A DNA stretch of 64,000 nt. Origin: Candidatus Micrarchaeota archaeon. GTDB taxonomy: Archaea; Micrarchaeota; Micrarchaeia; Micrarchaeales; CABMGC01. The first letter of the stretch is position 1. The number at the start of each line of letters is the position of its first letter. The position numbers were made by a program, and so were the translations under genes. The stretch is from positions 27,020 through 91,019 of the forward strand of contig CAZCSE010000001.1 of the NCBI GenBank assembly GCA_964501245.1, given 5' to 3'. This document shows positions 1-64,000 of this stretch, piece by piece. The notes beneath the pieces were generated by a model. The model ran no database searches. It saw only the letters and a program-made list of their open reading frames with translations, and was not told the DNA's origin.

Positions 1-5
1 TTGGT

Positions 6-1016
6 ATGAATAAAGAGGAAATTAAGATAATGAGTTATCTTTCTGATAATCTGGGCCATGGCGGCAGTATACTCGAGATGTCAAAAGGCATAGACAGCAG
101 ATATGGACCTGCATATTATCCAAACATATACAATACGGCAAAGAGGCTTGAAAAGATAGGGATAATAGGCATAGAAGCTGAAGGAAATAGCAAACTGATA
201 AACCTTAATATGGAGAATCCTATTTCCACTTATTATATATCCGAGATGGAAAATTACAAAAATCAAGGATTAAAGCTCTCCAAAGAACTGCTTGGCGACA
301 TATTGAGTTTAGCCTTGGAATTTGATATATTCTCCATATGCTCCTTAGAAACGGATAAGTTCCAGAGGATTAACAGGCTGGAGCTGCTAATTCTTGCAAG
401 GAACCATGGCAGTAATAGAAACTTAATAAAGTCGTTACGAAGGATGGAATCTAATTATGGAACTAAGATAGATCCAATCATACTTACCATAGATGAGTTC
501 GCAAAGATAATGAAATCCGGAGAATCTGACCTGATAAAAGACTTGATATTAGATAGGAATATTTTGTACAACATTGAGGGCTTCTGGGAGATGATAAAGC
601 AACGGAAGATAGACGCAAGGTATAAGAGGCTTGATAAGCTACCCCAGGATATTACGCGAGATGAACTTGCATATAATTACAGCAGACTGGGGTATCAATT
701 GAATGAGAACATCAAACATGGCAACAGAATAGCTATAGAAACGATAATATTCGCTATGAGTACCAATAATGAGATTAGGATAAGATATGGCGCCATTATT
801 CTTTTATATAAGAATATTGAAAGGATAAACTGGGCTTATCTGTATTACATCTACAAAAGATATGACTCTCTAGGCAAATTGAAGGGAACCCTGTTATCAT
901 TAGCACGTCTGACTGATATTAAGCATGATAACGAGATAAGGGATTATATCGACATTATACAGGATAAACCAGAGGCTTATGACAGCAAACTGATTAAAAG
1001 ATATGCAGAGTTATGA
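6..1016 (+). CDS. winged-helix domain protein, putative regulator/antitoxin partner of the downstream nucleotidyltransferase
   Basis: 336-aa ORF with ATG start. The N-terminal ~70 aa (SILEMSKGI...YNTAKRLEKIGIIGIE) look like a wHTH. The stop lies 4 nt before the next ORF, so the two are operonic. No specific family recognised. Confidence 0.5.
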   Translation: MNKEEIKIMSYLSDNLGHGGSILEMSKGIDSRYGPAYYPNIYNTAKRLEKIGIIGIEAEGNSKLINLNMENPISTYYISEMENYKNQGLKLSKELLGDILSLALEFDIFSICSLETDKFQRINRLELLILARNHGSNRNLIKSLRRMESNYGTKIDPIILTIDEFAKIMKSGESDLIKDLILDRNILYNIEGFWEMIKQRKIDARYKRLDKLPQDITRDELAYNYSRLGYQLNENIKHGNRIAIETIIFAMSTNNEIRIRYGAIILLYKNIERINWAYLYYIYKRYDSLGKLKGTLLSLARLTDIKHDNEIRDYIDIIQDKPEAYDSKLIKRYAEL

Positions 1017-1020
1017 TTAG

Positions 1021-1536
1021 ATGGCAAGAGTATCTAAAAAAGAACTTTTAGGTTTCCTTGATCTTTTTGATCAGGAATTGGATAGAGATATCGTCATTAT
1101 AGCTGTTGGTGGCACAGCGATGACTTTGCTGGGCTTGAAGGCATCTACTAAGGATATTGACTTTAATATACCTTCAGATGGGGATTTCAAGGAATTTAAT
1201 CGCGTAAATGACAGGATAAAGCCAGGAGTAAAGATTGACTCTTGGTCTTCCAACATGATATTCAGCGAGATTCTGCCTGAAGACTATGTAAATTCCGCAA
1301 TTGAATACAAGACCAGCTTTAAGAGAATCAAGGTTATGATACTGAATCCGATAGATATCGTATGCTCAAAGATTTCAAGATTTAGTGAAGCAGATATGGA
1401 AGACATAAAAGACTGCATAAGATATGCCCATATAACAAAAGGGCGTTTGGCTGAAAGGGCAAGCCAGTATTCCCGTGCAGGAAGCGATAGGACATTTGAA
1501 CAGAACCTTGCGTACATAATGGAAAACATGTTCTGA
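1021..1536 (+). CDS. minimal nucleotidyltransferase-fold protein (pol-beta superfamily), putative toxin-like partner
   Basis: 171 aa. Carries the hGG-x(13)-DhD pattern (IIAVGGTAMTLLGLKASTKDIDFNI) typical of minimal NTases. Tightly coupled to the upstream wHTH gene. Confidence 0.55.
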   Translation: MARVSKKELLGFLDLFDQELDRDIVIIAVGGTAMTLLGLKASTKDIDFNIPSDGDFKEFNRVNDRIKPGVKIDSWSSNMIFSEILPEDYVNSAIEYKTSFKRIKVMILNPIDIVCSKISRFSEADMEDIKDCIRYAHITKGRLAERASQYSRAGSDRTFEQNLAYIMENMF

Positions 1537-1557
1537 TGTCTTATGCATTCGCATATG

Positions 1558-2001
1558 TTATATTACTCTCATAGTACTGCACTTATCCTGCATCTCGTAC
1601 ATGAGAGTTCGCGCCTGCTTCCTGAATGCGTTCTTGAATGCTTCTGCCATCTCCTCCCGTTTCGTAATTGCGACTCTTTCGTCCCTGATAAATGCAACTG
1701 GAGCGATATAACTTGAAAAGGAGCCCTCTCTGAAGTTCGCAACGGTGAATCTACCATCTATTATCCTTGCACAGACGGTTTCTCCGTTATCTCCCTTCGC
1801 CCAGGCCGCACCTATCTCAGAGAGTTCATAATTGAAACTGGAGCTGTTGTTGAAGCTCTTTTCCAGCTCCTTCACAGTGGCAATCCTGTATCCGTGAGGG
1901 ATTGACATCCTGTTAACCGTAGACAATGAAACATCCCTGAATGAGAGATGCGGCTCTTCGCAAGCCTCTCTGCCATCGTTTGCCTTTTTTACAGCTTCCA
2001 T
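1558..2001 (-). CDS. hypothetical protein, tandem paralog A (PxGYR[IL]AT ... CAR ... RDER motif family)
   Basis: 147 aa. Aligns by eye with the neighbouring 137-aa ORF (PHGYRIATVKELE / PKGYRLATFSEAK; VCARII / VCARAY; FIRDERVAI / YVRDERISI). The overlapping same-strand 62-aa ORF is judged spurious. Confidence 0.5.
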   Translation of the reverse strand: MEAVKKANDGREACEEPHLSFRDVSLSTVNRMSIPHGYRIATVKELEKSFNNSSSFNYELSEIGAAWAKGDNGETVCARIIDGRFTVANFREGSFSSYIAPVAFIRDERVAITKREEMAEAFKNAFRKQARTLMYEMQDKCSTMRVI

Positions 2002-2020
2002 AATACCACAATAATTTTGT

Positions 2021-2434
2021 TCAGTATAGTATAGAGTGCACCTCTCTCCTTAGTGCATTCTTGAGTGAGACGATCTGCTCTGCCTGCCTGCTTATGCTGA
2101 TCCTTTCATCCCTAACATATGCAACATAAGCAGTATTAGTTACAGGCCTGTAGTCCTTTCCTGCAGGATTGTCTGCCCTGAACAGGCCGCAGTATGCCCT
2201 TGCACATACAGGGGAGTGGTTTTCGCCCATGACCCATATGCCTCCTGCCAGTTCGGCTTCTGCCTTGAACTGCCTGTCCGTGTTGTAGCACAGCTTCGCC
2301 TCGGAGAAAGTGGCCAGCCTGTATCCTTTTGGCACGGCACCACTTATCTCATTAACGCCTATCTCGTTTGATGAAATGTATGGTGACTGTTCCGCAAGCA
2401 TCTTCGCTCTTTGTTTACTTGAGAATTTCTGCAT
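2021..2434 (-). CDS. hypothetical protein, tandem paralog B
   Basis: 137 aa. Shares collinear motifs with 1558..2001. The G[YW]R[LI]xT..E motif weakly recalls DUF1566/Fib_succ-type domains; this is unverified. Confidence 0.5.
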   Translation of the reverse strand: MQKFSSKQRAKMLAEQSPYISSNEIGVNEISGAVPKGYRLATFSEAKLCYNTDRQFKAEAELAGGIWVMGENHSPVCARAYCGLFRADNPAGKDYRPVTNTAYVAYVRDERISISRQAEQIVSLKNALRREVHSILY

Positions 2435-2532
2435 ATTAACACAATGACAAAGATATTCTTGTCATTTATATTTCTTGCTGCACGCATTACACTTTGCCGT
2501 TATCCTGAATTGATCTTCCTTGTATCAGGAGA

Positions 2533-3513
2533 TTATGCCTTTAGCTTCTCCTTCCAGAATGCTATCGTCTTTTCAAGACCCTGTTCCAGAGTGTACTTCG
2601 GCTCCCAGCCAAGGAGCTCCTTCGCCTTTGTATTGTCCCCTATCAGCACTTTCGCATCTAAAGGCCTCTTCTGGGTAGCATTCCATTCAATATCTCCAGT
2701 ATATCCGGTCATCTCTGCGATTATCTCTGCTGTCTCCTTTGTCGTGTAGCCCTTGCCGGTGCTCAGCTGTATTGTCTGGCCTACGGCTCTCTTGTCTCCA
2801 AGAGCTCTGATGTACCCTTCAACGTGGTCATCTACATAGAGCCAGTCCCTTATCGCCTCGGAATCGCCAAGCTTCACTGCCTTGCCTTCCAGCATCTGCG
2901 TAATAGTGCGCTCTATGAAGAAGTGGTTATTGTCCGTTCTCCCATACGTATTGAAAGGCCGTATCACAGTATATGGAAAATTATATGCAAGCCCCATATA
3001 CTGCAGATACATGTCAGTTGCAATCTTTGCCACAGCATATGGACTGTTTGGTTTTAGCTCCGAGTTTTCTGTCAGCTTTTTGTTTTTATCAAGAATTGCA
3101 AGTCCGTATTCTTCAGAGGTTCCTGCGAATATGAACTGCTTGAAATTTTCAAGCTTCCTCGCCGCTTCAGCAAGGTTTATAGAGGATAGGTAATTTACCT
3201 CTGTAACTTCCAAATAGTTATCATAGGAATATGCAACTGGACTTATCGCTGCAAGATGGATTATATAATCAGGAGATATGTCGTGTATGAGATTCCTTAC
3301 AGCATGATGATCTTTCAGGTCAACGTAATGCTTTGACACTCCTTTTCCTTCTCCTTTCATGTCTTTGTAGTGGTTATACCTGCCGGTAACGTATCTTTCA
3401 ATATCGTGGATCTCATGTATTTCAGAATTTCTCTCAACAAGTTTCTTCTCCAGTTTCTGCCCTATGAAGCCGCTGGCCCCAGTAAGTAATATTTTTTCCA
3501 TTTTTATAACCAT
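2533..3513 (-). CDS. NAD-dependent nucleotide-sugar epimerase/dehydratase (extended SDR)
   Basis: 326 aa. N-terminal Rossmann motif ILLTGASGFIGQKL and catalytic YxxxK (SPYAVAKIA). The opposite-strand ORFs 2444..2749, 2824..3057 and 2882..3193 are judged spurious. Confidence 0.85.
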   Translation of the reverse strand: MVIKMEKILLTGASGFIGQKLEKKLVERNSEIHEIHDIERYVTGRYNHYKDMKGEGKGVSKHYVDLKDHHAVRNLIHDISPDYIIHLAAISPVAYSYDNYLEVTEVNYLSSINLAEAARKLENFKQFIFAGTSEEYGLAILDKNKKLTENSELKPNSPYAVAKIATDMYLQYMGLAYNFPYTVIRPFNTYGRTDNNHFFIERTITQMLEGKAVKLGDSEAIRDWLYVDDHVEGYIRALGDKRAVGQTIQLSTGKGYTTKETAEIIAEMTGYTGDIEWNATQKRPLDAKVLIGDNTKAKELLGWEPKYTLEQGLEKTIAFWKEKLKA

Positions 3514-3608
3514 CTGAAAAGTTGTGTTGCAGGTTATTTGTACTGTTTAGAATATAAAATTATACCCTATTATATTTTATAATAACTGATGTTTTTACAG
3601 GTAATATA

Positions 3609-4514
3609 TTGCCAATGGTATTCAAAGACTCGGATAAGCCAGTAATCTTGGTTACAGGAGCAGGAGGTTTCGTAGGAAAGAACCTGGTCAGATACCTGTC
3701 TGAGAAGTTTAATGTTGTTGGAATGCAGCATGCAGATCTTGATATATGCAATGCTGAAAGCGTGCTTTCTGAAGTAAGGGCATTGAAGCCAGATGTAGTT
3801 ATCAATTGTTCGGTGTATGGGGGTTACCATTACCAAAAAGATAGCAAGAAGATATATGATGTCAACTGGTTAGGTGCGAAGAATCTGCTCGATTCGTGCA
3901 TGGAGTGTGGTGTGCCTCTGTTTATTCAGACAGGGTCTAGTTCCGAATACGGATTCAAGAATGAGCCTATGAGAGAGGATATGGAAGCGAATCCCAACTC
4001 GGACTATGCCAGTGCAAAAGTAATGGCGACGAGGTACTGCTATGAAAAACGTGGAGGGTCTACAAAGACAGCTGTTCTTAGGCTGTTCTCCGTGTATGGA
4101 TACTTTGAGGCGGCGCACAGGCTTATGCCCCAGATTATAATGCATTCTATTGAAAAGACTGAAGTGAAGCTTGGAAACCCTGATAATGTAAGGGATTTTA
4201 TATTTGTGGATGACGTTTGTGCGGCTTTTGAAGCTGCTGTGATGAAAAGGGATAGTTTTGAGAGCGGCGCAGTGTTTAATGTCGGTTCTGGAAAGGAATA
4301 TAAGCTTAAAGATGTGATAGAGATTTACAAGAGATTGGATCCGGAGCTTAAGGTCAGCTGGAACAATGATATGGGCCGTGATGAAAGGGATAGAGCAGTA
4401 TGCTGGCAGGCAGATATCTCTAAGATAAAGAGGGTTCTTGAATGGAATCCGAAGCATAGTCTTGAGGAAGGATTAAGATTAACAACAGAATGGTTCAGAA
4501 AACAGGTACGTTGA
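3609..4514 (+). CDS. NAD-dependent nucleotide-sugar epimerase/reductase (extended SDR)
   Basis: 301 aa. VILVTGAGGFVGKNL Rossmann motif and YASAK catalytic motif. TTG start at 3609, with an alternative ATG at 3615. Confidence 0.8.
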   Translation: MPMVFKDSDKPVILVTGAGGFVGKNLVRYLSEKFNVVGMQHADLDICNAESVLSEVRALKPDVVINCSVYGGYHYQKDSKKIYDVNWLGAKNLLDSCMECGVPLFIQTGSSSEYGFKNEPMREDMEANPNSDYASAKVMATRYCYEKRGGSTKTAVLRLFSVYGYFEAAHRLMPQIIMHSIEKTEVKLGNPDNVRDFIFVDDVCAAFEAAVMKRDSFESGAVFNVGSGKEYKLKDVIEIYKRLDPELKVSWNNDMGRDERDRAVCWQADISKIKRVLEWNPKHSLEEGLRLTTEWFRKQVR

Positions 4515-5243
4515 ATGGATGACTTGAAGGAAATAGCAAGACAGCTCCGTGAAGAGTTGATTACTTTGCACAAGAAGTATCAGCTTCCGCACATAGGATC
4601 TGAAATGAGCTGTCTTGAGATAATGGTTGACCTCTATTTCGGAGCCATGAATAAGGAGGATACCTTCATACTCTCCAAGGGGCACGCTGCTTACGCGCTC
4701 TATGCTGTCCTTCATAAGAAGGGATTGATAAGCGATGACGTTTATGCTACTGCAGGAGAGAACGGCTCGGTACTTGCAGAGCATACTACTTATCCTGAAT
4801 ACCTTGTAAAACTCGGCAGCCTTGGACATGGCCTGATCATAGGAACAGGGACAGCGCTTGCGAGAAAGATTGATAAGAGGCCAGGAGTAACGTATGTTTT
4901 GTGCAGCGATGGGGAGATGCAGGAAGGCAGCACTTTGGAAGCGATGTGGCAGGCACCCAGATTCAAGCTTGGCAACCTCGTATGTATAATAGATTACAAT
5001 AAATGGCAGGCATATGACAGGACTATTGTATCAGATAAGGTATTTGCCGGGATGTTCTCTGCAGCAGGATGGGATGTCAGGAATGTTGAAGGCCATGTTG
5101 GTTTTGCAGGATCTCTCGGCAAGATCCTGAAGGAAAGAGGAAATTCTGAAAAGCCATTGCTTTTAATAGCGGATACCGTCCTTGGGAAAGGGATAGAAGG
5201 ATATGAGGATAAATTAGAGAGCCATTACAGGCCTCCGAAGTGA
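4515..5243 (+). CDS. transketolase, N-terminal (ThDP pyrophosphate-binding) subunit
   Basis: 242 aa. Motifs HIGSEMSCLEIM, SKGHAAYALYAVL, GSLGHGL, CSDGEMQEGSTLEA. The start abuts the previous stop. Confidence 0.85.
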   Translation: MDDLKEIARQLREELITLHKKYQLPHIGSEMSCLEIMVDLYFGAMNKEDTFILSKGHAAYALYAVLHKKGLISDDVYATAGENGSVLAEHTTYPEYLVKLGSLGHGLIIGTGTALARKIDKRPGVTYVLCSDGEMQEGSTLEAMWQAPRFKLGNLVCIIDYNKWQAYDRTIVSDKVFAGMFSAAGWDVRNVEGHVGFAGSLGKILKERGNSEKPLLLIADTVLGKGIEGYEDKLESHYRPPK

Positions 5244-5247
5244 TAAT

Positions 5248-6165
5248 ATGAGGAATGCATTTTCAAAATTCTTGTCTGATGCCTTAAAGGGCAAGCGAGA
5301 GGTATACCTGATAAGCGGGGATCTCGGATTTGCAGCTTTTGACACTTTGAGGGAGGAATTTCCTGACAATTTCATAAACAGCGGGGTTGCAGAACAGTCG
5401 ATGATAGGGATAGGGACAGGCATGGCACTTGAAGGCAAGGAGGTATACTGCTACAGCATACTTCCTTTTGCAGCTTACAGGCCGTTTGAACAGATAAGGA
5501 TAGCGTGCTACAACAAAGCGCCTATAAGGGTTGTAGGCATGGGAGTCGGGATCGATTATGATCTTGCAGGCAATACGCACTTTGGCCTTGAAGACATACA
5601 GGTAATGACTTCCTTGCCGAACATAACTGTATTGAGCCCTTGCGATGAGAAGGAGGTTAGCATTCTTCTGAATCAGATTTCAGGAATAAGGAATCCTGTT
5701 TATCTAAGGCTTAGTAAAAACAGCGATAACGCAGTACATGGCATGCATGACAAGATAAGGCTTGGGGAGCCGTTGAAGGTTCGCGGGCCAGCAGAGAGTG
5801 ATTCCGATATTGCAATAATATCTACTGGAGCCATGACTAAGACAGCGATCATGGTAGCTGAAAGGCTTGCAAAAGCCGGAAAGGAGTGCGATGTGTGGCA
5901 TATCCATACGTTAAAGCCATGTAATTACAAAAACATGATAAACTCATTGAAAGGAACAAGGACGATCGCAACCATAGAAGAGAACACAGGAGGATTTACA
6001 CAGCTCGTATCCTCATGGCTGTCACAGGCTGATATACATGCAAAGGTTATCCCTTTCACGCTGCCTGATGATTTTGGGCATACGGTAGGGAAGAAGGAAT
6101 GGATGCTTGAGCAGATTGGACTTTCTCCTGATAAGATTTATGAGAGGCTGCTTGTACAGCTCTGA
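5248..6165 (+). CDS. transketolase, C-terminal (pyrimidine-binding) subunit
   Basis: 305 aa. The GVAEQSMIGIGTGMALEG motif and C-terminal transketolase-like region complete the split enzyme with 4515..5243. Confidence 0.85.
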   Translation: MRNAFSKFLSDALKGKREVYLISGDLGFAAFDTLREEFPDNFINSGVAEQSMIGIGTGMALEGKEVYCYSILPFAAYRPFEQIRIACYNKAPIRVVGMGVGIDYDLAGNTHFGLEDIQVMTSLPNITVLSPCDEKEVSILLNQISGIRNPVYLRLSKNSDNAVHGMHDKIRLGEPLKVRGPAESDSDIAIISTGAMTKTAIMVAERLAKAGKECDVWHIHTLKPCNYKNMINSLKGTRTIATIEENTGGFTQLVSSWLSQADIHAKVIPFTLPDDFGHTVGKKEWMLEQIGLSPDKIYERLLVQL

Positions 6166-6183
6166 TCTGCATTATGTGATATT

Positions 6184-7281
6184 ATGGATTTTAAGAACTT
6201 TTATAAGGGAAAGAAGGTCGTAGTCACTGGCAATACCGGATTCAAAGGCGCATGGCTCTCCCTGTTCCTTGATAGGTTAGGAGCAGACGTTACAGGAATA
6301 TCGCTGAATCCTCCTAGCGATCCTTATCTATACAGTATACTAAAGTATGAGAATGTCAAAACGCATAAGTGCGATATACGGAACCATGATGCACTTGCAG
6401 AGTTGATAAAGAAGGAGAAGCCGGATATTGTCTTCCATCTTGCAGCGATGCCGATTCTTCTCCAGAGCTATGACAGTCCTCTGGAGACTTATATGACAAA
6501 TGTTATAGGAACCCTGAATGTGCTTGATGCTTCATTCAAAGCAGGTTCTGTAAAAGCCGTTGTCAATGTGACTACAGATAAGGTATATGAAAATTATAAT
6601 GAAGTGCTTGCGTACAAGGAGAACGATAGGTTAGGCGGACATGACCCTTACAGTTCCAGCAAAGCCTGCTCCGAGATATTGACAAGCGCATATAGGGACA
6701 GCTACTATTCACAGGCAGGGATAGGGATAAGTACTGCGAGAAGCGGCAATTGCATAGGAGGCGGAGACTGGGGGATGAACAGGCTTGTTCCCAATATAGT
6801 CAAGGTAATAAACAAGAGCAACGAAACCAACTACTTCCTCAAAGGTGGCAAAGTTAAGATAAGGGCAAGCTCGATAAGACCCTGGCAGCATGTTTTTGAT
6901 GTGATTACAGGCTATCTCATGCTAGGGAAAGCAACCTTCCAGAGACCTGAGGAGTTCTCAGGGGCGTGGAATTTTGGGCCTGACTATAATTCTGTAAGGA
7001 CAGTAAAGGAGTTTGCATATGCCTTGGCAAAAGCTTATGGAATTGACGGAGATAAATACTTTGATATCCTTGATGAAAAACATGAGGATAAATGGCATGA
7101 GGATAAGATACTGATACTTGATAGCATAAAGGCAAGGGCCAAACTTGGATGGGAGTCTTCCTTCTCCTTTGAGGCTATGATTAAGGAGACTGGAGAGTGG
7201 TACCGCAGGTACTATGAAAGGAAGACAGACATGCACGAATTCTCTCTCGGGCAGTTGAACAGTTACATGGTGAAACATTGA
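6184..7281 (+). CDS. rfbG: CDP-glucose 4,6-dehydratase-like enzyme
   Basis: 365 aa. FYKGKKVVVTGNTGFKGAWLSLFL N-terminus, YSSSKACSE catalytic YxxxK, and length and pattern typical of RfbG/DdhB. Confidence 0.75.
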   Translation: MDFKNFYKGKKVVVTGNTGFKGAWLSLFLDRLGADVTGISLNPPSDPYLYSILKYENVKTHKCDIRNHDALAELIKKEKPDIVFHLAAMPILLQSYDSPLETYMTNVIGTLNVLDASFKAGSVKAVVNVTTDKVYENYNEVLAYKENDRLGGHDPYSSSKACSEILTSAYRDSYYSQAGIGISTARSGNCIGGGDWGMNRLVPNIVKVINKSNETNYFLKGGKVKIRASSIRPWQHVFDVITGYLMLGKATFQRPEEFSGAWNFGPDYNSVRTVKEFAYALAKAYGIDGDKYFDILDEKHEDKWHEDKILILDSIKARAKLGWESSFSFEAMIKETGEWYRRYYERKTDMHEFSLGQLNSYMVKH

Positions 7282-8246
7282 GTTCATTGCTTGGTGTTTA
7301 CATACCTACGATGAATAGGCCTGCTGAATTGAAGGAATGCCTTGAAGCATTCATCAAGCAGGGCAGGAAGCATCGTTTGGATATCTATGTGTCTGACAAC
7401 TCGCAGGGCAGTCAGACAAAGGAATTGGTCCGCAATCTCTCCAAAAAATACAGATGGCTCCATTACGCAAGAAGGGATCCTAAAGGATACGCAGACAACG
7501 TAAAAAGCGTACTGGCCATGGGCGATACGGAATACGTGTGGCTCTTCGGGGATGACGATACAATAAAATCTGGCGCTATCGACCTGATATTAAGCAAGTT
7601 AGATGCTGGGATAGATTACCTGCAGGTAAATTCCGAGGTTTATTCCCATGACCTCAATCGGAAGATAAAACCAAGGATAATCAAAAAATCCGGAGTTGAA
7701 TCTTACAATAATGATGAATACGAAACTGCTCTGCTTAACAATGGAAACACAGGCTATCAGGGTTTCATGGCACATATGATTGTGAGGAAATCTTTGCTGG
7801 ACAGGGAGCTTAGGAAACTGGATATCTCAGCAGATAATATGGATTTCGTACACACCATTATTTTTTACAGAGCTATAAAAAACAGGAAAGGGATGCTTCT
7901 TGCAGACCCTTTGATAAATAACCGGGGTGGCAATTGGAGCTACTCCAAGAGGATAATGGAGATATTCTTCAGGAGTTGGTATAAAACACATCATATGTTA
8001 AGCAGATATTACAGAAAAGAGACGTTGGATAATGTCATGTCGCAGCCGCTTATCGGGCTCATAATACCTGTTGCGATAAACAGGATAGTAAACAGGACAT
8101 CAATCTCTGAAGATTATAATAAATATATAAAAACCAACTCTGATATACCACAAAGGTATAGATACGCATTACTTTTGATAATGCATATGCCGCGTTTTGC
8201 AATAAGGGCAGTGTTTGATACTTACAAGACAATTAAAGGTTATTAA
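7278..8246 (+). CDS. glycosyltransferase family 2-like protein
   Basis: 322 aa. VYIPTMNRPAELKECLEAF ... YVSDNS ... LFGDDD motifs. The TTG start overlaps the rfbG stop by 4 nt; an alternative ATG is at 7311. Confidence 0.65.
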   Translation: MSSLLGVYIPTMNRPAELKECLEAFIKQGRKHRLDIYVSDNSQGSQTKELVRNLSKKYRWLHYARRDPKGYADNVKSVLAMGDTEYVWLFGDDDTIKSGAIDLILSKLDAGIDYLQVNSEVYSHDLNRKIKPRIIKKSGVESYNNDEYETALLNNGNTGYQGFMAHMIVRKSLLDRELRKLDISADNMDFVHTIIFYRAIKNRKGMLLADPLINNRGGNWSYSKRIMEIFFRSWYKTHHMLSRYYRKETLDNVMSQPLIGLIIPVAINRIVNRTSISEDYNKYIKTNSDIPQRYRYALLLIMHMPRFAIRAVFDTYKTIKGY

Positions 8247-9104
8247 ATGCAGATTTTAAGATCTATAAATAAAGGCTTTGGACTTCTAAAACACGCTAGT
8301 TTTACTGGAACTATAAAAACGGCTATAGCATATTCTAAGGTAAGGTATTATAATAAATTTGTGTCGACCGCTAGGATTAGTCCCCCTTATCCCCCAGATA
8401 CTCCTGAAATGGATAGTAAGGTAAAAACGGTGAGATTTATGATAAACTATCATAATAAGAATATCAGCATCACAGGTTGGAGATTTTGGGAGACTTTTCT
8501 TGCAATAAAAGAGGTATTTGTAGAGAGGGAGTATGACTGGCTTGATGTGACTGGAAGGAAGATACTCGATTTAGGCGCTTTTACAGGAGATTCTGCAGTA
8601 AGTTTTGCTGTTAGAGGCGCAAAGGAGGTTTATGCATGTGAAGCTAATCCAAACATGATTAACATTATAAATTACAATATTATGGATAATAAATTGCAGA
8701 ATAAAGTAAAGGTATTGCATTGCTTTGTAGGAGATAAAGATTCTGATGATTCGGATTTTTATTTTGATGAACAGAATATGGTAAATCGCTCGGCAAAACT
8801 TAAGTTACATGCAATAAATAGCAAAGTGCCTACAGTGAGTCTCGCCACGCTCATTAAAAGGTACGGAGTAGTTGATGGATGCTTGAAAATGGATATTGAA
8901 GGTGCAGAATACGAAGTCATAGAGTCAACTTCATTATCCACGCTGAGAAAATTCAGGCAGATGCAAATAGATTTCCATAAGATTGATAATAGGAATTATA
9001 AATCAATCAAGAATAAACTTGAGGAAGCAGGATTTGATTGCCAAGTACACTTTGTAGGTACACAGGGAGGAGGATATATAAGTGCGTTGAGCATGAACTC
9101 GTGA
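8247..9104 (+). CDS. FkbM-family SAM-dependent methyltransferase
   Basis: 285 aa. ILDLGAFTGDSAVSFAVRGAKEVYACEANP and LKMDIEGAEYEVI motifs. Confidence 0.75.
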   Translation: MQILRSINKGFGLLKHASFTGTIKTAIAYSKVRYYNKFVSTARISPPYPPDTPEMDSKVKTVRFMINYHNKNISITGWRFWETFLAIKEVFVEREYDWLDVTGRKILDLGAFTGDSAVSFAVRGAKEVYACEANPNMINIINYNIMDNKLQNKVKVLHCFVGDKDSDDSDFYFDEQNMVNRSAKLKLHAINSKVPTVSLATLIKRYGVVDGCLKMDIEGAEYEVIESTSLSTLRKFRQMQIDFHKIDNRNYKSIKNKLEEAGFDCQVHFVGTQGGGYISALSMNS

Positions 9105-9962
9105 TTATTTATTATTTTTATTTTTTTGATATAATAGATTTATTAGGAGTACTATACCTTGCATACTCGAGTGCGAATACCTGACATTGATGTTATTTAC
9201 CGTCTCTTTGTTATCTAAATCTAAGTATGTTATAATGCCTTCTTTTCGTAAATGGCGTATTATTTCCTTGCTTGCGTTATCTAAAGATTCTGCATTTGAC
9301 TTGTATTTTTTGTATCTTTCTATGAAGAGTTCTAAGGTTTGTTTTATATCCAGTTGCCTGAAGCTGCGATCAACGTATGCATCGCGTATAGCCATCTTTA
9401 TCGGCCGTTCTACAGGGAAGACATCGTTCAGCTTGTTGTAATCCCATCTCTTCGGTTTTCCGGTATCGTGGATAACATATAGCTCTTCTATCTTTATGTC
9501 TTTGACCTTGCCTAGTATTCTTGGAGTTTCATGAAGAAGACCCTTCCATTCCAATGAACCCTTCCTGAAGAGCCTGTACTGCTTCGTGTACAGGGTGCTG
9601 TTCCTGTTCCTCGGAGTCATCTCATGGCGCTGCAGCCTGTATATGTCTGCCGTTCCTGAGTCAAGGAGCGCTTTTGCCTTGCCTGTATCGCTGAATCTTT
9701 CATCTACATCCAGCATCGCTATATGGTCGTATCTGCAGAGGCTTACCCCATAGTGCCTGAATGGTTCGGGATAGCCGAGCCTTAGCGCATAGAATATCCT
9801 TATCCTTCTGTCCTTGTTCCTTGAAATGAAGCTCTTGAAGTCCTTATAGCTCTTTGAATAGATTATGACAACTTCATCAGTGAATTCAAGGAGGTGTTTT
9901 GCAGCTGCCAGAGTATCCTTTATCGGATCAGCCGAGAATATCAATCCAGATATCTTTGCCAT
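9105..9962 (-). CDS. putative glycosyltransferase (GT2-like, DxD)
   Basis: 285 aa. The N-terminal GT-A-like beta-alpha pattern and MLDVDERF (DxD-like) support the call. Convergent with the FkbM gene with zero gap. Confidence 0.45.
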   Translation of the reverse strand: MAKISGLIFSADPIKDTLAAAKHLLEFTDEVVIIYSKSYKDFKSFISRNKDRRIRIFYALRLGYPEPFRHYGVSLCRYDHIAMLDVDERFSDTGKAKALLDSGTADIYRLQRHEMTPRNRNSTLYTKQYRLFRKGSLEWKGLLHETPRILGKVKDIKIEELYVIHDTGKPKRWDYNKLNDVFPVERPIKMAIRDAYVDRSFRQLDIKQTLELFIERYKKYKSNAESLDNASKEIIRHLRKEGIITYLDLDNKETVNNINVRYSHSSMQGIVLLINLLYQKNKNNK

Positions 9963-10198
9963 AGTATGTCACTCTCTGTCCTTCCTATTTACATTGTCGA
10001 ACAAAAGATCACTATACTTAGAACATTCTCTGTTTGTTTTAATAGATTATCTTTCGGATGCGTTCCTTGCTGCTTCCTTTGCCCGGAATCTTATCACTTG
10101 CTTCGGCCTCTTTAGGCATCCGTGATATCTTCTAGTATATTTATATGTTTCTTATTTTATCGAAACATATATTAATCTGTTTTATCTATTATAGAAAC

Positions 10199-10804
10199 AT
10201 GAACAGGAAGGAGAGTATATACAGGAGCATAGCATGCAGTTACATAGATGGCAGGAACAGCTTCACGCAGCTTGGATTATCTAAAGAGCTCGGAGTATCG
10301 ATAAGCACGGTCAATTCAGCAGTAAGGGATCTGGCAAAGGTCAATGCGGTTAGGATAGGCATGCGCTCATTCAGCATCTCTGCAATAGACAGGGTAATGC
10401 TTTACTGGGCGTCTCACAGGAACCTGGATAAGGACATAATATACAGTACCAGAGTGGATGAGCGTGTCAAGGAGATAGAGGCAGGAATGCCCGAAGGAAT
10501 AGCGTTTACAGCGTATACTGCATATGTGCTACATTACAGGGATGCGCCTGCGGATTACAGCGAGGTTTACCTGTATGCAGTAGAAGGGGCAGTAGAGGAG
10601 ATAAAGGCAAGGTTCAAGGAGAATAAAGGTATTCCGAATCTCTTTGTCCTAAAAGCTGATCCTGATCTTGAAAGAAGGATAATTGATAATGGGATCATGC
10701 ATTCTTCGGTATGTCCGGCCCAGGCGTTTGTCGACTTATGGAACATTAAGAGCTGGTATGCTAAGGAGTATTCGGATGCGATTCTGAAGAGGATAGGTGT
10801 CTGA
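10199..10804 (+). CDS. wHTH regulator/antitoxin-like protein paired with an NTase
   Basis: The ORF track starts at 10145, but the first 18 codons are hydrophobic junk in AT-rich sequence. The ATG at 10199 (MNRKESIY) is more plausible. HTH-like segment: FTQLGLSKELGVSISTVNSAVRDL. The stop abuts the next start. Confidence 0.5.
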   Translation: MNRKESIYRSIACSYIDGRNSFTQLGLSKELGVSISTVNSAVRDLAKVNAVRIGMRSFSISAIDRVMLYWASHRNLDKDIIYSTRVDERVKEIEAGMPEGIAFTAYTAYVLHYRDAPADYSEVYLYAVEGAVEEIKARFKENKGIPNLFVLKADPDLERRIIDNGIMHSSVCPAQAFVDLWNIKSWYAKEYSDAILKRIGV

Positions 10805-11431
10805 ATGGAGTTCTGGAATAGCGATATAACAGAGGAGAGCTGGAATAAGCTGCAGGAGATGCGAAAACGCTTTGATTTTATACTTATAGGAGGATGGGCG
10901 ATATATGTCTATACGAAAATGCACAAGTCCAAGGATATTGATATAATAGTTGATTATGATGTACTCAGAAGCTTGGGCAGTCTTGGGAAGGTTCAGAAGA
11001 ATGACAGATTACATAAGTATGAGATAAAGTCGGAACGTTTTGATATTGATGTCTATCTTCCCGGCTATTCGAAACTTGCACTTCCTCCAGAAGAGATATT
11101 TAAGGATTTGAACAGGAGGGTAGAAGGATTCCGCGTACCTACTCCAGAGGCACTGATGGTGCTTAAACTGGGAGCTGCAAAGGAGCGGCTGAAGAGCATA
11201 AAGGGAGAGAAGGATGCTATCGACATATTATCCATGCTCTTCTTCTCTGATTTCAACCCCGAGCTCTTCAAGAAGATTGTTGAAAAGAATAGAGGTAATG
11301 AGTATGTACGCCTGCTCCTGAGCATCCTGAGATCTGCAGACAGAAGGGAGATAAGTTATCTAAATCTGAATGAGAAGACCTTCTCAGGCCTGAAGAAGAG
11401 GTGGGAGATGGAGCTGTTGAGGATACTCTGA
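10805..11431 (+). CDS. minimal nucleotidyltransferase-fold protein
   Basis: 208 aa. FILIGGWAIYVYTKMHKSKDIDIIV is the GG-x(13)-DID NTase signature. Zero-nt gap to the upstream wHTH gene. Confidence 0.55.
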   Translation: MEFWNSDITEESWNKLQEMRKRFDFILIGGWAIYVYTKMHKSKDIDIIVDYDVLRSLGSLGKVQKNDRLHKYEIKSERFDIDVYLPGYSKLALPPEEIFKDLNRRVEGFRVPTPEALMVLKLGAAKERLKSIKGEKDAIDILSMLFFSDFNPELFKKIVEKNRGNEYVRLLLSILRSADRREISYLNLNEKTFSGLKKRWEMELLRIL

Positions 11432-11512
11432 GATACATGCGATACTTATCCTCAAGGGCTTCCGCAGTTTATAAGATGCCTTGCACTCCTTCTGTATAGA
11501 TTCTCAGGAGCA

Positions 11513-11583
11513 TTATCTTTTTTTGACAGAAGGTCCTGTGGCTTTGGCAGGTGTTATCTTTTTTGACAGAAGGCTCTGGGCTG
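11513..11583. repeat. two ~30-nt imperfect direct repeats containing oligo-T runs (terminator-like) in a convergent intergenic region
   Basis: ttatctttttttgacagaaggtcctgtggct (about 11513-11543) and ttatcttttttgacagaaggctctgggct (about 11555-11583). Confidence 0.6.
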
Positions 11584-11606
11584 CAAGTGAATGGCCAGGC
11601 TTCAGT

Positions 11607-12515
11607 TTAATAGTTATTCTTCAATGAGTCTTTCGCAGCCAGCTCAATCGCTTTGCGCGATGAGTACATAGGCTTCCATCCGAGCTTCCTTGCCCTCTTT
11701 ATGCTTAGGAGCATCTTCCTCACATCTCCTGCCCAGCCCCTTCCATTCATCTTATTTATATACACGTATTCAGGATTAAGGCCTGCCTCATGCGATACTA
11801 TATCAGCTATCTCTTTGACGCTCACCGTATCACTGCTCCCAACGTTGAAGCACTCGTTCTTCTTCAGCTTTGAGGCATGGACAAGAGCAGAAACAGCATC
11901 TGAATAGTAGATGTAGCTCTTTGACTGCCTGCCATCGCCAAGTATCTCAAGCCTCTTCGGGTTCTTCTTCAACTTCAGCGTAAAGTCATGCACTATCCCG
12001 TGCTCGCTCCTTCCCCCTGTTACATTTGCAAAGCGCAGTATTGCATAATCTATGCCATATAGTTCAGAATAATGCTCTATTATCATCTCGCAGAAGAGCT
12101 TGAAGATGCCATAATTAGATATCGGCTTCAGTGGGGCGCTTTCAGGCGTAGGTACTGTAGGGCTCTCCCCATAGACAACTGAAGAAGAGGAGAAGATTAC
12201 CTTTGATGCATCATGCTTCCTTGCAAGCTCCATGAGGTTTATTGTGGTGAGGACGTCTGATCTGAAGTGCTCTACAGTGTCTACCGCAGAGGATTTGACA
12301 TCAGGGTTCGCTGCAAGATGGTATATGACCGATCCTCTGCCTAATCTTATGTCAGTACTCAGGCGCAGGTCCCTCTTGAAGAACTTTGCCTTCTTGTTCA
12401 GGTGCCTTCCTGTTGAGAGATTATCTATTATTACGGTATCTGCTCCGCTCTCAGTAAGATAATCGGTGAGATGGCTGCCTATGAACCCAGCTCCGCCTGT
12501 GACTATTTGCTGCAT
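11607..12515 (-). CDS. UDP-glucose 4-epimerase-like NAD-dependent epimerase
   Basis: 302 aa. IVTGGAGFIGSHLTDYL and YGIFKLF (YxxxK). Confidence 0.8.
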   Translation of the reverse strand: MQQIVTGGAGFIGSHLTDYLTESGADTVIIDNLSTGRHLNKKAKFFKRDLRLSTDIRLGRGSVIYHLAANPDVKSSAVDTVEHFRSDVLTTINLMELARKHDASKVIFSSSSVVYGESPTVPTPESAPLKPISNYGIFKLFCEMIIEHYSELYGIDYAILRFANVTGGRSEHGIVHDFTLKLKKNPKRLEILGDGRQSKSYIYYSDAVSALVHASKLKKNECFNVGSSDTVSVKEIADIVSHEAGLNPEYVYINKMNGRGWAGDVRKMLLSIKRARKLGWKPMYSSRKAIELAAKDSLKNNY

Positions 12516-12563
12516 TATACCATGAAGGAGTTGGCTTTAATGTATAATAATCTTTTCTGACAT

Positions 12564-13319
12564 ATGCTCAACATGAGAATTGATGGAAACACGGTACTGA
12601 TAACAGGAGGCTCGTCAGGGATAGGGTTTGCGCTGGCAGAGAGGTTCGTAAAGCTCGGCAATATAGTGATAATATGCGGGAGGAGGGAGGAGAGGCTTAA
12701 GGAGGCAAAGGAGAAGGTACCTGGCCTGAACACCTTCAGGTGCGATCTCTCAAAGGATAATGAGAGGAAGGAGCTTGCAAGGTTCATTGAGAAGGACTTC
12801 CCTGAAATAAACATGCTTGTGAACAATGCAGGGATACAGCTGAAGGTGGATATGAAGAAGGGCATCGGAGAGCTCTCTGATAACGATGAGATTGAGATAA
12901 ACCTGAAGGCAGGCATATTCCTGACCGCAGAGCTTATGCCCCTGCTTTCCGGTAAGAAAGATGCTGCAATAATGAATGTTACTTCGGGGCTTGGGATAGT
13001 GCCCAGGGCGATGTATCCAGTATATTGCGCTACCAAGGCAGGCATGCGCTCCTTCACAAGGTCGCTTAGGTTCCAGCTGAAGGATACCGGGATAAAGGTC
13101 TTTGAGATAATACCCCCTCTGGTGCATGATACAGAACTGCACTATGGGAAGCAGCTTGAAAGAAGCGAGAACAGCGTCTCAACTTCCGAACTGGCAGATG
13201 CTGTGATAGAAGGGCTTAAGGAAGATAGGTATGAGATTGCAGCCGGGCCTGCGAGGAACTGGCTCAGCATGTCTAAGAATCAGCAACTGGACGGCATGTT
13301 CGAGAACATGAACAGATAG
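12564..13319 (+). CDS. short-chain dehydrogenase/reductase (classical SDR)
   Basis: 251 aa. VLITGGSSGIGFALA, NNAG and YCATKAG motifs. The antisense ORF 12515..13057 is rejected. Confidence 0.85.
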   Translation: MLNMRIDGNTVLITGGSSGIGFALAERFVKLGNIVIICGRREERLKEAKEKVPGLNTFRCDLSKDNERKELARFIEKDFPEINMLVNNAGIQLKVDMKKGIGELSDNDEIEINLKAGIFLTAELMPLLSGKKDAAIMNVTSGLGIVPRAMYPVYCATKAGMRSFTRSLRFQLKDTGIKVFEIIPPLVHDTELHYGKQLERSENSVSTSELADAVIEGLKEDRYEIAAGPARNWLSMSKNQQLDGMFENMNR

Positions 13320-13322
13320 AGC

Positions 13323-13598
13323 TCATTCCAGCCTTTTGATTATGTGATAGCCGAACTGCGTCTTCACTATCCCTGATACCTGGCCCCTTTCCAGAGCAAA
13401 GGCTGCTGTCTCGAACTGCTTTACCATTATTCCCCTGCCGAAGAAGCCGAGGTCTCCGCCATGCTTCCTTGATCCGTCTATGGAGTTCTCCTCAGCAAGC
13501 TTTGAGAAGGATTCTCCCTTGTTTATCCTCTCGAGTATAGCTTTTGCATCCGATTCCTTTGCAACTAGTATGTGTGCGCATCTTATCTGGTTTGCCAT
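13323..13598 (-). CDS. parvulin-type peptidyl-prolyl isomerase
   Basis: The AHILV ... GGDLGFFGRGIMVKQFE ... FGYHIIKRLE motifs match the PpiC/parvulin pattern. I prefer the internal ATG (M12 of the track ORF), which avoids overlap with the upstream gene. Confidence 0.8.
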   Translation of the reverse strand: MANQIRCAHILVAKESDAKAILERINKGESFSKLAEENSIDGSRKHGGDLGFFGRGIMVKQFETAAFALERGQVSGIVKTQFGYHIIKRLE

Positions 13599-13611
13599 AA
13601 AATCACTTGTT

Positions 13612-14316
13612 TCAATTGCTCTTGAATACAACAGTAACCTGCTCTGTCACAGACTGAGTGCCTGCGAAGAATGATGGAGTGCGTGAAGGGACCGTAGCTG
13701 CTGAGAAGCCCACTCCGGAATATAATGGATAGATGTATGATGATGAGGAGCTTATGTTTACAGGAGTTACCGAGCTGTTTGCAGCAAGGAGCTCTGCCTG
13801 TGAAGTGGCGTTTGCCATTGCAGCTGAGAGGGCCTTGCTGATAAGGGAGCTCGTCTGGCTGTCTGAGAGCTTTGCAGATGCGCCGTTTATCGATATGCCA
13901 TTTATAGAAGCTACTGAGCCGAGTATCGAGCTCACGTTTGATTCCGAAGTTGTCACCATGAACTCCTCTGTTGCAGAGTACATGCTCGAATTTGTTATCC
14001 TTGAAAGCGAGTAGTATATGGTGCTTATGTCTGATGAATTGGCATACTTAAGAAGCGTATAATTGAGCTTTGATGCGCTTAATGAGAGATTGCTTGTGGC
14101 TATTGAAGCCGTCTGGCCCGTACCGTTGAGTGTAAGGTACACTATCCCTTCTGAAGGATAGCCCGATGCCGTTCCCGTAGCCCTTACCACTATCATCTTC
14201 TGCTGCGAACTTCCCTGGAAGCCGTTGGGGAATAGCACCATTGTGGCTATTATCCCTGCAAACAGTATCACTACCAATACTGCAAAGAGATACATGCCTA
14301 TGCCATCAGTTCTCAT
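13612..14316 (-). CDS. membrane-anchored exported Ser/Thr-rich protein, possibly SIMPL/DUF541-like
   Basis: 234 aa. N-terminal TM segment (LFAVLVVILFAGIIATMVLF). Many N-x-S/T sequons. The start (IVVRATGTASGYPSEG) and end (VTEQVTVVFKSN) resemble SIMPL-domain termini. Confidence 0.45.
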   Translation of the reverse strand: MRTDGIGMYLFAVLVVILFAGIIATMVLFPNGFQGSSQQKMIVVRATGTASGYPSEGIVYLTLNGTGQTASIATSNLSLSASKLNYTLLKYANSSDISTIYYSLSRITNSSMYSATEEFMVTTSESNVSSILGSVASINGISINGASAKLSDSQTSSLISKALSAAMANATSQAELLAANSSVTPVNISSSSSYIYPLYSGVGFSAATVPSRTPSFFAGTQSVTEQVTVVFKSN

Positions 14317-14389
14317 ATAATCGCCAGTGGTTATAACATGAAAAGACAGGATTATAAACTGCTATGAAGAAATTAGGTTTAATGATCTG

Positions 14390-14764
14390 ATGTCAAAGCA
14401 GGCCCTTAGAGTAAGACCATCTCTCGCATCATACATGATGCTCATAGGCAGCGTGCTGATTTTCATTGAAGGACTTCTTTCTATAATAGCCCATTCTTTG
14501 ATAGCCCCTGTATTGTCCATTCTCTCTTCTGCTCTAGGTCTTCCTTATTTCGGAGTTTCTTCGAGCGTCCTTGGAATGCTCTTTGCAATAGGGATAGCAT
14601 TCTGCGCCATAAGGACAAATGTGAAGGAACCATGGGAGGTAAGGAGATGGTCGACCTTCGGAGTCGTATTGGCAATACTCAGCCTGGTAGATTTCGGAGG
14701 GTTCGGCATAGGCTTTGTCCTTGCATTTGCAGGAAGCATAATGGCGCTCACATACAACAGCTGA
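14390..14764 (+). CDS. small integral membrane protein
   Basis: 124 aa with about 4 hydrophobic helices. No family recognised. Confidence 0.45.
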   Translation: MSKQALRVRPSLASYMMLIGSVLIFIEGLLSIIAHSLIAPVLSILSSALGLPYFGVSSSVLGMLFAIGIAFCAIRTNVKEPWEVRRWSTFGVVLAILSLVDFGGFGIGFVLAFAGSIMALTYNS

Positions 14765-14781
14765 TAGATAACAGGTATCTG

Positions 14782-15150
14782 CTATTTTATTATGCGGACA
14801 AGATTACTCTGCAGACTTCCGAATGCCTTATCCTGAGTTATTAGCATTTCATCATTTGCGACACATACGCCGAAGATGAGCAGATCGCTATCGCTCATCG
14901 TGATTCCCCTGGATCTTAGCTTGTGATATGCATCTGCAGCAGCTTTCAGTGCCTCATCGTCAGATTGATAGACTAGAAGGTTCTTGATAGCTGCCTGAAT
15001 GGTGTCTGATCTTTTGTATTTTAGCAACTCATATTTATTTACAAAGGTAGTGGCTATCTCGTCTTTAGGGAAGCTCTCCAATACCGCGACTACCTTTTCC
15101 TTGCCTTCTAAGAAGTCTATTATTACATTTGTATCTATGATTACCATCAT
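14782..15150 (-). CDS. vapC: PIN-domain ribonuclease toxin
   Basis: 122 aa. IIDTNVIIDF (first acidic residue), YEL, DSDLLI and TQDKAF motifs. 4-nt overlap with the upstream antitoxin. Confidence 0.75.
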   Translation of the reverse strand: MMVIIDTNVIIDFLEGKEKVVAVLESFPKDEIATTFVNKYELLKYKRSDTIQAAIKNLLVYQSDDEALKAAADAYHKLRSRGITMSDSDLLIFGVCVANDEMLITQDKAFGSLQSNLVRIIK

Positions 15151-15371
15151 ATCTTCTCGGTATTCCTGTTACGGTCTTTCTGTATCTGCTTTTTGAACTG
15201 ATCAAGCTCCGCAGATTCTGATTTCAACGATCCTGCAAACCTGAGAAAGTCTCGTTTCTGTTTGGATTCTGCGACTAGCTTCAGTATAAGTTTAGAAAAG
15301 GAAGTTCCACTATCCTTCATCTTTGAAAGCGTCTCATAAGCCTCTTCTGAAAGAGATACCATTTTTGTCAT
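15147..15371 (-). CDS. vapB: VapB-like antitoxin (archaeal SxEAYxxL family)
   Basis: 74 aa. VSLSEEAYETLSKMKDSGTSFSKLILKL. Paralogous to 37994..38224 and 21597..21824. Confidence 0.6.
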   Translation of the reverse strand: MTKMVSLSEEAYETLSKMKDSGTSFSKLILKLVAESKQKRDFLRFAGSLKSESAELDQFKKQIQKDRNRNTEKI

Positions 15372-15378
15372 AATACCA

Positions 15379-15392
15379 TATACTATAGTATA
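15379..15392. promoter_or_regulatory. perfect 14-bp palindrome TATACTATAGTATA just upstream of vapB (putative operator/promoter)
   Basis: Read directly from the sequence. Lies 8-21 nt upstream of the vapB start in AT-rich TATA-like sequence. Confidence 0.35.
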
Positions 15393-15666
15393 CTATACAT
15401 ATATTAATGTTTTGACAATCGGAGATTTTGGCATCCGATATTGCAGGGTTTGATGCGCTGCTAGGCACGCTTGTACAATACAGATAGTATTAAATTCCAG
15501 GACTGCATCATACTTAACGGAGTTTCATGATAATAAGCAAGGTAATTATAGCAGAGATTGTAACCGCACTGATAGCTGCAGGCATAGCAAAGCATGAGAT
15601 TGAAGCGCTTAAAGGGATAAAAAGAAAATAAGTTTTTAAGGAGAAACCCTCTCGCTTATCCTCGGA

Positions 15667-16605
15667 TCATATTGCAATTCCGTATGATCGCAGTATTATT
15701 CCAAGTATTATTGTTACAAATGCTGCCCCTAACGATATTGTCAGCATCTCAAGGATCCTTCTCTTTATGCTGGTCTTCGATACTATCCCTATTACTGCAG
15801 ATGCCAGCACCAAGACAATAGAGACTATTATTATCGCAGCGAGTATTCCTGCAAAGCCGCTCAGCCCTGCAGCGAAGGGAACTACAGATGACAGAGAGCC
15901 AAGGAAATAGAATATGCCAGTGTATGCAGCGTCCTTGAATGGGCTGTTTGTTGTCGAGGTTCCTTTCTTCTCCTCTTCAACAAGATTGTATGATTTTGAA
16001 GATAGATAGGCACCTCCTGCCATTGAAAGGGTGCCTGATATGCCGACTATTATGCCGCCGATCACCACTACGAACGGAGAGGTGGCGACGACTGCAAGGC
16101 CTGCGACTACCGCAAGTATCTCAACAAGGCCGTCGTTTAGTCCGAAGACGATTGACTTTATGTAGTCAAAGTGCTCGGAATAGTCATTCAGGTTGTCCTG
16201 AAGCTCCTGCTCCCCGGCTTCTTCATCCTTTATTATTGTCTTAAGCTTGTCTGTGCTCCTCTTCTCCTTTATCTGGCTAAGGGCAGCTATATACTCCTTT
16301 ATTGTCTGGTCCTCCTCGCGCTCTATAACAGCTATGCCGAAAGGGACGCCGAAGATAGCGGATATGAACCTGTAGAAAGCAAGCTTCATCCATAGGAAGT
16401 GGCTTCGCCTTGGCTTTACCCCTTCATCCTTTAGTATCTCCCTCAGAAGCTCCTCGTGCTTCTTCTCCTCTGCAGTAAGCTTGTTAAGGAAGCGCTTGTG
16501 CTTCGGATGGTCCTCCTCCTTTGCAAGGTGGGAGTACATTATCGCATGCATGCGCTCCGTCTCAAGGAACTTCTCAAGCTTCTTTATGTTCTTCCTGCTT
16601 GTCAT
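15667..16605 (-). CDS. ferritin-like domain fused to VIT1/CCC1 iron/manganese transporter
   Basis: 312 aa. N-terminal ferritin/rubrerythrin-like helices (ERMHAIMYSHLA ... EEKKHEELL). C-terminal VIT1 signature GLNDGLVEILAVVAGLA plus TM helices. Confidence 0.8.
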   Translation of the reverse strand: MTSRKNIKKLEKFLETERMHAIMYSHLAKEEDHPKHKRFLNKLTAEEKKHEELLREILKDEGVKPRRSHFLWMKLAFYRFISAIFGVPFGIAVIEREEDQTIKEYIAALSQIKEKRSTDKLKTIIKDEEAGEQELQDNLNDYSEHFDYIKSIVFGLNDGLVEILAVVAGLAVVATSPFVVVIGGIIVGISGTLSMAGGAYLSSKSYNLVEEEKKGTSTTNSPFKDAAYTGIFYFLGSLSSVVPFAAGLSGFAGILAAIIIVSIVLVLASAVIGIVSKTSIKRRILEMLTISLGAAFVTIILGIILRSYGIAI

Positions 16606-16626
16606 GGATTAACACTGATTTTTATT

Positions 16627-17220
16627 ATGAATATGCTAAGTTTAATAGGCATTATGTTAGGCAGAATATTTGCGAAAGAGCATGAGAAGGTATCAGGGAG
16701 CGAGAGCTACAAACATGTGGAGCCGCTGATAAGAAAAGGGAGCACAGTATGCATAGTCTCGCCTTACATTGACGAGTATTATGCAAGGTTCCTCTCAAGG
16801 AACTCTTCGGGAAAACAAATCCACATCATAAGCTCCTCTATGGACAAGGAAGCGATAAGGATACTTGGGAAGAGATTCTCAGCAGTGCGCTTCCTTCTTG
16901 CAATCCTGCTCTCTGCTGTTGAACTCTATCTGGGAATTCTTTACAGCCTTTACGCATATGCGCTGATTGCAGTTGCACTTACACTTATAGCAGGATACTT
17001 CGCATCGATAACAGGGAACAGGAACATCTCGCTGGTAATGCCAAAGAGGTTTGTGCATGCAAAGATGTACATCTCTGAGAATGAAGCGATCTCGGGCTCT
17101 GCAAACCTCACATACAGGGGCATGCACAGGAATGTCGAGATGCTAGAGATAATGCACGATAAGGAATCTATAGAGAGCATGAGCAGTACATTCTGGAAGA
17201 TGTGGAAGGAGTACTCCTGA
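16627..17220 (+). CDS. single-HKD phospholipase D/nuclease-like protein with internal TM hairpin
   Basis: HKD motif HAKMYISENEAISGSANLT. A hydrophobic stretch (FLLAILLSAVELYLGILYSLYAYALIAVALTLIAGYF) sits between the N-terminal half and the HKD motif. The track ORF start at 16456 overlaps the VIT1 gene, so the ATG at 16627 is preferred. Confidence 0.6.
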   Translation: MNMLSLIGIMLGRIFAKEHEKVSGSESYKHVEPLIRKGSTVCIVSPYIDEYYARFLSRNSSGKQIHIISSSMDKEAIRILGKRFSAVRFLLAILLSAVELYLGILYSLYAYALIAVALTLIAGYFASITGNRNISLVMPKRFVHAKMYISENEAISGSANLTYRGMHRNVEMLEIMHDKESIESMSSTFWKMWKEYS

Positions 17221-17292
17221 ATAGGTTAGGTTATGCATAGATTCCAATTGCGTTGTAATCTTGTTGCGATCGCAAGCTCCTCGAAGTTGATA

Positions 17293-18033
17293 TCATGCTG
17301 CATTCTTCCACCTTATGACTCCAAGATCGTCAAAAATGTTCCATTTGTCTGAGTAGTTCTCAGCAACATGCTTGAAGAAGAATGATGTCCGGTAGCCCTT
17401 CATGCTCATGTCATGGAGCGTCTTGGTGAACCATGATGGGGCTATCCCATCGGTAGCGTACCCTATCCGTCTTATGGTCGTAAGGCTCGAATCCCTTGAG
17501 TAATAGAGCAGCTCTCTCCACTCCTCTCTTTTCATGGGCCTGATGTTTATTGCACGATACATGTCAAAATAATCTGCATACCTTGGCTTGTCAAGCATGT
17601 CGAATATAGTCTTTGCATACGTAGATACTTTGACCTGCTTCCCCATAACATCTATGAAGATGGTTCCGTACTGCATCTCGCGCATGTCCACCGTCTTTAT
17701 GATGTTGCCCAATATTCTTACGGCTTTTGCATGGTGCGAGGAGGTGCATAGGTATATAGTAGGCTCCACCTCTGTCTTTAGGCCGTGAAGGTACAACGCT
17801 GATGAGAAACCTATGTATCCGCCGTATAATTTGTATGCTATGTAAAAGACGTTTCCCGTTTTTGAATAGACTCCGTTTATTACCTTGACCAGCTTCTTGT
17901 CCTTCAATAGTCTTGATATCGCATAGGAGAGCCTTCTTCTTGTAAGGCTCCTTCCCGAGAGCTTCAGCATCTCCTCTAACCTGAAGACCTCCGGCAGTAT
18001 CTCTGTGTTGATATTTTTAATCATTTTATACAC
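17293..18033 (-). CDS. AbiEi-like wHTH protein (orphan, no adjacent AbiEii)
   Basis: 246 aa. Collinear with 24663..25280 (wHTH; GxY; GYIGFSSALYLHG vs SYVSMFAAFQYYS; KTIFDML vs KAIIDSL). Confidence 0.5.
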   Translation of the reverse strand: MYKMIKNINTEILPEVFRLEEMLKLSGRSLTRRRLSYAISRLLKDKKLVKVINGVYSKTGNVFYIAYKLYGGYIGFSSALYLHGLKTEVEPTIYLCTSSHHAKAVRILGNIIKTVDMREMQYGTIFIDVMGKQVKVSTYAKTIFDMLDKPRYADYFDMYRAINIRPMKREEWRELLYYSRDSSLTTIRRIGYATDGIAPSWFTKTLHDMSMKGYRTSFFFKHVAENYSDKWNIFDDLGVIRWKNAA

Positions 18034-18194
18034 TATTTGTATAATTTATAATTATAAATCAACAGATATAGAATAGTTTCTTTTAAGCAATTCATTTTAG
18101 ACAGTAGTAAACGCCAAGATTATGTCTCGGACTTTGTTCCAGTATAACCTCTTCAGTTTACTTCAATCATGTCTGCTATTCCATGATAAAGTAT

Positions 18195-18869
18195 TCACAG
18201 CACTATTTCTTCTCCAAACTTCATTGTGCGTGCCTTAAGACCTTCTTTTTCTACCATATCGACAAATTCTTGTGGGTTAATATCCTTGTCTTTCGGAGAA
18301 TCCAAATGAACGGGTATTGTAACTTCTGCCCTTATCTCTTTTGCAAATTTTAATGCATCATTCGCATCCATTGTAACTCCACGGCCAGAGATTGGCAAGA
18401 ATAAGTATTTTGCATGAGTCTCTTTCGGAAGAGATGCCGGATCTATATAGAGAGTATCGCTTGTGTAATAGAAACTTGATCCGTCTGCAGAAACAACTAA
18501 TCCAAAATTAGGTATAACCTCTCCATTTACTCTGTGATCTGCAGGTATTGCTGTGAATGAAAATCCTGAGGCTTCAACTTTCAATCCCATTTCTAGAATT
18601 TTCGCTTCGATGTTTTCGCTTCTTAATGTTTCTTGTAGTTCTTTGTTTGTGAATATAGTTGGTGAGCTGCACTTAAGTAAAGATCGTATGATGCTGATAT
18701 CGAAGTGATCAATATGCTTATGTGTTATGATTATTGTTTGTGCTGTTGGAATAGTATCAACTGTAAGTCTTCCCGGATCAAGATTATATCTACCAGGATC
18801 TATTAACAGCGTGCCACCTTTTTCATTAGTTACTAACATAGTAGATTGGGCTAGCTTTTTCAACTGCAT
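18195..18869 (-). CDS. metallo-beta-lactamase-fold hydrolase
   Basis: 224 aa. THKHIDHFD (HxHxDH) motif. Last gene of the cysDN-containing operon. Confidence 0.75.
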   Translation of the reverse strand: MQLKKLAQSTMLVTNEKGGTLLIDPGRYNLDPGRLTVDTIPTAQTIIITHKHIDHFDISIIRSLLKCSSPTIFTNKELQETLRSENIEAKILEMGLKVEASGFSFTAIPADHRVNGEVIPNFGLVVSADGSSFYYTSDTLYIDPASLPKETHAKYLFLPISGRGVTMDANDALKFAKEIRAEVTIPVHLDSPKDKDINPQEFVDMVEKEGLKARTMKFGEEIVL

Positions 18870-18878
18870 TTTATCACA

Positions 18879-20114
18879 CTATGTCTGTTTATTACTCTCC
18901 TTTATGACGCCTATGCCTGCGAACTTCTTATCTGAATAGAGTACGAACCTTCCTAGTTCAGGTACCTTCTCGAAGTCTTCGAATGCTATCTCCCTTTGGA
19001 ATGACAATCTCACATATGCAGCCTGCAGGGGCTTTATGCTACCCTTGTTCTTTATGCTTCCAGTTGCTATATCCACAGTCCTGCTTATCTCAACCTTCCT
19101 GCAGGGTATCTCTACGCTGTTCATCTTTATCGACAGTCTGCCTTTGAGCGGCCTCGTATCGAAGAACAATGCATCTGCAGAACTGGCTACCCTGCATGCT
19201 TTGATATTGGTGCATGCGACAGATCCTTTCACATCCTTCCCTATCTCCCTGTTCAGCTCCAGCGTAACCACATTGCCCAATGCGGCCTTTGCGCGCTTTC
19301 TCCCGCTGACGAATATCTGCTTCACTTCCGCTTCCTTGCCGCTCGGAAGTATATTTATCCTCTCACCTTTCCTCAGCTCCCCAGAAAGAACCTTCCCGAA
19401 GACAGCTTTTCTGTCATCCTCTGGAGTTCCTTGAAGGAGAATAAGCAGCTCCTTGCTGTTGCTTCTCTTCTTCGAATGCGATAATTCTACAAGCGTCTCT
19501 ATCAGGCTGCTTCCCCTGTACCACTTCATGCTCCTTGACTTTTTCACCAGGTTCTCAGCATTATATGCAGATACCGGGACAAAGTTGATTGAGCCGGAAT
19601 CGAAACCTATCCTTTGCAGATAGTCCGTTATTCCTGAACGTATCTCATCAAAACGGTCTTCTGAATAATTTACAGTATCGAGCTTGTTCACAGCTACGAT
19701 TATCCTGTTTATGCCCATGAGCTTTGCAACGAATAGGTGCCTCTTTGTCTGCTCTGTTATACCCTCATCCTTCTTTGCCGACACTATCAGAAGGGCAAAA
19801 TCAGCGTATGATGCTCCGCTGAGCATGTTCTTCATCAGTTCTTCATGCCCCGGAACGTCTATGAACTCAAAACCGGTATCCTTGTACTTGACCTGCGCCC
19901 TTGTAGTGTCTATCGTCATTTCGTTTTCCCGCTCTTCCTCAAAACTGTCGAGAATGTACCCGGGTTCGAACTGCCTGCCCAGCTTCTTGCTGGTCTTCTT
20001 TGCATCATTTATCCTCTGCTCTGATACAGAACCGGTATTTATCAGAAGGCTGCCGATCAGAGTCGATTTGCCATGGTCCTTGTTGCCCAGGAGAGTTACC
20101 CTATTCACTATCAA
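18879..20114 (-). CDS. cysN: CysN-like translational-type GTPase (sulfate adenylyltransferase subunit 1 family)
   Basis: 411 aa. G1 GNKDHGKSTLIGSLL, G3 DVPGHEELMKNM, G4 NKLD. Collinear by eye with E. coli CysN (ERE.GITID, QTKRH, LGI..IIVAVNK). Confidence 0.75.
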   Translation of the reverse strand: MIVNRVTLLGNKDHGKSTLIGSLLINTGSVSEQRINDAKKTSKKLGRQFEPGYILDSFEEERENEMTIDTTRAQVKYKDTGFEFIDVPGHEELMKNMLSGASYADFALLIVSAKKDEGITEQTKRHLFVAKLMGINRIIVAVNKLDTVNYSEDRFDEIRSGITDYLQRIGFDSGSINFVPVSAYNAENLVKKSRSMKWYRGSSLIETLVELSHSKKRSNSKELLILLQGTPEDDRKAVFGKVLSGELRKGERINILPSGKEAEVKQIFVSGRKRAKAALGNVVTLELNREIGKDVKGSVACTNIKACRVASSADALFFDTRPLKGRLSIKMNSVEIPCRKVEISRTVDIATGSIKNKGSIKPLQAAYVRLSFQREIAFEDFEKVPELGRFVLYSDKKFAGIGVIKESNKQT

Positions 20115-20165
20115 TCAATTACCTTGCACATAATATTATATTTGAATATATGAATATATACTTTA

Positions 20166-20954
20166 CTACATATATCCCAATGCCCTTAGCTTTTCCATTA
20201 CGTATGCTTTCTCCTTGTCCTGATCACGCCCGGCACGCTCCTCGGTATCCGTCGCTTCGAGCTCCTTTATGATCTGGTCAAGGGTCTTTGCGTTTGATTT
20301 TACAGGGGTTGTGCAATGGGTGCAGCCGAGGCTCCTGTACCTGTATCCATTCCTTGAGAAGTACAAAGGATTCATCGGGACCTTCTCCTTCTTTATGTAG
20401 TTCCATATGTCCACCTCGTTCCAGTCAAGCAGTGGGTGTACGCGTATATGGCCGTCAGATTCATCATTTGAAGAGTAGTTGTCCCATAGCTCAGCAGCCT
20501 GGTTCTTGTAGTTCCACTTGAAGTCCTTGTTCCTCGGACTGAAGACGCGCTCCTTCGCCCTTATGCCATGCTCGTCCCTCCTTATAGACACTATCAGCGC
20601 ATCAAAGCCGTATTCCTTCAGTATCTTCTTCAGGGCTACAGTCTTGTTTGCCCCGCAGCATGCGTAGCCAGACATCTCAGGCTTTATTACGCTATTGCCG
20701 ACTATAAGGTCCAGCTTCCACTTCTTTGCAAGGTCATCCCTGAACTGGTATGTCTCTGGAAAGTCGATGCCGTTGTCTATGTGTATGACAGGGAAGGGCA
20801 CCTTGCCATGGAAGGCCTTGCGCGCCAGGGCAAGCATGGTTGTGCTGTCCTTCCCCATGCTCCAGAGCGCTGCTACGTTCTTGAAGTTTGACTTGGCCTC
20901 CCGCATTATGTATATGCTCCTCTCTTCCAAAGATCTTATATCCTGCTTTATCAT
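20166..20954 (-). CDS. cysD: sulfate adenylyltransferase subunit 2 (PAPS-reductase/ATP-PPase fold)
   Basis: 262 aa. PP-loop SMGKDSTTML, RYRSLGCTHCT, C-terminal ...RAGRDQDKE...LRALGYM. Confidence 0.85.
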   Translation of the reverse strand: MIKQDIRSLEERSIYIMREAKSNFKNVAALWSMGKDSTTMLALARKAFHGKVPFPVIHIDNGIDFPETYQFRDDLAKKWKLDLIVGNSVIKPEMSGYACCGANKTVALKKILKEYGFDALIVSIRRDEHGIRAKERVFSPRNKDFKWNYKNQAAELWDNYSSNDESDGHIRVHPLLDWNEVDIWNYIKKEKVPMNPLYFSRNGYRYRSLGCTHCTTPVKSNAKTLDQIIKELEATDTEERAGRDQDKEKAYVMEKLRALGYM

Positions 20955-20963
20955 GATACCACT

Positions 20964-21248
20964 TCACTTGTTGTTTACCTGAAGCCCTTTCAGGTAGATT
21001 GTTGCTCCTCTGAGCTCCTTCCCTTTCTTCATGAACAATGGGACCTTAGTTACAGGCCTGGCCTTCTTGTCATACAGCTCGACATAGGACTTCTTCAGGT
21101 CCTGCGTGTTCTTCAGCTTGCCCTTGTTGTATACTGTCTTGTAGTAGGCTATGCCTGCCTTCTTCAGTGAGCCTGAGAGCAGCTTCCAGTTCTTCTCTTC
21201 AGGGTTGTCCCATAGTTTATCGCTTATCTCTTGTATTCCATTCTTCAT
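20964..21248 (-). CDS. small basic hypothetical protein
   Basis: 94 aa and Lys-rich. Located between the RHH gene and cysD with gaps under 10 nt. No family recognised. Confidence 0.4.
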   Translation of the reverse strand: MKNGIQEISDKLWDNPEEKNWKLLSGSLKKAGIAYYKTVYNKGKLKNTQDLKKSYVELYDKKARPVTKVPLFMKKGKELRGATIYLKGLQVNNK

Positions 21249-21252
21249 AAGA

Positions 21253-21480
21253 TCACATTGTATATCCGAGAGCCTTCAGCTTCTCTATCACGGCATTGTT
21301 CTTCTTTGCCTGTGAGTCATTGCTCTCCATCTCTATTATCGTCTCTCTCAATATGTAGGTAACGCAGTCTGAGACTGAGGAGAAGCCTGTCTCCTTTATC
21401 TTCCCCTTGAGCTTGTTGAACAGCGGAGTCGGTATTGTTATCGTGGTGTACTTCCTCTTCAAACCTGCTTCCTTAGCCAT
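21253..21480 (-). CDS. ribbon-helix-helix (CopG-like) DNA-binding protein
   Basis: 75 aa. The YTTITIPTPLFNKLKGKIKETGFSSVSDCVTYILRE segment fits a beta-strand plus two-helix RHH layout. First gene of the operon. Confidence 0.6.
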   Translation of the reverse strand: MAKEAGLKRKYTTITIPTPLFNKLKGKIKETGFSSVSDCVTYILRETIIEMESNDSQAKKNNAVIEKLKALGYTM

Positions 21481-21496
21481 CTTATCACATATATTG

Positions 21497-21512
21497 TAAT
21501 GTTATAACATTA
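21497..21512. promoter_or_regulatory. perfect 16-bp palindrome TAATGTTATAACATTA upstream of the RHH gene (putative operator)
   Basis: Read directly from the sequence. Lies 17-32 nt upstream of the RHH start, in the divergent promoter region shared with 21597..21824. Confidence 0.4.
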
Positions 21513-21596
21513 TAATACATTAGGTATATAAAGCTTTTCCTTGGGACTTTTTATCGTGAGAGTAATAAATCTATAAGCTTACTTGTATTTGGTAAA

Positions 21597-21824
21597 ATGG
21601 CAAAGAAGATAGAAGTTTCCGATAAAGTATATGAAGAACTTTTGGAGTTGAAGGATAAATTTGGGGTCGAATACGTTGATGATGCAATAGGCATACTAAT
21701 TGCAGATTATGATAAGGTCTGGAAACAACTTTCAATGGAAAAGCTTTTTGATGCGAATAAAAATGAGAATAAGATTAATCTGGAAGATCTGTTGAGTGAT
21801 AGGAAGAAGGCTTGGAAAAGATAA
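21597..21824 (+). CDS. orphan VapB-like antitoxin-family protein
   Basis: 75 aa. KIEVSDKVYEELLELKDKFG resembles the N-termini of the two VapB proteins. No PIN gene is adjacent. Confidence 0.4.
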   Translation: MAKKIEVSDKVYEELLELKDKFGVEYVDDAIGILIADYDKVWKQLSMEKLFDANKNENKINLEDLLSDRKKAWKR

Positions 21825-21871
21825 AAGTAGTATCTTCTGTTTTAGGCGCTATTAAGATATGAATTCTGGTA

Positions 21872-22960
21872 TTAGCATATGGAGTTAAGGCAGTTGAGTA
21901 TCTGCTCCTTTGGAATCTCATCCTCATTTACAAGGACAGGAGGAAGACCAAGCTTCTTCAGCAGGAAGAAAGGAGTGCCCCTTCTCGTCCTCTTATTGTC
22001 ATATTTGAGGCTCTCAACGATCTTGCTGAAGAGCTCATTGGATGGATTAGGAAGTTTTGCAGGCGCCCCTATCCTCTCGAAGATTGAGTATACACGTCTT
22101 ACTTCTTCTTCAGAGAGCATGCCGAGGTCCTTTGAGAGCGATGCTTCCGCCCTTATTCCAAGCGAGAGCGCCTCCCCGTGGGTAAGTTGGAAGTTTGAAT
22201 GGAATTCTATCTGGTGACCAAGAGTATGCCCCAGATGGAGTACAGGATTGAACATCTCATACTCATCGCCTGCCATGCACTCAAGCTTCAGGTCTATTGT
22301 CCTTTCGATGATTTTCAGCAGCTCCTCTCTTGATAGTTTAAGATCATCAGGAAGGGAGAGCAGGTAATCGAGGAAGTCAAGGTCCTGTGCCATCGCATGC
22401 TTTATGCTCTCTATCAATCCGTTCCTCGTCTCCCTCTGATTAAGGGATTGGAGAACCTTGGCATCTACAAAGACAAACTCAGGCGCATAGTAGACACCGT
22501 ATGAGTGCTTTGCGAAACGGGAGTTCAGGGCGTTCTTTGCGCCTATCGCAGCATCATGCGCGGCCATAAGAGTGGTAGGCACGGCGAAGAACTTGAGCTT
22601 TTCACGGAAGTATTCGCATGCAGCGTAGCCTGCGACATCGAGCACTATGCCACCACCAAGGCCTATGACTCCGCTGTCAGCTGTGGCGAAGCCCAGCATC
22701 TCGTCCAGCACCCTGTCCTTCACCTCCCTTGCTTTTTGGAACTCTCCAGGATGGAAATCGATGAGCTTGCACTCTATCCCATGGCTCTCAATCTGCTTCT
22801 TTACAGAATCGCCATAGAGATTTTTCACATTGGTATCAGTGACTATCACAATCCTGTAGGGATCATGCTCTGCCACCATGCTGCCAAGGTCCTGAATAGT
22901 GTCATAACCTATCGGTATCTTCGTCTCTTTTCCTGCAAAATGAAAGGATTTTACCTGCAT
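21872..22960 (-). CDS. 3-dehydroquinate synthase family enzyme (sugar-phosphate cyclase superfamily)
   Basis: GLGGGIVLDVAGYAA, VPTTLMAAHDAAIGAKNALN and HLGHTLGHQIE motifs. The track start at 23029 overlaps the upstream gene, so the ATG at 22960 (MQVKSFHF) is preferred. Confidence 0.7.
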   Translation of the reverse strand: MQVKSFHFAGKETKIPIGYDTIQDLGSMVAEHDPYRIVIVTDTNVKNLYGDSVKKQIESHGIECKLIDFHPGEFQKAREVKDRVLDEMLGFATADSGVIGLGGGIVLDVAGYAACEYFREKLKFFAVPTTLMAAHDAAIGAKNALNSRFAKHSYGVYYAPEFVFVDAKVLQSLNQRETRNGLIESIKHAMAQDLDFLDYLLSLPDDLKLSREELLKIIERTIDLKLECMAGDEYEMFNPVLHLGHTLGHQIEFHSNFQLTHGEALSLGIRAEASLSKDLGMLSEEEVRRVYSIFERIGAPAKLPNPSNELFSKIVESLKYDNKRTRRGTPFFLLKKLGLPPVLVNEDEIPKEQILNCLNSIC

Positions 22961-23021
22961 ATTAATGCACCTTGTTCCTTGGTTCTTCCTTGTAGATTGA
23001 ATGCAAACAGTACAGAGGAGA

Positions 23022-23915
23022 TTATTCAACTGTTAGTACAGTGCCGCTTGCAAAGACCCTTGGCTGCTGCTCCCTTGAGAGAGCTATCTGCTGGCCCTTC
23101 TCCATAGCTATTGGCTTCTCCAGAGTGAAGCGCATCTCCTTGAGATTGTCAAGGAAGGCTATCGAGTGGGAGAAGTTCGCGGCTACCATATACCTGCCTC
23201 CTTCCTTCAGCTCCTCTGCAACAAAGGCGCTCCTCTTGATTGAGAGGGTAAATGACTTTACCTTAGGTATCTTTGTATTGCACAGTATGTCCCCCTTATC
23301 AGTCTCATCAGAGTCTATGCCCTTCATGGCTATGCCCACCCTTGTGCCCCTCGATGCCTCCTTCTGGTCAACATCCTGGGACTGTATGGACTTTATCTCC
23401 ACCTCCTTGCCCGAGCTATGGATCAGCTTGTCGTGCACCTTTACAGTGCCCCTTGTCACTATCCCCAGGGCTACCGAGCCTATGCCCTTTACAGGGAATG
23501 CCTGGTCTATGTCTATGCGCACTCCTGCCGCTTCCTCCTTGTGCTTATATGCGGTTATCTTCTCCAGAAGCTGCTCCTTTGAGGAGAATTCAAAATCCTT
23601 TATGCCTGTGCCTGCGAGCAGGACCTTTATGTCGTTTTCTTCAGTTATTATAAGATGCTTCCCGAGCAGCTCAGCGGCTATGAGAGCCTCTCCCAATAGC
23701 CTGTCAACATTAGCCGTGCTTATCACTATCTGGTCAGCAAGCAGCATGCTCTCCACGAAAGAGTAGAACTTCTCCTGCGGGTTCGTAGGGAAGAGCGCCA
23801 CTACCACATTGTCATCTGATTTCCTGTTGTAAAAGGTTATCCCGTTCTCTCCTCCCTTCTTGCCTATGAATTCCGCCAGGTTCTTGTCGACCGGCACAGC
23901 TACTACGTAGTTCAA
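23022..23915 (-). CDS. EF-Tu domain-II-containing protein without a recognisable P-loop
   Basis: 297 aa with TTG start. The central segment FPVKGIGSVALGIVTRGTVKVHDKL...EIKSIQ...ASRGTRVGIAMKGI...KGDIL matches the translation-GTPase beta-barrel domain 2. The N-terminal ~130 aa lack GxxxxGK[ST] and DxxG. Confidence 0.55.
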   Translation of the reverse strand: MNYVVAVPVDKNLAEFIGKKGGENGITFYNRKSDDNVVVALFPTNPQEKFYSFVESMLLADQIVISTANVDRLLGEALIAAELLGKHLIITEENDIKVLLAGTGIKDFEFSSKEQLLEKITAYKHKEEAAGVRIDIDQAFPVKGIGSVALGIVTRGTVKVHDKLIHSSGKEVEIKSIQSQDVDQKEASRGTRVGIAMKGIDSDETDKGDILCNTKIPKVKSFTLSIKRSAFVAEELKEGGRYMVAANFSHSIAFLDNLKEMRFTLEKPIAMEKGQQIALSREQQPRVFASGTVLTVE

Positions 23916-23961
23916 AACATCACAATCCTTATTCTCATGCTGAATTTAAAGAGTTTGCCTT
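23907..23961. repeat. direct repeat copy A (covers the first codons plus 5' region of the EF-Tu-like gene)
   Basis: gtagttcaaaacatcacaatccttattctcatgctgaatttaaagagtttgcctt. About 88% identical to copy B at about 24394-24446. Confidence 0.65.
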
Positions 23962-23997
23962 GTTCAGGTTTAGCTAAACAGTTTAGCTAAAATATTA

Positions 23998-24084
23998 CTA
24001 GTAAGCCTTATCATGATGTTCAAAATCAATTATCGTTATGACATGCTTTACTTCATCAACTTCATAAGTTATACCGTATGTCAT
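23998..24084 (-). pseudogene. C-terminal remnant of a RelE/ParE-family toxin
   Basis: My own translation gives MTYGITYEVDEVKHVITIIDFEHHDKAY*. It sits 11 nt downstream of the antitoxin-like ORF. It aligns with the C-terminal third of the RelE-like sequence at 49479..49751. The N-terminal two thirds are absent. Confidence 0.35.
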
Positions 24085-24095
24085 ATTGACCACGG

Positions 24096-24329
24096 TTAAC
24101 CAAATACTTTATTGAATTCAGATATGTTTTTGTAGCGTAGTACCTTGCCCTTTTTGATTTCCTTTATAGCGTTTGAAAGTTTCTTTGCATAACTTGCCTT
24201 GAATTCACTGCTTAGTTCAGGAAGTTCCTCAGTCTCTAAGATATGCACAAGTTTATTTACAAGCAAACTAAGATTGTCTATCTTCTTATCCAATCTTTCT
24301 ACTTCTTTCTGTATTTGCACTTCGTCCAT
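24096..24329 (-). CDS. RelB-like/antitoxin-like small protein
   Basis: 77 aa and coiled-coil-like. The C-terminal AIKEIKKGKV motif is shared with 49752..49967 (AKKEIAKGKW). Confidence 0.45.
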   Translation of the reverse strand: MDEVQIQKEVERLDKKIDNLSLLVNKLVHILETEELPELSSEFKASYAKKLSNAIKEIKKGKVLRYKNISEFNKVFG

Positions 24330-24393
24330 TCTCCCACTTGAACAATTCTCGCCGTTTAGATTATTAAATATTTCCGACGGATACAGCCGCCAT

Positions 24394-24446
24394 GTAGTTC
24401 AAACATAACAATCCTTATTCTCATACTGGATTAAAGAGTTTGCCTT
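24394..24446. repeat. direct repeat copy B
   Basis: gtagttcaaacataacaatccttattctcatactggattaaagagtttgcctt. Pairs with copy A, and together they bracket the ~430-bp decayed TA cassette. Confidence 0.65.
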
Positions 24447-24662
24447 AGCTGTTTTCTGTTTAGCATATAGTAAATTACAGTGGATTAGGGCATGGCAGTG
24501 TTTCTCTGCAGTAATTATTAGTGTTTATTATAATAATTACTAATGCATGTTTTTGTTTATTATAATTAACGATATTAGGTTGTTTATATGTTTTATGTAA
24601 CTATATCACCACAAAAGTGGTGTTTCTGTTACATATATAAATGTTAGCGCATATAGTTATTC

Positions 24663-25280
24663 ATGGCATACATAAAGATGCAGGACATATTGGATGAGTT
24701 CAGCAGGCACAACAAGAAGGTATTCAGCATAAACGATGTCGCACGAATAATAGGTAAACCGAAAACTTATGCATCAAAACTGCTTTCTCATAGCAGGAAG
24801 GTTGGCAGGATAGAACGCGGCAAGTATTACCTCAAGGATTTCGATGGCCCTGATATGTACGAAATAGCATCGCAGATAGTATTTCCATCTTATGTGAGTA
24901 TGTTTGCGGCATTCCAATACTATTCGATAACTGAACAGGACATAGTCCGCTACAGTGTAGTTACCATAAAACGCCACAGGCCTGTCAAGATTGGAGATAC
25001 TGTTATAGAGTTTGTAACGTTTGGCAGGGATAGATTCTTCGGATACAAAAAGGTAGGCAACCTGTACATAGCAACTGTTGAGAAAGCGATTATAGACTCG
25101 CTATATATGGGCTCCCCTCCACTCTCTTATGTTGAGGAGGCATTCTCTGCGGCGTCGCGTATGGGACTGGTCTCTAAGGATGTGTTAATGAATACAGCAT
25201 CGCGGATGAGATCCAAAGTTACCGAGAAGAAGGTACTAGCGTTGATCGGAACAAGCGGCATTGGCGATGCGCCAGGGTAG
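24663..25280 (+). CDS. abiEi: AbiEi-like antitoxin/transcriptional regulator
   Basis: 205 aa. N-terminal wHTH (FSINDVARIIGKPKTYASKLLSHSRKVGRIERGKYY). 6-nt gap to the AbiEii gene. Confidence 0.6.
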   Translation: MAYIKMQDILDEFSRHNKKVFSINDVARIIGKPKTYASKLLSHSRKVGRIERGKYYLKDFDGPDMYEIASQIVFPSYVSMFAAFQYYSITEQDIVRYSVVTIKRHRPVKIGDTVIEFVTFGRDRFFGYKKVGNLYIATVEKAIIDSLYMGSPPLSYVEEAFSAASRMGLVSKDVLMNTASRMRSKVTEKKVLALIGTSGIGDAPG

Positions 25281-25286
25281 ACTTAT

Positions 25287-26087
25287 ATGATGGATGAATA
25301 TGGACTTATGGAGTTTTCGGACAGGTTCAGGGATACGAGGCAGCTGGAGAGAGATTACCTGCTGAACCTGCTGCTCCACGAAAATTACTCGGTATTTGCA
25401 AATGAGCTGGTGTTCAAGGGAGGAAATGCGCTGAAATACTTTTATAGCCTGAACAGATTCTCCGAGGACGCTGACTTTTCCTATGTACCATCTGCAGCAG
25501 TGCCTGATAGGAAGAGCCTTGAGGAAAAGATGAAGACAGTCCTAAAAAACTTCAGCTCGCAGTACCAGATAATGGAGACTGAACACAGGACAAGCAAGTT
25601 GAGAGATAGAATAATTGGCATAAATTTTGAGATACGTGTTAAGGGGCCTTTCAATGCAAGGTCAAAACAGCTTCAGAATATGAAAATTGATATAAGCTTA
25701 AGGGATGATCTGATAGAGAAGCCTGATATAAAGTATCTATCGCCAATTTACCCAGACCTTGCCACGTTTTCTGTTCCTGTAATGCAGATTGATGAAATAC
25801 TCTCCGAGAAGCTCTCAGCGATAGTCGAAAGGACAAAGATGCGCGATGTTTATGATACATACTATCTGCTCGTGGTGAGGAATGTAAGATATGATGAAAA
25901 GTTGCTTAAGGAGAAGATGCGCAGACGGAACGAGAGTTTCGATAAAGAAAGGCTTGCGAAAAAGCTTGAGGATGCGAAAGACAGGATGAAGTGGAGGTCT
26001 GAGCTAGCATATATAGTAAATCAATTGCCTGACAATCTGAAGGTGGTATCAGAACTGGAGGAGGCCATGGGAATAGTGCATGATTAA
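25287..26087 (+). CDS. abiEii: AbiEii/AbiGii-family nucleotidyltransferase toxin
   Basis: 266 aa. LVFKGGNALKYFYSLNRFSEDADFSY (GG...S.D.D NTase motif) and C-terminal ...RDVYDTYYL, typical of AbiEii. Confidence 0.75.
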   Translation: MMDEYGLMEFSDRFRDTRQLERDYLLNLLLHENYSVFANELVFKGGNALKYFYSLNRFSEDADFSYVPSAAVPDRKSLEEKMKTVLKNFSSQYQIMETEHRTSKLRDRIIGINFEIRVKGPFNARSKQLQNMKIDISLRDDLIEKPDIKYLSPIYPDLATFSVPVMQIDEILSEKLSAIVERTKMRDVYDTYYLLVVRNVRYDEKLLKEKMRRRNESFDKERLAKKLEDAKDRMKWRSELAYIVNQLPDNLKVVSELEEAMGIVHD

Positions 26088-26195
26088 ATGGTTGAAGGCA
26101 CTATAGGTATGTAAGCGCAATACATGAGAAAAAATGTAAGGGTAATTCCATTGTGGAAGTGGCTTCTGGAAGACCAGTAGACACTTGCAGGCACT

Positions 26196-26963
26196 TCACC
26201 TTGCCAGTATGAAGACAGGTTCTTTTGCGAACTTGCCTCCTTTTGGGCTTTTGCCTTCCCAACCATCATAGACATATGCCTTTAAGCCATTCCTCTTTGC
26301 AATCGCCTTTACCTGATCCACTCCGATAAGGTATTTTGCGGTGAATATGTCGCTGCTCTCAGCCGATATGCCTTTGCCGTTTGCTCTTATCGATACGGAA
26401 TAGGTGAATCCTGAATTTTTGGGCTCGCCGCACTGCCTGTGGTTAAGAAAGCTGTATTTTGTGTCCTTCTCCCCTATCAGCTTGCCATCATACTCATTGG
26501 TAGAATCCCTCTGCCAGCTGTCCAATGACAAGGGATTGTCGAACATTATAATCCCGCTTTTGTTCAGATGATTTGCCATGTTCTTTATCGTCTTTTCCAG
26601 CTCCTTCCTAAGGTCGTCTCCATGGTCGATCGCACATATTGAAACTATCATGTCGTACTTTTCATCTGTCTTGAACTTTCTCATGTCAGCCTTGAAGAAC
26701 TTTAGTTCAGGGTAGTTATCCCTTGCCTTTGCCACATTTTCCTTGCTTATATCCACTCCAGATATGGCATACTTGTTTTTTAGATATGGTATCAGAGGCG
26801 CATTTCCGAATCCAACGTCAAGCATCTTTCTTCCTTTGCCCTTGAGGAAGCGTTTGTTTGCATTATTTATGAAGCGTGCCTTTGCCATTATGTCCTTTTT
26901 GTATTCTTCGCTCTTTTCAAATTTGTATCTTGAAAAGAAATGCTTTGATATTCCCTTTTTCAT
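26196..26963 (-). CDS. class I SAM-dependent methyltransferase with C-terminal extension
   Basis: 255 aa. Motif I MLDVGFGNA; GVDIS; FKADM; YDMIVS. Confidence 0.75.
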   Translation of the reverse strand: MKKGISKHFFSRYKFEKSEEYKKDIMAKARFINNANKRFLKGKGRKMLDVGFGNAPLIPYLKNKYAISGVDISKENVAKARDNYPELKFFKADMRKFKTDEKYDMIVSICAIDHGDDLRKELEKTIKNMANHLNKSGIIMFDNPLSLDSWQRDSTNEYDGKLIGEKDTKYSFLNHRQCGEPKNSGFTYSVSIRANGKGISAESSDIFTAKYLIGVDQVKAIAKRNGLKAYVYDGWEGKSPKGGKFAKEPVFILAR

Positions 26964-26997
26964 TTTTGCACCTTATTTTGCATAAATTTGCAGGTAT

Positions 26998-27585
26998 TTA
27001 ATCATGGCCTGTATCCGCGCTAAGTTTCCTGCCAAGCTCTTCGTAATGTAATTTAGTCTTTGTTCTGGAGTATAACACCTCCCATTCTTTGTCATCAAGC
27101 TCTGCGATTGGTTTTGTCTCTCCGTCTGGCACAAATATCCTTTCTAAGGAATACCCCACGCGCCTGGTTCCTAGACTAATGGTATCCACTATTGTCCCAG
27201 TCATAGTGCTTGGGATAAGAGAGAATTCATTGGTTTTAGAATTATAGAACACTAATTCACTTACAAAACGTGCTCTGCGGTTTTTTTCACCGTTCATCAG
27301 CCTGAGGAATTTCTCTTCTCCAAGTGCGTACATTGTTGGTTTTAAAAGAGCACCTGGAAAATCTGCCAGAGCATCGATGTAAAGACCTGAATCATCTACT
27401 ATAAAATTCTCCTTGAAGGTCTTGGCAACCTGCTTTGCCTTGTCCATTACGACATCGTCTAAATTAATGGTTTGCAGTTCAGAAAGCTCCATCTTGCGCT
27501 GCTCCATGGTTATCCCGTATTTGGATAATACATCGCAGGCTATTTTGAACTTTACATTGTTCGTAGTCACGAATGTTATTTTCAT
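26998..27585 (-). CDS. Ham1/ITPase-family NTP pyrophosphatase homolog (paralog 2)
   Basis: 195 aa. ITFVTTNNVKFK, VDDSGLYIDALADFPGALLKP. The C-terminal FGYDPIF and SHR motifs are replaced (GYSLERIFVPDG; KLHYEEL). Confidence 0.7.
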   Translation of the reverse strand: MKITFVTTNNVKFKIACDVLSKYGITMEQRKMELSELQTINLDDVVMDKAKQVAKTFKENFIVDDSGLYIDALADFPGALLKPTMYALGEEKFLRLMNGEKNRRARFVSELVFYNSKTNEFSLIPSTMTGTIVDTISLGTRRVGYSLERIFVPDGETKPIAELDDKEWEVLYSRTKTKLHYEELGRKLSADTGHD

Positions 27586-27594
27586 ATTATCGCT

Positions 27595-28188
27595 TTAAGG
27601 GTTATTTTCTGAGAACCACTCTCCGAACTTATAGAAATGGTCGTCCTTTCTTGATTCTTCAAGAGTCCTGGCCCAGTCATTGTCATCCATCTCTGCCAAT
27701 GTTTTATCGAAATTATCAGGTATGAATATGCGCGCGACTTTCCAGCCTCGCGTGTTATTTCCCCGTTCCTCTTCTGAGATCCTGCCTTTGTAGATCCCTG
27801 TAAATAGCTTCTCAGTCTTTGATACAGGATCGTAATACGCCATCACGCTCTTTACGTATGCAGACCTGTTTTCTTCTCCAGAGAGCATCTTCAGCAGATG
27901 GCCATCTCTTATCGTATCCATTACAGGCTTGAGCAGCGCACCAGGGAATCCATTAAGCTGGTCTATGTAAAGGCCTGAATCCTCTACGAAAAAGGGCTTT
28001 TTTATCACCCCTTCAAGCTGCCTTGCCTTATGCAGGGCCACCTCTTCCACATCAAGGGACTGTATTTCCGAAACCGATGCGGTTTGCTGTAGTATATTGA
28101 TGCCATATCTGTTGAGCCTCTCATTGGCCATCTCTACCTTTCCCTTGTTTGATGTTACGAATACTATATCGATTTTCATAATGACCAC
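27595..28188 (-). CDS. Ham1/ITPase-family NTP pyrophosphatase homolog (paralog 1)
   Basis: 197 aa. IVFVTSNKGKVE, VEDSGLYIDQLNGFPGALLKP. The C-terminal motifs are diverged (GWKVARIFIPDN; DDHFYKF). Confidence 0.75.
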   Translation of the reverse strand: MVIMKIDIVFVTSNKGKVEMANERLNRYGINILQQTASVSEIQSLDVEEVALHKARQLEGVIKKPFFVEDSGLYIDQLNGFPGALLKPVMDTIRDGHLLKMLSGEENRSAYVKSVMAYYDPVSKTEKLFTGIYKGRISEEERGNNTRGWKVARIFIPDNFDKTLAEMDDNDWARTLEESRKDDHFYKFGEWFSENNP

Positions 28189-28277
28189 ACCTCACCGGAA
28201 AATATTACATGCAATGCGGTTGTAGATATAACGCACTTCCGCATATATATCTGATTCCTGATTTAAATGGCTTGCCA

Positions 28278-29051
28278 TCATGGCTCCTGGTAGAAGGTCC
28301 TTAAAGAGTGGGTTAGTGCAAGTAACTTCATGGAATTGCTCTCATCCAACCTTTGAAATCTCTTGGTTTTCCCATACCAAAGAGGTGCAAGGAATAATCC
28401 TGTGGGATAAGTCCTTTTGCTTATCTGAGTAATAGGATATGTGTGTTCAAAGTAAGATATGAAGAAAAATAAGTACCTGTATATCCATTCAATATAATCC
28501 GCTTTTTCCTTCTTAGAAAAACCTGCAACATTTAGGGATTTATCATTTTTAGTTATTGCCTGCTGGAACTCTACTGTGTTAAGAGGAGTCTTGCCGATTA
28601 AAGGCACTGCCGCCCACTGAGGATCAAGCATGACCCATTTCCCATAATCGTCAAGATATGCTTCTACAACCAGATGGCCTCCCGGATGTCTTATTGTCTC
28701 TATATTTTTTACCATGAGTGATATGGTGCGTGCCTTTATACCCATGGCCAATAGGCATGCCTTTAGAACCACCGCGTATTCAACACACCTGAATCTCTCT
28801 CCTTTTGCAGCTCTTTCAAGAAGCCATATCGGATCCACATTTCCGGGATTGTTACGTCCGTCATGCTTCCATCTCCCATGTGTCCATTTGCATAGCCTGA
28901 TGGCAGTATCAAGGTCATCCTTGGATCCTGAAACGACTTTGTCCAGCTTGTACGTCTTCCTTAGCTTTGTCAGATAGCTATTTCTTGGGCCACTGAAACT
29001 GTAGTTGTATCTTTTGAAGCTGTTATCAAATTTAAGCTTCTGTCTCTTCAT
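28278..29051 (-). CDS. transglutaminase-like cysteine protease-fold protein
   Basis: 257 aa. Cys-His-Asp pattern: FRCVEYAVVLKACLLAMGIKART ... GGHLVVEAY ... WVMLDPQW. Confidence 0.7.
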   Translation of the reverse strand: MKRQKLKFDNSFKRYNYSFSGPRNSYLTKLRKTYKLDKVVSGSKDDLDTAIRLCKWTHGRWKHDGRNNPGNVDPIWLLERAAKGERFRCVEYAVVLKACLLAMGIKARTISLMVKNIETIRHPGGHLVVEAYLDDYGKWVMLDPQWAAVPLIGKTPLNTVEFQQAITKNDKSLNVAGFSKKEKADYIEWIYRYLFFFISYFEHTYPITQISKRTYPTGLFLAPLWYGKTKRFQRLDESNSMKLLALTHSLRTFYQEP

Positions 29052-29132
29052 CCGGTCTTCCTCCCATTTATCAATCTTAATTTATGGATAATAAACCTTT
29101 GTTATCTTCTCCATGTTTCGCAAGTAGCGAAC

Positions 29133-29672
29133 CTATCTGCTATCGTTTAGTTTTAGTTCCTTATATGTGTGTATGTCTATACCGTTTTCAGCATAAATCT
29201 TTGCCACGCTTATGTTGCCTTTGTTTTTTGCGACTATCCTTAGTTCCTTTATTACATTGTTTATCGTCTCTTCCTGCGGTGCTTCTACCTCCATTACAGG
29301 AGATATCATTGGCCAATAGTCTAGGGTTATCTCTGCGTCCTTATATTTGTAAGTCACCCTCCTGTTTTCCTGATAATAGTAGTTCGGTATGATTTTCTTG
29401 AACATTTCTGCTGCAACATCAAAATCATTTATCTCAGTTTCAAGTTCCTCAGTGTTGGATAGACCGGTGCCTTTGCGGTATTTGTAAGCCAAAGTGGTTT
29501 TGACCCCATCCGTACGTATTCGTATGAATTCATCTATACCACTCTTATCATCACTTAAGTCGAACACCCACCGCCTTTGGACCCTGTCTGAAAGCTTTGC
29601 CGCTCTTTCTTCAAGTATACTTAACACTTCTTTCTCATCGAAGTCAGTCAGTTTTGTCTCTATTTCTTTCAT
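29133..29672 (-). CDS. CYTH-domain protein (triphosphate tunnel metalloenzyme / class IV cyclase-like)
   Basis: 179 aa. N-terminal ExExK (MKEIETK), IRIRTDG..TTLAYK, ITLDYWP...VMEVEA. Confidence 0.75.
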   Translation of the reverse strand: MKEIETKLTDFDEKEVLSILEERAAKLSDRVQRRWVFDLSDDKSGIDEFIRIRTDGVKTTLAYKYRKGTGLSNTEELETEINDFDVAAEMFKKIIPNYYYQENRRVTYKYKDAEITLDYWPMISPVMEVEAPQEETINNVIKELRIVAKNKGNISVAKIYAENGIDIHTYKELKLNDSR

Positions 29673-29699
29673 AATTACACATTTTGCAGCAGCAGATAG

Positions 29700-30296
29700 T
29701 TATGATATTTTTATCCCTAGCTTTTTCATATTCTCCTTCATGCCATAAAGACTGTCAAATAATATGGTATTAATTCCAAGCTCTCTTGCTACTGAAAGGT
29801 TTTCATCAGTATCTTCTATGAAGAGCATCTCATTATATTCAAATCCTGTTTTTTCCTTTACAAACTCGTATACGCGTTTATCAGGTTTCCTATAATGTAT
29901 TCTGGACGAAGGGAATTCAAAGTCAAAAAAGTTGTTTCCAAGTTGTGAGACCACATACATATACCTATTTTCCTCATTGTTTGTTAAACTGGCCAACTTG
30001 TAGTTCCTTTTAAGCGACCGGATAAACTCCACATTTTGATCGTATATCTTTAGATTTTCTTTGTAATACTCTAGGAACCTGATTTGACTAATATCTAAAC
30101 CAAGTCCTTCTGCAATTAATCTTTCAGCTTCTTGAAGACTTATTGCAGATATTGAGAGCTTTATCGTAATCGGTTTTACAACACTTACTACTTCATCTTT
30201 GTCCTTCCCGGAAACCTTGCAAAGATAATCGATATACCCCCCACTTGTGTTGTTGTTTATTATTCCACCCATATCAAAAAGTATTAGTTTTATCAT
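29700..30296 (-). CDS. HAD-superfamily hydrolase
   Basis: 198 aa. Motif I LILFDMGGII (DxG variant), SLTNN, FIEDTDENL. Confidence 0.7.
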   Translation of the reverse strand: MIKLILFDMGGIINNNTSGGYIDYLCKVSGKDKDEVVSVVKPITIKLSISAISLQEAERLIAEGLGLDISQIRFLEYYKENLKIYDQNVEFIRSLKRNYKLASLTNNEENRYMYVVSQLGNNFFDFEFPSSRIHYRKPDKRVYEFVKEKTGFEYNEMLFIEDTDENLSVARELGINTILFDSLYGMKENMKKLGIKIS

Positions 30297-30517
30297 CTTC
30301 TCACATTAGACTTCGCACTGTTCTTTTTTAGCTGTTGCGTGTGATCAGGTTTATTGCTAATAGAAAGTAAGGTATGGCAGTGCCTTTAATGTAATACAGA
30401 ATACCTTCTTTTATAGACATTTTTCTTTTAGTTTCCACACGCGGATGGATGACTGTTGAGATTACCTTTTTATAGTCACTTATGAATAACAGCCCATCAC
30501 CACACTATAGCATTATA

Positions 30518-32638
30518 TTAGAGTTTAATATGGTTATTAATATACTGAATAGCTTCTTTCCTGATCTTACTCCTGCTTTTGCCGTCCTTTGAGAGTTTTG
30601 ACATTGTTTTTTCAAGCTTGTCATAGAACTCAGGGCCTGTGGCCTTTAATGACTTGAACTTAGGGTATGACTCCAGACGCCACTCCTTCAGCTTGTTATA
30701 GTATTTAACTGCAGAATTAAACGTGGTTTTCTGCCTTTGGCTTAATCTTTTTAGATCCATATGGCCTTTTGAGTCTACCATCTCCAAGAAGTCTGTTATA
30801 TCCTTGCCCATCGGACCCAGAATAGGCTTTAGCTTTCCATCCAAAGAGGTTATCCCGTATCCTTCACAGATCAATTCATTTACTAGAGTATAGCACCATT
30901 CTGCATATATGAGCTTTGATAATCTTTTTAGATAGTCTTCCCTTCTCTCTCCTGATATTTTGTCATACTGGACCATCGACTCTGCAGCCTCTTTTAGAAG
31001 AACTCTGGATATCTTTTCAACTCTCTCTGGATTGCACGATCTTGCTGAGTCTATTGCAGACTCTGTCAGGCTGTTTAGTACCTTATTCTTCTTGTATTCA
31101 TAATATAGATGGCAGATGGAGTTTTTTGGAGCACCACCGATCTTAATCTCCTTGCCTTCCCCATATGCCTTTCCGAATAAATGTCTGATCTCATTCTTGT
31201 CAAGTTCGTCGTATGAGTAATAGATCAGCCTGTCCTCAAATTCTTCATAATATATGTCTTTCTTGGCAAGTTTTAACGTTTTGTCAAAATCGTAAAGATA
31301 ACTGTAATCAAGGCTTCTTTTTGCGCTGATTCCTGAAGAGGCACTGCCCAAGTATACTGCACCATTAGTCCCGTCAACCACCACTTTATTGCCATCCTTT
31401 ACCTTCCCCATTATGCCTTCTATACCTACTACGCATGGTATTCCAAGCTCTCTGGCCACTATGGCAGCGTGTGATAGGACCCCGCCATCTTGGGTTACTA
31501 TGGCTTTTACCCCTTTAACTGACTCTGTTGAGTATTCTGTATCAAGGACATCTAAAACAAGCACTACGCCCTTAGGTATAAGCTCTCCAGGGTTTTTTAT
31601 CTTCTTTACCTCACCAGCAGCTATTCCTGCTGATGCAGGGTAGCCCATCAGTGCCTTTCCTGCATTGCTTATAATCGCTTGTGCAGTAGTATGCTTCCTT
31701 CCGGTAGTTATGCTCCTGCTCTGGAGTATGTATATTGTCCCATCCTTTACCGTCCACTCTATATCCTGCGGTAATCCGAAGGTCTTCTCTATCTCAAGGC
31801 CCATCCCTGCAAGCTTATACAGGATTGGCTTTGGAAGACTCCTGACAGAGCTTGGATTGATGTCAGATATGCTGGTGCCTCCATCGGCATGAGGCACAAA
31901 TATCTTCTTCTGCGTAACGTATTCTGAAGTTTCCATCTTGCGGCTCTTATTGTCAAACACAAATTTGCTTGGAGTTATCCTTCCTGAGACCATGCCCTCA
32001 TTGAGGCCCGCTATGGCTTCTATTATGGTCTTGTCAGCAAAATTTACAGGATTGCGCGTAAACATTACTCCTGAATAGCTGCCAACAATCAGCTCTTGGA
32101 TTACCACTGCCATTTTTACCTTGTGTATAGGTGTGCCGGTTTCTTTGCAGTATGATATCACTTCAGGGCTGTAGGTAGAGCTGTAAACTTCCTTTATAGC
32201 ATTTGCCACTTGCTCTATACCAGTTACATTGATCACTGTCCTGAATCTTCCTGCAAAACTGGCTTTCTCAGAGTCTTCAGCTGTTGCTGAACTCCTCACT
32301 ACAAGATTATGCCCAATCATTCCTGATTCTTCTAATTTCCTTTCGAGGCTTTTAAGTGTAATTTCAGGGATTGCAGATTTAGATAAAGCCGTTTTAAGAT
32401 CCGTGATTTTATCCATTGTTTTAGTCTGCTTATCCAATATCTTTGACAGCCCGTTTTGTTCCAAGTACTCATCAAAGATACGCGTAGTTAGTATTACTCC
32501 GCGAGGGACATTAAAATTCTTGGATAGGATAAACAGCGCTTGTCCTTTACCGCCAAATTCATCTGCACTTACCGCCAATCCTTTTGACTTCTTGCCAAGC
32601 TTTATTGGTATTAACTGCATTGAATCCGATCTGACCAT
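30518..32638 (-). CDS. PEP-utilising-enzyme family protein (ATP-grasp PPDK_N + phospho-His swivel domain) with novel C-terminal domain
   Basis: 706 aa. GGKGQALFIL..NVPRGVILT, VVRSSATAEDSEKASFAGRF, MAVVIQELI..SGVMFTRNP, PQDIEWTVKDGTIYILQSRSIT, GGVLSHAAIVARELGIPCVVG (catalytic His). The last ~265 aa show no PEP/pyruvate-barrel motifs. Confidence 0.8.
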   Translation of the reverse strand: MVRSDSMQLIPIKLGKKSKGLAVSADEFGGKGQALFILSKNFNVPRGVILTTRIFDEYLEQNGLSKILDKQTKTMDKITDLKTALSKSAIPEITLKSLERKLEESGMIGHNLVVRSSATAEDSEKASFAGRFRTVINVTGIEQVANAIKEVYSSTYSPEVISYCKETGTPIHKVKMAVVIQELIVGSYSGVMFTRNPVNFADKTIIEAIAGLNEGMVSGRITPSKFVFDNKSRKMETSEYVTQKKIFVPHADGGTSISDINPSSVRSLPKPILYKLAGMGLEIEKTFGLPQDIEWTVKDGTIYILQSRSITTGRKHTTAQAIISNAGKALMGYPASAGIAAGEVKKIKNPGELIPKGVVLVLDVLDTEYSTESVKGVKAIVTQDGGVLSHAAIVARELGIPCVVGIEGIMGKVKDGNKVVVDGTNGAVYLGSASSGISAKRSLDYSYLYDFDKTLKLAKKDIYYEEFEDRLIYYSYDELDKNEIRHLFGKAYGEGKEIKIGGAPKNSICHLYYEYKKNKVLNSLTESAIDSARSCNPERVEKISRVLLKEAAESMVQYDKISGERREDYLKRLSKLIYAEWCYTLVNELICEGYGITSLDGKLKPILGPMGKDITDFLEMVDSKGHMDLKRLSQRQKTTFNSAVKYYNKLKEWRLESYPKFKSLKATGPEFYDKLEKTMSKLSKDGKSRSKIRKEAIQYINNHIKL

Positions 32639-32725
32639 TGAATTTACCTATAATTATTTTATACAGGCATAACTTTATCCGGATTTATTATGTGTATATG
32701 TACCAATATATTCTTTGTGACTGCA

Positions 32726-33304
32726 ATGACTGAAGAAAGCGAGATTGATAGAAGCATCTCTGAAACTATAAGACTATGGAATCAGTCTAAGAGAGAAATT
32801 TTTAGATTGCAGTTACTTAATACTTATTGGGAGGATACAAAAACAGATGCCTTTAAAGAATTCATGAAAGGAAAGCTGATAGACCCTATGGAAAATCCAG
32901 GATTTAAGGATTTTGTTGATGATATAGCTAAAAAAAGGGCTGACGGAGTCAATATAGTAAATATGCAGGTATTAGATTTGCCAATTAGTGATGCTCTGAG
33001 GTTTGGTATAGGCTTCTTGAGAGTTTCAGAAAAAAATGGGCAGAGAAGCTTATTTGTAGAAAGAAAGGACGTTACAGACCTGGTAAAAGGATTTAAGGAT
33101 TTCTATATTTTTGACTCGGAGATAGTGATGAACATTATTTATGATAAAAATTTGGAAGGCAGGTATCTCGGCTCGGAAAAAATCATTACTGATCCAAAAG
33201 AGGTTACTAGATATACCAATCTTAGAGATAAGTTAATTGAGAAAGCTTTTCCTATGGAAGATTTCTTGAAAGAGCATCATATTGATATTTTTAGTAACAG
33301 CTAG
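32726..33304 (+). CDS. hypothetical protein, possibly DUF6879-like
   Basis: Start moved to the ATG at 32726 (MTEESE). The overall pattern (F.L.. ..Y.......F..F..G ... V..L.DLP..D...F....... DFYIFD ... DP..V..Y) recalls DUF6879. Memory-based and weak. Confidence 0.35.
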   Translation: MTEESEIDRSISETIRLWNQSKREIFRLQLLNTYWEDTKTDAFKEFMKGKLIDPMENPGFKDFVDDIAKKRADGVNIVNMQVLDLPISDALRFGIGFLRVSEKNGQRSLFVERKDVTDLVKGFKDFYIFDSEIVMNIIYDKNLEGRYLGSEKIITDPKEVTRYTNLRDKLIEKAFPMEDFLKEHHIDIFSNS

Positions 33305-33323
33305 GCGTTTAAGATCATGCCGT

Positions 33324-33938
33324 TTAATACTTCTTCTGAGTGTTTTTCTTTATTGACTTTTGAATTCTTTGCAGCCCACTTGTTATATCTTTTATATTGG
33401 CCTCATCGAAAAGGATCATTGTTTCATATTCCGCATTTTCTTTTGACTTCTTTATGAGTTTTATAGTGCTGTCTGGCATCGCCCGGTTATTGCCTTTCTT
33501 CGTGTATATGAATCCGATGTTTGCCCATAATTCATCGATCTTCTCTTCAGGTAAACTGCGGATTCTTTTTGCTATATCAGTAAGTTCCTTCTTTGTTATT
33601 GTCTCTCCTGATAGATTGGTAAAACTTTTACTTGCCATTATCTTTCTGCTGATCCCTGCATCTCCTAGGTAATTCAGTTTGCCCACCTGGTTCGTTATCT
33701 TTACTACTACATCGATGCCTTTCTCTAAACACAGTTTTTCAACAAGCTCATATGCGATATTTTCAGATTCTTTAATCTGCAGTATAACCTTGTCAGGCAG
33801 CGCATTGTTGTCTCCTGCTTTCTTGTATATTACACCTGCCCTGAACCAAATCTCATCTATGGCCTCTTTGGGCATCGCAGATATCTGAGTTGAGAGTATG
33901 GAAATCTGATGATCGTGTGTTTTCCCAGATATCTGCAT
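33324..33938 (-). CDS. hypothetical protein with two copies of a ~50-aa [AS][LM]Pxxx[IV]DE[IL]W...G.I....G.N.A domain
   Basis: 204 aa. Internal repeat: AMPKEAIDEIWFRAGVIYKKAGDNNALPDKVILQIKESE / SLPEEKIDELWANIGFIYTKKGNNRAMPDSTIKLIKKSK. Confidence 0.45.
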   Translation of the reverse strand: MQISGKTHDHQISILSTQISAMPKEAIDEIWFRAGVIYKKAGDNNALPDKVILQIKESENIAYELVEKLCLEKGIDVVVKITNQVGKLNYLGDAGISRKIMASKSFTNLSGETITKKELTDIAKRIRSLPEEKIDELWANIGFIYTKKGNNRAMPDSTIKLIKKSKENAEYETMILFDEANIKDITSGLQRIQKSIKKNTQKKY

Positions 33939-34299
33939 TTTATCAACAATATTACTTGTTATGCAGGTTATATTTCTTTGTCGTTTTTCTAGGTTCTATG
34001 ACTGCTGTCATTGTACTCACTCTTGGTTTCTGGATTTTGTAACTTTCAATCTATTAATCATAAGACATAGATATATGTAGATTTACTTTGATATATGAAT
34101 CGGGAAAGATAGAAAAGTATATAAATCATAGATGTCCATGATTATCAAATGGTGTTTGATATGCGCGAAATGAGGCATCTGTAAGGGCAAATCTACTAGC
34201 GCAGCAACGATAATATCAAACAATCTTCTTCTTATACTCCTTGAAACTGCGGAGCGTCAATGATGTTTATCACTATACAGTAAGGATATACCAAATTTC

Positions 34300-35286
34300 A
34301 TGCTTATGGAGAAGATAATAGAAGTTAAGGATGTGATGAAGAGGTTCCGTACCCACGAACACAGGAAGAGCGACAGCTTTTTGGCAAAGCTGATACGCAA
34401 GAGCTATAACAAAACAGCTCTTGACGGCCTGAGCTTCTCTGTGAATGAGGGAGAGATAGTGGCGCTTCTGGGAAGGAACGGGAGCGGGAAGTCCACGCTG
34501 ATAAAGACAATGACGGGGATACTTCACGCGGACAGCGGAAGCGTCAGGGTTGTTGGGATGGACCCGTGGGAGAACAGGATAGCGATAGCTTCGCAGATAG
34601 GGATAGTGCTGGGTGCGCACGGGCAGCTGTACTGGAACCTGCCTGCAATAGACACCTTTGACTTCATACGCTCCGTATACAGGATACCTGAGAAAGAGTA
34701 CAGGAAGCGTCTTGGTGAGCTGCTGGAGATGCTGGACCTGAAGAAGGTTTATAGAAGGCCGGTAAGGACGCTCTCTCTTGGAGAGCAGATGAAGTGCAAC
34801 TTTGTCTCCTCTGTACTGCATAAGCCAAAGATAGTCTTCCTGGATGAGCCCACAATAGGAGTGGACCTGCCTTCAAAGACTGCTCTGCGGTCCATGATCC
34901 TGAATATGCGGAAGAAGTACAATACAACCTTCATAATAACAACGCATCTGGTAGAAGACATAACAATGGCAGAGAGGGTAATACTGATAAACAAGGGCAG
35001 GATGATATTTGACGGGCCGAGGAGTAAGCTTGAGCACCTCTTTGGAGACAGGCGCATGATAGACCTTGAATTTAGTAATACGGCTGGAATGAGGTTCAGC
35101 GGCTATGGGAAGGTCATTGAACATACTGATAACTTCGTCAAGCTTGAGGTAAACAAGAAGGTACTGAAGAGCACCAGCTTCATGCGCATGCTCTCAAGCG
35201 ATAATGTAATAGACTATAAAGTATATGAGCCGGGGCTGAATTTCGTTCTTTCAAAGCTGTACAGGAAGATTGACGGGAAGAGGTGA
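34300..35286 (+). CDS. ABC transporter ATP-binding protein
   Basis: 328 aa. Walker A GRNGSGKST, signature LSLGEQMK, Walker B IVFLDEPT. ~100-aa C-terminal extension. The antisense ORFs are rejected. Confidence 0.85.
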   Translation: MLMEKIIEVKDVMKRFRTHEHRKSDSFLAKLIRKSYNKTALDGLSFSVNEGEIVALLGRNGSGKSTLIKTMTGILHADSGSVRVVGMDPWENRIAIASQIGIVLGAHGQLYWNLPAIDTFDFIRSVYRIPEKEYRKRLGELLEMLDLKKVYRRPVRTLSLGEQMKCNFVSSVLHKPKIVFLDEPTIGVDLPSKTALRSMILNMRKKYNTTFIITTHLVEDITMAERVILINKGRMIFDGPRSKLEHLFGDRRMIDLEFSNTAGMRFSGYGKVIEHTDNFVKLEVNKKVLKSTSFMRMLSSDNVIDYKVYEPGLNFVLSKLYRKIDGKR

Positions 35287-35290
35287 AGGT

Positions 35291-36097
35291 ATGGTACACA
35301 GGTATCTTGATCCGTACATAGGTGCGTTCGTGGTAGAACTTAAGGATAGTTTCTACTATAGAGCGAACTTTCTTGCCAGTATGCTCTTTAATGGAGGCTA
35401 TGCCCTGGTTATGATTTTCGTCTGGACTGCAATCTTTGCAAATTCTAGTCAGACCCAGATATCTGGTTTCACTCAGCTAGACATATACGCGTATTTCTTT
35501 GTTTTTACTGCTTTCTTTGCCCTGTCCGAAACCAACATAAACTACATAATACAGAGCAGTGTAATGGATGGCACAATAGTCATAAGCAGGGTCAGGCCGA
35601 TATCTTATATTGCACAGGTTATACTGCAGGCTCTTAGCCGCACAGTAATGCTTGCCGTTACTTTCGTCCTACCTCTCTTTTTGGTAGGCATCCTTATAGG
35701 CCATATACCAGTAACGGCATATGGGCTTGGCATTGCTATAGGGGTTTTCCTGATTGGATTTACGTTATTCTCATTAATCAGCTTCCTAGTAGGAACAATT
35801 GCAATCATCATAACAAATGTCCGTGGGATTATGCAGATAGTAACATCGCTTATAGTGATTGCAGCAGGAGGCGCAATACCACTGATTATGCTTCCGCCAT
35901 ATCTTGCAAACATAGCTTTCGCCCTGCCATTCCAGACAATGGGTTATCTCCCTACAGCTGCAATTATGGGGATAGCAACCCCCTCTGCAATAGCAAATGG
36001 GATTATTATCGGATGTATATGGATAGTTGCACTTTTTATCATCTCATTCTTTTGGTGGGGGAGAGTGAGTAAGAAAATTACATCAGTAGGTGGTTAA
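35291..36097 (+). CDS. ABC-2-type transporter permease
   Basis: The ATG at 35291 lies just after the ATPase stop. About 6 TM helices. Paired with a second, similar permease. Confidence 0.65.
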   Translation: MVHRYLDPYIGAFVVELKDSFYYRANFLASMLFNGGYALVMIFVWTAIFANSSQTQISGFTQLDIYAYFFVFTAFFALSETNINYIIQSSVMDGTIVISRVRPISYIAQVILQALSRTVMLAVTFVLPLFLVGILIGHIPVTAYGLGIAIGVFLIGFTLFSLISFLVGTIAIIITNVRGIMQIVTSLIVIAAGGAIPLIMLPPYLANIAFALPFQTMGYLPTAAIMGIATPSAIANGIIIGCIWIVALFIISFFWWGRVSKKITSVGG

Positions 36098-36886
36098 ATG
36101 AATAGACTTTCTGCAAACCTTAGATTCTTGATAGATCTTCAGAAGATTAACTGGAAGAGCTTTCTTACGTATAGGTTACAGGCAGCTGTGTGGATGCTGG
36201 GAGAGGCAGTAACAATCCTGTATAGTATAGTAGCAATAACCGTAGTCTATACGATCTCAAATGGGATATTCGGATGGTCCTATTTTCAGGTTCTTGCACT
36301 GGCAGGTATAACAAATATGATATTCAGTTTGTCTGCATACATGATAGTGCCACATGAGATCATAAGTAGACTAAGGGACGGTAAGATAGATATGTGGTTT
36401 ACCAAGCCGTACAGTTATCTTATGATACTCTCAGGTGCATTCGGTTCACCTACCGCACTGGCAGGATTTGTATCTGGACTTGGCTTATTAGTATACTCTG
36501 TAATACAGCTTCATGTACAGGCCATTAAGCTCCTCTATTTCATACCTACTTTTATCGCAGGCACTGCAGCATTTATCATGTTTATTCTTATGATTACAGT
36601 TGTTTCATATATTCTGTTTAAGAGCGGAGATTTTATAGATGATATGAAGAACATGTTAGGAGGATTAGGCCAGTATCCGCTGAGCGTCTATGGCATCTTA
36701 GGCCAGCTGATATTCACTATTTTAATACCGATAGGAATAGCTTATTATTATCCGGCAGAGGTACTATTCGGTTTCGTAGGAATAGAAGGTACCATAGCTG
36801 AGTTACTGCTTTCGATAGTGATAATTTTAGTATCAAGGAAGATAATTTATGAGGTTCTCAAGGGTTACAGCAGCGGAGGAGGCTAG
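36098..36886 (+). CDS. ABC-2-type transporter permease
   Basis: 262 aa with about 6 TM helices. The start abuts the previous stop. Confidence 0.65.
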   Translation: MNRLSANLRFLIDLQKINWKSFLTYRLQAAVWMLGEAVTILYSIVAITVVYTISNGIFGWSYFQVLALAGITNMIFSLSAYMIVPHEIISRLRDGKIDMWFTKPYSYLMILSGAFGSPTALAGFVSGLGLLVYSVIQLHVQAIKLLYFIPTFIAGTAAFIMFILMITVVSYILFKSGDFIDDMKNMLGGLGQYPLSVYGILGQLIFTILIPIGIAYYYPAEVLFGFVGIEGTIAELLLSIVIILVSRKIIYEVLKGYSSGGG

Positions 36887-37016
36887 AGTTATATTATTTG
36901 GCTGTAAAAATAAATTGGGGAGAATATAGTAACAAAACAGCTTGAGAATAGTAATTCGAAGGAGAGCATACTGAAAAAGCTAAGCGACTATGACCTTTAT
37001 GAGATAACAGATAGAT

Positions 37017-37571
37017 TTGGCAGGAGATGATGATATACCTATACCTAATAGGATTGTGGCGGAGCTATTGAATTACAAAAAATCCGGTACGGTGCTGGAC
37101 CTGGGCGTAGGCTGGGGACGCGATGCCCTTTTCTTTGCATCGTCTGGATTTGATGTCTCTGGAGTAGACATCGATAGTAAGGCAATAGAGTTATTCAGGA
37201 AAAAAGCAGCTGATGCAGGGATAAATGTAAGGGCAGAGCTGGCAGACGTGCAGAAATACAACATTGCTGCAGAATATGACGTGATTGTCTCCGTATCTAC
37301 TCTGCACTTTACAACAGATCCAGGAAAGATAATCCAGGATATGAAAACGCATACCAAAAAACTGGGCTTTAACGTAATAAGCGTTTTTACAAAGGAGAAT
37401 CCTGACAAAGGGTTTGCGCATTTGTTTGGACAGGATGAGTTAAGGCATTATTATGATGATTGGGAGATATTGCATTACAATGAATATCTTACCGATCTGG
37501 AAGAGCACGATAACCTTAAGCCGCACAGGCATTTCATTGCTGAGATAATAGCGCGCAAGGGCGCTGTTTGA
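37017..37571 (+). CDS. TehB-like class I SAM-dependent methyltransferase
   Basis: 184 aa. VLDLGVGWGRDALFFASSGFDVSGVDID. TTG start. Confidence 0.7.
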   Translation: MAGDDDIPIPNRIVAELLNYKKSGTVLDLGVGWGRDALFFASSGFDVSGVDIDSKAIELFRKKAADAGINVRAELADVQKYNIAAEYDVIVSVSTLHFTTDPGKIIQDMKTHTKKLGFNVISVFTKENPDKGFAHLFGQDELRHYYDDWEILHYNEYLTDLEEHDNLKPHRHFIAEIIARKGAV

Positions 37572-37592
37572 CACAGGTATTCTGCATGGCAG

Positions 37593-37997
37593 CTATCTTA
37601 TCTCAGTTATGGAGACGCCCATCTCCGTTTTCAGGATGCGGAAGTGCTTTGTGTCCTTAGTCAGTACAGAGGCTTCTTTTGCCAGCGCCTGGGCCGCTAT
37701 CAGTATATCAAAATCATCGACTTTCTTGCCTTTTGAGATGAGCTTTGCAGAGATCCTTGAAGCCAGTATGGAATCTGCATAAGTAAAGTCTGAAACCGCT
37801 ATCTTATCAAAAAACTTCAGTACTTTTGGGTACGATGAGTTCATGCCTTTTTCCACCATGTATCGCTCCCCAGTCAGCACTTCGTAGGCGCATATCGAAC
37901 TCGTATATGCCTCTTCTGCAGCTTTTATTGCATCTGACACGTCCTTGTTGCTCTTGAAGAGTTCAATAATTGCGGATGAATCAAGGAATATCTTCAT
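37593..37997 (-). CDS. vapC: PIN-domain ribonuclease toxin
   Basis: 134 aa. IFLDSSAIIELF, AYEVL, DFDILIAAQA, TKDTKHF. Confidence 0.75.
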   Translation of the reverse strand: MKIFLDSSAIIELFKSNKDVSDAIKAAEEAYTSSICAYEVLTGERYMVEKGMNSSYPKVLKFFDKIAVSDFTYADSILASRISAKLISKGKKVDDFDILIAAQALAKEASVLTKDTKHFRILKTEMGVSITEIR

Positions 37998-38224
37998 GCC
38001 CTCATCCTTGCGTTCTTTCTTAACCTTTTAATGACCCTTTCAACAGCCTCGGCTTCTTCGCTCGGCATTATGCCTGCGAACTGCAGCAAATCACCGGTGC
38101 TGGTCTGCTTTGCGTTGTCTGAAAGCTCTATCAGAAGCTCTGTAAAGCTCTTTTTACCCTTTCTTGAAGCTAATTTTTGATATGCCTCATCACTTATCAT
38201 TATGGTCTTCATAAGCTCATCCAT
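37994..38224 (-). CDS. vapB: VapB-like antitoxin
   Basis: 76 aa. TIMISDEAYQKLASRKGKKSFTELLIELS. 4-nt overlap with vapC. Confidence 0.6.
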   Translation of the reverse strand: MDELMKTIMISDEAYQKLASRKGKKSFTELLIELSDNAKQTSTGDLLQFAGIMPSEEAEAVERVIKRLRKNARMRA

Positions 38225-38226
38225 TA

Positions 38227-38248
38227 ACTATATACAGACTATATACAG
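38227..38248. promoter_or_regulatory. tandem 11-bp direct repeat ACTATATACAG x2 immediately upstream of vapB (putative operator)
   Basis: Read directly from the sequence. Begins 3 nt upstream of the vapB start codon. Confidence 0.3.
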
Positions 38249-38389
38249 ATTATACATATTTAAGTTTTGCGGCAGGTTGCATAGAAACAGGCATAAAGAT
38301 ACCCTATACACTGCTGAAGGTTTACAGCAGCAGAGGCTAGAATTATATCATTTGCCTGCCAGATTATACGGGTGGAAGAGGTTATCTGA

Positions 38390-38911
38390 ATGGATAAGAT
38401 AGAAGCTGATAATGTGGAAATGGTAGATGTAGTAGACAAGAGTAACAGAGTGATAGGGGAGACTCCTAGGAAAGGAGTGCACAAAACAGACAAGCTCCAT
38501 AGGGCCGTACATATATTCATGCTTGATTCCAATGGAAGGTTATGGATAGAGAGAAGGGGCCAGAGCGTAGATACACATCCTGGCTTTTATGACTCGTCTG
38601 CTGCAGGCCATGTCAGCAATGGTGAGAGTTATGATGATGCAGCGTACAGGGAAGCGGTAGAAGAGCTTGGAATAGAAGGCCTCGATCTGAAGCCCTCTTA
38701 TGATCTTCCTTTAGGGCCTGATACCAAGAATGAGTTTGTCAGGTTATATATTACAAGATCTGACAAGAAGCCGCGCTTGCATGAAGATGCAGGATCCCAG
38801 GAGCTTTATAATATTGAGGAAATAGACATGAAGATAAAGAACGGGGAGAAGTTTGTGCCTACCTTCCTGCTTCTCTTTGACTGGTACAAGAGAAATAAAA
38901 GGACAATATAA
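38390..38911 (+). CDS. Nudix hydrolase (Idi-like subfamily pattern)
   Basis: 173 aa. Nudix box GHVSNGESYDDAAYREAVEELGI; upstream HRAVHIFMLDSNGRLWIERR. Confidence 0.75.
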   Translation: MDKIEADNVEMVDVVDKSNRVIGETPRKGVHKTDKLHRAVHIFMLDSNGRLWIERRGQSVDTHPGFYDSSAAGHVSNGESYDDAAYREAVEELGIEGLDLKPSYDLPLGPDTKNEFVRLYITRSDKKPRLHEDAGSQELYNIEEIDMKIKNGEKFVPTFLLLFDWYKRNKRTI

Positions 38912-39116
38912 ACGTACTTCCAACAGACTGATAAGTAATATGGGGTTCGTACATGAAGATACCAGAATAGAGGCATTAAATGATAAAGCTACTGGCAAGC
39001 TGCATGATGAACACATATACAGGCTGCTGAGGAAGGAATACCTTGCAAAGAAACAGCGTTAGAGTCAGTTATTCAAGTAAAATAAGTATTGAACACTTAC
39101 ATGGGCAATATTTATT

Positions 39117-39989
39117 TTATAGAATGTGAGGCAGTACAAGTATAATAATTATCAGGAGGTCTAATGCCAATGTATTGACCTTCGTGTAAAAAGATATCTT
39201 ACGCATGTATTTTGTGTCTTTTGTCCTGCTTATCATAGATAGGATGAGAATTATTGTTACATAAAAGAAAAGGGTTGTTAAAAGTAAGATGTTCAGATAT
39301 CCCAAGACTACAAACAAGATAAGTATGATGTAAGCTATCGTTATCATCGCGTACTGAAAGTTAAGCGCTTTCTTTACTCCCAGTACTAACGGGATTGTTT
39401 TCCTGTGTTCTTCAGCATCGCCCTTCATATCCGAATAGTCTTTTACTATGCTTATGCTGAAATAAAGCAAGGTTATGAATGCAATTACAGGAAGGTATGT
39501 GACCAGGTTAGTTGTATGAGAATTTGCTCCGAAGAAACCCATGAGAAATGATAGGAAGCCATACATTACTGCTATCCATACATAATTCAGTATGAATTTT
39601 TCCTTTACTTTAGCGTACATCGAATATAGTATACCAAACACTACCTCTACTAAAAGAACGATGTAGAAGTAAGGTGCTGGTTTTAACAGAAAGAATGCTA
39701 TCAGGAATGAGCATGCAAGGAATATCGCATATAGTATAAGCAATTCTTCCTTTAGAAGATACTTGTGCAGGTTTGATCTTTTGTCATTTATTTCATCCAG
39801 ATGCCAGTCAGAATAGTGATTTATTACGTTTATGCCTAAATCCCAGCACGCCACTATTATGAGCATAAGTAATATTCCAAGAATTGAAGATGATCCTGCA
39901 GATAGAAATCCTATTATTGAAGGTGGCAGAACTACCAGCAGCGTCTCTGCAAAAAATGCTTCTCTTATTCCTTTTATCTTGTTCCTCAT
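39117..39989 (-). CDS. UbiA-family membrane prenyltransferase
   Basis: 290 aa with about 8-9 TM helices. First Asp-rich motif NHYSDWHLDEIND (NxxxDxxxD). Second motif KDYSDMKGDAEEHRKTIP. 4-nt overlap with the upstream gene. Confidence 0.75.
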   Translation of the reverse strand: MRNKIKGIREAFFAETLLVVLPPSIIGFLSAGSSSILGILLMLIIVACWDLGINVINHYSDWHLDEINDKRSNLHKYLLKEELLILYAIFLACSFLIAFFLLKPAPYFYIVLLVEVVFGILYSMYAKVKEKFILNYVWIAVMYGFLSFLMGFFGANSHTTNLVTYLPVIAFITLLYFSISIVKDYSDMKGDAEEHRKTIPLVLGVKKALNFQYAMITIAYIILILFVVLGYLNILLLTTLFFYVTIILILSMISRTKDTKYMRKISFYTKVNTLALDLLIIIILVLPHIL

Positions 39990-41116
39990 TTAATCTCCAA
40001 TGATATAGACAGATTGAACATGCCTTTTTCTATCTTACTTGATAGGAATTGTGCATTTATATCCCTTCCTGATACTGCACTTATAAATCCTGAAAATGCA
40101 CCTCTCACAAATGGTACCTTTGTAGTTGAAAGTTCTTCTGAGAACCATGGATACCCATTAAACACTACTTCAGATTTTTTATCGTTAATTTTTATTACTT
40201 TCACATTGCCATAGCCGAGGGCAGTCATAAGCCTGCTTAAAAATAAGTATGGATCTTTCAAACCGTTGTAATATTTCCCTAATTCATAGAAATATTTGCG
40301 TGACGATTCAAAGATAATATCTTCTGGTAAGGATTTTTCAAGTTGCAATAATCCGAAGCTCTCGAATGGTATGTAACGGCATTGGTCCTTGTTCAGGAAC
40401 ATTTTACCGGCTTCATAGGTTAGAATCTTTTCATCCATTAATTTTTTTATTGTGGCCCCATCTGTAGGCAGAGTCATAGGTAATTTGTTATTGGCATAAT
40501 ATTGTAAAATATTTAACTTCCCAGTAATATCAGCCTCCATGACTTCTGCAATGTTGTTTGACTTAAGATATTCTGCATCTGAATTTATTAACGAGAATCT
40601 TTCTCCTTGTATGTTTTTTACTGCACATTCGATTTTTTCATTGTTAAGCATGGAGCTGAAGAAACCTGCCCATGCTCCAAGAATCCAATAGCTATATCTA
40701 TCTTTTTTGGATCCTGCTGGTTCTAAAACTTCCAGATTTATTGCAACGACCTTATGATTTGTTTTTTTAATCTTCAACTGTATTTCCTTGGCATATAAAG
40801 TTCCAAAAAAACTAGGCACTAGTGTTTTATAGATTTCTTCTTCTTTGGGGAAGTTGGTAATCTTAGCTACGTAGTACCCGTCTCCTTTACCTGCCTTATA
40901 AATTTCATCGAGCCCAGATTTCCCAAGTCGTTCTTCTACGATATCTTCTAAATTTATAAGGAATCTATCTGGAACCATTATTGTCCTCATGGCAACTTTT
41001 ACTCCTTCTATAGAATAGGAAGCCGTTATCAGATATCCAGGTATGTTTATCTTAAATATGTTTGATAGCAATAGTCTTTTAATAAAAAAATCCTTTACTT
41101 TATCAAATTTAGGCAA
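39986..41116 (-). CDS. hypothetical protein, possibly two V4R-like small-molecule-binding domains
   Basis: 376 aa. Two halves each show the pattern Y..GK..G...A ... G...G....... (ILGAWAGFFSSMLNNEKIECAVKNIQGERFSL; FVRGAFSGFISAVSGRDINAQFLSSKIEKGMFNLSI). Assigned by eye only. Confidence 0.35.
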   Translation of the reverse strand: MPKFDKVKDFFIKRLLLSNIFKINIPGYLITASYSIEGVKVAMRTIMVPDRFLINLEDIVEERLGKSGLDEIYKAGKGDGYYVAKITNFPKEEEIYKTLVPSFFGTLYAKEIQLKIKKTNHKVVAINLEVLEPAGSKKDRYSYWILGAWAGFFSSMLNNEKIECAVKNIQGERFSLINSDAEYLKSNNIAEVMEADITGKLNILQYYANNKLPMTLPTDGATIKKLMDEKILTYEAGKMFLNKDQCRYIPFESFGLLQLEKSLPEDIIFESSRKYFYELGKYYNGLKDPYLFLSRLMTALGYGNVKVIKINDKKSEVVFNGYPWFSEELSTTKVPFVRGAFSGFISAVSGRDINAQFLSSKIEKGMFNLSISLEIK

Positions 41117-41120
41117 TTTA

Positions 41121-41948
41121 TCACTTGTCTATGGAGATACCTTTCTCTGAGAATTCAAAACTTTGTAGTTTAGGGTCTATTTTAGTAGTTCTCATTTTTG
41201 ATATCTTTAGTGTCCTTAGAGTTTCACCACCTGTATCGCTTAGGCCTGTCTCTATAACGCCATCACAAGCGTATTCACTAACACCGTCAAGTGTTATTTT
41301 GCCAGAATTGTCATTAGCAAATGTTACTATGAGATTAGTGGTTTCAAGTTTTCTTAGTTGATCTATGATTATGCTTATCAGCCTTTTCTCCTGATCGCCC
41401 TGATAAACAATTTTATCACTATCCTGCTTAGGAGAGGCTGCAAGAGCACTGCTGTTTGTAGCTATCAGATCTCGTGTAGTAGTAACATTTGATGCTGCGG
41501 CTCCCGCATATGCTGCAGGTACTGTAAACAGATCCATGTTTATTACAAATGTTGGCAGGCTATCGAATACGAGCCTCTTTGCGCCTATTTTTTTAACTGC
41601 GTCTTCTATAGTGTAGAAAAGGTCGAATTTCCTCTTTGTCAGAGGAACATGTATGAAAATTACCTTGCCTTCCTGCTCCAGCTTTTCGAAGTCCATTCCG
41701 AATTGTTTAGCTTGAGTTTTTAAGATGTCTAATGCAGAATCCATATACACATAAACTCCGTTCTCCCCATTCATTGCTCCGTTATAAAGGTACTGCATTG
41801 AAAATATGGATTTGCCGCTTCCCGGAGGACCTGTTATAAGTATTGATGACCTTTTTGGAAATCCCCCTTCTACCAATTCGTCGAATCCTTTTATCCCTGT
41901 TGCTACTCTTTCTACCACTATACCAACCCTGTGAAGCTCTCTGGTCAA
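41121..41948 (-). CDS. KaiC/RadA-like single-domain ATPase
   Basis: 275 aa with TTG start. GIKGFDELVEGGFPKRSSILITGPPGSGKSIFSMQYL (Walker A) and RLVFDSL (Walker B). An Ala/Ser-rich insert lies between them. Confidence 0.75.
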   Translation of the reverse strand: MTRELHRVGIVVERVATGIKGFDELVEGGFPKRSSILITGPPGSGKSIFSMQYLYNGAMNGENGVYVYMDSALDILKTQAKQFGMDFEKLEQEGKVIFIHVPLTKRKFDLFYTIEDAVKKIGAKRLVFDSLPTFVINMDLFTVPAAYAGAAASNVTTTRDLIATNSSALAASPKQDSDKIVYQGDQEKRLISIIIDQLRKLETTNLIVTFANDNSGKITLDGVSEYACDGVIETGLSDTGGETLRTLKISKMRTTKIDPKLQSFEFSEKGISIDK

Positions 41949-42199
41949 GAGCTACATGCCTTACTATTTGATGTGCATTTCCACATATAAATAGCTATCG
42001 CATGTCCGTCGTTAACAATTAGGCAGATTAAAGACAGGTTTATAAATTAGCAACCTGCTCAATCGTTGATTGACGTGGTTATACAAGGATATATTTTGAT
42101 AACAGCATGGTTTTTAAATTTGTGAACAGATTTTGAATTGTGATTAACATGGAGGGAGAAAAAGGAAAAGGAGGTTCTGGAGGTTAGATAAATCTATTT

Positions 42200-43612
42200 T
42201 TAGTCTTGAGGATATACTTCCTTTTTTATTGTTTCTGGAGTATACTTGTAATGTTCTATAAGTATTTCGTATTGTCGTGTTTGTATTTTGTCAAATAACC
42301 TATGATTTGTTGAACCTATAAGAACACCTGTTATTACGAGTGTTTCTATAGTTACTCCGTTTATTAATTTAGATAGCTTATCTCTCTTTATTTCTATTTC
42401 ATCATTACCTATTATTGAAGTTAGTAATAATATACCTCTAGGTGCCATTATATCGCTTCCGAAAGAATACACATCGAATTTCCGTTTGTCTTCTTTTATT
42501 ATTTCAAGTAATAGATTTTTTCTACTGGGAGCCCATTTATCAAAATTCACATGATTTATTATAAACAATACATCTGATTTTGATTTTGCATCTGAAATAG
42601 AAATAGTAGACCTTTTAATTATCCCTCTTTTAGTTAACTGATGATATGCGTAGTTAGATCTGCCAGTGTCTGCTCCTATCTCTTTGTCTATAGATGTAAA
42701 ATCAGCTGCAGCGTTGTTATTCATTGCTTTTAGCACATTATACTCCATCTCTGTTATCTCATCATGCGCAGGTCTTGGTTTTTCCTTTGTTCTTGTCCAG
42801 ATCTTCTCTTTGAGTACTTCGAAGAATTGTTTACGAAGCGGGATGAAGCCGAAAGTGTATTGAAATGCAGGAGTTACTGTCCATTCAAGATCATAAGAGG
42901 TAAGGAAATGTTCCATAATCTCATATATGGTTATTCTAGCATCATTCGTACTCTTCACTACTAAGAATATGACTATATCATATGTTCCTTTTGTTGTCAT
43001 GGCTACCTGGACATATGGAATCGCTTCCAGCTGCGTCTTCATCTCCTCGTATGTCGGTCTTTTGTCCTTGAACTTGACAAAGGCAATGTAGTTTATGTAT
43101 CCGAACTTCTCTATGTCCAATTCAAGTATGTACTTTATGTCATACTTCCTTTCAAGATTCCTAAGATGATAGTTAACTGCAGTGTTGCTGAGTCCTGTTA
43201 TCTTCGCAAGTTCAGGAACTGTTATTCTTGCATTCATCGAGAGCGCCCTTAGAATGTCGCGTTCATGTTTCTCCGTATTCTTCTTCCTTATACTCTCTTC
43301 GTAATTCTTCTTCTCCGCTTCCTTCAGTGATTCCTCCAATTCCTTTATCTTCTTCTCAGTATCCTCTTCAAGTTTGTTGAAGATCTTTGTCTTTAGGTCA
43401 TTATGCCTTGCAGGTATCAGCTGGCCTTCCTCTGTGAGCCATCCCAAGTATCTTGTAACCTTCTTCGGCTTCTTCTTCTCAGGATCGTAGATGCTTGTTG
43501 CCTCAAAGAGCCTGTACTTCCCATGCATAAATTTTGCCTGGACGTAATGGCCATACCCCTTCCTTATTGTCTGTACTGCCCTTTCTATATTCTCAGGAAG
43601 CCTTTTTGGCAC
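42200..43612 (-). CDS. transcriptional regulator with two tandem Lrp/AsnC-like (HTH + RAM) modules and an N-terminal extension
   Basis: 470 aa. HTH1 ERDILRALSMNARITVPELAKITGLSNTAVNYHLRNLE followed by a RAM-like beta-alpha-beta region. Second module: EYNVLKAMNNNAAADFTSIDKEIG...YAYHQLTKRGII plus a RAM-like region. Confidence 0.55.
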   Translation of the reverse strand: MPKRLPENIERAVQTIRKGYGHYVQAKFMHGKYRLFEATSIYDPEKKKPKKVTRYLGWLTEEGQLIPARHNDLKTKIFNKLEEDTEKKIKELEESLKEAEKKNYEESIRKKNTEKHERDILRALSMNARITVPELAKITGLSNTAVNYHLRNLERKYDIKYILELDIEKFGYINYIAFVKFKDKRPTYEEMKTQLEAIPYVQVAMTTKGTYDIVIFLVVKSTNDARITIYEIMEHFLTSYDLEWTVTPAFQYTFGFIPLRKQFFEVLKEKIWTRTKEKPRPAHDEITEMEYNVLKAMNNNAAADFTSIDKEIGADTGRSNYAYHQLTKRGIIKRSTISISDAKSKSDVLFIINHVNFDKWAPSRKNLLLEIIKEDKRKFDVYSFGSDIMAPRGILLLTSIIGNDEIEIKRDKLSKLINGVTIETLVITGVLIGSTNHRLFDKIQTRQYEILIEHYKYTPETIKKEVYPQD

Positions 43613-43976
43613 AACTCCACCTGTATTGTATGTGTAATACCTGATATTTAAAGTTGCATGTTTTACAGTTTTGTTGTCCTGAACGGGGAATTATATGGGT
43701 AAAGCGATTATCAAGTAGTATAACATTAGATTTAATACAGGATAAATACAGGTTAAATTTCAAAATAGCTATCTATACAGCCTTGTATTTAGCTCATTAA
43801 TAAATAAAAGTAGATTCATATGTATGGACAGGTGGATGAGATGGATACGAAGAATGAACCATTTATATGGTCGAATTCTTTTTTCCCAACCCAACCCTAC
43901 ATAACTCCATCTCATCTACTTCTTTTCGCAATATATCACGCTTAGCTGCAATCACACTTAACCTTGGTGGGTTAAA

Positions 43977-44234
43977 ATGGCAAAGAAAATAGCGAAGCTT
44001 CACAGATTGTTCTTTGTGAGGCCAAAGGAGAATACGAACGCAGATGAGCTTGCGGAGAGATTTGCAGGCTTTGAGAGTGTAGATGAGGTACTGCTTACCG
44101 AAGGGGACTATGGCTTCATAGTAAGGGCAAGGATCGGATCCTTAGAGGAGCAGAAGGAGCTTGCAAAGTCCATATCCGAAGTTTCTTCTGGAAGCTGTGG
44201 AACTGCAGTTAGTTATTACAGGTATAGGAAATAG
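43977..44234 (+). CDS. stand-alone RAM (Lrp/AsnC ligand-binding) domain protein
   Basis: 85 aa. LFFVRPKE...FESVDEVLLTEGDYGFIVRARIGS fits the RAM beta-alpha-beta-beta-alpha-beta pattern. No HTH. Confidence 0.5.
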   Translation: MAKKIAKLHRLFFVRPKENTNADELAERFAGFESVDEVLLTEGDYGFIVRARIGSLEEQKELAKSISEVSSGSCGTAVSYYRYRK

Positions 44235-44393
44235 TTTTGGAATGAGCGAAGAGCAATATTGTGTAGTGCTTATTGGGAAAGACTGATGGACACTGACTCG
44301 AAATCGCTTATAAGCAAAGGATTATAGTAAAGAATAAATATAATTCAGATATTGGTATTATGGTGTACCGTAATAAGGAATTGGCGGGTTTTT

Positions 44394-45053
44394 ATGATAA
44401 AACTCATAATATTTGATGCGGAGCATGTGCTTTACAATGCTGAAGATCAAATCAAGTACTTCAACTCAAAGCTTGCCGAATTTGTAAAGAATAATAGCAG
44501 TATCAGCTTAGAGGAGACGGGAGCCATGTGGAAAGACCTTGGAAAGGCAGTAGTGGTAGGCAAGATGTCCATACTTCAAGCCCACAAGGAGTTTATCTCA
44601 AGAATGGGGATTCGCCCCGAACTTATTGATGAATATGAAAAATTTGATAGAGAGTCATTCGATTATGCAAAGCCGATGGAGAATGGAGAAGAGAGGTACC
44701 TGAAGGATCTTAAAAAGAAGAATTACAAGCTTGCTGTTCTGTCTGATGGGGTTAATACAGCAGATACTAAAGCACTTATATTGAAAATAATCGGACTTGA
44801 TGGAATATTTGATAGAGTATTTGTATCATCTGACATAGGCCATAAGAAACCGGATAAAGAAACATACGAAACTGTCATGGATGCATTTAAAGTGAAGCCT
44901 TCAGAGACGGTCTTTGTCGGTCATGACCTTGACGAGCTTGAAGGTGCGATGGCTTTGGGTATTCACGTGATTTCATATAAAGGGGATAAGCTTGGTCATG
45001 AGGCATCTGATTTCCATAGGATGAATGAGATAATATACAGTTTGGACAGATAG
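44394..45053 (+). CDS. HAD-superfamily hydrolase
   Basis: The ATG at 44394 (MIKLIIFDAEHVLY) is preferred over the track start at 44352. VLSDG, KPDKETYE, FVGHDLDELEGA motifs. Confidence 0.7.
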   Translation: MIKLIIFDAEHVLYNAEDQIKYFNSKLAEFVKNNSSISLEETGAMWKDLGKAVVVGKMSILQAHKEFISRMGIRPELIDEYEKFDRESFDYAKPMENGEERYLKDLKKKNYKLAVLSDGVNTADTKALILKIIGLDGIFDRVFVSSDIGHKKPDKETYETVMDAFKVKPSETVFVGHDLDELEGAMALGIHVISYKGDKLGHEASDFHRMNEIIYSLDR

Positions 45054-45271
45054 ATAGCAACTGTCACAGTAATGTAACTAATCGGCAGGGTATATAGCTC
45101 TGTTTGTGAGATAATAAGCTTATGGCTCTTCGTAATTGAATATGCGCGCATGGAAGGACAATACCATCCAGGCCATATTATAAATAGAAGGTCTATACAG
45201 GGCCGTAAAAGAAGCAAATATCAATTTGAAGTGAGAGCACGATAGTTCCTAAAAAACTTTATAGAAAGTAC

Positions 45272-46174
45272 TTGAATTCTGGCGTTAAGAGAAATAGGAC
45301 AAAACAAAATTGGGACTGTACAACAATTTATACGTTTGGAAATAAGAGATTGGTTTTGATAGGGTGCTCGCATAAAGACGGTCACAGTAAAGATTTTATT
45401 AAGTTTATAAAAGATGTGATCGGAGGTACAGAGCCTGCTTTGGCCATGATAGAATATGACAATGAGCATATTTATGAGATATCAAAAAATTGCAAGCATT
45501 TTCCTAAAAGTCTTTTTTCTGAGAAGTAACTCGTTTTTTCCTTAGCACGTGAATTCGGTTATAAAATATATGGCATGGATATTGAAAGATCCAAGAATAT
45601 CGGTGTGTTTACTGATAAGTATATAGAAGGCAGTAAAGAGCTGGCACTTTTTGCATGGTTTTTGATATTAACACAGCAAGAATACAGGAAACGGAGTAAA
45701 AATAAAAGGTATAGAGGGATAAGCAGATACGAAGCGTATCGTAGCATGTTTTTATCAGATATCCTTTCAGATGGTTGGCTCTCTGTATTAGGAGCATGGT
45801 TGAAGGAGATGTGCGCTGCAAGAAAACAGGGTAGTGTTGAGGAATGCCTTGATGATATAATATTCAGAATGTACGGAGAGAATGTTAAAAGTGGCGTTGA
45901 ATTAAGCAAGGTAATGAGTACTGTTGTCAGGGTCAATCTTCTTGGAATAAATATGCCGCCAAAATATAAAATTGGAGAGAAGTTTCTGTACTGGAATGCA
46001 TTCAGGGAAGCAAATATGATAAACGTATGTGTTTCGCAACTTAAAAAGCATGATTCAGTGATTGTTATTTCTGGGAATGTCCATGTTATTCGTGCGAGAG
46101 AAGCTCTGCATAAGGAATTAAAAGAGAATTTTGGCAATGTAAGGATGTCTTACTGGAAAGATATGAGAATCTAG
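45272..46174 (+). pseudogene. TraB/GumN-like gene interrupted by one in-frame TAA (45527..45529)
   Basis: ORFs 45272..45529 and 45575..46174 are in the same frame, and I translate no other stop between them (…SEK*LVFSLAREFGYKIYGMD…). LVLIGCSHKDGHSKDF…PALAMIEYD and VIVISGNVHVIRA resemble TraB-family N- and C-terminal motifs. Confidence 0.45.
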
Positions 46175-46342
46175 GTATGAGGGTTTGCATTAACAAGGAG
46201 ATCAGGTATTGAATATGAATGGATTCTGGAGGTTTGCATGAGCTACTATGTAATAATAAGAGGGCCGCAGAGGAGTGGAAGAGCGCAGTAAGCAAAATCC
46301 TGGTCAAAAAGATTAATAATCAGTTAACGCTTAGGGATATTT

Positions 46343-46891
46343 ATGGCCAGCAAAAGGCTTTCTGAGAAGAAGGTTTACAGAAAAGAGGAGTATGTAAAGG
46401 CCGTTGACCTGGTAAATGGCAGACGGATAGATAAGCAGTTCAGGAGGGTTGATGGACCTTACACTGTAACAGTGCTGCCGCTGCTCAAGGATGATACTAT
46501 CCTGCTGGTAAGGCAGTACAGGCCTGCTATGCGCAACACCGGTTTCAGCAGGAGCGGATTCATATATGAACTGCCAGGAGGGCATGTTGAGAAGGGGGAG
46601 AGCCCTGCCAAGGCAGCCCGCAGGGAGACTGAAGAGGAGATAGGATATACTGCAAAGAGCATGAAGTTTCTTTATACAAGAGTGATTACACCGTGGTCTT
46701 CTGACGGAGGTGACAGCATGTTCGTTGCAAAGGGCCTTGTCAAAAGCAGGAAGAGACTTGATGAGGATGAGCTGATGGAGACCGTTCCGTTCAAGGCAGA
46801 TGAGATAAAGAGAATGCTTAAGGATGGGAAGATATTTGACCTTTCTACAAGGGATGGGCTGCTCTACTGGCTCATGTTTTTGAGGAATTAG
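46343..46891 (+). CDS. Nudix hydrolase (ADP-ribose pyrophosphatase-like)
   Basis: 182 aa. Nudix box GGHVEKGESPAKAARRETEEEIGY. Antisense ORF 46331..46903 rejected. Confidence 0.8.
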   Translation: MASKRLSEKKVYRKEEYVKAVDLVNGRRIDKQFRRVDGPYTVTVLPLLKDDTILLVRQYRPAMRNTGFSRSGFIYELPGGHVEKGESPAKAARRETEEEIGYTAKSMKFLYTRVITPWSSDGGDSMFVAKGLVKSRKRLDEDELMETVPFKADEIKRMLKDGKIFDLSTRDGLLYWLMFLRN

Positions 46892-47061
46892 GCAAAATAG
46901 CATTTTTGTATATTTATGATGGTTCGGATCGAAGGTTGGGTTGTTACCATAAAGAGATTAGATAAAAGGGTGTTAAGATTAAGGATAGTAAAGTAGAGAT
47001 AAGGAATTTCTATAATGAGAGCATAACGAAGGAGGAGCAGTCTGAATTAGTAAAGAGGATA

Positions 47062-47310
47062 ATGGCGCTTCCTGATAAGATGGTTGATGAACTGTGGTTC
47101 AGGATAGGCTATATAGAATCTGTGCACGGCACCAACAAGGCCTTGAGTCCTGAGAACATAAAAAGGATAAAGGAGTCTGAGAAAGCAGCCCAGAGTTTCT
47201 TCGTCTCTTTATTTGAAGAAACGCATATTTACAGGATAAGGACCTTTCTTGATGAAGTTGAGCTGGAGTGCGGGATACAAAAGCCAGCCAGACCCACTGA
47301 GACTGATTAA
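47062..47310 (+). CDS. single-copy member of the ALPxxxVDELW...G domain family (possibly 5'-truncated)
   Basis: 82 aa. ALPDKMVDELWFRIGYIESVHGTNKALSPENIKRIKESE aligns with both repeats of 33324..33938. Similarity continues in-frame upstream of the ATG (…ITKEEQSELVKRI) where no canonical start exists. Confidence 0.4.
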   Translation: MALPDKMVDELWFRIGYIESVHGTNKALSPENIKRIKESEKAAQSFFVSLFEETHIYRIRTFLDEVELECGIQKPARPTETD

Positions 47311-47394
47311 AAGGGAGTACTTAATAGTGAATGGGCAGTATGCTGTTGTCCTGACTGTAAGAGCACGCCGCCTGCTGGTGAAACGGCCCATGCT

Positions 47395-48597
47395 TCAGCT
47401 TAGGCGGCTTGTCGAATGCCTTTTTGTCCCTCCGAGAGCCTTTAGAAGGCCTACAGGATCCGTGAAGTTTACGGTGCACCTTCCTACGCTCTTACTCGCC
47501 ATGTCACCGCTTTTAAACACAACAAAGGCTCTCTTCGGCTTATAGGACTCTATGAATGAATGCAGGCTCCTCTCCACGTGCTGCCCTTCCGCCTTTAGCT
47601 TGACCTCTATAGGTATTATCTCGGGCCCTTTCCTGATAATGAAATCCACCTCGGCCCTGCTTTTTGACTGCCAGAATTTTACGTCAAAGCCGGATTTTAG
47701 CAATTCAGAGAATAGATAATTCTCGAACAACTTTCCGGCTGATTCAGCGCCGATTACGAAGTCATTTGCAACGGCATTCCTTAAGCCAGTATCAAGAAAA
47801 TATATCTTGGGCTGTTTGGTTATCTCTTTGAATCTGTTCTTGTAAAAAGGCATGGCCCTTGCTATGATGTAGCTCTTTTCCATTGCATCCAGATATTTCT
47901 TGACGGATTGAAAGGAGAGCCCGAGGTCTCTGCATATGTTGTTGTATACTACGGCGCTTCCGGTAGAATGCGAGAGGTATACTGCAAGGCGCTCTATAGC
48001 ATCCGCATCGTTTATGCTGAACGTACGGGCAACGTCGCGCAGGACCATTGTTTTATAGAGGTCCTTGAGCAGCATTTCCTTGTTCTGCGCATCGCCTTCA
48101 AGCACCACCTTAGGATAACCTCCGTACAGCATGTGCTCTTCCATCAATCTGCTTGCTATACTCGGAGTAAGCTGGCGCTGCCCTTTGGCCGTAAGAAATT
48201 CAGCAAATGAGAATGGATACAGCGTCAGCACCGATACCCTTCCTACAAGCCAGCCGAGCACATCCTTCCCGAGCATAGTCTGGGACGAGGATGTCACCCA
48301 TAGCCTCTTTCCTGTATCAGCCAGATATTTAAGCTTCCTGCCTGCGTCCTTTCCGTTCTGTACCTCATCAAGGACTACAGGCGCGTTTCCCTTCAAGTAT
48401 TGGCTCTCAAACTTTTTGACATCTTCATCGAACATCTCCCTTATGTCAGGATCATCGAACAGGAGGTAACCTGCAGCTCCATGCTGTTCCTTTAGAAAAG
48501 TTGTCTTCCCCGCCTGGCGCGGTCCGACTATCGCTACGATGTTAGTAAGTTTTGATGCAGAGAGAAATTCTCTGTGTATGCTGCGTTCAACGTACAT
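47395..48597 (-). CDS. AAA-type ATPase with DUF4143-like C-terminal domain (COG1373-type archaeal ATPase)
   Basis: 400 aa. Walker A VGPRQAGKTT, Walker B VVLDEVQ. The C-terminal region with E.DF…IEVK pattern is typical of the PD-(D/E)xK-like DUF4143. Confidence 0.75.
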   Translation of the reverse strand: MYVERSIHREFLSASKLTNIVAIVGPRQAGKTTFLKEQHGAAGYLLFDDPDIREMFDEDVKKFESQYLKGNAPVVLDEVQNGKDAGRKLKYLADTGKRLWVTSSSQTMLGKDVLGWLVGRVSVLTLYPFSFAEFLTAKGQRQLTPSIASRLMEEHMLYGGYPKVVLEGDAQNKEMLLKDLYKTMVLRDVARTFSINDADAIERLAVYLSHSTGSAVVYNNICRDLGLSFQSVKKYLDAMEKSYIIARAMPFYKNRFKEITKQPKIYFLDTGLRNAVANDFVIGAESAGKLFENYLFSELLKSGFDVKFWQSKSRAEVDFIIRKGPEIIPIEVKLKAEGQHVERSLHSFIESYKPKRAFVVFKSGDMASKSVGRCTVNFTDPVGLLKALGGTKRHSTSRLS

Positions 48598-48637
48598 AAG
48601 GTTATATCAGGCCGAGTATTTAAATAACCCTACTATA

Positions 48638-48688
48638 ATTAAACTACACTTTAATTTTAGTCGTACTAAAGTTAAACTACAGTTTAAC
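48638..48688. promoter_or_regulatory. two related 18-bp palindromic sites (ATTAAActacacTTTAAT; GTTAAACtacaGTTTAAC) spaced 33 bp apart, upstream of the ATPase gene
   Basis: Read directly from the sequence. Both share the core TTAAACTACA.TTTAA. Confidence 0.3.
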
Positions 48689-48791
48689 CTTTTTCCGGAT
48701 CTTGAGATGCCTTCATTTAGGTGCTGTTAATTAAGGGACTGGCATTCCCGCATTAGTCTACGCCGTTGTCCTGTCTGCAATAGCATCCTTC

Positions 48792-49478
48792 TTACTCTAC
48801 TATTATGTCAAGGTCGCCAGTGTAGTTAGAATCAGGGGCCCTTATGTATATCTTCATCACGTAGCTGTCCTTCTTGTCCACCATTGTCGGAAAGGCAGGA
48901 TCCGTAGATTCTACGGTGAAAGGAGGCGCGACTCTTACCCTTGATATTTTGTCATTGTACTTCAGAACGTTGTACATCTGCAGCTCTGTCTTGAAGATCT
49001 GCCCTTTCTGGATGGAGAGGCGCATGGAGGAATTCTGCAGCTCCACCCTCTGCTCTCCTTTTGATATGGATATGGCCTTTATGTTGAGGCCTATATTCTC
49101 GGCAGGTTCATCGTTCATCGTTATGCTCATCGGGCCTTCGTAATTGACAGCAGGGCCCTCGACCTTGAGCCTGAATACAGTCTTGGTCATGAACGGGATC
49201 TCTGCAGGGAGCTGCGGGTTGACCTCGAGGAGCTTGAAGGGCATGCCCACCTTGATCTCCTTTATCTTCATGCTCGGGCCTTTGAGATCTTCTGGGAGCA
49301 GGTTTGAGCCCATCTTGTTCTGGAAGGGTATGTTTACGTAGAAGACCCGCTTCTCGGAGGTTATGCCAGGTATGCCATGCACGGCTCCCATAAACCTTAG
49401 GCTGATGTTTGTGATTGTTACCTTATAGCCCTTCTTCTTCGGAAGGAACGGAATCTTTAGGTTCATAATAATAACCAT
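48792..49478 (-). CDS. hypothetical beta-rich protein
   Basis: 228 aa with no recognisable motif. Composition suggests an all-beta fold. An alternative start is at M5 (49466). Confidence 0.4.
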   Translation of the reverse strand: MVIIMNLKIPFLPKKKGYKVTITNISLRFMGAVHGIPGITSEKRVFYVNIPFQNKMGSNLLPEDLKGPSMKIKEIKVGMPFKLLEVNPQLPAEIPFMTKTVFRLKVEGPAVNYEGPMSITMNDEPAENIGLNIKAISISKGEQRVELQNSSMRLSIQKGQIFKTELQMYNVLKYNDKISRVRVAPPFTVESTDPAFPTMVDKKDSYVMKIYIRAPDSNYTGDLDIIVE

Positions 49479-49751
49479 TCAGCGTGTCAATAAGCTTTCC
49501 CGCGCCATGTTATATCATAGATTTCTATCTGCTCTTCATCCCATAATACAGCATAAAGAACACGTATATCACCTATGCGTATACGGTATTCGTCTTCGCG
49601 GCCCTGCAGCTTCTAAATATCATAAAATTCTGCAGGTATTGCGTCAGAACCCAGTGTGTTGATGAGTTCCTTTACGCGTTTTTGATAATGAATTGGCATT
49701 TTGAATAGTGATTTCTGTGCCTTTTTGGCTACTTTAATAAAAAACAACCAA
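49479..49751 (-). pseudogene. RelE/ParE-family toxin gene with an in-frame TAG (about 49614..49616)
   Basis: My own translation gives (TTG)VVFIKVAKKAQKSLFKMPIHYQKRVKELINTLGSDAIPAEFYDI*KLQGREDEYRIRIGDIRVLYAVLWDEEQIEIYDITWRGESLLTR*. The KLxG..D.YRIRIGDxRVxY motif is typical of RelE/ParE. It starts directly after the antitoxin stop. Confidence 0.55.
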
Positions 49752-49967
49752 TCAGCCTTGTTTATCGAATAGCCTGTTGCCGGTTACCCATTTCCCTTTT
49801 GCTATCTCCTTCTTAGCCTCTTCTATCGCTTTTATCTCAGACTTGGTGGGTTTTGATTTTGTCAGTAGCATAGCCTTAAGCTTCATTATCTGTATCTCTA
49901 CAGATTCTAGTTTTACCATAACTTCATTAATTTCTGTTTTACTTATTGCCATAAATGATTTATGCAC
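49752..49967 (-). CDS. RelB-like antitoxin-family small protein
   Basis: 71 aa with GTG start (or the ATG at M6). Paralogous by eye to 24096..24329. Confidence 0.45.
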   Translation of the reverse strand: MHKSFMAISKTEINEVMVKLESVEIQIMKLKAMLLTKSKPTKSEIKAIEEAKKEIAKGKWVTGNRLFDKQG

Positions 49968-50109
49968 TTACGAATATTTAAGGTTATTGCACTTGATGGC
50001 AGCAGAGGAAGCAAATGCGATTAATGTTCTCAGAGGGAGTAAGTTTTTAGGTAAAGCATATCTGCATAATCAATTTATATTATATCATTGTGTTAATAGA
50101 TGTGATAAT

Positions 50110-50565
50110 ATGGTTGAGGCTAATTCGAAGGCGCCTGATTTCAGGCTGAAGGGGTCTGACGGGAAGGAACACACTCTGAGCGAATTCAAGGGCAAGTATC
50201 TTGTACTGTACTTCTATCCTAAGGATGATACTCCGGGATGCACGATAGAGGCAAAGGGCTTCAACAAGAAGCTTGAGGAGATAAGGAAGAAGGGCGCAGA
50301 GATCGTAGGAGTGAGCAAGGACGACCTCAAGTCGCATGACAAGTTCTGCAGCAAATACAGTCTTGAATTCCTGCTGCTTTCGGATCCTGAGTCCAAGGCG
50401 ATAAAGGCATACGGCGCATATGGGGACAGAGGGATATTCGGAATGGGAACCCTGAGGAACACGTACATAATAGACAAGAAGGGAAAGATAGCGAAGGTGT
50501 TTGAGAAGGTAAATCCGAAGGGCCATGAAGACGAGATACTCGAAGCATTGTCCTCTCTGGATTAG
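50110..50565 (+). CDS. bcp: peroxiredoxin (Bcp/PrxQ type)
   Basis: APDFRLKGSDGKEHTLSEFKGKYLVLYFYPKDDTPGCTIEA. The track ORF begins at 49777 but overlaps the antitoxin on the other strand, so the internal ATG (M112) is preferred. Confidence 0.85.
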   Translation: MVEANSKAPDFRLKGSDGKEHTLSEFKGKYLVLYFYPKDDTPGCTIEAKGFNKKLEEIRKKGAEIVGVSKDDLKSHDKFCSKYSLEFLLLSDPESKAIKAYGAYGDRGIFGMGTLRNTYIIDKKGKIAKVFEKVNPKGHEDEILEALSSLD

Positions 50566-50576
50566 CAGGTTTTGGA

Positions 50577-53090
50577 ATGGACAAGAGCGAGGATTACAGG
50601 CTGGGGAGGAGAGTCGTACCTGAATTGTATAAGCTTAGCATAGACGCAGACATGAAGAGTTTCCTGTTCTCTGGAAACGAGTCGATATATGCAAAGGTTA
50701 CTGAGAGCAGCGACAGGATAGTGATGAATTCGTATATGCTGAAGATAAAGGAGGCATATGTGATAAGCAGGAATTCGAGGATAGATGCAAAGCCTATAAC
50801 TGACGATAAGAAGCAGAGGCTGACCCTTTTGCTGGACAGGAAGGTAATAGGGAAGGTGGAGATATGCATAAGGTTCGATGGTAAGGCAGGGGAGAAGATG
50901 GCAGGGCTGTACAGGAGCAGCTACAAGGAGAATGGAAAGACGGTAAACATACTGACTACGCAGTTCGAGGCGCTTTATGCAAGGCAGGCATTCCCATGCT
51001 TTGACGAGCCTGAGCTAAAAGCCGCATTTGAACTTACGCTAAGCGCAGACAAGGATTACAACCTTGTCTCCAACATGCCTGCTAAGAGTACAGCCGTAAA
51101 GAAGGGCAGGAAGTGCTCGGTCTTCATGAGAACGCCGATAATGTCGACGTATCTGCTCTACATTGGAGTGCTCAAGCATGTATCTATGAGCGGAAAGTAC
51201 AGGAATATTACAGTGAGCTCGCACGCCACTCCTGCACACAAGGAGTACCTTGAGCTGCCCATGGAGTATACGATAAAACTGCTTGCATTTTATGAGAAGT
51301 ATTTTGGGATAAGGTATCCGCTTCCGAAGCTTGATGTCATAGCCGTGCCGGATTTCTCGGCATCGGCAATGGAGAACTGGGGGGCGATAACCTTCAGGGA
51401 GCACACTCTCCTTGTAAAGGATGACAGCCCGATGCCTGACAAGCAGTATACTGCTATGGTGATAGCACACGAGCTTGCCCACCAGTGGTTCGGCGACCTT
51501 GTGACAATGAGATGGTGGAACGACATATGGCTGAATGAGAGCTTTGCAGAGTTCATGGCATACAAGGCTACCTCTGAGGTCTTCCCAGAGTTCAACATGG
51601 ACAAGGAGTTCCTGATAGATACTGTAAACGTAGGGCTTGACTCTGATGGCATAAAGAGCACTCATCCTGTGGAAGCAGAGGTGAGGGATCCGACGGATAT
51701 GGACAGGGCGTTTGATAATATAAGCTATAGGAAGGGAGGGAGCATCCTTGGGATGGTAGAGGAGTATACGGGCAAGGAGAAGTTCAGGAAGGGGCTGCAG
51801 AGGTATCTGAGGAAGCACATGTATTCAAATTCTGTAAGGGATGACTTGTGGAATGCGATAGACTCTGTTGCAGGAAGAAAGCTGCAGGTGAAGAGGGTTG
51901 CAAACGCGTGGATAACGCAGAAAGGCTATCCTTATGTAAAGGTAGGCAGCGACTTCAGCATGGAGCAGTCAAGGTTCATACTGGGCATGCTTAAAAACAA
52001 GGACAAGACCATATGGCCGATACCGATAATATACGCTACAGGATCTGGGAAGAGCCTGATGACGCTGTTCGACAGAAAAAGAGGAAGGATAAAGGGGACG
52101 AGCGGCTGGATAAAGCTAAACTACGGGCAGAGAGGATTGTACAGGGTCTTCTATGAAAAGGGTGAGCTGATGAAGCTCGGCACTCTTGTAAAAGAGGGAA
52201 GGCTGGGCTGGGCTGACGGATGGGGCATGGCGAATGACCTCTTTGCACTTGCAAGGGCAGGGGACATAAGGGTCGATGATTACCTGAACTTTGCAGACTT
52301 ATTCAGGGACAGATGCGAATATCCTATGGCGAACTCTATGATGGCAGATATGCTCTTCATGCATGATATGCTTCCGGAAGGGCATGCACTCCGCAAGAGG
52401 ATAGAGAGCATATGCATAGATTACGCTAAATACCATATACGAAAGCTTGGATGGAGGTCAAAGAGAGATGAGAGCAGCATAGATGCGATCATGAGGAGCG
52501 CTTCAATAAGCGTTGCAGGATATGCTGGTGACAGAGAGACGATAGAAAAAGCTACAAAGCTCTTCTCTGATTTCCAGAAAAAGGGGATTGAGATAGACCC
52601 TGGGATAAGGAGCAGCGTGTTAGGCATAGCTGCAAGGAATGGATCGGCAAAGCTCTATGAGTGGTTCAAGAGAAGCTACATTAGAGAGAGGGATCCTGCG
52701 GTTAAGAGCGAGTACATGGACTGCTTAGGCATCTTCAAGGACAAGAAGATTATCATGGATGCGTTAGCTTTCAGCATGAGTGAGAATGTAAGGGACCAGG
52801 ACAGGTATATGATATCACGTTATGTTTCTGAGAGCCAGATTGGAAAAACGCTGATATGGGACTGGACGAAGAAGAACTGGAGGAGCATTATCAAAAGATT
52901 CGAGGTAGGAGACCATATGGTAAGGAAGTATGTTGAAAACCTCAGAGTGGTGTCTGATGCTGCTACAATGAAGGAGATGAAAGCATTCTTTGCAAAGAAA
53001 GATAATTTCAGGAAGGATACAGTACCGGTACTGAATGATACTCTAGAAAGGATCGAAGCGAACATAAAGTTCCTTAAAGCGAATAAGTAG
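50577..53090 (+). CDS. M1-family aminopeptidase (aminopeptidase N / tricorn-interacting-factor F2/F3-like)
   Basis: 837 aa. GAMENWG exopeptidase motif, HELAHQWFGD zinc motif, WLNESFA. Confidence 0.9.
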   Translation: MDKSEDYRLGRRVVPELYKLSIDADMKSFLFSGNESIYAKVTESSDRIVMNSYMLKIKEAYVISRNSRIDAKPITDDKKQRLTLLLDRKVIGKVEICIRFDGKAGEKMAGLYRSSYKENGKTVNILTTQFEALYARQAFPCFDEPELKAAFELTLSADKDYNLVSNMPAKSTAVKKGRKCSVFMRTPIMSTYLLYIGVLKHVSMSGKYRNITVSSHATPAHKEYLELPMEYTIKLLAFYEKYFGIRYPLPKLDVIAVPDFSASAMENWGAITFREHTLLVKDDSPMPDKQYTAMVIAHELAHQWFGDLVTMRWWNDIWLNESFAEFMAYKATSEVFPEFNMDKEFLIDTVNVGLDSDGIKSTHPVEAEVRDPTDMDRAFDNISYRKGGSILGMVEEYTGKEKFRKGLQRYLRKHMYSNSVRDDLWNAIDSVAGRKLQVKRVANAWITQKGYPYVKVGSDFSMEQSRFILGMLKNKDKTIWPIPIIYATGSGKSLMTLFDRKRGRIKGTSGWIKLNYGQRGLYRVFYEKGELMKLGTLVKEGRLGWADGWGMANDLFALARAGDIRVDDYLNFADLFRDRCEYPMANSMMADMLFMHDMLPEGHALRKRIESICIDYAKYHIRKLGWRSKRDESSIDAIMRSASISVAGYAGDRETIEKATKLFSDFQKKGIEIDPGIRSSVLGIAARNGSAKLYEWFKRSYIRERDPAVKSEYMDCLGIFKDKKIIMDALAFSMSENVRDQDRYMISRYVSESQIGKTLIWDWTKKNWRSIIKRFEVGDHMVRKYVENLRVVSDAATMKEMKAFFAKKDNFRKDTVPVLNDTLERIEANIKFLKANK

Positions 53091-53113
53091 AAGCAGAAGA
53101 GCAGGCTTGCCTT

Positions 53114-53848
53114 TTACTCTCCCCACATCTCTGCTCTTATCTCCCTGTCATTTGCACCCATCGCTATCATGTCGTTCTTGAGTGCAGTCACAAATGCGGG
53201 AGGCCCGCAGATGTATGTTATCCTATCGAGGAAATCAGGTACGAACTTCTTTATCATCTCTCCATTTACCCTGCCTGTCTGCCCTGTCCATCCGTCGCCT
53301 TCGGCAGGCCTTGTGACAGTAACAAGATTCTTTAGGTTCATGTCCCTCTCGAACTTTGCAATCTCCTCCTTCTCTATTATATCATAAGGATACTTTACGC
53401 TGTATATCATTGAACAGTCAAGCTTCTTGTTCATGCTCTCCGCCTGTCTCAGCATTGAGAAGAACGGAGCGACTCCTGTCCCTCCTGCAAGGAAGAGGAA
53501 CTTCGTCCCTGCGTTTATGTCGAACTGGAACTGCCCATATGGTGCAGAGATATAGTATACGTCGTTAACCTTTGCATCTGCAAGCTTTGATGTAAGCTGT
53601 CCGTTTATCATCGCTATGAAGAACTCGAAGTAATCTGAAGGAGGGGAGTTTGCTATGGAGAATGCCCTGCTTATCGACTTTCCTGTTTCAGGATCTTTGT
53701 ATGTAAGCATTGCGAACATGCCAGGTATGAAGTGTACGCTTGTCTTCTCCTTCGATTCAAACCTGAATGTCGTGACATCCCTTGTGGATTTCTCTATGCT
53801 TGTAAGAACATATGGCTTGTTTACCACGACTGGCTTTAGCACTACCAT
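53114..53848 (-). CDS. FNR-like FAD/NAD(P)-binding oxidoreductase
   Basis: 244 aa. RAFSIANSP (RxYS-type FAD motif) and FLFLAGGTGVAPFFSML (NAD(P) motif). Confidence 0.75.
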   Translation of the reverse strand: MVVLKPVVVNKPYVLTSIEKSTRDVTTFRFESKEKTSVHFIPGMFAMLTYKDPETGKSISRAFSIANSPPSDYFEFFIAMINGQLTSKLADAKVNDVYYISAPYGQFQFDINAGTKFLFLAGGTGVAPFFSMLRQAESMNKKLDCSMIYSVKYPYDIIEKEEIAKFERDMNLKNLVTVTRPAEGDGWTGQTGRVNGEMIKKFVPDFLDRITYICGPPAFVTALKNDMIAMGANDREIRAEMWGE

Positions 53849-53870
53849 AATTTCACTTTAGAAAATAAAA

Positions 53871-54212
53871 TCAGGATCTCGAGTTCGTTATCGACTCGAT
53901 GACCTTCTCGAACTTCTCTATGGACTTTATCATTTCCTTCAGTTTCGGGTTTATGTTGTATCCGAGATCATAACCCCTCTCAGTCCTTATGTGCGTAGGC
54001 TGAAGAACATTGAGATCCATAGAAAGGCTCCTTAGCGTTATTATAAGCGTCTTTCTTGTAAACTTCTTCCCAAGAAGAACGTACAGCTCCCTTGTCGTTC
54101 TTGGGGATTTGACTAAAAGTAGTTTCAGTACAGCGTAATTGGGCTTTGACATCAGCTTTCTTATTGCCCATATACTGTCGTTATCTCGCTCTCTCTTTGG
54201 CATAAATATCAC
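53871..54212 (-). CDS. small wHTH transcriptional regulator
   Basis: 113 aa. NYAVLKLLLVKSPRTTRELYVLLGKKFTRKTLIITLRSL is wHTH-like. Confidence 0.45.
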   Translation of the reverse strand: MIFMPKRERDNDSIWAIRKLMSKPNYAVLKLLLVKSPRTTRELYVLLGKKFTRKTLIITLRSLSMDLNVLQPTHIRTERGYDLGYNINPKLKEMIKSIEKFEKVIESITNSRS

Positions 54213-54344
54213 CTATCCTATTGGTAATCTCGGATAAATTATATAAATACATATGAGCAGAAACGGTTCTATAATTAGATACATGCTTTTACATTTTCTT
54301 TTATTTAAATATAGAAACATATATTAAGGTAAAAGGATATAGAA

Positions 54345-55124
54345 TTGCATATGGAGGCTTTGAACACTAGGGCAAGGATATTTGCAGTGCGTAACATACT
54401 ATTGGAAGAGTTGAACATAGGCGCAGTTCATTTAAATGCAGCTATCTTCGCAGATAAGGGAGAGCACTCTGTTATTGAGATCTCTGATGAAGTGAGAAGG
54501 CTTCTGCTGGCTGCCTTCCTTTCCTGCTCCAACATTGCCGTCGAGAGCGCCGCTGGCTTTGACCAGCTATCAGTTGTAGGAAGCGTTGCGGCATGTGCAC
54601 CCAGATTCTCGAAGATTGCGATTGTCTGCAAGGAGATAGGCAGAAGGGATGGAGGCGCTTTTATCAGGAAGTGCATGAAGAGCAAGCATGATGTTGCCTT
54701 TGTTGCGGAGAGCGGTGCAAAGGGATACGGAGCGGACCTTCTTGTCTGTCCGTCCCCTAATGCCAACTACAGAAGGATAATGAACTTCTGCAGGACGAGG
54801 AGCAGCTACATAACTGCGCTTGACAGAAGGCTTGATCATCTTCTTGTGAGAGGAAGGATAGAGGGAATAAACTCCATAGACCTGCTGCTTACTCCTGTAG
54901 ATTCGGGATTCGTGATGCATGAGCTCAGATGGCTGAGCAGGAATGAGACCGAGAATGGCAGAGAGATACATGGAGAGGATCTGCTTGAGATTAAGAGGAT
55001 AGGGACAAACAAGGCCCTTGAATGCAGCCCTGAAGAGACAAAGTATGTGCGCAGGTACGCTAAGATAATAGGAGAAGGAGCCGATTTTGCATGGAGCATA
55101 ATACTTAAAGGCGAAATCTTATAG
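54345..55124 (+). CDS. hypothetical protein
   Basis: 259 aa with a coding-like composition. The antisense ORFs are judged spurious. No motif recognised. Confidence 0.4.
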   Translation: MHMEALNTRARIFAVRNILLEELNIGAVHLNAAIFADKGEHSVIEISDEVRRLLLAAFLSCSNIAVESAAGFDQLSVVGSVAACAPRFSKIAIVCKEIGRRDGGAFIRKCMKSKHDVAFVAESGAKGYGADLLVCPSPNANYRRIMNFCRTRSSYITALDRRLDHLLVRGRIEGINSIDLLLTPVDSGFVMHELRWLSRNETENGREIHGEDLLEIKRIGTNKALECSPEETKYVRRYAKIIGEGADFAWSIILKGEIL

Positions 55125-55168
55125 GTATATATAAAAACCCTTGTCTTGCATAAATATAACTGAGTTAT

Positions 55169-55519
55169 ATGGAAGGGATTCACGTTGATTATGAGAAAGC
55201 AGACAAGGAGATAATACCTGCTGCAAGACTCTTCATAGCAACGGTGCTTAAGAAAAGATATAACATGACAGAGCAGGATATAGCGGACAGGCTTGGAGTT
55301 GCACAGGCAGCGGTAAGCAAGTATCTGAACGGCAAGAGCTCAGCAAGGATAGCAGAGATAAAGGAGACGATAATGAAGGATGAGAGGTTCAACTATTACA
55401 TAGAGATGATACATGAGAAGAAGGAGCACTATGTTGAGCTGTGCATATGCACAATATGCAGGGCGCTTACCAACGCAGAGTGCAGATTTTCATATGCAGA
55501 TAAGGTTGCAAAGGGCTGA
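55169..55519 (+). CDS. HTH regulator with C-terminal CxCxxCx7C cluster, immediately upstream of sufB
   Basis: 116 aa. HTH MTEQDIADRLGVAQAAVSKYLNG. Cysteines at residues 92, 94, 97 and 105 (nt 55442..55483). 2-nt gap to sufB. Confidence 0.6.
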   Translation: MEGIHVDYEKADKEIIPAARLFIATVLKKRYNMTEQDIADRLGVAQAAVSKYLNGKSSARIAEIKETIMKDERFNYYIEMIHEKKEHYVELCICTICRALTNAECRFSYADKVAKG

Positions 55520-55521
55520 AT

Positions 55522-56937
55522 ATGTCGAATGAAGGTTTGGAAGAGATAGTAGAGAAGCTTGATTATAACGAAGCCTACGGATTCAGCGAAAAGAACGTCG
55601 AGTACGAGGATTTTGAGAAGGGCTTATCGGAAAGAGTGGTCCGTAAGATATCAGAGCTTAAAGGAGAGCCAGAGTGGATGCTGCAGAAGAGGCTGACAGG
55701 ATACAAGGTATTCGAATCCAAGCCCATGCCAAAATGGGGAGCGGATCTGAGCAAGATAGACTTCAGCGACTTCTATTATTACGTAAAGCCGAAGGGCAAG
55801 GAATCAAACAAGTGGGAGGATGTGCCTGAGGACATAAAGAATACTTTTGACAAGCTCGGCGTGCCTGAAGCAGAGAGGAAGTTCTTTTCAGGTGCGGAAG
55901 CGCAATTCGACAGCGGAGTGGTGTACTCGCATATAAACGAGGAGCTTGACAAGCTCGGCATAATATTCACTGACACGGATAATGCGGTAAAGAAGTATCC
56001 TGAGCTTATGCAGAAGTACTTCGGAACTATAATACCACCTACTGACAATAAATTTGCGGCTCTTAATACGGCCACATGGTCCGGAGGCACATTCATATAC
56101 GTGCCCAAGGGAGTGAAGGTACCTATGCCCCTGAATGCTTATTTCAGGATAAACGCACAGAAATCGGGGCAGTTCGAACGCACGCTCATAATAGCTGATG
56201 AAGGCTCAGACGTGGTATACGTAGAGGGCTGTACTGCGCCGGTGTATGCGGTTGACTCTCTGCACTCAGCAGTTGTAGAGATGGTAGCGCTGAAGGGAGC
56301 GCGCATAAGGTATGTGACGATACAGAACTGGTCCAAGAATGTTTACAATCTGGTAACACAGAGGGCCCACGCTGAAAAGGATGCGCATGTGTCCTGGATT
56401 GACGCGAATATAGGCAGCAAGGTGAATATGAAATATCCATCGATATTCCTGCGCGGAGAGGGAGCTTCAGGAGAGGTTCTTTCAGTAGCTATAGCAGGGG
56501 ATGGGCAGATACAGGATTCAGGAGGCAAGATAATCCACATAGCCCCGAATACGACCTCTAAGATAATATCAAAGAGCGTCTCTAAAGGTTCCGGAGTCAC
56601 GACATTTAGAGGACAGATACGCGTTACAAAGAGTGCAGCAAATGTTAAGTCTCATGTATCATGCGATGCGCTGCTTCTCGATTCAGATGCAAAGACCAAT
56701 ACCTTCCCATACAACAATATAGAAAGAAATGACGCGATGATAAGCCATGAAGCGAAGGTAGGAAAGATAAGCAATGATGAGATATTCTACTTGATGTCAA
56801 GAGGCATAAGCGAAGATGATGCTGTAGCGATGATAGTGCTCGGCTTCCTTGACGATCTTACAAAGGTGCTCCCTATGGAGTACTCGCTCGAACTGAAGAG
56901 ACTGATAAAACTGGACACAAGCAAAGGAGTAGGCTGA
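55522..56937 (+). CDS. sufB: Fe-S cluster assembly scaffold SufB
   Basis: 471 aa. Typical SufB length and motifs (…FYLMSRGISEDDAVAMIVLGF… C-terminus). Confidence 0.9.
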   Translation: MSNEGLEEIVEKLDYNEAYGFSEKNVEYEDFEKGLSERVVRKISELKGEPEWMLQKRLTGYKVFESKPMPKWGADLSKIDFSDFYYYVKPKGKESNKWEDVPEDIKNTFDKLGVPEAERKFFSGAEAQFDSGVVYSHINEELDKLGIIFTDTDNAVKKYPELMQKYFGTIIPPTDNKFAALNTATWSGGTFIYVPKGVKVPMPLNAYFRINAQKSGQFERTLIIADEGSDVVYVEGCTAPVYAVDSLHSAVVEMVALKGARIRYVTIQNWSKNVYNLVTQRAHAEKDAHVSWIDANIGSKVNMKYPSIFLRGEGASGEVLSVAIAGDGQIQDSGGKIIHIAPNTTSKIISKSVSKGSGVTTFRGQIRVTKSAANVKSHVSCDALLLDSDAKTNTFPYNNIERNDAMISHEAKVGKISNDEIFYLMSRGISEDDAVAMIVLGFLDDLTKVLPMEYSLELKRLIKLDTSKGVG

Positions 56938-56995
56938 AGGTGTTTTTCTGGATTATAATGAGTTTGCAAAAAACGCGCATAGTCACTATGCCAAG

Positions 56996-58165
56996 ATGCC
57001 GGATGAGATTAATGAGCTTTACAGCAGGAACAGTGTAAAGCTTGAATATCCGAAGAGCATAGTTTCAGGACCTTCCGTGATGGAGCGCGCTTCTGAGATA
57101 GAAAAGCAGCTTGACTCAAAGTTTGATGTGATAATCTCTGATACTGAAGTGAGGAATAATAGTAAATTCGTAAAGGTATTCTCTGCTGAGGAACTTCCTG
57201 TTGAGATAATGGATAGGAAGATGACCGATGGAAGCGAAGACAAGATATCAGCTTACATAAATGCCAATTCTAAGAGTATAATAAGCATAGACATACCTGA
57301 AAATGAGAGTGCGAAGATCGGAATAATTGTAATAAATTCAGGGCATATGCCCTTCCAGATCCTTGTCGGATGCAGATCAGGATCAAGGCTGAACCTGTTC
57401 GAATATTACTGCTCTGCAAATCAGGATATTTATTCTGTAGCGCCTCTCCATGAATTCAGGATAGCAAGCAATGCGCATGCGGAGTTCAGCCTTGTCAACA
57501 ACAAGACAAGCGGCTCATGCATGATGGGTTTTGCAAAGGCAGAGGTCTATAGGGGCGCCGAGCTGAAGGCTAACTTCGTCTATAGCGGCTCATCTGTAAC
57601 AAAGATGAAGAGCGAGTTCTATGCAAATGAGGAAGGGAGCAGAATAGATGCAAAGGAGATAATAGTGGGCGCATCGGACCAGAAGTTTGATATCAATACA
57701 TTCATGACAAATGCCAAGCCGAATACTTATGCAAAGCTTGAGAGCGGAGCTGTGCTTGATGGCAGCTCAATGTGCATGCTGAAGGGCTATGCGAAGGTGG
57801 AGAAGCTTGCGAAAGGAGCCATATCGAGAGTCGAGGAGCATGGAATACTGCTGAGCGAAGCTGCGCATATAGATGCGCTGCCAGACATGGCTATTGATTA
57901 CAGCGATGGCGTATCGGCAACGCACTCTGCTGCAACAGCGCCTATAGACAAGGATGCCTTATTCTACATAATGTCCAGAGGGATAGACAATGTTGAGAGC
58001 AGAAGGCTCTTCGTCGGAGCGTTCATGTCCAAATATCTTTCGGGCATAACAAATCCACTGGCAAGGGAGCTTGCCACATCACTGCTACTTGAAAAGGCTG
58101 AGAGCGGATCTTTTGGGAAGATACCTGGAATAAGCATGAAGAATGTATGGAATGCAAATTGGTGA
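56996..58165 (+). CDS. sufD: Fe-S cluster assembly protein SufD
   Basis: 389 aa. SufB/D-family C-terminal region (DALFYIMSRGIDNVESRRLFVGAF). Confidence 0.8.
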   Translation: MPDEINELYSRNSVKLEYPKSIVSGPSVMERASEIEKQLDSKFDVIISDTEVRNNSKFVKVFSAEELPVEIMDRKMTDGSEDKISAYINANSKSIISIDIPENESAKIGIIVINSGHMPFQILVGCRSGSRLNLFEYYCSANQDIYSVAPLHEFRIASNAHAEFSLVNNKTSGSCMMGFAKAEVYRGAELKANFVYSGSSVTKMKSEFYANEEGSRIDAKEIIVGASDQKFDINTFMTNAKPNTYAKLESGAVLDGSSMCMLKGYAKVEKLAKGAISRVEEHGILLSEAAHIDALPDMAIDYSDGVSATHSAATAPIDKDALFYIMSRGIDNVESRRLFVGAFMSKYLSGITNPLARELATSLLLEKAESGSFGKIPGISMKNVWNANW

Positions 58166-58169
58166 GAGT

Positions 58170-58901
58170 ATGAAACTTGAGATAAAAGACGTTTGTATAG
58201 AGATTGGCGGCAAGAAGGTAGTTGACGGAACGGATCTGAATGTCAACAGTGGAGAGCTGCATGTGCTAATGGGGCCTAATGGCTGCGGGAAGTCCAGCCT
58301 TGCAAAGGGGGTAATGGGACACCCTGATTACAAGATAAAGAGCGGAAAGGTCCTTGTTGATGGGAAGGAGATAAATGAGCTACCTGCAAACGAACGCGCG
58401 AAGCTCGGGCTCTTCCTGCAGTTTCAGGAGCCTGTAGAGATAGAGGGACTAGGGATACTCAACTTCCTTAACGCTGCAAGAAACTCGATGAAGAGAGATA
58501 CGAAGAGTGTCCGCGAGTTCATGAATGAGGTTAAGGAGCGTTCTTCAGGGCTGAAGCTCAAGGAAGATCTTGTCGGCAGATCTCTCAACGCAGGCTTCTC
58601 AGGAGGGGAGAAGAAGAAGGTGGAGATACTGCAGATGCAGATACTTAAGCCAGGGATAGCGATACTCGACGAGCCTGATTCGGGCCTTGACGTCGACGCT
58701 GTCAAGATAGTTGCAGAGAACATAAGCAAATTCATGAAGGAGACAGGAGCAGGAGTAATCCTGATAACGCACTACAGCAGAATCCTGGAATACCTCAAAC
58801 CGAACCAGATACATGTAATGAAAAACGGCAAGATAATAATGGAAGGCGGAGATGAACTTGTCCAGAAGATAGAGAAGGAAGGATACGAGAATGGTGAGTA
58901 G
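58170..58901 (+). CDS. sufC: Fe-S cluster assembly ATPase SufC
   Basis: The ATG at 58170 lies just after the sufD stop. GPNGCGKSSLAKGVMGHPDYK, FSGGEKKK, ILDEPDSGLD. Confidence 0.9.
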   Translation: MKLEIKDVCIEIGGKKVVDGTDLNVNSGELHVLMGPNGCGKSSLAKGVMGHPDYKIKSGKVLVDGKEINELPANERAKLGLFLQFQEPVEIEGLGILNFLNAARNSMKRDTKSVREFMNEVKERSSGLKLKEDLVGRSLNAGFSGGEKKKVEILQMQILKPGIAILDEPDSGLDVDAVKIVAENISKFMKETGAGVILITHYSRILEYLKPNQIHVMKNGKIIMEGGDELVQKIEKEGYENGE

Positions 58902-60140
58902 ATGCTTGATTCTGAAAAGATAATAGAGGATTTTCCAATACTCTCGCAGGAAAGGGATGGCAAGAGATTGGTCTATCTTGACAGTGCCTCTACATCACAG
59001 AAGCCGCAGCAGGTAATAGGCAAGATAGATGAATACTACAAAGAGTACAACGCCAACATACACCGCGGAATCTATAAGATATCGGTAAGGGCTACTGACG
59101 AGTACATACGCTCTAAGGAGCTTGCTGCGAAGCTGATAAACGCAGACTCCTACAGGAGCATAGTCTATACCAGGAATACGACAGAGTCGATAAACCTTCT
59201 TGCGCTCTCATGGGCAGGCAGGAAGCTCAGGGGCGGAGACGGCATACTGCTTACGGAGATGGAGCACCACAGCAACATAGTGCCATGGCAGATGCTCAAG
59301 GAGAGGAAGAACACGGTAATGGATTACATAGCGCTTGATGAGAGGAAGAGATTAATAGACATGGAAGACTTTGAGATGAAGCTTGAGGCAAAGCCCAAGA
59401 TAGTCTCGTTCACTGCAGCTTCGAATGTCCTTGGAACTATAACAGAGATGGAGAAGATGACCAAGATGGCGCATGACGCAGGGGCGATAGTCATAATAGA
59501 CGGAGCACAGGCTGTTCCGCACATGCCCATAGATGTCAAGAAGATAGACTGCGATTTCATGGCCTTCTCGAGCCACAAGATGCTCGGCCCTGCAGGCATA
59601 GGAGTCCTTTACGGCAAGGAGGAGCTCCTTGAGGAGATGGAGCCGCTTCTCGGCGGAGGAGACATGATAAAGAGTGTTGATTTCGATTCTTGCTCATACA
59701 ATGAACTGCCATGGAAATTTGAATCAGGAACCTCGAACATAGAGGGCGGAATAGGATTCGGAGCTGCGATAGAGTATCTTGACAAGATAGGCATGCAGAA
59801 TGTAAGAGAGCATGAGAAGGAGCTTACAGCATATGCGATAAAGAGACTCAGGGAGGTAGGAGTTACAGTCTACGGGCCTCTTGAAGACCAGATTGAGAGA
59901 AGAGGCGGAGCAGTGTCTTTCAAGGTAAGCGGTGCGCACCCGCATGATGTAGCACAGATATTCGACAGCGAAAACATAGCCATAAGGGCAGGACACCACT
60001 GCGCTATGCCTCTCGTTAACCAGATACTTAACGAGGATTCTGTTTCAAGGATGAGCTTCTATATCTACAATAAGAAAGAAGATGTAGATGCTGCGATAGA
60101 TGCACTGGCAAAGGTTAAGAAGGTCCTGAAGATACACTAA
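58902..60140 (+). CDS. sufS: cysteine desulfurase SufS (class V aminotransferase, group II)
   Basis: 412 aa. HHSNIVPW, SSHKMLGPAGIG (PLP Lys), RAGHHCAMPL (active-site Cys). Confidence 0.9.
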   Translation: MLDSEKIIEDFPILSQERDGKRLVYLDSASTSQKPQQVIGKIDEYYKEYNANIHRGIYKISVRATDEYIRSKELAAKLINADSYRSIVYTRNTTESINLLALSWAGRKLRGGDGILLTEMEHHSNIVPWQMLKERKNTVMDYIALDERKRLIDMEDFEMKLEAKPKIVSFTAASNVLGTITEMEKMTKMAHDAGAIVIIDGAQAVPHMPIDVKKIDCDFMAFSSHKMLGPAGIGVLYGKEELLEEMEPLLGGGDMIKSVDFDSCSYNELPWKFESGTSNIEGGIGFGAAIEYLDKIGMQNVREHEKELTAYAIKRLREVGVTVYGPLEDQIERRGGAVSFKVSGAHPHDVAQIFDSENIAIRAGHHCAMPLVNQILNEDSVSRMSFYIYNKKEDVDAAIDALAKVKKVLKIH

Positions 60141-60739
60141 CCTTTCCTCCTCAGCGCAAGTGCGACAATGTCCTCGAAAAAGATATGTATTTTTTCAGAG
60201 TCTGCGATCCTGAAGCCTTTCGCTTCTATGAAATCATGCAGGGCTTTGCTGTCTGCAAGTGAGCTCTCCACAGTTATTATAATGCCATTGCTTTTTAGGT
60301 GGGCTTCTGCCTGCTCTATGAAGAGCTTTGTAATCTCTATGCCAGTGGGTCCTCCTGACCACCAGTTCTTTCCTGATTTTACTTCATCGTCATCTGGCAG
60401 ATAAGGAGGATTGAAGATTATTATATCGAAATTGCCCTTTATTTTATCGAAGAGATCGCTCTTGATGAAGGTACACTTTCCCTCTACTCCATTTAATATT
60501 ACATTCTCTTTTGCACATTCGAGAGCTTCTTCTGATAGATCTGACATTAGAACATGAGAAACTCTGCTATCCATCGCAGCTATTATCCCCAGAGCACCTG
60601 TCCCAGTACCTATTTCCGCTACCTCTAATCTATCTCCGTTAATATTTCTCAGAAGTATTTCTGCGGCAAGAAGAGTATCTTCAGCTGGTTCGTATACACC
60701 CTTTCTCTCCTCTATCTTAGCTCCTTTTACTTCATGCAT
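60137..60739 (-). CDS. HemK/Mtq2-like N5-glutamine (NPPY) methyltransferase
   Basis: 200 aa. EIGTGTGALGIIAA motif I and IIIFNPPYLP motif IV. Confidence 0.7.
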   Translation of the reverse strand: MHEVKGAKIEERKGVYEPAEDTLLAAEILLRNINGDRLEVAEIGTGTGALGIIAAMDSRVSHVLMSDLSEEALECAKENVILNGVEGKCTFIKSDLFDKIKGNFDIIIFNPPYLPDDDEVKSGKNWWSGGPTGIEITKLFIEQAEAHLKSNGIIITVESSLADSKALHDFIEAKGFRIADSEKIHIFFEDIVALALRRKG

Positions 60740-60782
60740 CTATTGCACCTTTTCTTAAAGGAAAGGCTTGCGCTGAGCAGTG

Positions 60783-62069
60783 TCATTTAGCTGCAGCTTT
60801 TTCAGCTGCAGGAGCTTCCAGTATCGGCTTGTATGAGATGAATACCCCCGCAGTGAATATCAGGTTTGTTATCAGTATAACCATGAAGATGGCATCAGTA
60901 AATCCTTGCACATATGCTCCTGAGGTAAGTATGTATATGGCTATGATTGCAGGAGATAGGCCTCTGGCTATATTGAAGTATGCCACGCCGCGTTCTATCT
61001 TCTGAGTCTCAGGATCTTTGGAGAAGACCTTGGAGAGTATAGGCATGGCTATTATCCTTGCCAGAATTACAAGCGCAGTTACAGCGATTCCCAATCCAAC
61101 TATATTGAATGTCACTTGTGAAAGGCTGAAAAGCAATCCTATGTATACGAAGAAGAAGGTGCTTACAAAGAAGACAATCTCACGCTGGTACTCTCTTGTA
61201 TGATCCACATAGTCATTTACTGAAAAGTACTTCTGTACAAAGCTCTCTTCCTCTCCTTCTTTCGCCTTGTTTATCGAGCCTATGTTTGCAAACACGATTC
61301 CGAATATGAATACTGCTATAGCGGTGTTGAGGCCTAGCTGGGCAGCTATCCCATATGCGGCTATTACCATGGCTATCGTGAGCATCCAGCTATAGTTCTT
61401 GCTGGCTTCTGGAAATCTGTTGAGCATGTAAAGCCAGAATAAGGCTGAGACTACGCCCAGGGATGCTGCACCCATTAGCTGGTAGAATATTGTTGGGCCA
61501 AGAGCAGCAGCTATTGCAGATTGAGCATTAGGGAGGATGTACATGCTTATCAGCACCAACGGCACTACAAGCTGCAGTATATCGGAGAACACACCTTCGT
61601 ATACTATGAAGGTGCGCAGGTTTTCTGGTGCCTTCATGCTCTTTGCAAGCGTAGGCGCAGTTATTGAACTTGGTCCGGATATGGCAAAACTGAATATGAG
61701 CGCAACGGGCCAGGACCAACCCATTATATAATATACAAATAGGCCAACTGCAGCACCTATTATTATCTGGGTGAGCAGGATGAACTGGGTAGACGCCAAT
61801 ATGACCTTGCTGAGGGTCTTTATGCGCATATTCATTCCTATATCGAACAGGACGAATGCTATGGCTATTGCAGTTATGTAAGGATTAAGCTCTGTTATTA
61901 TGCTGTTTGAACCTACGTTTACAAGACCGAAGACAGGACCGATTAATAGCCCTATCAGCATTAAGGGAAGCACGCTGGTTATCTTTATCTTGTCAAAAAG
62001 CGCATTTATAGCAAACCCTAGAAAGGAGATGCCTGCTATGAATATGAATGCCAACCCTATTGAAAACAT
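60783..62069 (-). CDS. cation:proton antiporter (CPA-family)
   Basis: 428 aa with about 11-12 TM helices. Na+/H+ exchanger-like pattern. Weak motif-level support. Confidence 0.6.
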   Translation of the reverse strand: MFSIGLAFIFIAGISFLGFAINALFDKIKITSVLPLMLIGLLIGPVFGLVNVGSNSIITELNPYITAIAIAFVLFDIGMNMRIKTLSKVILASTQFILLTQIIIGAAVGLFVYYIMGWSWPVALIFSFAISGPSSITAPTLAKSMKAPENLRTFIVYEGVFSDILQLVVPLVLISMYILPNAQSAIAAALGPTIFYQLMGAASLGVVSALFWLYMLNRFPEASKNYSWMLTIAMVIAAYGIAAQLGLNTAIAVFIFGIVFANIGSINKAKEGEEESFVQKYFSVNDYVDHTREYQREIVFFVSTFFFVYIGLLFSLSQVTFNIVGLGIAVTALVILARIIAMPILSKVFSKDPETQKIERGVAYFNIARGLSPAIIAIYILTSGAYVQGFTDAIFMVILITNLIFTAGVFISYKPILEAPAAEKAAAK

Positions 62070-62218
62070 GATAATCGTAAGATTCTGTTATGGCTATATA
62101 GAGAAACCTAACTAATAAATAGTTTATCTATCTTCCTTTCTTGTTTTGGCCTGCTTGAATGTGACAGCAACATTTTAATATCTTGACAGCGCCACTTAGC
62201 ATTATTAAAGGTGCATAC

Positions 62219-63037
62219 ATGTCTATTAGTAAGGTTGGAATTGTATTTAGCATTGCTGTTCTTGCAATGATTGGGTTGTCATTCGTAGTCCATGCGAGTG
62301 GTATAGGCGGAGCTACCAGCACCACCAGCACGACAAGCATAACATCAACTTCATCAACATCTACAAGCATATCCACATCAGTAAGCACAACAGTTCCGAC
62401 AAGCACATCTACATCTACAAGCACTTCTACTTCAACTTCCACTAGCACTTCTACTTCAACTTCCACTAGCACTTCTACTTCAACTTCCACATCGACTTCG
62501 TCAACGTCTTCCAGTACATCTACTTCGACAAGCACATCCACGTCTAGCTCAACATCATCAACTTCTTCCAGTACGTCTACATCAACATCTCTTTCAACCA
62601 CTGCACCAACAACTACAATTCAGCAGTGCAACATAACTGAGAATGATACTCAGAACTATGGATACAGATGGGGCTGGAGTTATTGGGGATGGGGCAACTG
62701 GAACTACAATAACTGGAATACAAGCCCTTCAAACTCAACGTGGTCTGGAAACTGGACAGGTAATTCAACAGGAAATTATTCCGAGTATATTAGTATGTTT
62801 AGAGGAACATGGGGAGGTAATTTTGTATTTGCACCATTGAATACCTGGATGTGGTACAACCATATGAATAATAACCATGGTATGAATCACCACCATGATG
62901 ATTGTGATGACAACGCAGATTCACATGGTGACTATGAAGCGAGCACTCACAGCCAGCATTGGAAAGGAACAGGAGGCAACGGAGACGACAATAACAATGG
63001 TAACAGCGGTTGCTGCGGAGGAAACAACTCTGATTGA
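62219..63037 (+). CDS. exported protein with (Thr/Ser)n repeat stalk, Trp/Asn/Gly-rich region and His/Asp/Cys-rich tail
   Basis: The ATG at 62219 (MSISKVGIVFSIAVLAMIGLSFVVHASG signal/anchor) is preferred over the TTG at 62183. ~110-aa ST repeat. Seven N-x-S/T sequons. The tail reads HHHDDCDDNADSHGD…GNSGCCGGNNSD. Confidence 0.55.
   Translation: MSISKVGIVFSIAVLAMIGLSFVVHASGIGGATSTTSTTSITSTSSTSTSISTSVSTTVPTSTSTSTSTSTSTSTSTSTSTSTSTSTSTSTSTSSTSSSTSTSTSTSTSSSTSSTSSSTSTSTSLSTTAPTTTIQQCNITENDTQNYGYRWGWSYWGWGNWNYNNWNTSPSNSTWSGNWTGNSTGNYSEYISMFRGTWGGNFVFAPLNTWMWYNHMNNNHGMNHHHDDCDDNADSHGDYEASTHSQHWKGTGGNGDDNNNGNSGCCGGNNSD
62420..62491 (+). repeat. three tandem copies of a 24-bp unit (agcacttctacttcaacttccact) inside the ST-repeat coding region
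   Basis: Read directly from the sequence. Copies 1 and 2 are identical and copy 3 differs at its last base. Confidence 0.8.
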
Positions 63038-63165
63038 AGGCTTCGTTAAGTATTATCGCGATTTACTTTAAGGATAGCAGAATCAGATGTACAGTTACAC
63101 CAAGTTTATAGTATAGCAATAGTCTTACTGCCATTCTTTTAGTGTCCGTTCATTGGCAATAAGGA

Positions 63166-63966
63166 TTATTTATTCCCGTCTTTTGTGCCCCACCAGGCGA
63201 TCTTCTCGAAGAAGCCTCTCCTCTTGGACTTTGCAGCGCTGTTCTCAGTGTCCCCTGCCTTAAGGCTATATACTCTTGCAATCTGGTCTATAGCAGCTGC
63301 AAAAGGCGAACCTCTGTCTATCAGATAGACAGGTTTTTGCTTTGCCAGGCTTTCAGGGACTATCTTGTCTTCAGGTATAGAGACAAAGGCTACGTCACCG
63401 AACATCTTCTCGGTGTCCTCCTTGCTCATCTCGAATTTGCTGTACCCTGATCTGTTGATTACAAGCCTGCGCGAGACTTTGAGCTTCTCGCAGTACGCGG
63501 CAAGCTTTGCGCTGCTTGCAATTGAAGGAGAATCAGGAGTAGCCACTATTATGACATCATTCAGATATCTTGCTATTGCGCTTGGGAACATGCCTGGCTT
63601 TGTATCCAGTATTATGAAGTCATAGGGCTGCTTTACAAGCTGTGAATAGAATTTTACAAGCTGCTCTGGCTTGAAGGTCATCGCTTCATCGGCAGGAGAG
63701 CCGAGTATTATTGCAAGGTCTATGTTCTGGTATACAAAGAGAGAATCCTCTATCTCAGCCTTCCCTGTGACTATCTCCTTGAATCCGTTGCCCACTCCTT
63801 GTATCCCCAGATGCTCCATTATGCTAAATGAGTCAACGTCCGTATCAACTAGCAGAACCTTATAATCCTGATATATCAATGCAGCTGCAAGGTTTATAGC
63901 GACTGTGGTCTTTCCAACTCCTCCTTTCTGCGATGCTACCATTATAACGAATGGTTTCTTGTCCAT
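63166..63966 (-). CDS. ParA/MinD-family P-loop ATPase
   Basis: 266 aa. Deviant Walker A ASQKGGVGKTTVAINLA, and DTD/DTKPG motifs. Confidence 0.85.
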   Translation of the reverse strand: MDKKPFVIMVASQKGGVGKTTVAINLAAALIYQDYKVLLVDTDVDSFSIMEHLGIQGVGNGFKEIVTGKAEIEDSLFVYQNIDLAIILGSPADEAMTFKPEQLVKFYSQLVKQPYDFIILDTKPGMFPSAIARYLNDVIIVATPDSPSIASSAKLAAYCEKLKVSRRLVINRSGYSKFEMSKEDTEKMFGDVAFVSIPEDKIVPESLAKQKPVYLIDRGSPFAAAIDQIARVYSLKAGDTENSAAKSKRRGFFEKIAWWGTKDGNK

Positions 63967-64000
63967 ATAACCAGTATTAAATTTCTGACAAACATTATAA

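Follow-up and report, generated by a model that had tools for sequence, protein, structure and literature searches.

A probable swivel dikinase of Micrarchaeota that lacks the PEP/pyruvate barrel and carries a novel, presumably acceptor-binding C-terminal domain

Which acceptor does a phosphotransferase of the PEP synthase type serve when its PEP/pyruvate domain is missing? The question is raised by a gene at 30518..32638 on the reverse strand of the window, by which we mean the whole 64-kb stretch of Candidatus Micrarchaeota DNA analysed here. Its 706-aa product, delimited by the ORF list and the family alignment, consists of an ATP-grasp domain, a phospho-histidine swivel domain and a novel tail, in that order. 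The ORF is a genuine gene rather than one arisen by chance, since the identical protein occurs on six independent metagenome contigs and 75 columns stay invariant in homologues whose identity ranges from 74% through 44% to as little as ~33%. With PADLOC, neither the dikinase gene nor its neighbours matched a defence system, and Rfam and tRNA scans of the 64-kb window were empty. An earlier interpretation made from the letters alone (the sequence-only reading) had singled out the range 30518..31321, in which residues 440-706 and the stop codon are encoded; its three quoted strings lie at residues 385, 432 and 691 of the translation.

The N-terminal part indeed contains the PPDK_N ATP-grasp and the phospho-His swivel that this reading had recognised. 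Pfam places the nucleotide-binding domain at residues 27-320 (31679..32560, reverse strand; PF01326, E 2e-64) and the swivel domain (PEP-utilizers) at residues 354-426 (31361..31579, reverse strand; PF00391, E 4e-21). The ATP-grasp domain superposes in Foldseek on that of rifampin phosphotransferase (RPH; 5hv6_A, TMt 0.87), and its invariant residues in the family alignment include K31, R115, S116, S117, E121, D122, Q291-T296 and R308. The swivel motif reads GGVLSH390AAIVAR, matching the GGxx(S/C)HAAI pattern, and within its GGVLSHAAIVA portion His390 (codon 31469..31471, reverse strand) is the predicted catalytic residue; T382..G385 G386 x L388 S389 H390 A391 A392 is invariant in 12/12 members. 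Leu388 occupies the position of the regulatory Thr of PpsA, whose motif has been defined as GGxT[S/C]H (PMC12167813). These invariant catalytic residues are compatible with ATP-dependent autophosphorylation of the histidine and onward passage of the phosphate to an acceptor, AMP being a product.

The tail, residues 436-706 (30521..31333, reverse strand), is where the protein departs from every family that we compared it with, and the inability of the sequence-only reading to assign it was echoed by Pfam, NCBIfam, PADLOC, PDB sequences and Foldseek against PDB and BFVD. Searched alone, the tail had no Pfam match and nothing meaningful in NCBIfam, the RPH, PigC and RedH models included, and PDB sequence searches with the tail or its profile returned chance matches only; MTH1615 and thyrotropin beta, the latter brought up by a 'CxGY' coincidence, were discarded as such. 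In the AF2 model (pLDDT 91.7, pTM 0.89) the tail is a small beta-sheet of about five short strands followed by a nine-helix bundle, with no TIM barrel, and its secondary structure is the same whether it is modelled alone or within the full-length protein. Foldseek with this model found no counterpart in the PDB (best E 0.09, TM < 0.35) or among the viral models of BFVD; BAR domains, syntaxin and tape-measure proteins appeared as generic helical bundles with TM < 0.35 and were set aside as noise. The tail is also rich in Lys, Glu and Tyr, as had been remarked (14.2, 9.0 and 8.2%, respectively, vs 9.1, 6.2 and 2.5% in the rest of the protein). A tandem paralogue at the related locus L006 was considered as a second carrier of the tail and rejected (hhalign probability 0.2%, no HMM match).

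By sequence, the closest known enzyme is PpsA (pyruvate, water dikinase; PDB 8a8e and 2ols), with 36-38% identity over the first ~58% of the protein. Both have the grasp and then the His swivel within the first 440 aa and share GGxxSHAAI; both PpsA structures align contiguously through the swivel to residue ~440, and the 8a8e alignment spans residues 82-440, with the swivel directly after the grasp. Beyond that point the resemblance ends: PpsA continues into the PF02896 TIM barrel, whereas an unrelated alpha+beta domain follows here, and PpsA has the regulatory Thr before the catalytic His where this protein has Leu. All PDB sequence matches to the full protein stop by about residue 440-457, PEP-utilizers_C (PF02896) was not found by Pfam in the 706-aa protein, and the NCBIfam models for PpsA, PPDK, RPH, PigC and RedH match the N-terminal ~440 aa only, far below their cutoffs. 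Thus, the absence of the PEP/pyruvate barrel, which had been proposed from the missing barrel motifs, agrees with the family profile, the modelled fold and the partial coverage of PpsA relatives.

These data also bear on a first alternative, in which the protein is a PEP synthase or PPDK that has degenerated or diverged but retains the interconversion of pyruvate and PEP, its tail being an unrecognisable barrel or an appendage on a decaying gene. In its favour, PpsA provides the best PDB and NCBIfam matches, and the family member of Ca. Mancarchaeum is named 'pyruvate phosphate dikinase' and 'pyruvate, water dikinase' in public databases. However, by NCBIfam equivalog cutoffs the protein falls outside PEP synthase and PPDK (NF004881, 267 bits vs 883; NF005057, 259 vs 598; TIGR01418, 245 vs 740; PPDK TIGR01828, 74 vs 843), scores for the PpsA, PPDK and RPH models lying about 3- to 8-fold under the cutoffs. 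It likewise falls outside by lacking the C-terminal PF02896 barrel, a confident model shows no beta/alpha barrel, and the strong constraint on the tail, with 11 invariant residues in members down to 22% identity, indicates that it is not decaying. The nearest proteins outside the family are canonical PpsA with the PF02896 barrel, aligned over the first ~58% only, and between the family and these barrel-bearing enzymes the score drops sharply from 368 to 248 bits. We therefore regard a surviving pyruvate-PEP activity as most improbable, and the PPDK/PpsA annotation of the Ca. Mancarchaeum member is probably wrong.

Swapping of the acceptor domain is well established among dikinases, as in RPH, HpeHI, the phenylphosphate synthase PpsAB and PigC/HapC (PMC4844700, PMC12167813). 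Like RPH, HpeHI, CreHI, PpsAB and PigC/HapC/RedH, the present protein combines an ATP-grasp domain and a swivel His with a non-pyruvate acceptor domain, and like the RPH-type dikinases it has no regulatory Thr. It differs from them in domain order, which is grasp, acceptor domain, swivel in RPH and grasp, swivel, acceptor domain here, and in the acceptor domain itself, since the RIF-binding domain of RPH comprises 428 aa in three subdomains and the tail 271 aa. The central ~430-aa acceptor domain and C-terminal swivel that mark the RPH/PigC type are both lacking, and matches of the RPH, PigC and RedH NCBIfam models are confined to residues 27-312 plus the swivel. RPH is the top Foldseek match of the full-length model, and a resemblance of the tail to the RIF-binding domain was considered on this account; it was rejected because it found support neither in the tail-only search nor in the RPH profiles. 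No RPH chain occurs among the 50 best tail-only matches, none of which is significant, and the alignment of the full-length model with 5hv3, 844 columns long, is by arithmetic on this count consistent with the grasp, a gap over the RIF-binding domain and the swivel, a reading in which the tail would stay unaligned. The profile and Foldseek checks suggested earlier for the tail thus revealed neither a diverged barrel nor an RPH-type substrate domain. Taken together, these results make it highly probable that the protein is a swivel dikinase for something other than pyruvate, with an acceptor domain of a new kind.

The tail defines a small family. An exhaustive phmmer search of 1.84 billion proteins found 14 representatives, eleven of them full-length proteins of ~675-735 aa with the domain at the same position and three of them fragments of 98-117 aa; matches to the tail HMM are likewise confined to ~700-aa members and short fragments. 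Members traceable to a named source are mostly Micrarchaeota. A word-index homologue search, run with the tail sequence and its profile as queries, returned nothing even though the family exists, indicating that the index misses it, and a tail-profile scan of metagenomes also found nothing. Conservation within the tail peaks at a CEGYG motif (C591 E592 G593 Y594 G595; 30854..30868, reverse strand) at the break between two long helices, in which C591, G593 and Y594 are invariant and E592 is at least 90% conserved in the family alignment.

The nature of these residues is relevant to a second alternative, namely a protein-directed phosphocarrier like PTS Enzyme I, whose tail would dock a phosphate-receiving partner or serve oligomerisation or regulation only. 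In favour of this, Enzyme I has a homologous swivel domain, and a largely helical bundle such as the tail is a common scaffold for protein-protein interaction. However, the invariant residues are polar or aromatic (E, K, C, Y, W) and, together with the strictly conserved break at CEGYG, suggest a site for ligand binding or catalysis rather than a surface for docking, and the only conserved candidate partners across the loci are a radical SAM enzyme and a small peptide, as described below. We consider a phosphocarrier role quite improbable. That the protein phosphorylates an acceptor other than pyruvate, as had been suggested from the sequence, is the best reading of the invariant catalytic residues in the ATP-grasp and His swivel and of the 11 invariant residues in the tail.

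Gene context in the relatives offers a candidate for that acceptor. In 6 of the 12 lineages checked, the dikinase gene directly adjoins a gene for an orthologous radical SAM/SPASM maturase, and a seventh retains a decayed remnant; such neighbours occur beside P0002, P0003, P0004, P0005, P0006 and P0012 and on the metagenome contig L026. Two arrangements are seen, one tandem with gaps of 4-38 bp and one convergent with overlaps of 14-23 bp. The genes flanking the pair vary between loci, and the adjacency has therefore survived rearrangement. The maturases are mutual orthologues with 37-59% identity, all with CNERCxFC. Wherever the region upstream of the maturase gene lies on the contig, it contains an ORF of 37-44 aa that ends in FG(M/L)xK-x3-W (L011/12, L013/14, L015, L016, L023, L026 and L028), one example of the precursor peptide being MMDGIKTKLTTATVINKVVVAKAVKSCWRFGMMKGDGWR. 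An aminopropyltransferase (SpeE-like) gene is adjacent in some clusters. More distant relatives of the maturase (L027 and L029-L032) have neither the dikinase nor the motif. No Ser, Thr or Tyr is conserved among the peptides as an obvious phospho-acceptor. Literature text searches retrieved no paper tying a His-swivel dikinase to radical SAM peptide or RiPP systems.

In these relatives the cassette resembles the streptide/StrB (KW_cyclase) system, in which a SPASM radical SAM gene is likewise directly preceded by a K-x3-W precursor ORF. KGDGW, the Lys-Trp cyclisation motif of the streptide SPASM enzyme (PMC5491770), is present exactly in one peptide (L015), and the full-length profile matches of the archaeal maturases include TIGR04080 (KxxxW maturase) and WgkB. 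These maturases fall far short of the cutoffs of all curated families (for TIGR04080, 50-68 bits vs 500), and other SPASM families match them as well as or better than TIGR04080, which places them outside that family. The archaeal leader/core also has a distinct FG(M/L) element, and the loci have the adjacent dikinase instead of a strC-like protease/ABC exporter gene. The streptide-type pairing of precursor and maturase was found in relatives only: tblastn, profile and motif searches detected no radical SAM, KxxxW peptide or SpeE-like gene in the 64-kb window, which rejects a hidden copy there, and none was found at L006 or within 22 kb around the Mancarchaeum copy.

The window copy has other neighbours. 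A HAD-family hydrolase gene (29700..30296, reverse strand; Pfam HAD_2/Hydrolase) lies 221 bp downstream on the same strand; a functional tie to the dikinase is putative, and the L006 homologue is likewise followed by HAD genes. Further downstream, a co-directional block (26196..29672, reverse strand) comprises a CYTH-like gene (29133..29672; 28% identity of its product to the L006 CYTH protein), a transglutaminase-like gene (28278..29051), two Ham1/ITPase genes (27595..28188 and 26998..27585) and a methyltransferase gene (26196..26963). Similar genes lie downstream at L006, where the two Ham1, the CYTH and the methyltransferase genes recur. On the other side, a divergent DUF6879 gene (32690..33304, forward strand; PF21806, E 6e-25) adjoins the dikinase gene at L001-L005 and not at L006.

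The HAD, CYTH-like and two Ham1 genes beside the window copy point to small phosphorylated metabolites or nucleotides instead of a peptide. This leads to a third alternative, an RPH/HpeHI-type small-molecule dikinase that would phosphorylate a metabolite such as a nucleoside, nucleotide, sugar or phenolic and act together with the downstream HAD phosphatase and the genes for nucleotide house-cleaning, the peptide cassette in relatives being a different specialisation or a coincidence. It draws on the downstream genes common to the window and L006, on the small-molecule acceptors of all characterised swapped-domain dikinases, and on the persistence of an intact dikinase where the maturase is decayed or absent: at L021 the maturase is reduced to a 65-aa remnant and the dikinase keeps all invariant residues, so the latter is not strictly dependent on its partner. 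The shared gene order, however, involves only two close relatives (74% identity) and may reflect ancestry rather than function. The 221-bp gap, into which two extra genes are inserted at L002, weakens the link to the HAD gene, and in the other clades neither HAD nor Ham1 genes lie near the dikinase. Moreover, cassette-linked and unlinked members have all 11 invariant tail residues in common, arguing for one common type of acceptor. On balance, we consider a small-molecule acceptor of this kind unlikely.

Because the relatives' genes adjoin a radical SAM maturase with an FG(M/L)xK-x3-W ORF, we favour a peptide; that the acceptor is a modified ribosomal peptide, or a product made from one, is put forward tentatively, with somewhat less than even confidence. 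In the mechanism that we propose, a PpsA-derived protein would have had its PEP/pyruvate TIM barrel replaced by the ~270-aa alpha+beta domain. ATP would be bound by the ATP-grasp domain, His390 of the swivel would take the beta-phosphate with release of AMP and Pi as in PpsA and RPH, and the swivel would pass the beta-phosphate on to an acceptor bound by this new tail, in a putative site built from the invariant residues E465, Y474, K505, C591-E-G-Y594, Y647, W653 and Y658. A bolder and rather doubtful version concerns Micrarchaeota with the cassette: there, a StrB-like radical SAM enzyme would first join Lys to Trp in the FG(M/L)xK-x3-W precursor; the novel domain may then bind the crosslinked peptide, and the dikinase may phosphorylate or activate it for a further reaction, in which the adjacent aminopropyltransferase of some clusters might take part. 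On that view the window copy would belong to the pathway but have become uncoupled from it. For this copy and its nearest relative, the peptide may be encoded elsewhere in the genome, or the enzyme may have drifted to another acceptor. Both the phosphotransfer and the acceptor are deduced here from conserved residues and gene context, and the account taken whole, a swivel dikinase of the PpsA lineage with a new acceptor domain and most likely a peptide-derived acceptor, appears to us slightly better than an even bet.

These findings add to the swivel-dikinase toolkit a new acceptor domain, with a fold that has no solved relative, and a new domain order. The conserved CEGYG/Tyr/Trp site is a candidate acceptor site suited to mutagenesis. 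That the dikinase gene recurs beside the genes for a KxxxW-type peptide and a SPASM maturase hints at a so far undescribed pathway of RiPP-like type in DPANN archaea, with an ATP-dependent dikinase step; that its dikinase would be the first of the His-swivel type devoted to a ribosomal peptide, yielding a new archaeal RiPP or peptide-derived cofactor, is an attractive but rather doubtful extension. The published metabolic reconstruction of Ca. Mancarchaeum acidiphilum Mia14 lists PEP synthase/PPDK genes among its pyruvate-converting enzymes (PMC5498576), and a barrel-less member of the present family is unfit for inferring a link between pyruvate and PEP in such reduced, host-dependent archaea.

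The dikinase-like gene, listed among the window's ORFs at 30518..32638 on the minus strand, encodes a 706-aa protein. The sequence-only reading had described an ATP-grasp and a swivel domain followed by a region it could not assign, for the range 30518..31321, which corresponds to residues 440-706 plus the stop codon. All three peptide strings that it quoted were located in this ORF (at residues 385, 432, and 691), and searches of Pfam, NCBIfam, PADLOC, and the PDB confirmed the observation. Pfam placed PPDK_N at residues 27-320 (E 2e-64) and the PEP-utilizers mobile domain at residues 354-426 (E 4e-21), found no domain after residue 426, and returned zero families for the last 267 aa as a separate query. 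The NCBIfam models for PEP synthase (PpsA), pyruvate phosphate dikinase (PPDK), rifampin phosphotransferase (RPH), PigC, and RedH matched only within the N-terminal ~440 aa and fell short of their curated cutoffs by factors of 3 to 8, and the tail as sole NCBIfam query gave nothing meaningful. PADLOC gave no match, and in the PDB sequence search all alignments to solved structures stopped by residue ~440-457. The tail is rich in Lys, Glu, and Tyr (14.2, 9.0, and 8.2 % compared with 9.1, 6.2, and 2.5 % in the remaining protein). This gene is no chance ORF, since the identical 706-aa protein was called on six independent metagenome contigs and has homologues down to ~33 % identity.

Up to residue 440 the protein resembles PpsA, in its sequence as well as in the order of its domains. 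Its best PDB match, PpsA 8a8e, aligned contiguously over residues 82-440, covering grasp and swivel, and RPH aligned in the same search to residues 28-312 plus the swivel as a separate segment. In Foldseek searches with the full-length model RPH structures ranked first, with a TMq of 0.52 over 844 columns for 5hv3 compared with 0.39 for the RPH grasp domain alone (5hv6_A). Because 844 columns equal the sum of the grasp (~310), a gap across the 430-residue RIF-binding domain of RPH, and the swivel (~100), we infer that the gain comes from the swivel and not from the tail, consistent with the RPH profiles and the tail-only Foldseek search. In a word-indexed search, family members scored at least 368 bits; the next proteins, at 248 bits, were canonical PpsA enzymes bearing the PEP/pyruvate barrel (PF02896) that covered just ~58 % of the query, and the family therefore looks like a PpsA derivative with a replaced barrel. 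K31, R115, S116, S117, E121, D122, Q291-T296, and R308 were invariant in 12/12 members, as was the swivel motif T382-x2-G-G-x-L-S-H390-A-A, and the catalytic apparatus is, as judged from residue conservation, intact. PpsA carries a regulatory Thr two positions before the His, in GGxT[S/C]HAAI (PMC12167813), whereas the window protein has Leu at this position.

An exhaustive phmmer search of 1.84 billion representative proteins with the tail (residues 436-706) revealed only 14 relatives, of which 11 are 675-735 aa long, with the domain placed alike at the C-terminus, and three are fragments of 98-117 aa. Among all sequences gathered for this analysis, the tail profile matched such proteins only. 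Twelve tails could be aligned end to end (22-69 % identity) and share 11 invariant columns (E465, Y474, G501, K505, C591, G593, Y594, Y647, W653, Y658, and L682 in full-length numbering) and two prominent motifs, LxNxxICEGYG and YYxxxKxWRxxSYPxF...GAxG. AlphaFold2, supplied with the family alignment, modelled the tail with a mean pLDDT of 91.7 and a pTM of 0.89 as a handful of short strands that lead into nine helices, and its secondary structure was unchanged in the full-length model (pLDDT 83.5). As modelled, the tail is not a beta/alpha barrel; it is a new domain with no detectable relative in sequence or fold and a predicted role in acceptor binding.

In this protein, a PpsA-type ATP-grasp and swivel, in which every catalytic residue is conserved, are joined to a domain that takes the place of the pyruvate/PEP barrel, is strongly conserved, and was modelled with confidence. 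This supports the earlier interpretation that it probably phosphorylates an acceptor other than pyruvate, a function predicted from the sequence. By analogy with PpsA, PPDK, and RPH, on which the swivel mechanism is established (PMC4844700, PMC12167813), ATP would phosphorylate His390 with release of AMP and Pi, and the swivel domain would ferry the phosphate to an acceptor held by the new domain.

Gene neighbourhoods in relatives point to a candidate acceptor. A radical SAM/SPASM (rSAM) gene of 403-439 aa directly adjoins the dikinase gene of P0002 (loci L011/L012), P0003 (L015), P0004 (L013/L014), P0005 (L016), P0006 (L018), and P0012 (L023), and also on metagenome contig L026, either upstream and co-directional (gaps of 4-38 bp) or convergent (overlaps of 14-23 bp), while the flanking genes vary from locus to locus. 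These rSAMs are mutually orthologous (37-59 % identity, CNERCxFC in all) and fit no curated family, the GeoRSP, NirJ, WgkB, and KxxxW-maturase (TIGR04080) models all scoring far under cutoffs. Directly upstream of every rSAM whose upstream region is on the contig lies a small ORF of 37-44 aa with a shared C-terminal core, ending FG(M/L)xK-x3-W (KGDGW, KGDSW, KTGGW, KTQPW, KSYPW, or KGTRW). The cores read ...EEIRNCWRFGMMKGDSWPKT (L011), ...KAVKSCWRFGMMKGDGWR (L015), ...KAVNSAQFGLKKTQPWP... (L013), ...VSNSAQFGLKKSYPWP (L026), ...AVSNYREFGMKKTGGWS (L016), ...VLNYREFGMKKTGGWI (L028), and ...SGSGEFGMPKGTRWPN (L023). Peptide ORF, rSAM, and tail-bearing dikinase thus make up a conserved three-gene cassette, which the window does not have. 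Cassette loci are L011 (6574-10103), L012, L013 (~445-3908), L014, L015 (2435-6946), L016 (8001-11434), L018, L023 (609-4042), L026, and L028 (2194-3037). In L011 (10084-10947) and L015 (6047-6946), a polyamine-aminopropyltransferase (SpeE)-like gene scoring under the curated SpeE cutoffs overlaps or abuts the dikinase 3' end.

The streptococcal SPASM enzyme KW_cyclase/StrB makes a Lys-Trp bond in a KGDGW motif (PMC5491770); the archaeal peptides have the Lys-x3-Trp spacing in common with it, one being an exact KGDGW. The cassette has the look of a streptide-like system for a RiPP or peptide cofactor, as yet undescribed, in DPANN archaea. Full-text literature searches that paired PEP-utilizing proteins or phosphoenolpyruvate synthase with radical SAM enzymes and with RiPPs or precursor peptides returned no paper linking them. 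In L021 (P0009), the rSAM is reduced to ~65 residues from the end of its SPASM C-terminus (ORF 7435-7974, rSAM-like part ~7774-7974), directly upstream of an intact dikinase gene (8001-10058); here the cassette has decayed and the dikinase has been kept. The family acceptor is most likely, judging from these neighbourhoods, the KxxxW peptide, with or without a crosslink, or a derivative. The peptides have no conserved hydroxyl residue in common, and therefore another group might be phosphorylated or, speculatively, phosphorylation might serve activation, as proposed for PigC-type enzymes.

No rSAM or peptide gene adjoins the dikinase in the window, in L006 (a Candidatus Micrarchaeota MAG, the closest genome match at 74 % identity), or for P0007, P0010, and P0029 (Mancarchaeum genome). 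Downstream of the window copy, across a 221-bp gap and on the same strand, lie a HAD hydrolase gene (29700..30296), a CYTH-like gene (29133..29672, assigned through 28 % identity to the L006 CYTH protein), and genes for a transglutaminase-like protein (28278..29051), two Ham1/ITPases (27595..28188 and 26998..27585), and a methyltransferase (26196..26963), all minus-strand and, CYTH apart, identified by Pfam. The main rival explanation is that the window copy acts on a small molecule tied to the HAD/CYTH/Ham1 neighbours. L006 has the order dikinase, HAD, HAD, Ham1, Ham1, CYTH, methyltransferase, but window and L006 are close relatives, so this synteny may be inherited rather than functional. 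The 221-bp region is a variable junction, since L002, a locus from a different sample that encodes the identical protein and is the same in other respects, has an insertion there (2448-3709) of two genes, 200 and 220 aa in length and without Pfam match. We regard the rSAM/KxxxW cassette of the distant relatives as more informative than this context; the window copy itself is without those informative partner genes.

Several other features of the region were observed. The compact, co-directional block 26196-30296 (-) resembles a nucleotide or phosphate 'house-cleaning' set, partly syntenic with L006, whose link to the dikinase is putative. Past the methyltransferase gene that closes it, a 205-aa ORF without Pfam match (24663..25280, +) precedes a gene for an AbiEii-type nucleotidyltransferase toxin (25287..26087, +); 24663-26087 is probably an AbiE-type toxin-antitoxin pair. 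Upstream of the dikinase, a divergently transcribed DUF6879 gene (32690-33304, +) adjoins a 204-aa ORF (33324-33938, -) with two halves similar by eye, as if duplicated, and no match in Pfam, PADLOC, or other searches; both also adjoin the dikinase in L001. AAA_14/DUF4143 ATPase genes occur within a few kb of family members at three unrelated loci (window 47395-48597, -; L019 272-1564; L024 12186-13475), directly adjacent to the dikinase in the latter two. This gene is common in archaea, and the recurrence may therefore be coincidence.

Members are named publicly as 'phosphohistidine swiveling domain-containing protein', 'hypothetical protein [Candidatus Micrarchaeales archaeon]', or 'hypothetical protein [Nitrososphaerota archaeon]'. 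Other window genes are archaeon-like (an EF-Tu-type translational GTPase with GTP_EFTU and GTP-eEF1A_C domains, SUF genes, KaiC, and UbiA). Directly upstream of the L006 member is a tandem paralogue (7827-9854) with PPDK_N, swivel, and a different unassigned tail of ~260 aa; kinship with the window-type tail was ruled out (hhalign probability 0.2 %). Given this second, unrelated tail, these archaea may have several dikinases that lack the barrel and differ in their acceptor domains.

P0029 (L024 10001-12097; CP019964.1 398661-400757), from the closed genome of the co-cultured Micrarchaeota Ca. Mancarchaeum acidiphilum Mia14, is a barrel-less member named 'pyruvate phosphate dikinase [Candidatus Mancarchaeum acidiphilum]' or 'pyruvate, water dikinase', likely a misannotation. 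The genome paper counted the PEP synthase/PPDK genes MIA14_0437 and MIA14_0462 as pyruvate-converting enzymes (PMC5498576); if P0029 is either of these, that assignment is very probably wrong.

In contrast to RPH, the window protein has the order grasp, swivel, acceptor of the PpsA layout. CreHI and the glucan-water dikinases are non-pyruvate swivel dikinases. Since RPH, HpeHI, PpsAB, and PigC/HapC likewise combine the swivel with non-pyruvate acceptor domains (PMC4844700, PMC12167813), this kind of enzyme is not new. What is new is the acceptor domain itself, the grasp-swivel-acceptor order with the PpsA layout kept, the recurrent coupling with a radical SAM/KxxxW-peptide cassette in relatives, and the narrow distribution, since most members with a named source are from Micrarchaeota. 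Taken together, the family joins a clearly defined orphan acceptor domain to catalytic domains that are well understood; its function is predicted from sequence, model, and context, and the relatives suggest an acceptor hypothesis that is concrete and can be tested.

Follow-up and report, generated by a model that had tools for sequence, protein, structure and literature searches.

What a KaiC-like ATPase, a 376-aa protein of no evident family (protein X below) and a UbiA-family prenyltransferase might do together is the question raised by three closely packed genes in a stretch of 64,000 nucleotides of micrarchaeal DNA (the window). A sequence-only reading of the window had proposed that the genes may form a regulated prenylation module, and that the AT-rich block around them may have been acquired horizontally. 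Both proposals are considered here, using profile and structure searches, base composition and a survey of related loci (numbered L001 and upwards).

Gene layout and base composition of the locus

The three-gene locus is confirmed (Table 1). The tight coupling claimed for the minus-strand genes, a 4-nt gap and an ATGA overlap, was found again when the junctions were read directly in the sequence. The KaiC gene stops with TGA at 41123-41121 and the X gene starts with TTG at 41116. The ATGA overlap consists of the TGA stop of the X gene and the ATG of UbiA, and an SD-like GGAG lies at 39998-39995, 5 nt ahead of this ATG. TTG is the start codon in two of the three module genes; the N-terminus of X (MPKFDKVKDFF) is kept in orthologues, and the KaiC start codon is less certain than that of X. 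The TATA-box-like element may be a candidate promoter of the three-gene operon. A gene for a 470-aa HTH protein lies upstream of the module on the same strand and in the same low-GC block. No RNA genes were found in the window by Rfam and tRNA scans.

Table 1 Features of the KaiC-like/X/UbiA locus, numbered from the first letter of the window
Feature	Position	Strand	Evidence or location
UbiA-superfamily membrane prenyltransferase, 290 aa	39117..39989	-	PF01040, E=6e-25
ATGA stop/start overlap of the X and UbiA genes	39986..39989	-	sequence read directly
Tandem-V4R protein X (middle gene), 376 aa	39986..41116	-	AF2 model, Foldseek, hhalign; Pfam and NCBIfam silent
4-nt spacer taaa between KaiC stop and X start	41117..41120	-	sequence read directly
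KaiC-like ATPase, 275 aa	41121..41948	-	PF06745, E=1.1e-51
TATA-box-like TTTATAT	41985..41991	-	about 40 nt upstream of the KaiC start, inside the 251-bp intergenic region
470-aa protein, two winged-helix domains and an Lrp/AsnC-like domain	42200..43612	-	HTH_24, E=3e-12; AsnC_trans_reg sub-threshold

The AT-rich block is real. In a sliding-window calculation, the GC content of 39117-43612 is 36.3 %, compared with a mean of 42.5 % for the window, which has no lower 4.5-kb stretch; only 1.8 % of the sliding windows are as low. Hand counts of 60-nt samples in the sequence-only reading were also exact (0.367 and 0.333 in the block, 0.467 in the suf/aminopeptidase region). GC3 is low in all four genes of the block, and the window carries a methyltransferase/VapBC/NUDIX segment between the module and the ABC transporter that is extra relative to L007, its closest relative. 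These observations would fit a recently acquired, horizontally transferred island with an accessory prenylation module. However, the single genes deviate moderately, with z-values between -0.8 and -2.3 (GC) and between -1.1 and -2.0 (GC3), and single genes elsewhere in the window are equally AT-rich (e.g. 29700-30296 and 32690-33304). Moreover, the orthologous modules lie 6-10 GC points below their flanks in all five genomes examined (39-54 % GC), with the GC of the module tracking that of the host. The module is syntenic in L007, where its identities of 72-83 % do not stand out from those of the genes around it (49-92 %), and it co-diverges across the clade. Because the GC deficit is present in every genome examined and the locus is syntenic with its relative, recent horizontal transfer is not supported, and we regard an acquired island as very improbable.

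The three proteins

The KaiC-like identity of the ATPase, proposed from the letters alone, was upheld by a PF06745 match of 175.9 bits (threshold 26.6) and by the Walker A motif GPPGSGKS at residues 40-47. When 12 module KaiCs were aligned, the Walker B motif (LVFD129-S130) was unvarying. After strand 2, the catalytic Glu pair ("FEE" of KaiC) is absent and "YMDS" is found instead, so that an Asp-Ser stands at this position; the Asp is the counterpart of the first Glu in the alignment, and the second Glu is missing. This loss is common to the whole clade of the window and L015, while FEE is kept in the KaiCs of L020 and L021, and (L/F)EQ is found in L014 and L018. An insertion of about 50 aa (residues ~135-190) is likewise specific to the clade, and hydropathy shows no hydrophobic segments in the protein. 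The best PDB matches of this single-domain protein are KaiC chains, of which either half aligns to one and the same query region. A bona fide circadian KaiC was rejected, as the duplicated CI-CII arrangement is lacking and the NF006799 score is 120.9 against a cut-off of 408.

Archaeal KaiC-like ATPases were reportedly proposed as "signal transduction hubs" by Makarova, Galperin and Koonin in 2017; we take ArlH, GvpD-type proteins, PH0186 and SSO2452 to be examples. The module protein resembles these hubs as a single-domain RecA-superfamily ATPase with Walker A and B motifs, whose gene adjoins that of a predicted small-molecule sensor domain protein, and its paralogues are expanded in L004. 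It differs in its partners, an unannotated tandem-V4R protein and, as the third member, a membrane lipid prenyltransferase, and in the Asp-Ser and the insertion of the window clade.

Protein X gave no match in Pfam (E<=0.1) or NCBIfam, and the sole match in a PDB sequence profile search was a proteasome subunit (E=1.4). According to its AF2 model (pLDDT 93.5, pTM 0.92), this soluble protein consists of an N-terminal helix and two tandem domains of the V4R/H-NOX/Bet3 fold (~25-185 and 225-376). The secondary-structure pattern occurs twice along the model, with helices packed on a four-stranded antiparallel sheet as in solved V4R, H-NOX or Bet3 structures. Foldseek matched the model (half not specified) to MopR, PoxR and DmpR, with E-values from 5e-5 and TM (target) of 0.53-0.57, and further to H-NOX, Bet3/TRAPPC3, YslB and BcsD; MJ1460 (2oso) was matched with the first X model. 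In hhalign, the N-half and C-half were aligned to each other at 87 %. Against three V4R proteins of L004, the N-half reached a Prob of 95.9 % (E=6.5e-9, 148 columns) and the C-half, the weaker one, 85.1 % (E=6.2e-6, 139 columns). The model and the profiles thus support X as a tandem V4R-fold protein below the Pfam threshold, and the earlier by-eye assignment of two V4R-like halves is borne out for both at the level of fold and profile.

Podar et al. 2008 (PMC2253512) define the shared V4R/Bet3 signature by a GxxxG glycine doublet in helix 2 and another in helix 5. The N-half of X has both (G76xxxG80 and G147xxxG151), and the C-half has G339xxxG343 only, with the helix-2 doublet not evident. 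The X proteins of the main clade carry a Cys...Glu...Cys...Cys cluster at the V4R position, of which the Cys triad (C139, C173 and C181 in P0029 numbering) is found in 80-85 of 93 members. In V4R sensor domains this cluster is a putative metal site. It is absent from the N-terminal domain of the window clade, where the triad is replaced by S/A/L, V/I/R and F and the Glu alone is kept. The characterised proteins of this fold have hydrophobic ligands, which are, according to the PDB titles, phenols (MopR/PoxR), haem (H-NOX) and palmitate (Bet3). X shares with the V4R proteins (MJ1460, the phenol sensors MopR/PoxR/DmpR with XylR_N+V4R, BchJ, and the eukaryotic relative Bet3/TRAPPC3) its predicted fold, the profile homology of both halves and the GxxxG doublets. 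It differs from them in being a single ~375-aa chain whose two fused domains form a pseudo-dimer, in carrying neither a DNA-binding nor an AAA+ output domain, in having no Pfam match at threshold and, in the window clade, in the loss of the Cys triad. In Rhodobacter, bchJ presumably adjoins bchG (UbiA family), with bchP (geranylgeranyl reductase, GGR, family) close by; this would make a striking parallel in bacteria.

An exhaustive profile search placed X in an unannotated family of ~375-aa proteins with 189 clusters at 50 % identity. This extent is visible only by such a search, because word-indexed searches gave just 9-15 close relatives for X and UbiA. V4R Pfam matches were seen in 27 of 112 family members; in ten members inspected singly, the V4R match was in every case below 31 bits, the gathering threshold of PF02830, and lay at the end of the N-terminal half. 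Of 120 stretches picked up with a degenerate DNA pattern for E-x5-CQGRGD-xx-C, most were chance matches and 15 truly encode X.

The third protein, the only UbiA within the window, is a UbiA-family membrane prenyltransferase, as had been proposed. It matches PF01040 (88.4 bits, threshold 34.2), has about 8-9 hydrophobic segments by hydropathy and carries both Asp-rich motifs (N57xxxD61xxxD65 and D184xxD187xxxD191), which are unvarying in nine relatives. When its profile was compared with the PDB, the digeranylgeranylglyceryl phosphate (DGGGP) synthase (DGGGPS) of M. jannaschii (6m31) was best (E=5.8e-10) and ChlG second (2.8e-6); the profile of the main-clade UbiAs likewise gave 6m31 (3.9e-8), followed by AfUbiA (4tq3). 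The best solved relative of both sub-clades is thus a DGGGPS, and the motifs and hydrophobic segments are a further likeness. The best NCBIfam models for the window protein, PRK12884 (77.2 bits, cut-off 269) and PRK12882 (60.4, cut-off 296), are both far below cut-off, as is PRK12883 (48.1, cut-off 353), and the best match of the main-clade UbiAs is an uncharacterised "prenyltransferase" (PRK13591). The module UbiA differs from DGGGPS in lying far below every curated cut-off and in having only nine close homologues by word-indexed search. By profile search, the window protein is placed in a divergent DGGGP-synthase-like branch. The module UbiA is probably the enzyme adding the second geranylgeranyl chain in ether lipids, or a close paralogue; since 77 bits is far below the cut-off of 269, it may, as a paralogue, act on some other acceptor.

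Linkage and neighbouring genes

KaiC, X and UbiA are adjacent across the X family, down to about 20 % identity and despite changes of order and orientation, and the module recurs in many loci that have archaeal marker genes and are only distantly related to each other. The order KaiC-X-UbiA is seen in the window clade, L015, L068 and L113, and KaiC-UbiA-X in L021, L030 and L050. Other loci have KaiC-X with a convergent UbiA (L020, L085), UbiA-X with a convergent KaiC (L099) or UbiA-X with a convergent GGR gene (L142). X-UbiA pairs without an adjacent KaiC occur in L012, L142, L093 and L128, and X without an adjacent UbiA in L016 and in L014, where a UPP synthase is in the place of UbiA. Of some 26 loci or lineages with X, 19 have KaiC as a direct neighbour and 15 have UbiA, the remaining loci being mostly short or cut contigs. 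Aligned with the window proteins, the three members co-diverge: identities of KaiC/X/UbiA are 83/72/81 % in L007, 48/65/69 % in L004, 47/47/45 % in L001 and 38/~26/31 % in L015.

The link between KaiC and a prenyltransferase is thus conserved and much broader than could be seen from the sequence alone. The sequence-only reading knew of no description of such a coupling, and none of a KaiC-UbiA or KaiC-V4R-UbiA association was found in a limited literature search, with Makarova 2017 outside its scope. It had also set a UbiA of the DGGGPS clade lacking linkage to KaiC against its proposal; the protein proved to be DGGGPS-like, but the linkage is conserved.

When the 60 genes within 5 kb of X were counted in 14 loci, polyprenyl synthase (3) and GGR-type FAD_binding_3 (3) were the most recurrent, followed by GHMP kinase (2) and then UPP synthase (1) and the CDP-archaeol synthase CarS (1). 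The module of L015 adjoins CarS (above the equivalog cut-off) and a GGR-family gene (just below the subfamily cut-off). GGR-family genes are also near the module in L142 (above cut-off), L068 (just below cut-off) and L012. The neighbour is IdsA/GGPPS-like in L030 and GGPPS-like in L020, and a mevalonate-kinase-like gene is directly upstream of the module in L004, a member of the window clade. This enrichment for isoprenoid-lipid genes in relatives agrees with the earlier suggestion that the module serves a regulated prenylation of lipids. Near the module of the window itself, other lipid genes were not seen; the neighbours there are NUDIX, VapBC, methyltransferase, ABC transporter and HTH genes.

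The neighbourhoods also bear on whether UbiA, rather than being the core-lipid DGGGP synthase, is a paralogue specialised for some other acceptor (e.g. a quinone-like ring, pigment, glycerol derivative or polyprenyl-phosphate carrier), with X as the substrate carrier or chaperone of that pathway by analogy to BchJ. The low DGGGPS scores of all module UbiAs, the PRK13591 match and chlorophyll synthase as the second-best solved relative would agree with this. So would one locus having KaiC-X with a cis-prenyltransferase for UbiA and two pairing KaiC-X with a hexapeptide acetyltransferase. BchJ, a V4R protein, has been suggested as a chaperone of the BChl pathway, without experimental verification (PMC7242693). 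Against another acceptor, the recurrent neighbours are core archaeal lipid genes (CarS, GGR family, GGPPS-like and mevalonate-kinase-like), no quinone-ring or tetrapyrrole genes were seen in the neighbourhoods examined, and DGGGPS is the top solved relative of both UbiA sub-clades. We consider another acceptor quite unlikely.

Alternatively, the KaiC-like protein and X could be a generic archaeal signalling pair that senses a hydrophobic small molecule and has its output elsewhere, e.g. in transcription through the HTH neighbour. UbiA would then simply be the housekeeping DGGGP synthase, which in compact genomes lies in one operon with the pair but is not directly coupled to it in function. 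KaiC is indeed adjacent to X in more loci than UbiA, and the L004 island, with more KaiC paralogues, a FIST protein and its three single V4R proteins, is typical of signalling neighbourhoods. In L019 (E=1e-19) and, as a partial match, in L015 (E=6e-5), a homologue of the 470-aa HTH protein is encoded immediately ahead of the module, but not in L001 or L004, and this protein could possibly be a dedicated regulator of the module. The proposal of KaiC-like ATPases as signalling hubs is cited in PMC5847659. However, X-UbiA pairs without an adjacent KaiC exist, and X, UbiA and KaiC co-diverge. Moreover, UbiA stays beside X through at least four gene orders or orientations, which is unexpected for a passenger gene. 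Because this adjacency survives rearrangement and divergence to about 20 % identity, UbiA as a mere passenger is disfavoured, and we judge a generic signalling pair unlikely.

Proposed role and meaning

The recurrent linkage and the membrane-lipid neighbours therefore point to a control or hand-off device for membrane-lipid synthesis. Our preferred reading, to which we assign a probability of roughly 0.55, is that the conserved module serves an archaeal lipid prenyltransferase in an accessory or regulatory role. In the mechanism that we propose, the tandem-V4R protein would bind an isoprenoid or lipid intermediate (GGPP, GGGP or DGGGP/archaeol). X and the KaiC-like ATPase might form a complex acting as a nucleotide-dependent switch or hand-off device, which could set how active the prenyltransferase is, or how its substrate is supplied, at the membrane. 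In a more specific version, the KaiC-like and tandem-V4R proteins would be a dedicated machine, widespread in archaea, for sensing or carrying intermediates of isoprenoid lipids and for gating the DGGGP-synthase step in dependence on nucleotides; this is offered tentatively, and we hold it to be possible rather than probable. Because the Cys triad is lost and an Asp stands for the catalytic Glu, the window-clade module may have a different mode of action or be partly degenerate.

To our knowledge, the control of archaeal ether-lipid membrane synthesis is essentially unknown, and the KaiC/X/UbiA module is a concrete and testable candidate for it. The work on X defines an unannotated protein family and assigns a predicted fold to it. 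The V4R/Bet3 fold thereby gains a lipid-synthesis context outside eukaryotes, which bears on the idea that the Bet3 of TRAPP descends from V4R. If the gating of the DGGGP-synthase step were true, the KaiC-like and tandem-V4R proteins would be the first post-translational regulator or chaperone to be identified for the making of core archaeal membrane lipids, and they would tie the V4R/Bet3 fold to membrane biogenesis by an ancient link in function. In small genomes of the Micrarchaeota type, where the module lacks both the Cys triad and the catalytic Glu, this loss may shed light on how lipid synthesis is kept or simplified during genome reduction.

The KaiC-X-UbiA module and its middle protein

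ORF calling returned three minus-strand genes at exactly the positions named in the sequence-only reading, encoding a KaiC-like ATPase, a 376-aa protein (here called X) and a UbiA-family prenyltransferase. By direct reading, 4 nt separate the KaiC stop TGA (41123-41121) from the X start TTG (at 41116), and in the ATGA at 39989-39986 the TGA of X overlaps the ATG of UbiA, which has an SD-like GGAG 5 nt on its 5' side. The TTG start of X is supported by the N-terminus MP(K/T)FDKVKDFF, conserved in orthologues; the TTG start of KaiC is plausible, not fixed. A TATA-like TTTATAT is located ~40 nt 5' of the KaiC start, and the intergenic region is 251 bp. The trio is predicted to be co-transcribed and is probably translationally coupled. 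No RNA genes were found in the window.

Coordinates of the module genes and of other features in the window and in related loci (L numbers, loci from other genomes)
Feature	Sequence	Position	Strand	Remarks
KaiC-like ATPase gene	window	41121-41948	-	275 aa, ORF calling
X gene	window	39986-41116	-	376 aa, ORF calling
UbiA gene	window	39117-39989	-	290 aa, ORF calling
Double winged-helix / Lrp-like (HTH) protein	window	42200-43612	-	470 aa, upstream of module
HTH protein homologue	L019	1-777		directly upstream of X, E=1e-19
HTH protein homologue	L015	2-316		partial ORF upstream of KaiC, E=6e-5
Small stand-alone protein resembling Lrp/AsnC ligand-binding (RAM) domain	window	43977-44234	+	near module
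RAM-like protein homologue	L004	11754-12026		near L004-type modules, E=1e-12
AsnC_trans_reg protein	L014	3497-3724		75 aa, near KaiC-X pair
ABC transporter	window	34300-36886
TehB-like methyltransferase, VapB-VapC (PIN) toxin-antitoxin pair, NUDIX hydrolase	window	37017-38911		between module and ABC-2 transporter
AT-rich single genes	window	8247-9104, 18195-18869, 29700-30296, 32690-33304, 6-1016		GC 0.335-0.375, GC3 down to 0.28
KaiC/V4R island	L004 (GCA_027355215.1)	443-7030		upstream of module
Class I/II aminotransferase (PF00155)	L001	9990-11222		convergent, 3' of module
Class I/II aminotransferase (PF00155)	L004	10272-11498		convergent, 3' of module
Hexapeptide-repeat acetyltransferase	L017	1511-1801		directly 3' of X
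Hexapeptide-repeat acetyltransferase	L035	11504-12118		directly 3' of X
ORF of unusual codon-position composition	window	62183-63037	+	GC1 0.27, GC2 0.64
ORF, ~190-200 aa	window	45575-46174	+	lower-GC range (0.37)
ORF, ~190-200 aa	window	46331-46903	-

Searches of X itself against Pfam and NCBIfam, and with a sequence profile against the PDB, gave no match, and a word-indexed search returned only 10 close relatives, which come from 'Candidatus Micrarchaeota' MAGs. When 1.84 billion cluster representatives were searched exhaustively with a profile, 189 clusters were obtained at E<=1e-3. Since nearly all of these are 360-385 aa long and match over the full length, the family of X is real, and it is unannotated. 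Its closest relatives (L001-L011) are referred to as the window clade and the larger, more distant part as the main clade.

The AlphaFold model of X, built on an alignment of 112 family members, is confident (pLDDT 93.5, pTM 0.92) and runs twice through the order strand-strand, three helices, strand-strand, helix, strand-strand. When it was compared with the PDB using Foldseek, the matches included the MopR/PoxR/DmpR phenol-sensor domains (XylR_N+V4R), H-NOX, BcsD/CesD, YslB and Bet3/TRAPPC3, one entry of the last being palmitate-bound; the V4R protein MJ1460 was matched by a first, weaker model. Using hhalign, the N- and C-terminal halves of the family were aligned to each other with 87% probability (E=3.9e-6), and to three bona fide V4R proteins of L004 with 95.9% and 85.1%, respectively. 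X also carries the GxxxG doublets described as a V4R/Bet3 signature (Podar et al. 2008, PMC2253512). V4R Pfam matches were observed in 27 of the 112 members; in the ten inspected one by one, they map to the last part of the N-terminal half and stay under threshold. The proposal that X is a double V4R protein is borne out for fold and remote homology, but the formal Pfam threshold is not reached. Hydropathy analysis found no hydrophobic segments in X, which is predicted to be a soluble tandem V4R-fold protein. Main-clade members possess a Cys...Glu...Cys...Cys cluster (CQGRGDxxC) in the N-domain, the three cysteines of which are lost in the window clade and in its sister clade.

The ATPase and the prenyltransferase

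The KaiC-like protein matches PF06745 (E=1e-51) and contains Walker A (GPPGSGKS) and Walker B (LVFD) motifs and, by hydropathy, no hydrophobic segments. It is a single-domain protein, as the two halves of cyanobacterial KaiC both map onto one and the same stretch of the query. The catalytic Glu pair of cyanobacterial KaiC (FEE) is replaced by YMDS in the window protein and its whole closest clade, whereas FEE or (L/F)EQ is kept in more distant module KaiCs. KaiCs of that closest clade also have an insertion of ~50 aa after Walker B.

UbiA matches PF01040 (E=6e-25), has ~8-9 hydrophobic segments and retains invariant Asp-rich motifs (N57xxxD61xxxD65 and D184xxD187xxxD191). When a window-clade UbiA profile was compared with solved structures, the top match was the digeranylgeranylglyceryl phosphate synthase (DGGGPS) of M. 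jannaschii (6m31, E=5.8e-10), followed by chlorophyll synthase (2.8e-6). Main-clade UbiAs are homologous to those of the window clade (hhalign 98.9%) and likewise have 6m31 as the best solved relative. Among NCBIfam models, those for archaeal prenyltransferases and DGGGPS score best, each far under cut-off. UbiA is thus described here as a putative polytopic prenyltransferase, DGGGPS-like, whose catalytic motifs are intact. That it is a specialised non-lipid paralogue, with X as its carrier, seems unlikely. Lipid synthesis in the phylum is plausible, since a survey reports GGGPS, DGGGPS and CDP-diglyceride synthetase in all major Micrarchaeota lineages (PMC12892359).

Conserved linkage and lipid-gene context

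Gene context was recovered for ~26 loci or lineages encoding X, and linkage was found to be conserved in several gene orders. Assemblies that carry the module include GCA_021817305.1, GCA_027318225.1, GCA_027355215.1 and GCA_013425335.1. The order KaiC-X-UbiA occurs in the window clade, L015 (~26% identity), L068 and L113, and KaiC-UbiA-X in L021, L030 and L050. KaiC-X is accompanied by a convergent UbiA in L020 and L085, and UbiA-X by a convergent KaiC in L099 or by a KaiC beyond X on the opposite strand in L089; X and UbiA are adjacent with no KaiC seen in L012, L093, L128 and L142. By our own tally, KaiC adjoins X in 19 of the ~26 loci and UbiA in 15, and most loci without an adjacent partner are 1-3 kb contigs ending beside X. 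Adjacent UbiA is absent from two loci with adequate context, L016 and L014 (KaiC-X, a 178-aa ORF, UPP synthase), and in main-clade loci L017 and L035 an acetyltransferase, not UbiA, directly follows X. One of the two acetyltransferases shows very weak likeness to heptaprenylglyceryl-phosphate O-acetyltransferase (31 bits, cut-off 300). That KaiC and the V4R protein are a generic signalling pair, and UbiA only a passenger, is regarded as unlikely. KaiC, X and UbiA diverge in parallel across relatives; this and the persistence of the trio through rearrangement argue for a functional unit.

In 14 loci, 60 genes were counted no more than 5 kb from X; the Pfam families recurring most often among them were polyprenyl synthase (3) and geranylgeranyl reductase (GGR)-type FAD_binding_3 (3), followed by GHMP kinase (2), UPP synthase (1) and CDP-archaeol synthase (1). 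A CDP-archaeol synthase (CarS) adjoins the L015 module (170 bits, over the equivalog cut-off of 148), together with a GGR-family gene just under the subfamily cut-off (134 bits against 159). Further GGR-family genes are found in L142 (over cut-off), immediately downstream in L068 (just under cut-off) and immediately upstream in L012. An IdsA/GGPP synthase-like gene adjoins L030 and another lies near L020. In the window clade itself, a mevalonate-kinase-like gene is immediately upstream of the L004 module on the opposite strand. The L004 island that includes this gene also encodes two more KaiC paralogues, a FIST-domain protein and three V4R proteins of one domain each; it resembles a signalling neighbourhood of the KaiC/V4R kind that borders on isoprenoid metabolism. 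The PF00155 aminotransferase is shared by L001 and L004, which differ in upstream context, and is absent from the window.

Judging from its homologues in L019 and L015, the HTH protein may serve this branch of the family as a dedicated regulator; none was found upstream in L001 and L004. Elsewhere in the window, the product of 62183-63037 has a signal/anchor-like N-terminus, a long (ST)n repeat, a W/N/G/H-rich C-terminus and no Pfam match, and probably sits at the cell surface, heavily glycosylated. Family counts give GDP_Man_Dehyd / Epimerase (nucleotide-sugar epimerase/dehydratase) matches for four window ORFs, which suggests surface-glycan biosynthesis genes. The two ~190-200-aa ORFs have no Pfam match at E<=0.001.

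Base composition and proposed role

The GC hand counts behind the suggestion of a horizontally acquired AT-rich block were exact on recomputation, and the dip is real: of all 4.5-kb stretches in the window, 39117-43612 has the lowest GC (36.3% vs 42.5%). Gene-level z-scores of the module are moderate, and other window genes are equally low; as several single genes match its AT-richness, low GC is patchy across the segment. Orthologous or homologous modules are also below their flanks in L001 (0.48 vs 0.54), L004 (0.31 vs 0.39), L007 (0.35 vs 0.435), L015 (0.43 vs 0.49) and L012 (0.41 vs 0.52). L007 is syntenic with the window, and its module identities (72-83%) are inside the flank range (49-92%). 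Low GC is therefore intrinsic to these genes and inherited with them, not a mark of recent transfer, and a module on a horizontally transferred island is very improbable. The L007 module is directly followed by the ABC transporter, so 37017-38911 was either inserted in the window lineage or deleted from L007.

All three superfamilies were already known, as was the proposal that KaiC-like ATPases are archaeal signalling hubs (cited in PMC5847659). What is new is the tandem-V4R family, hitherto unannotated, together with its conserved linkage, in a setting of lipid genes, to KaiC and a DGGGPS-like enzyme; no account of this association was found in the literature searched, the scope of which did not include the 2017 KaiC paper. 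In Rhodobacter, bchJ presumably adjoins bchG (UbiA family) and bchP (GGR family). BchJ is a relevant analogy for X, being a V4R protein with a proposed, unverified chaperone role in bacteriochlorophyll synthesis (PMC7242693). Hydrophobic ligands are bound by those members of the fold that have been characterised, so X may bind a polyprenyl or lipid intermediate; with the KaiC-like ATPase, it would serve the prenyltransferase as a switch or hand-off device that depends on nucleotide.
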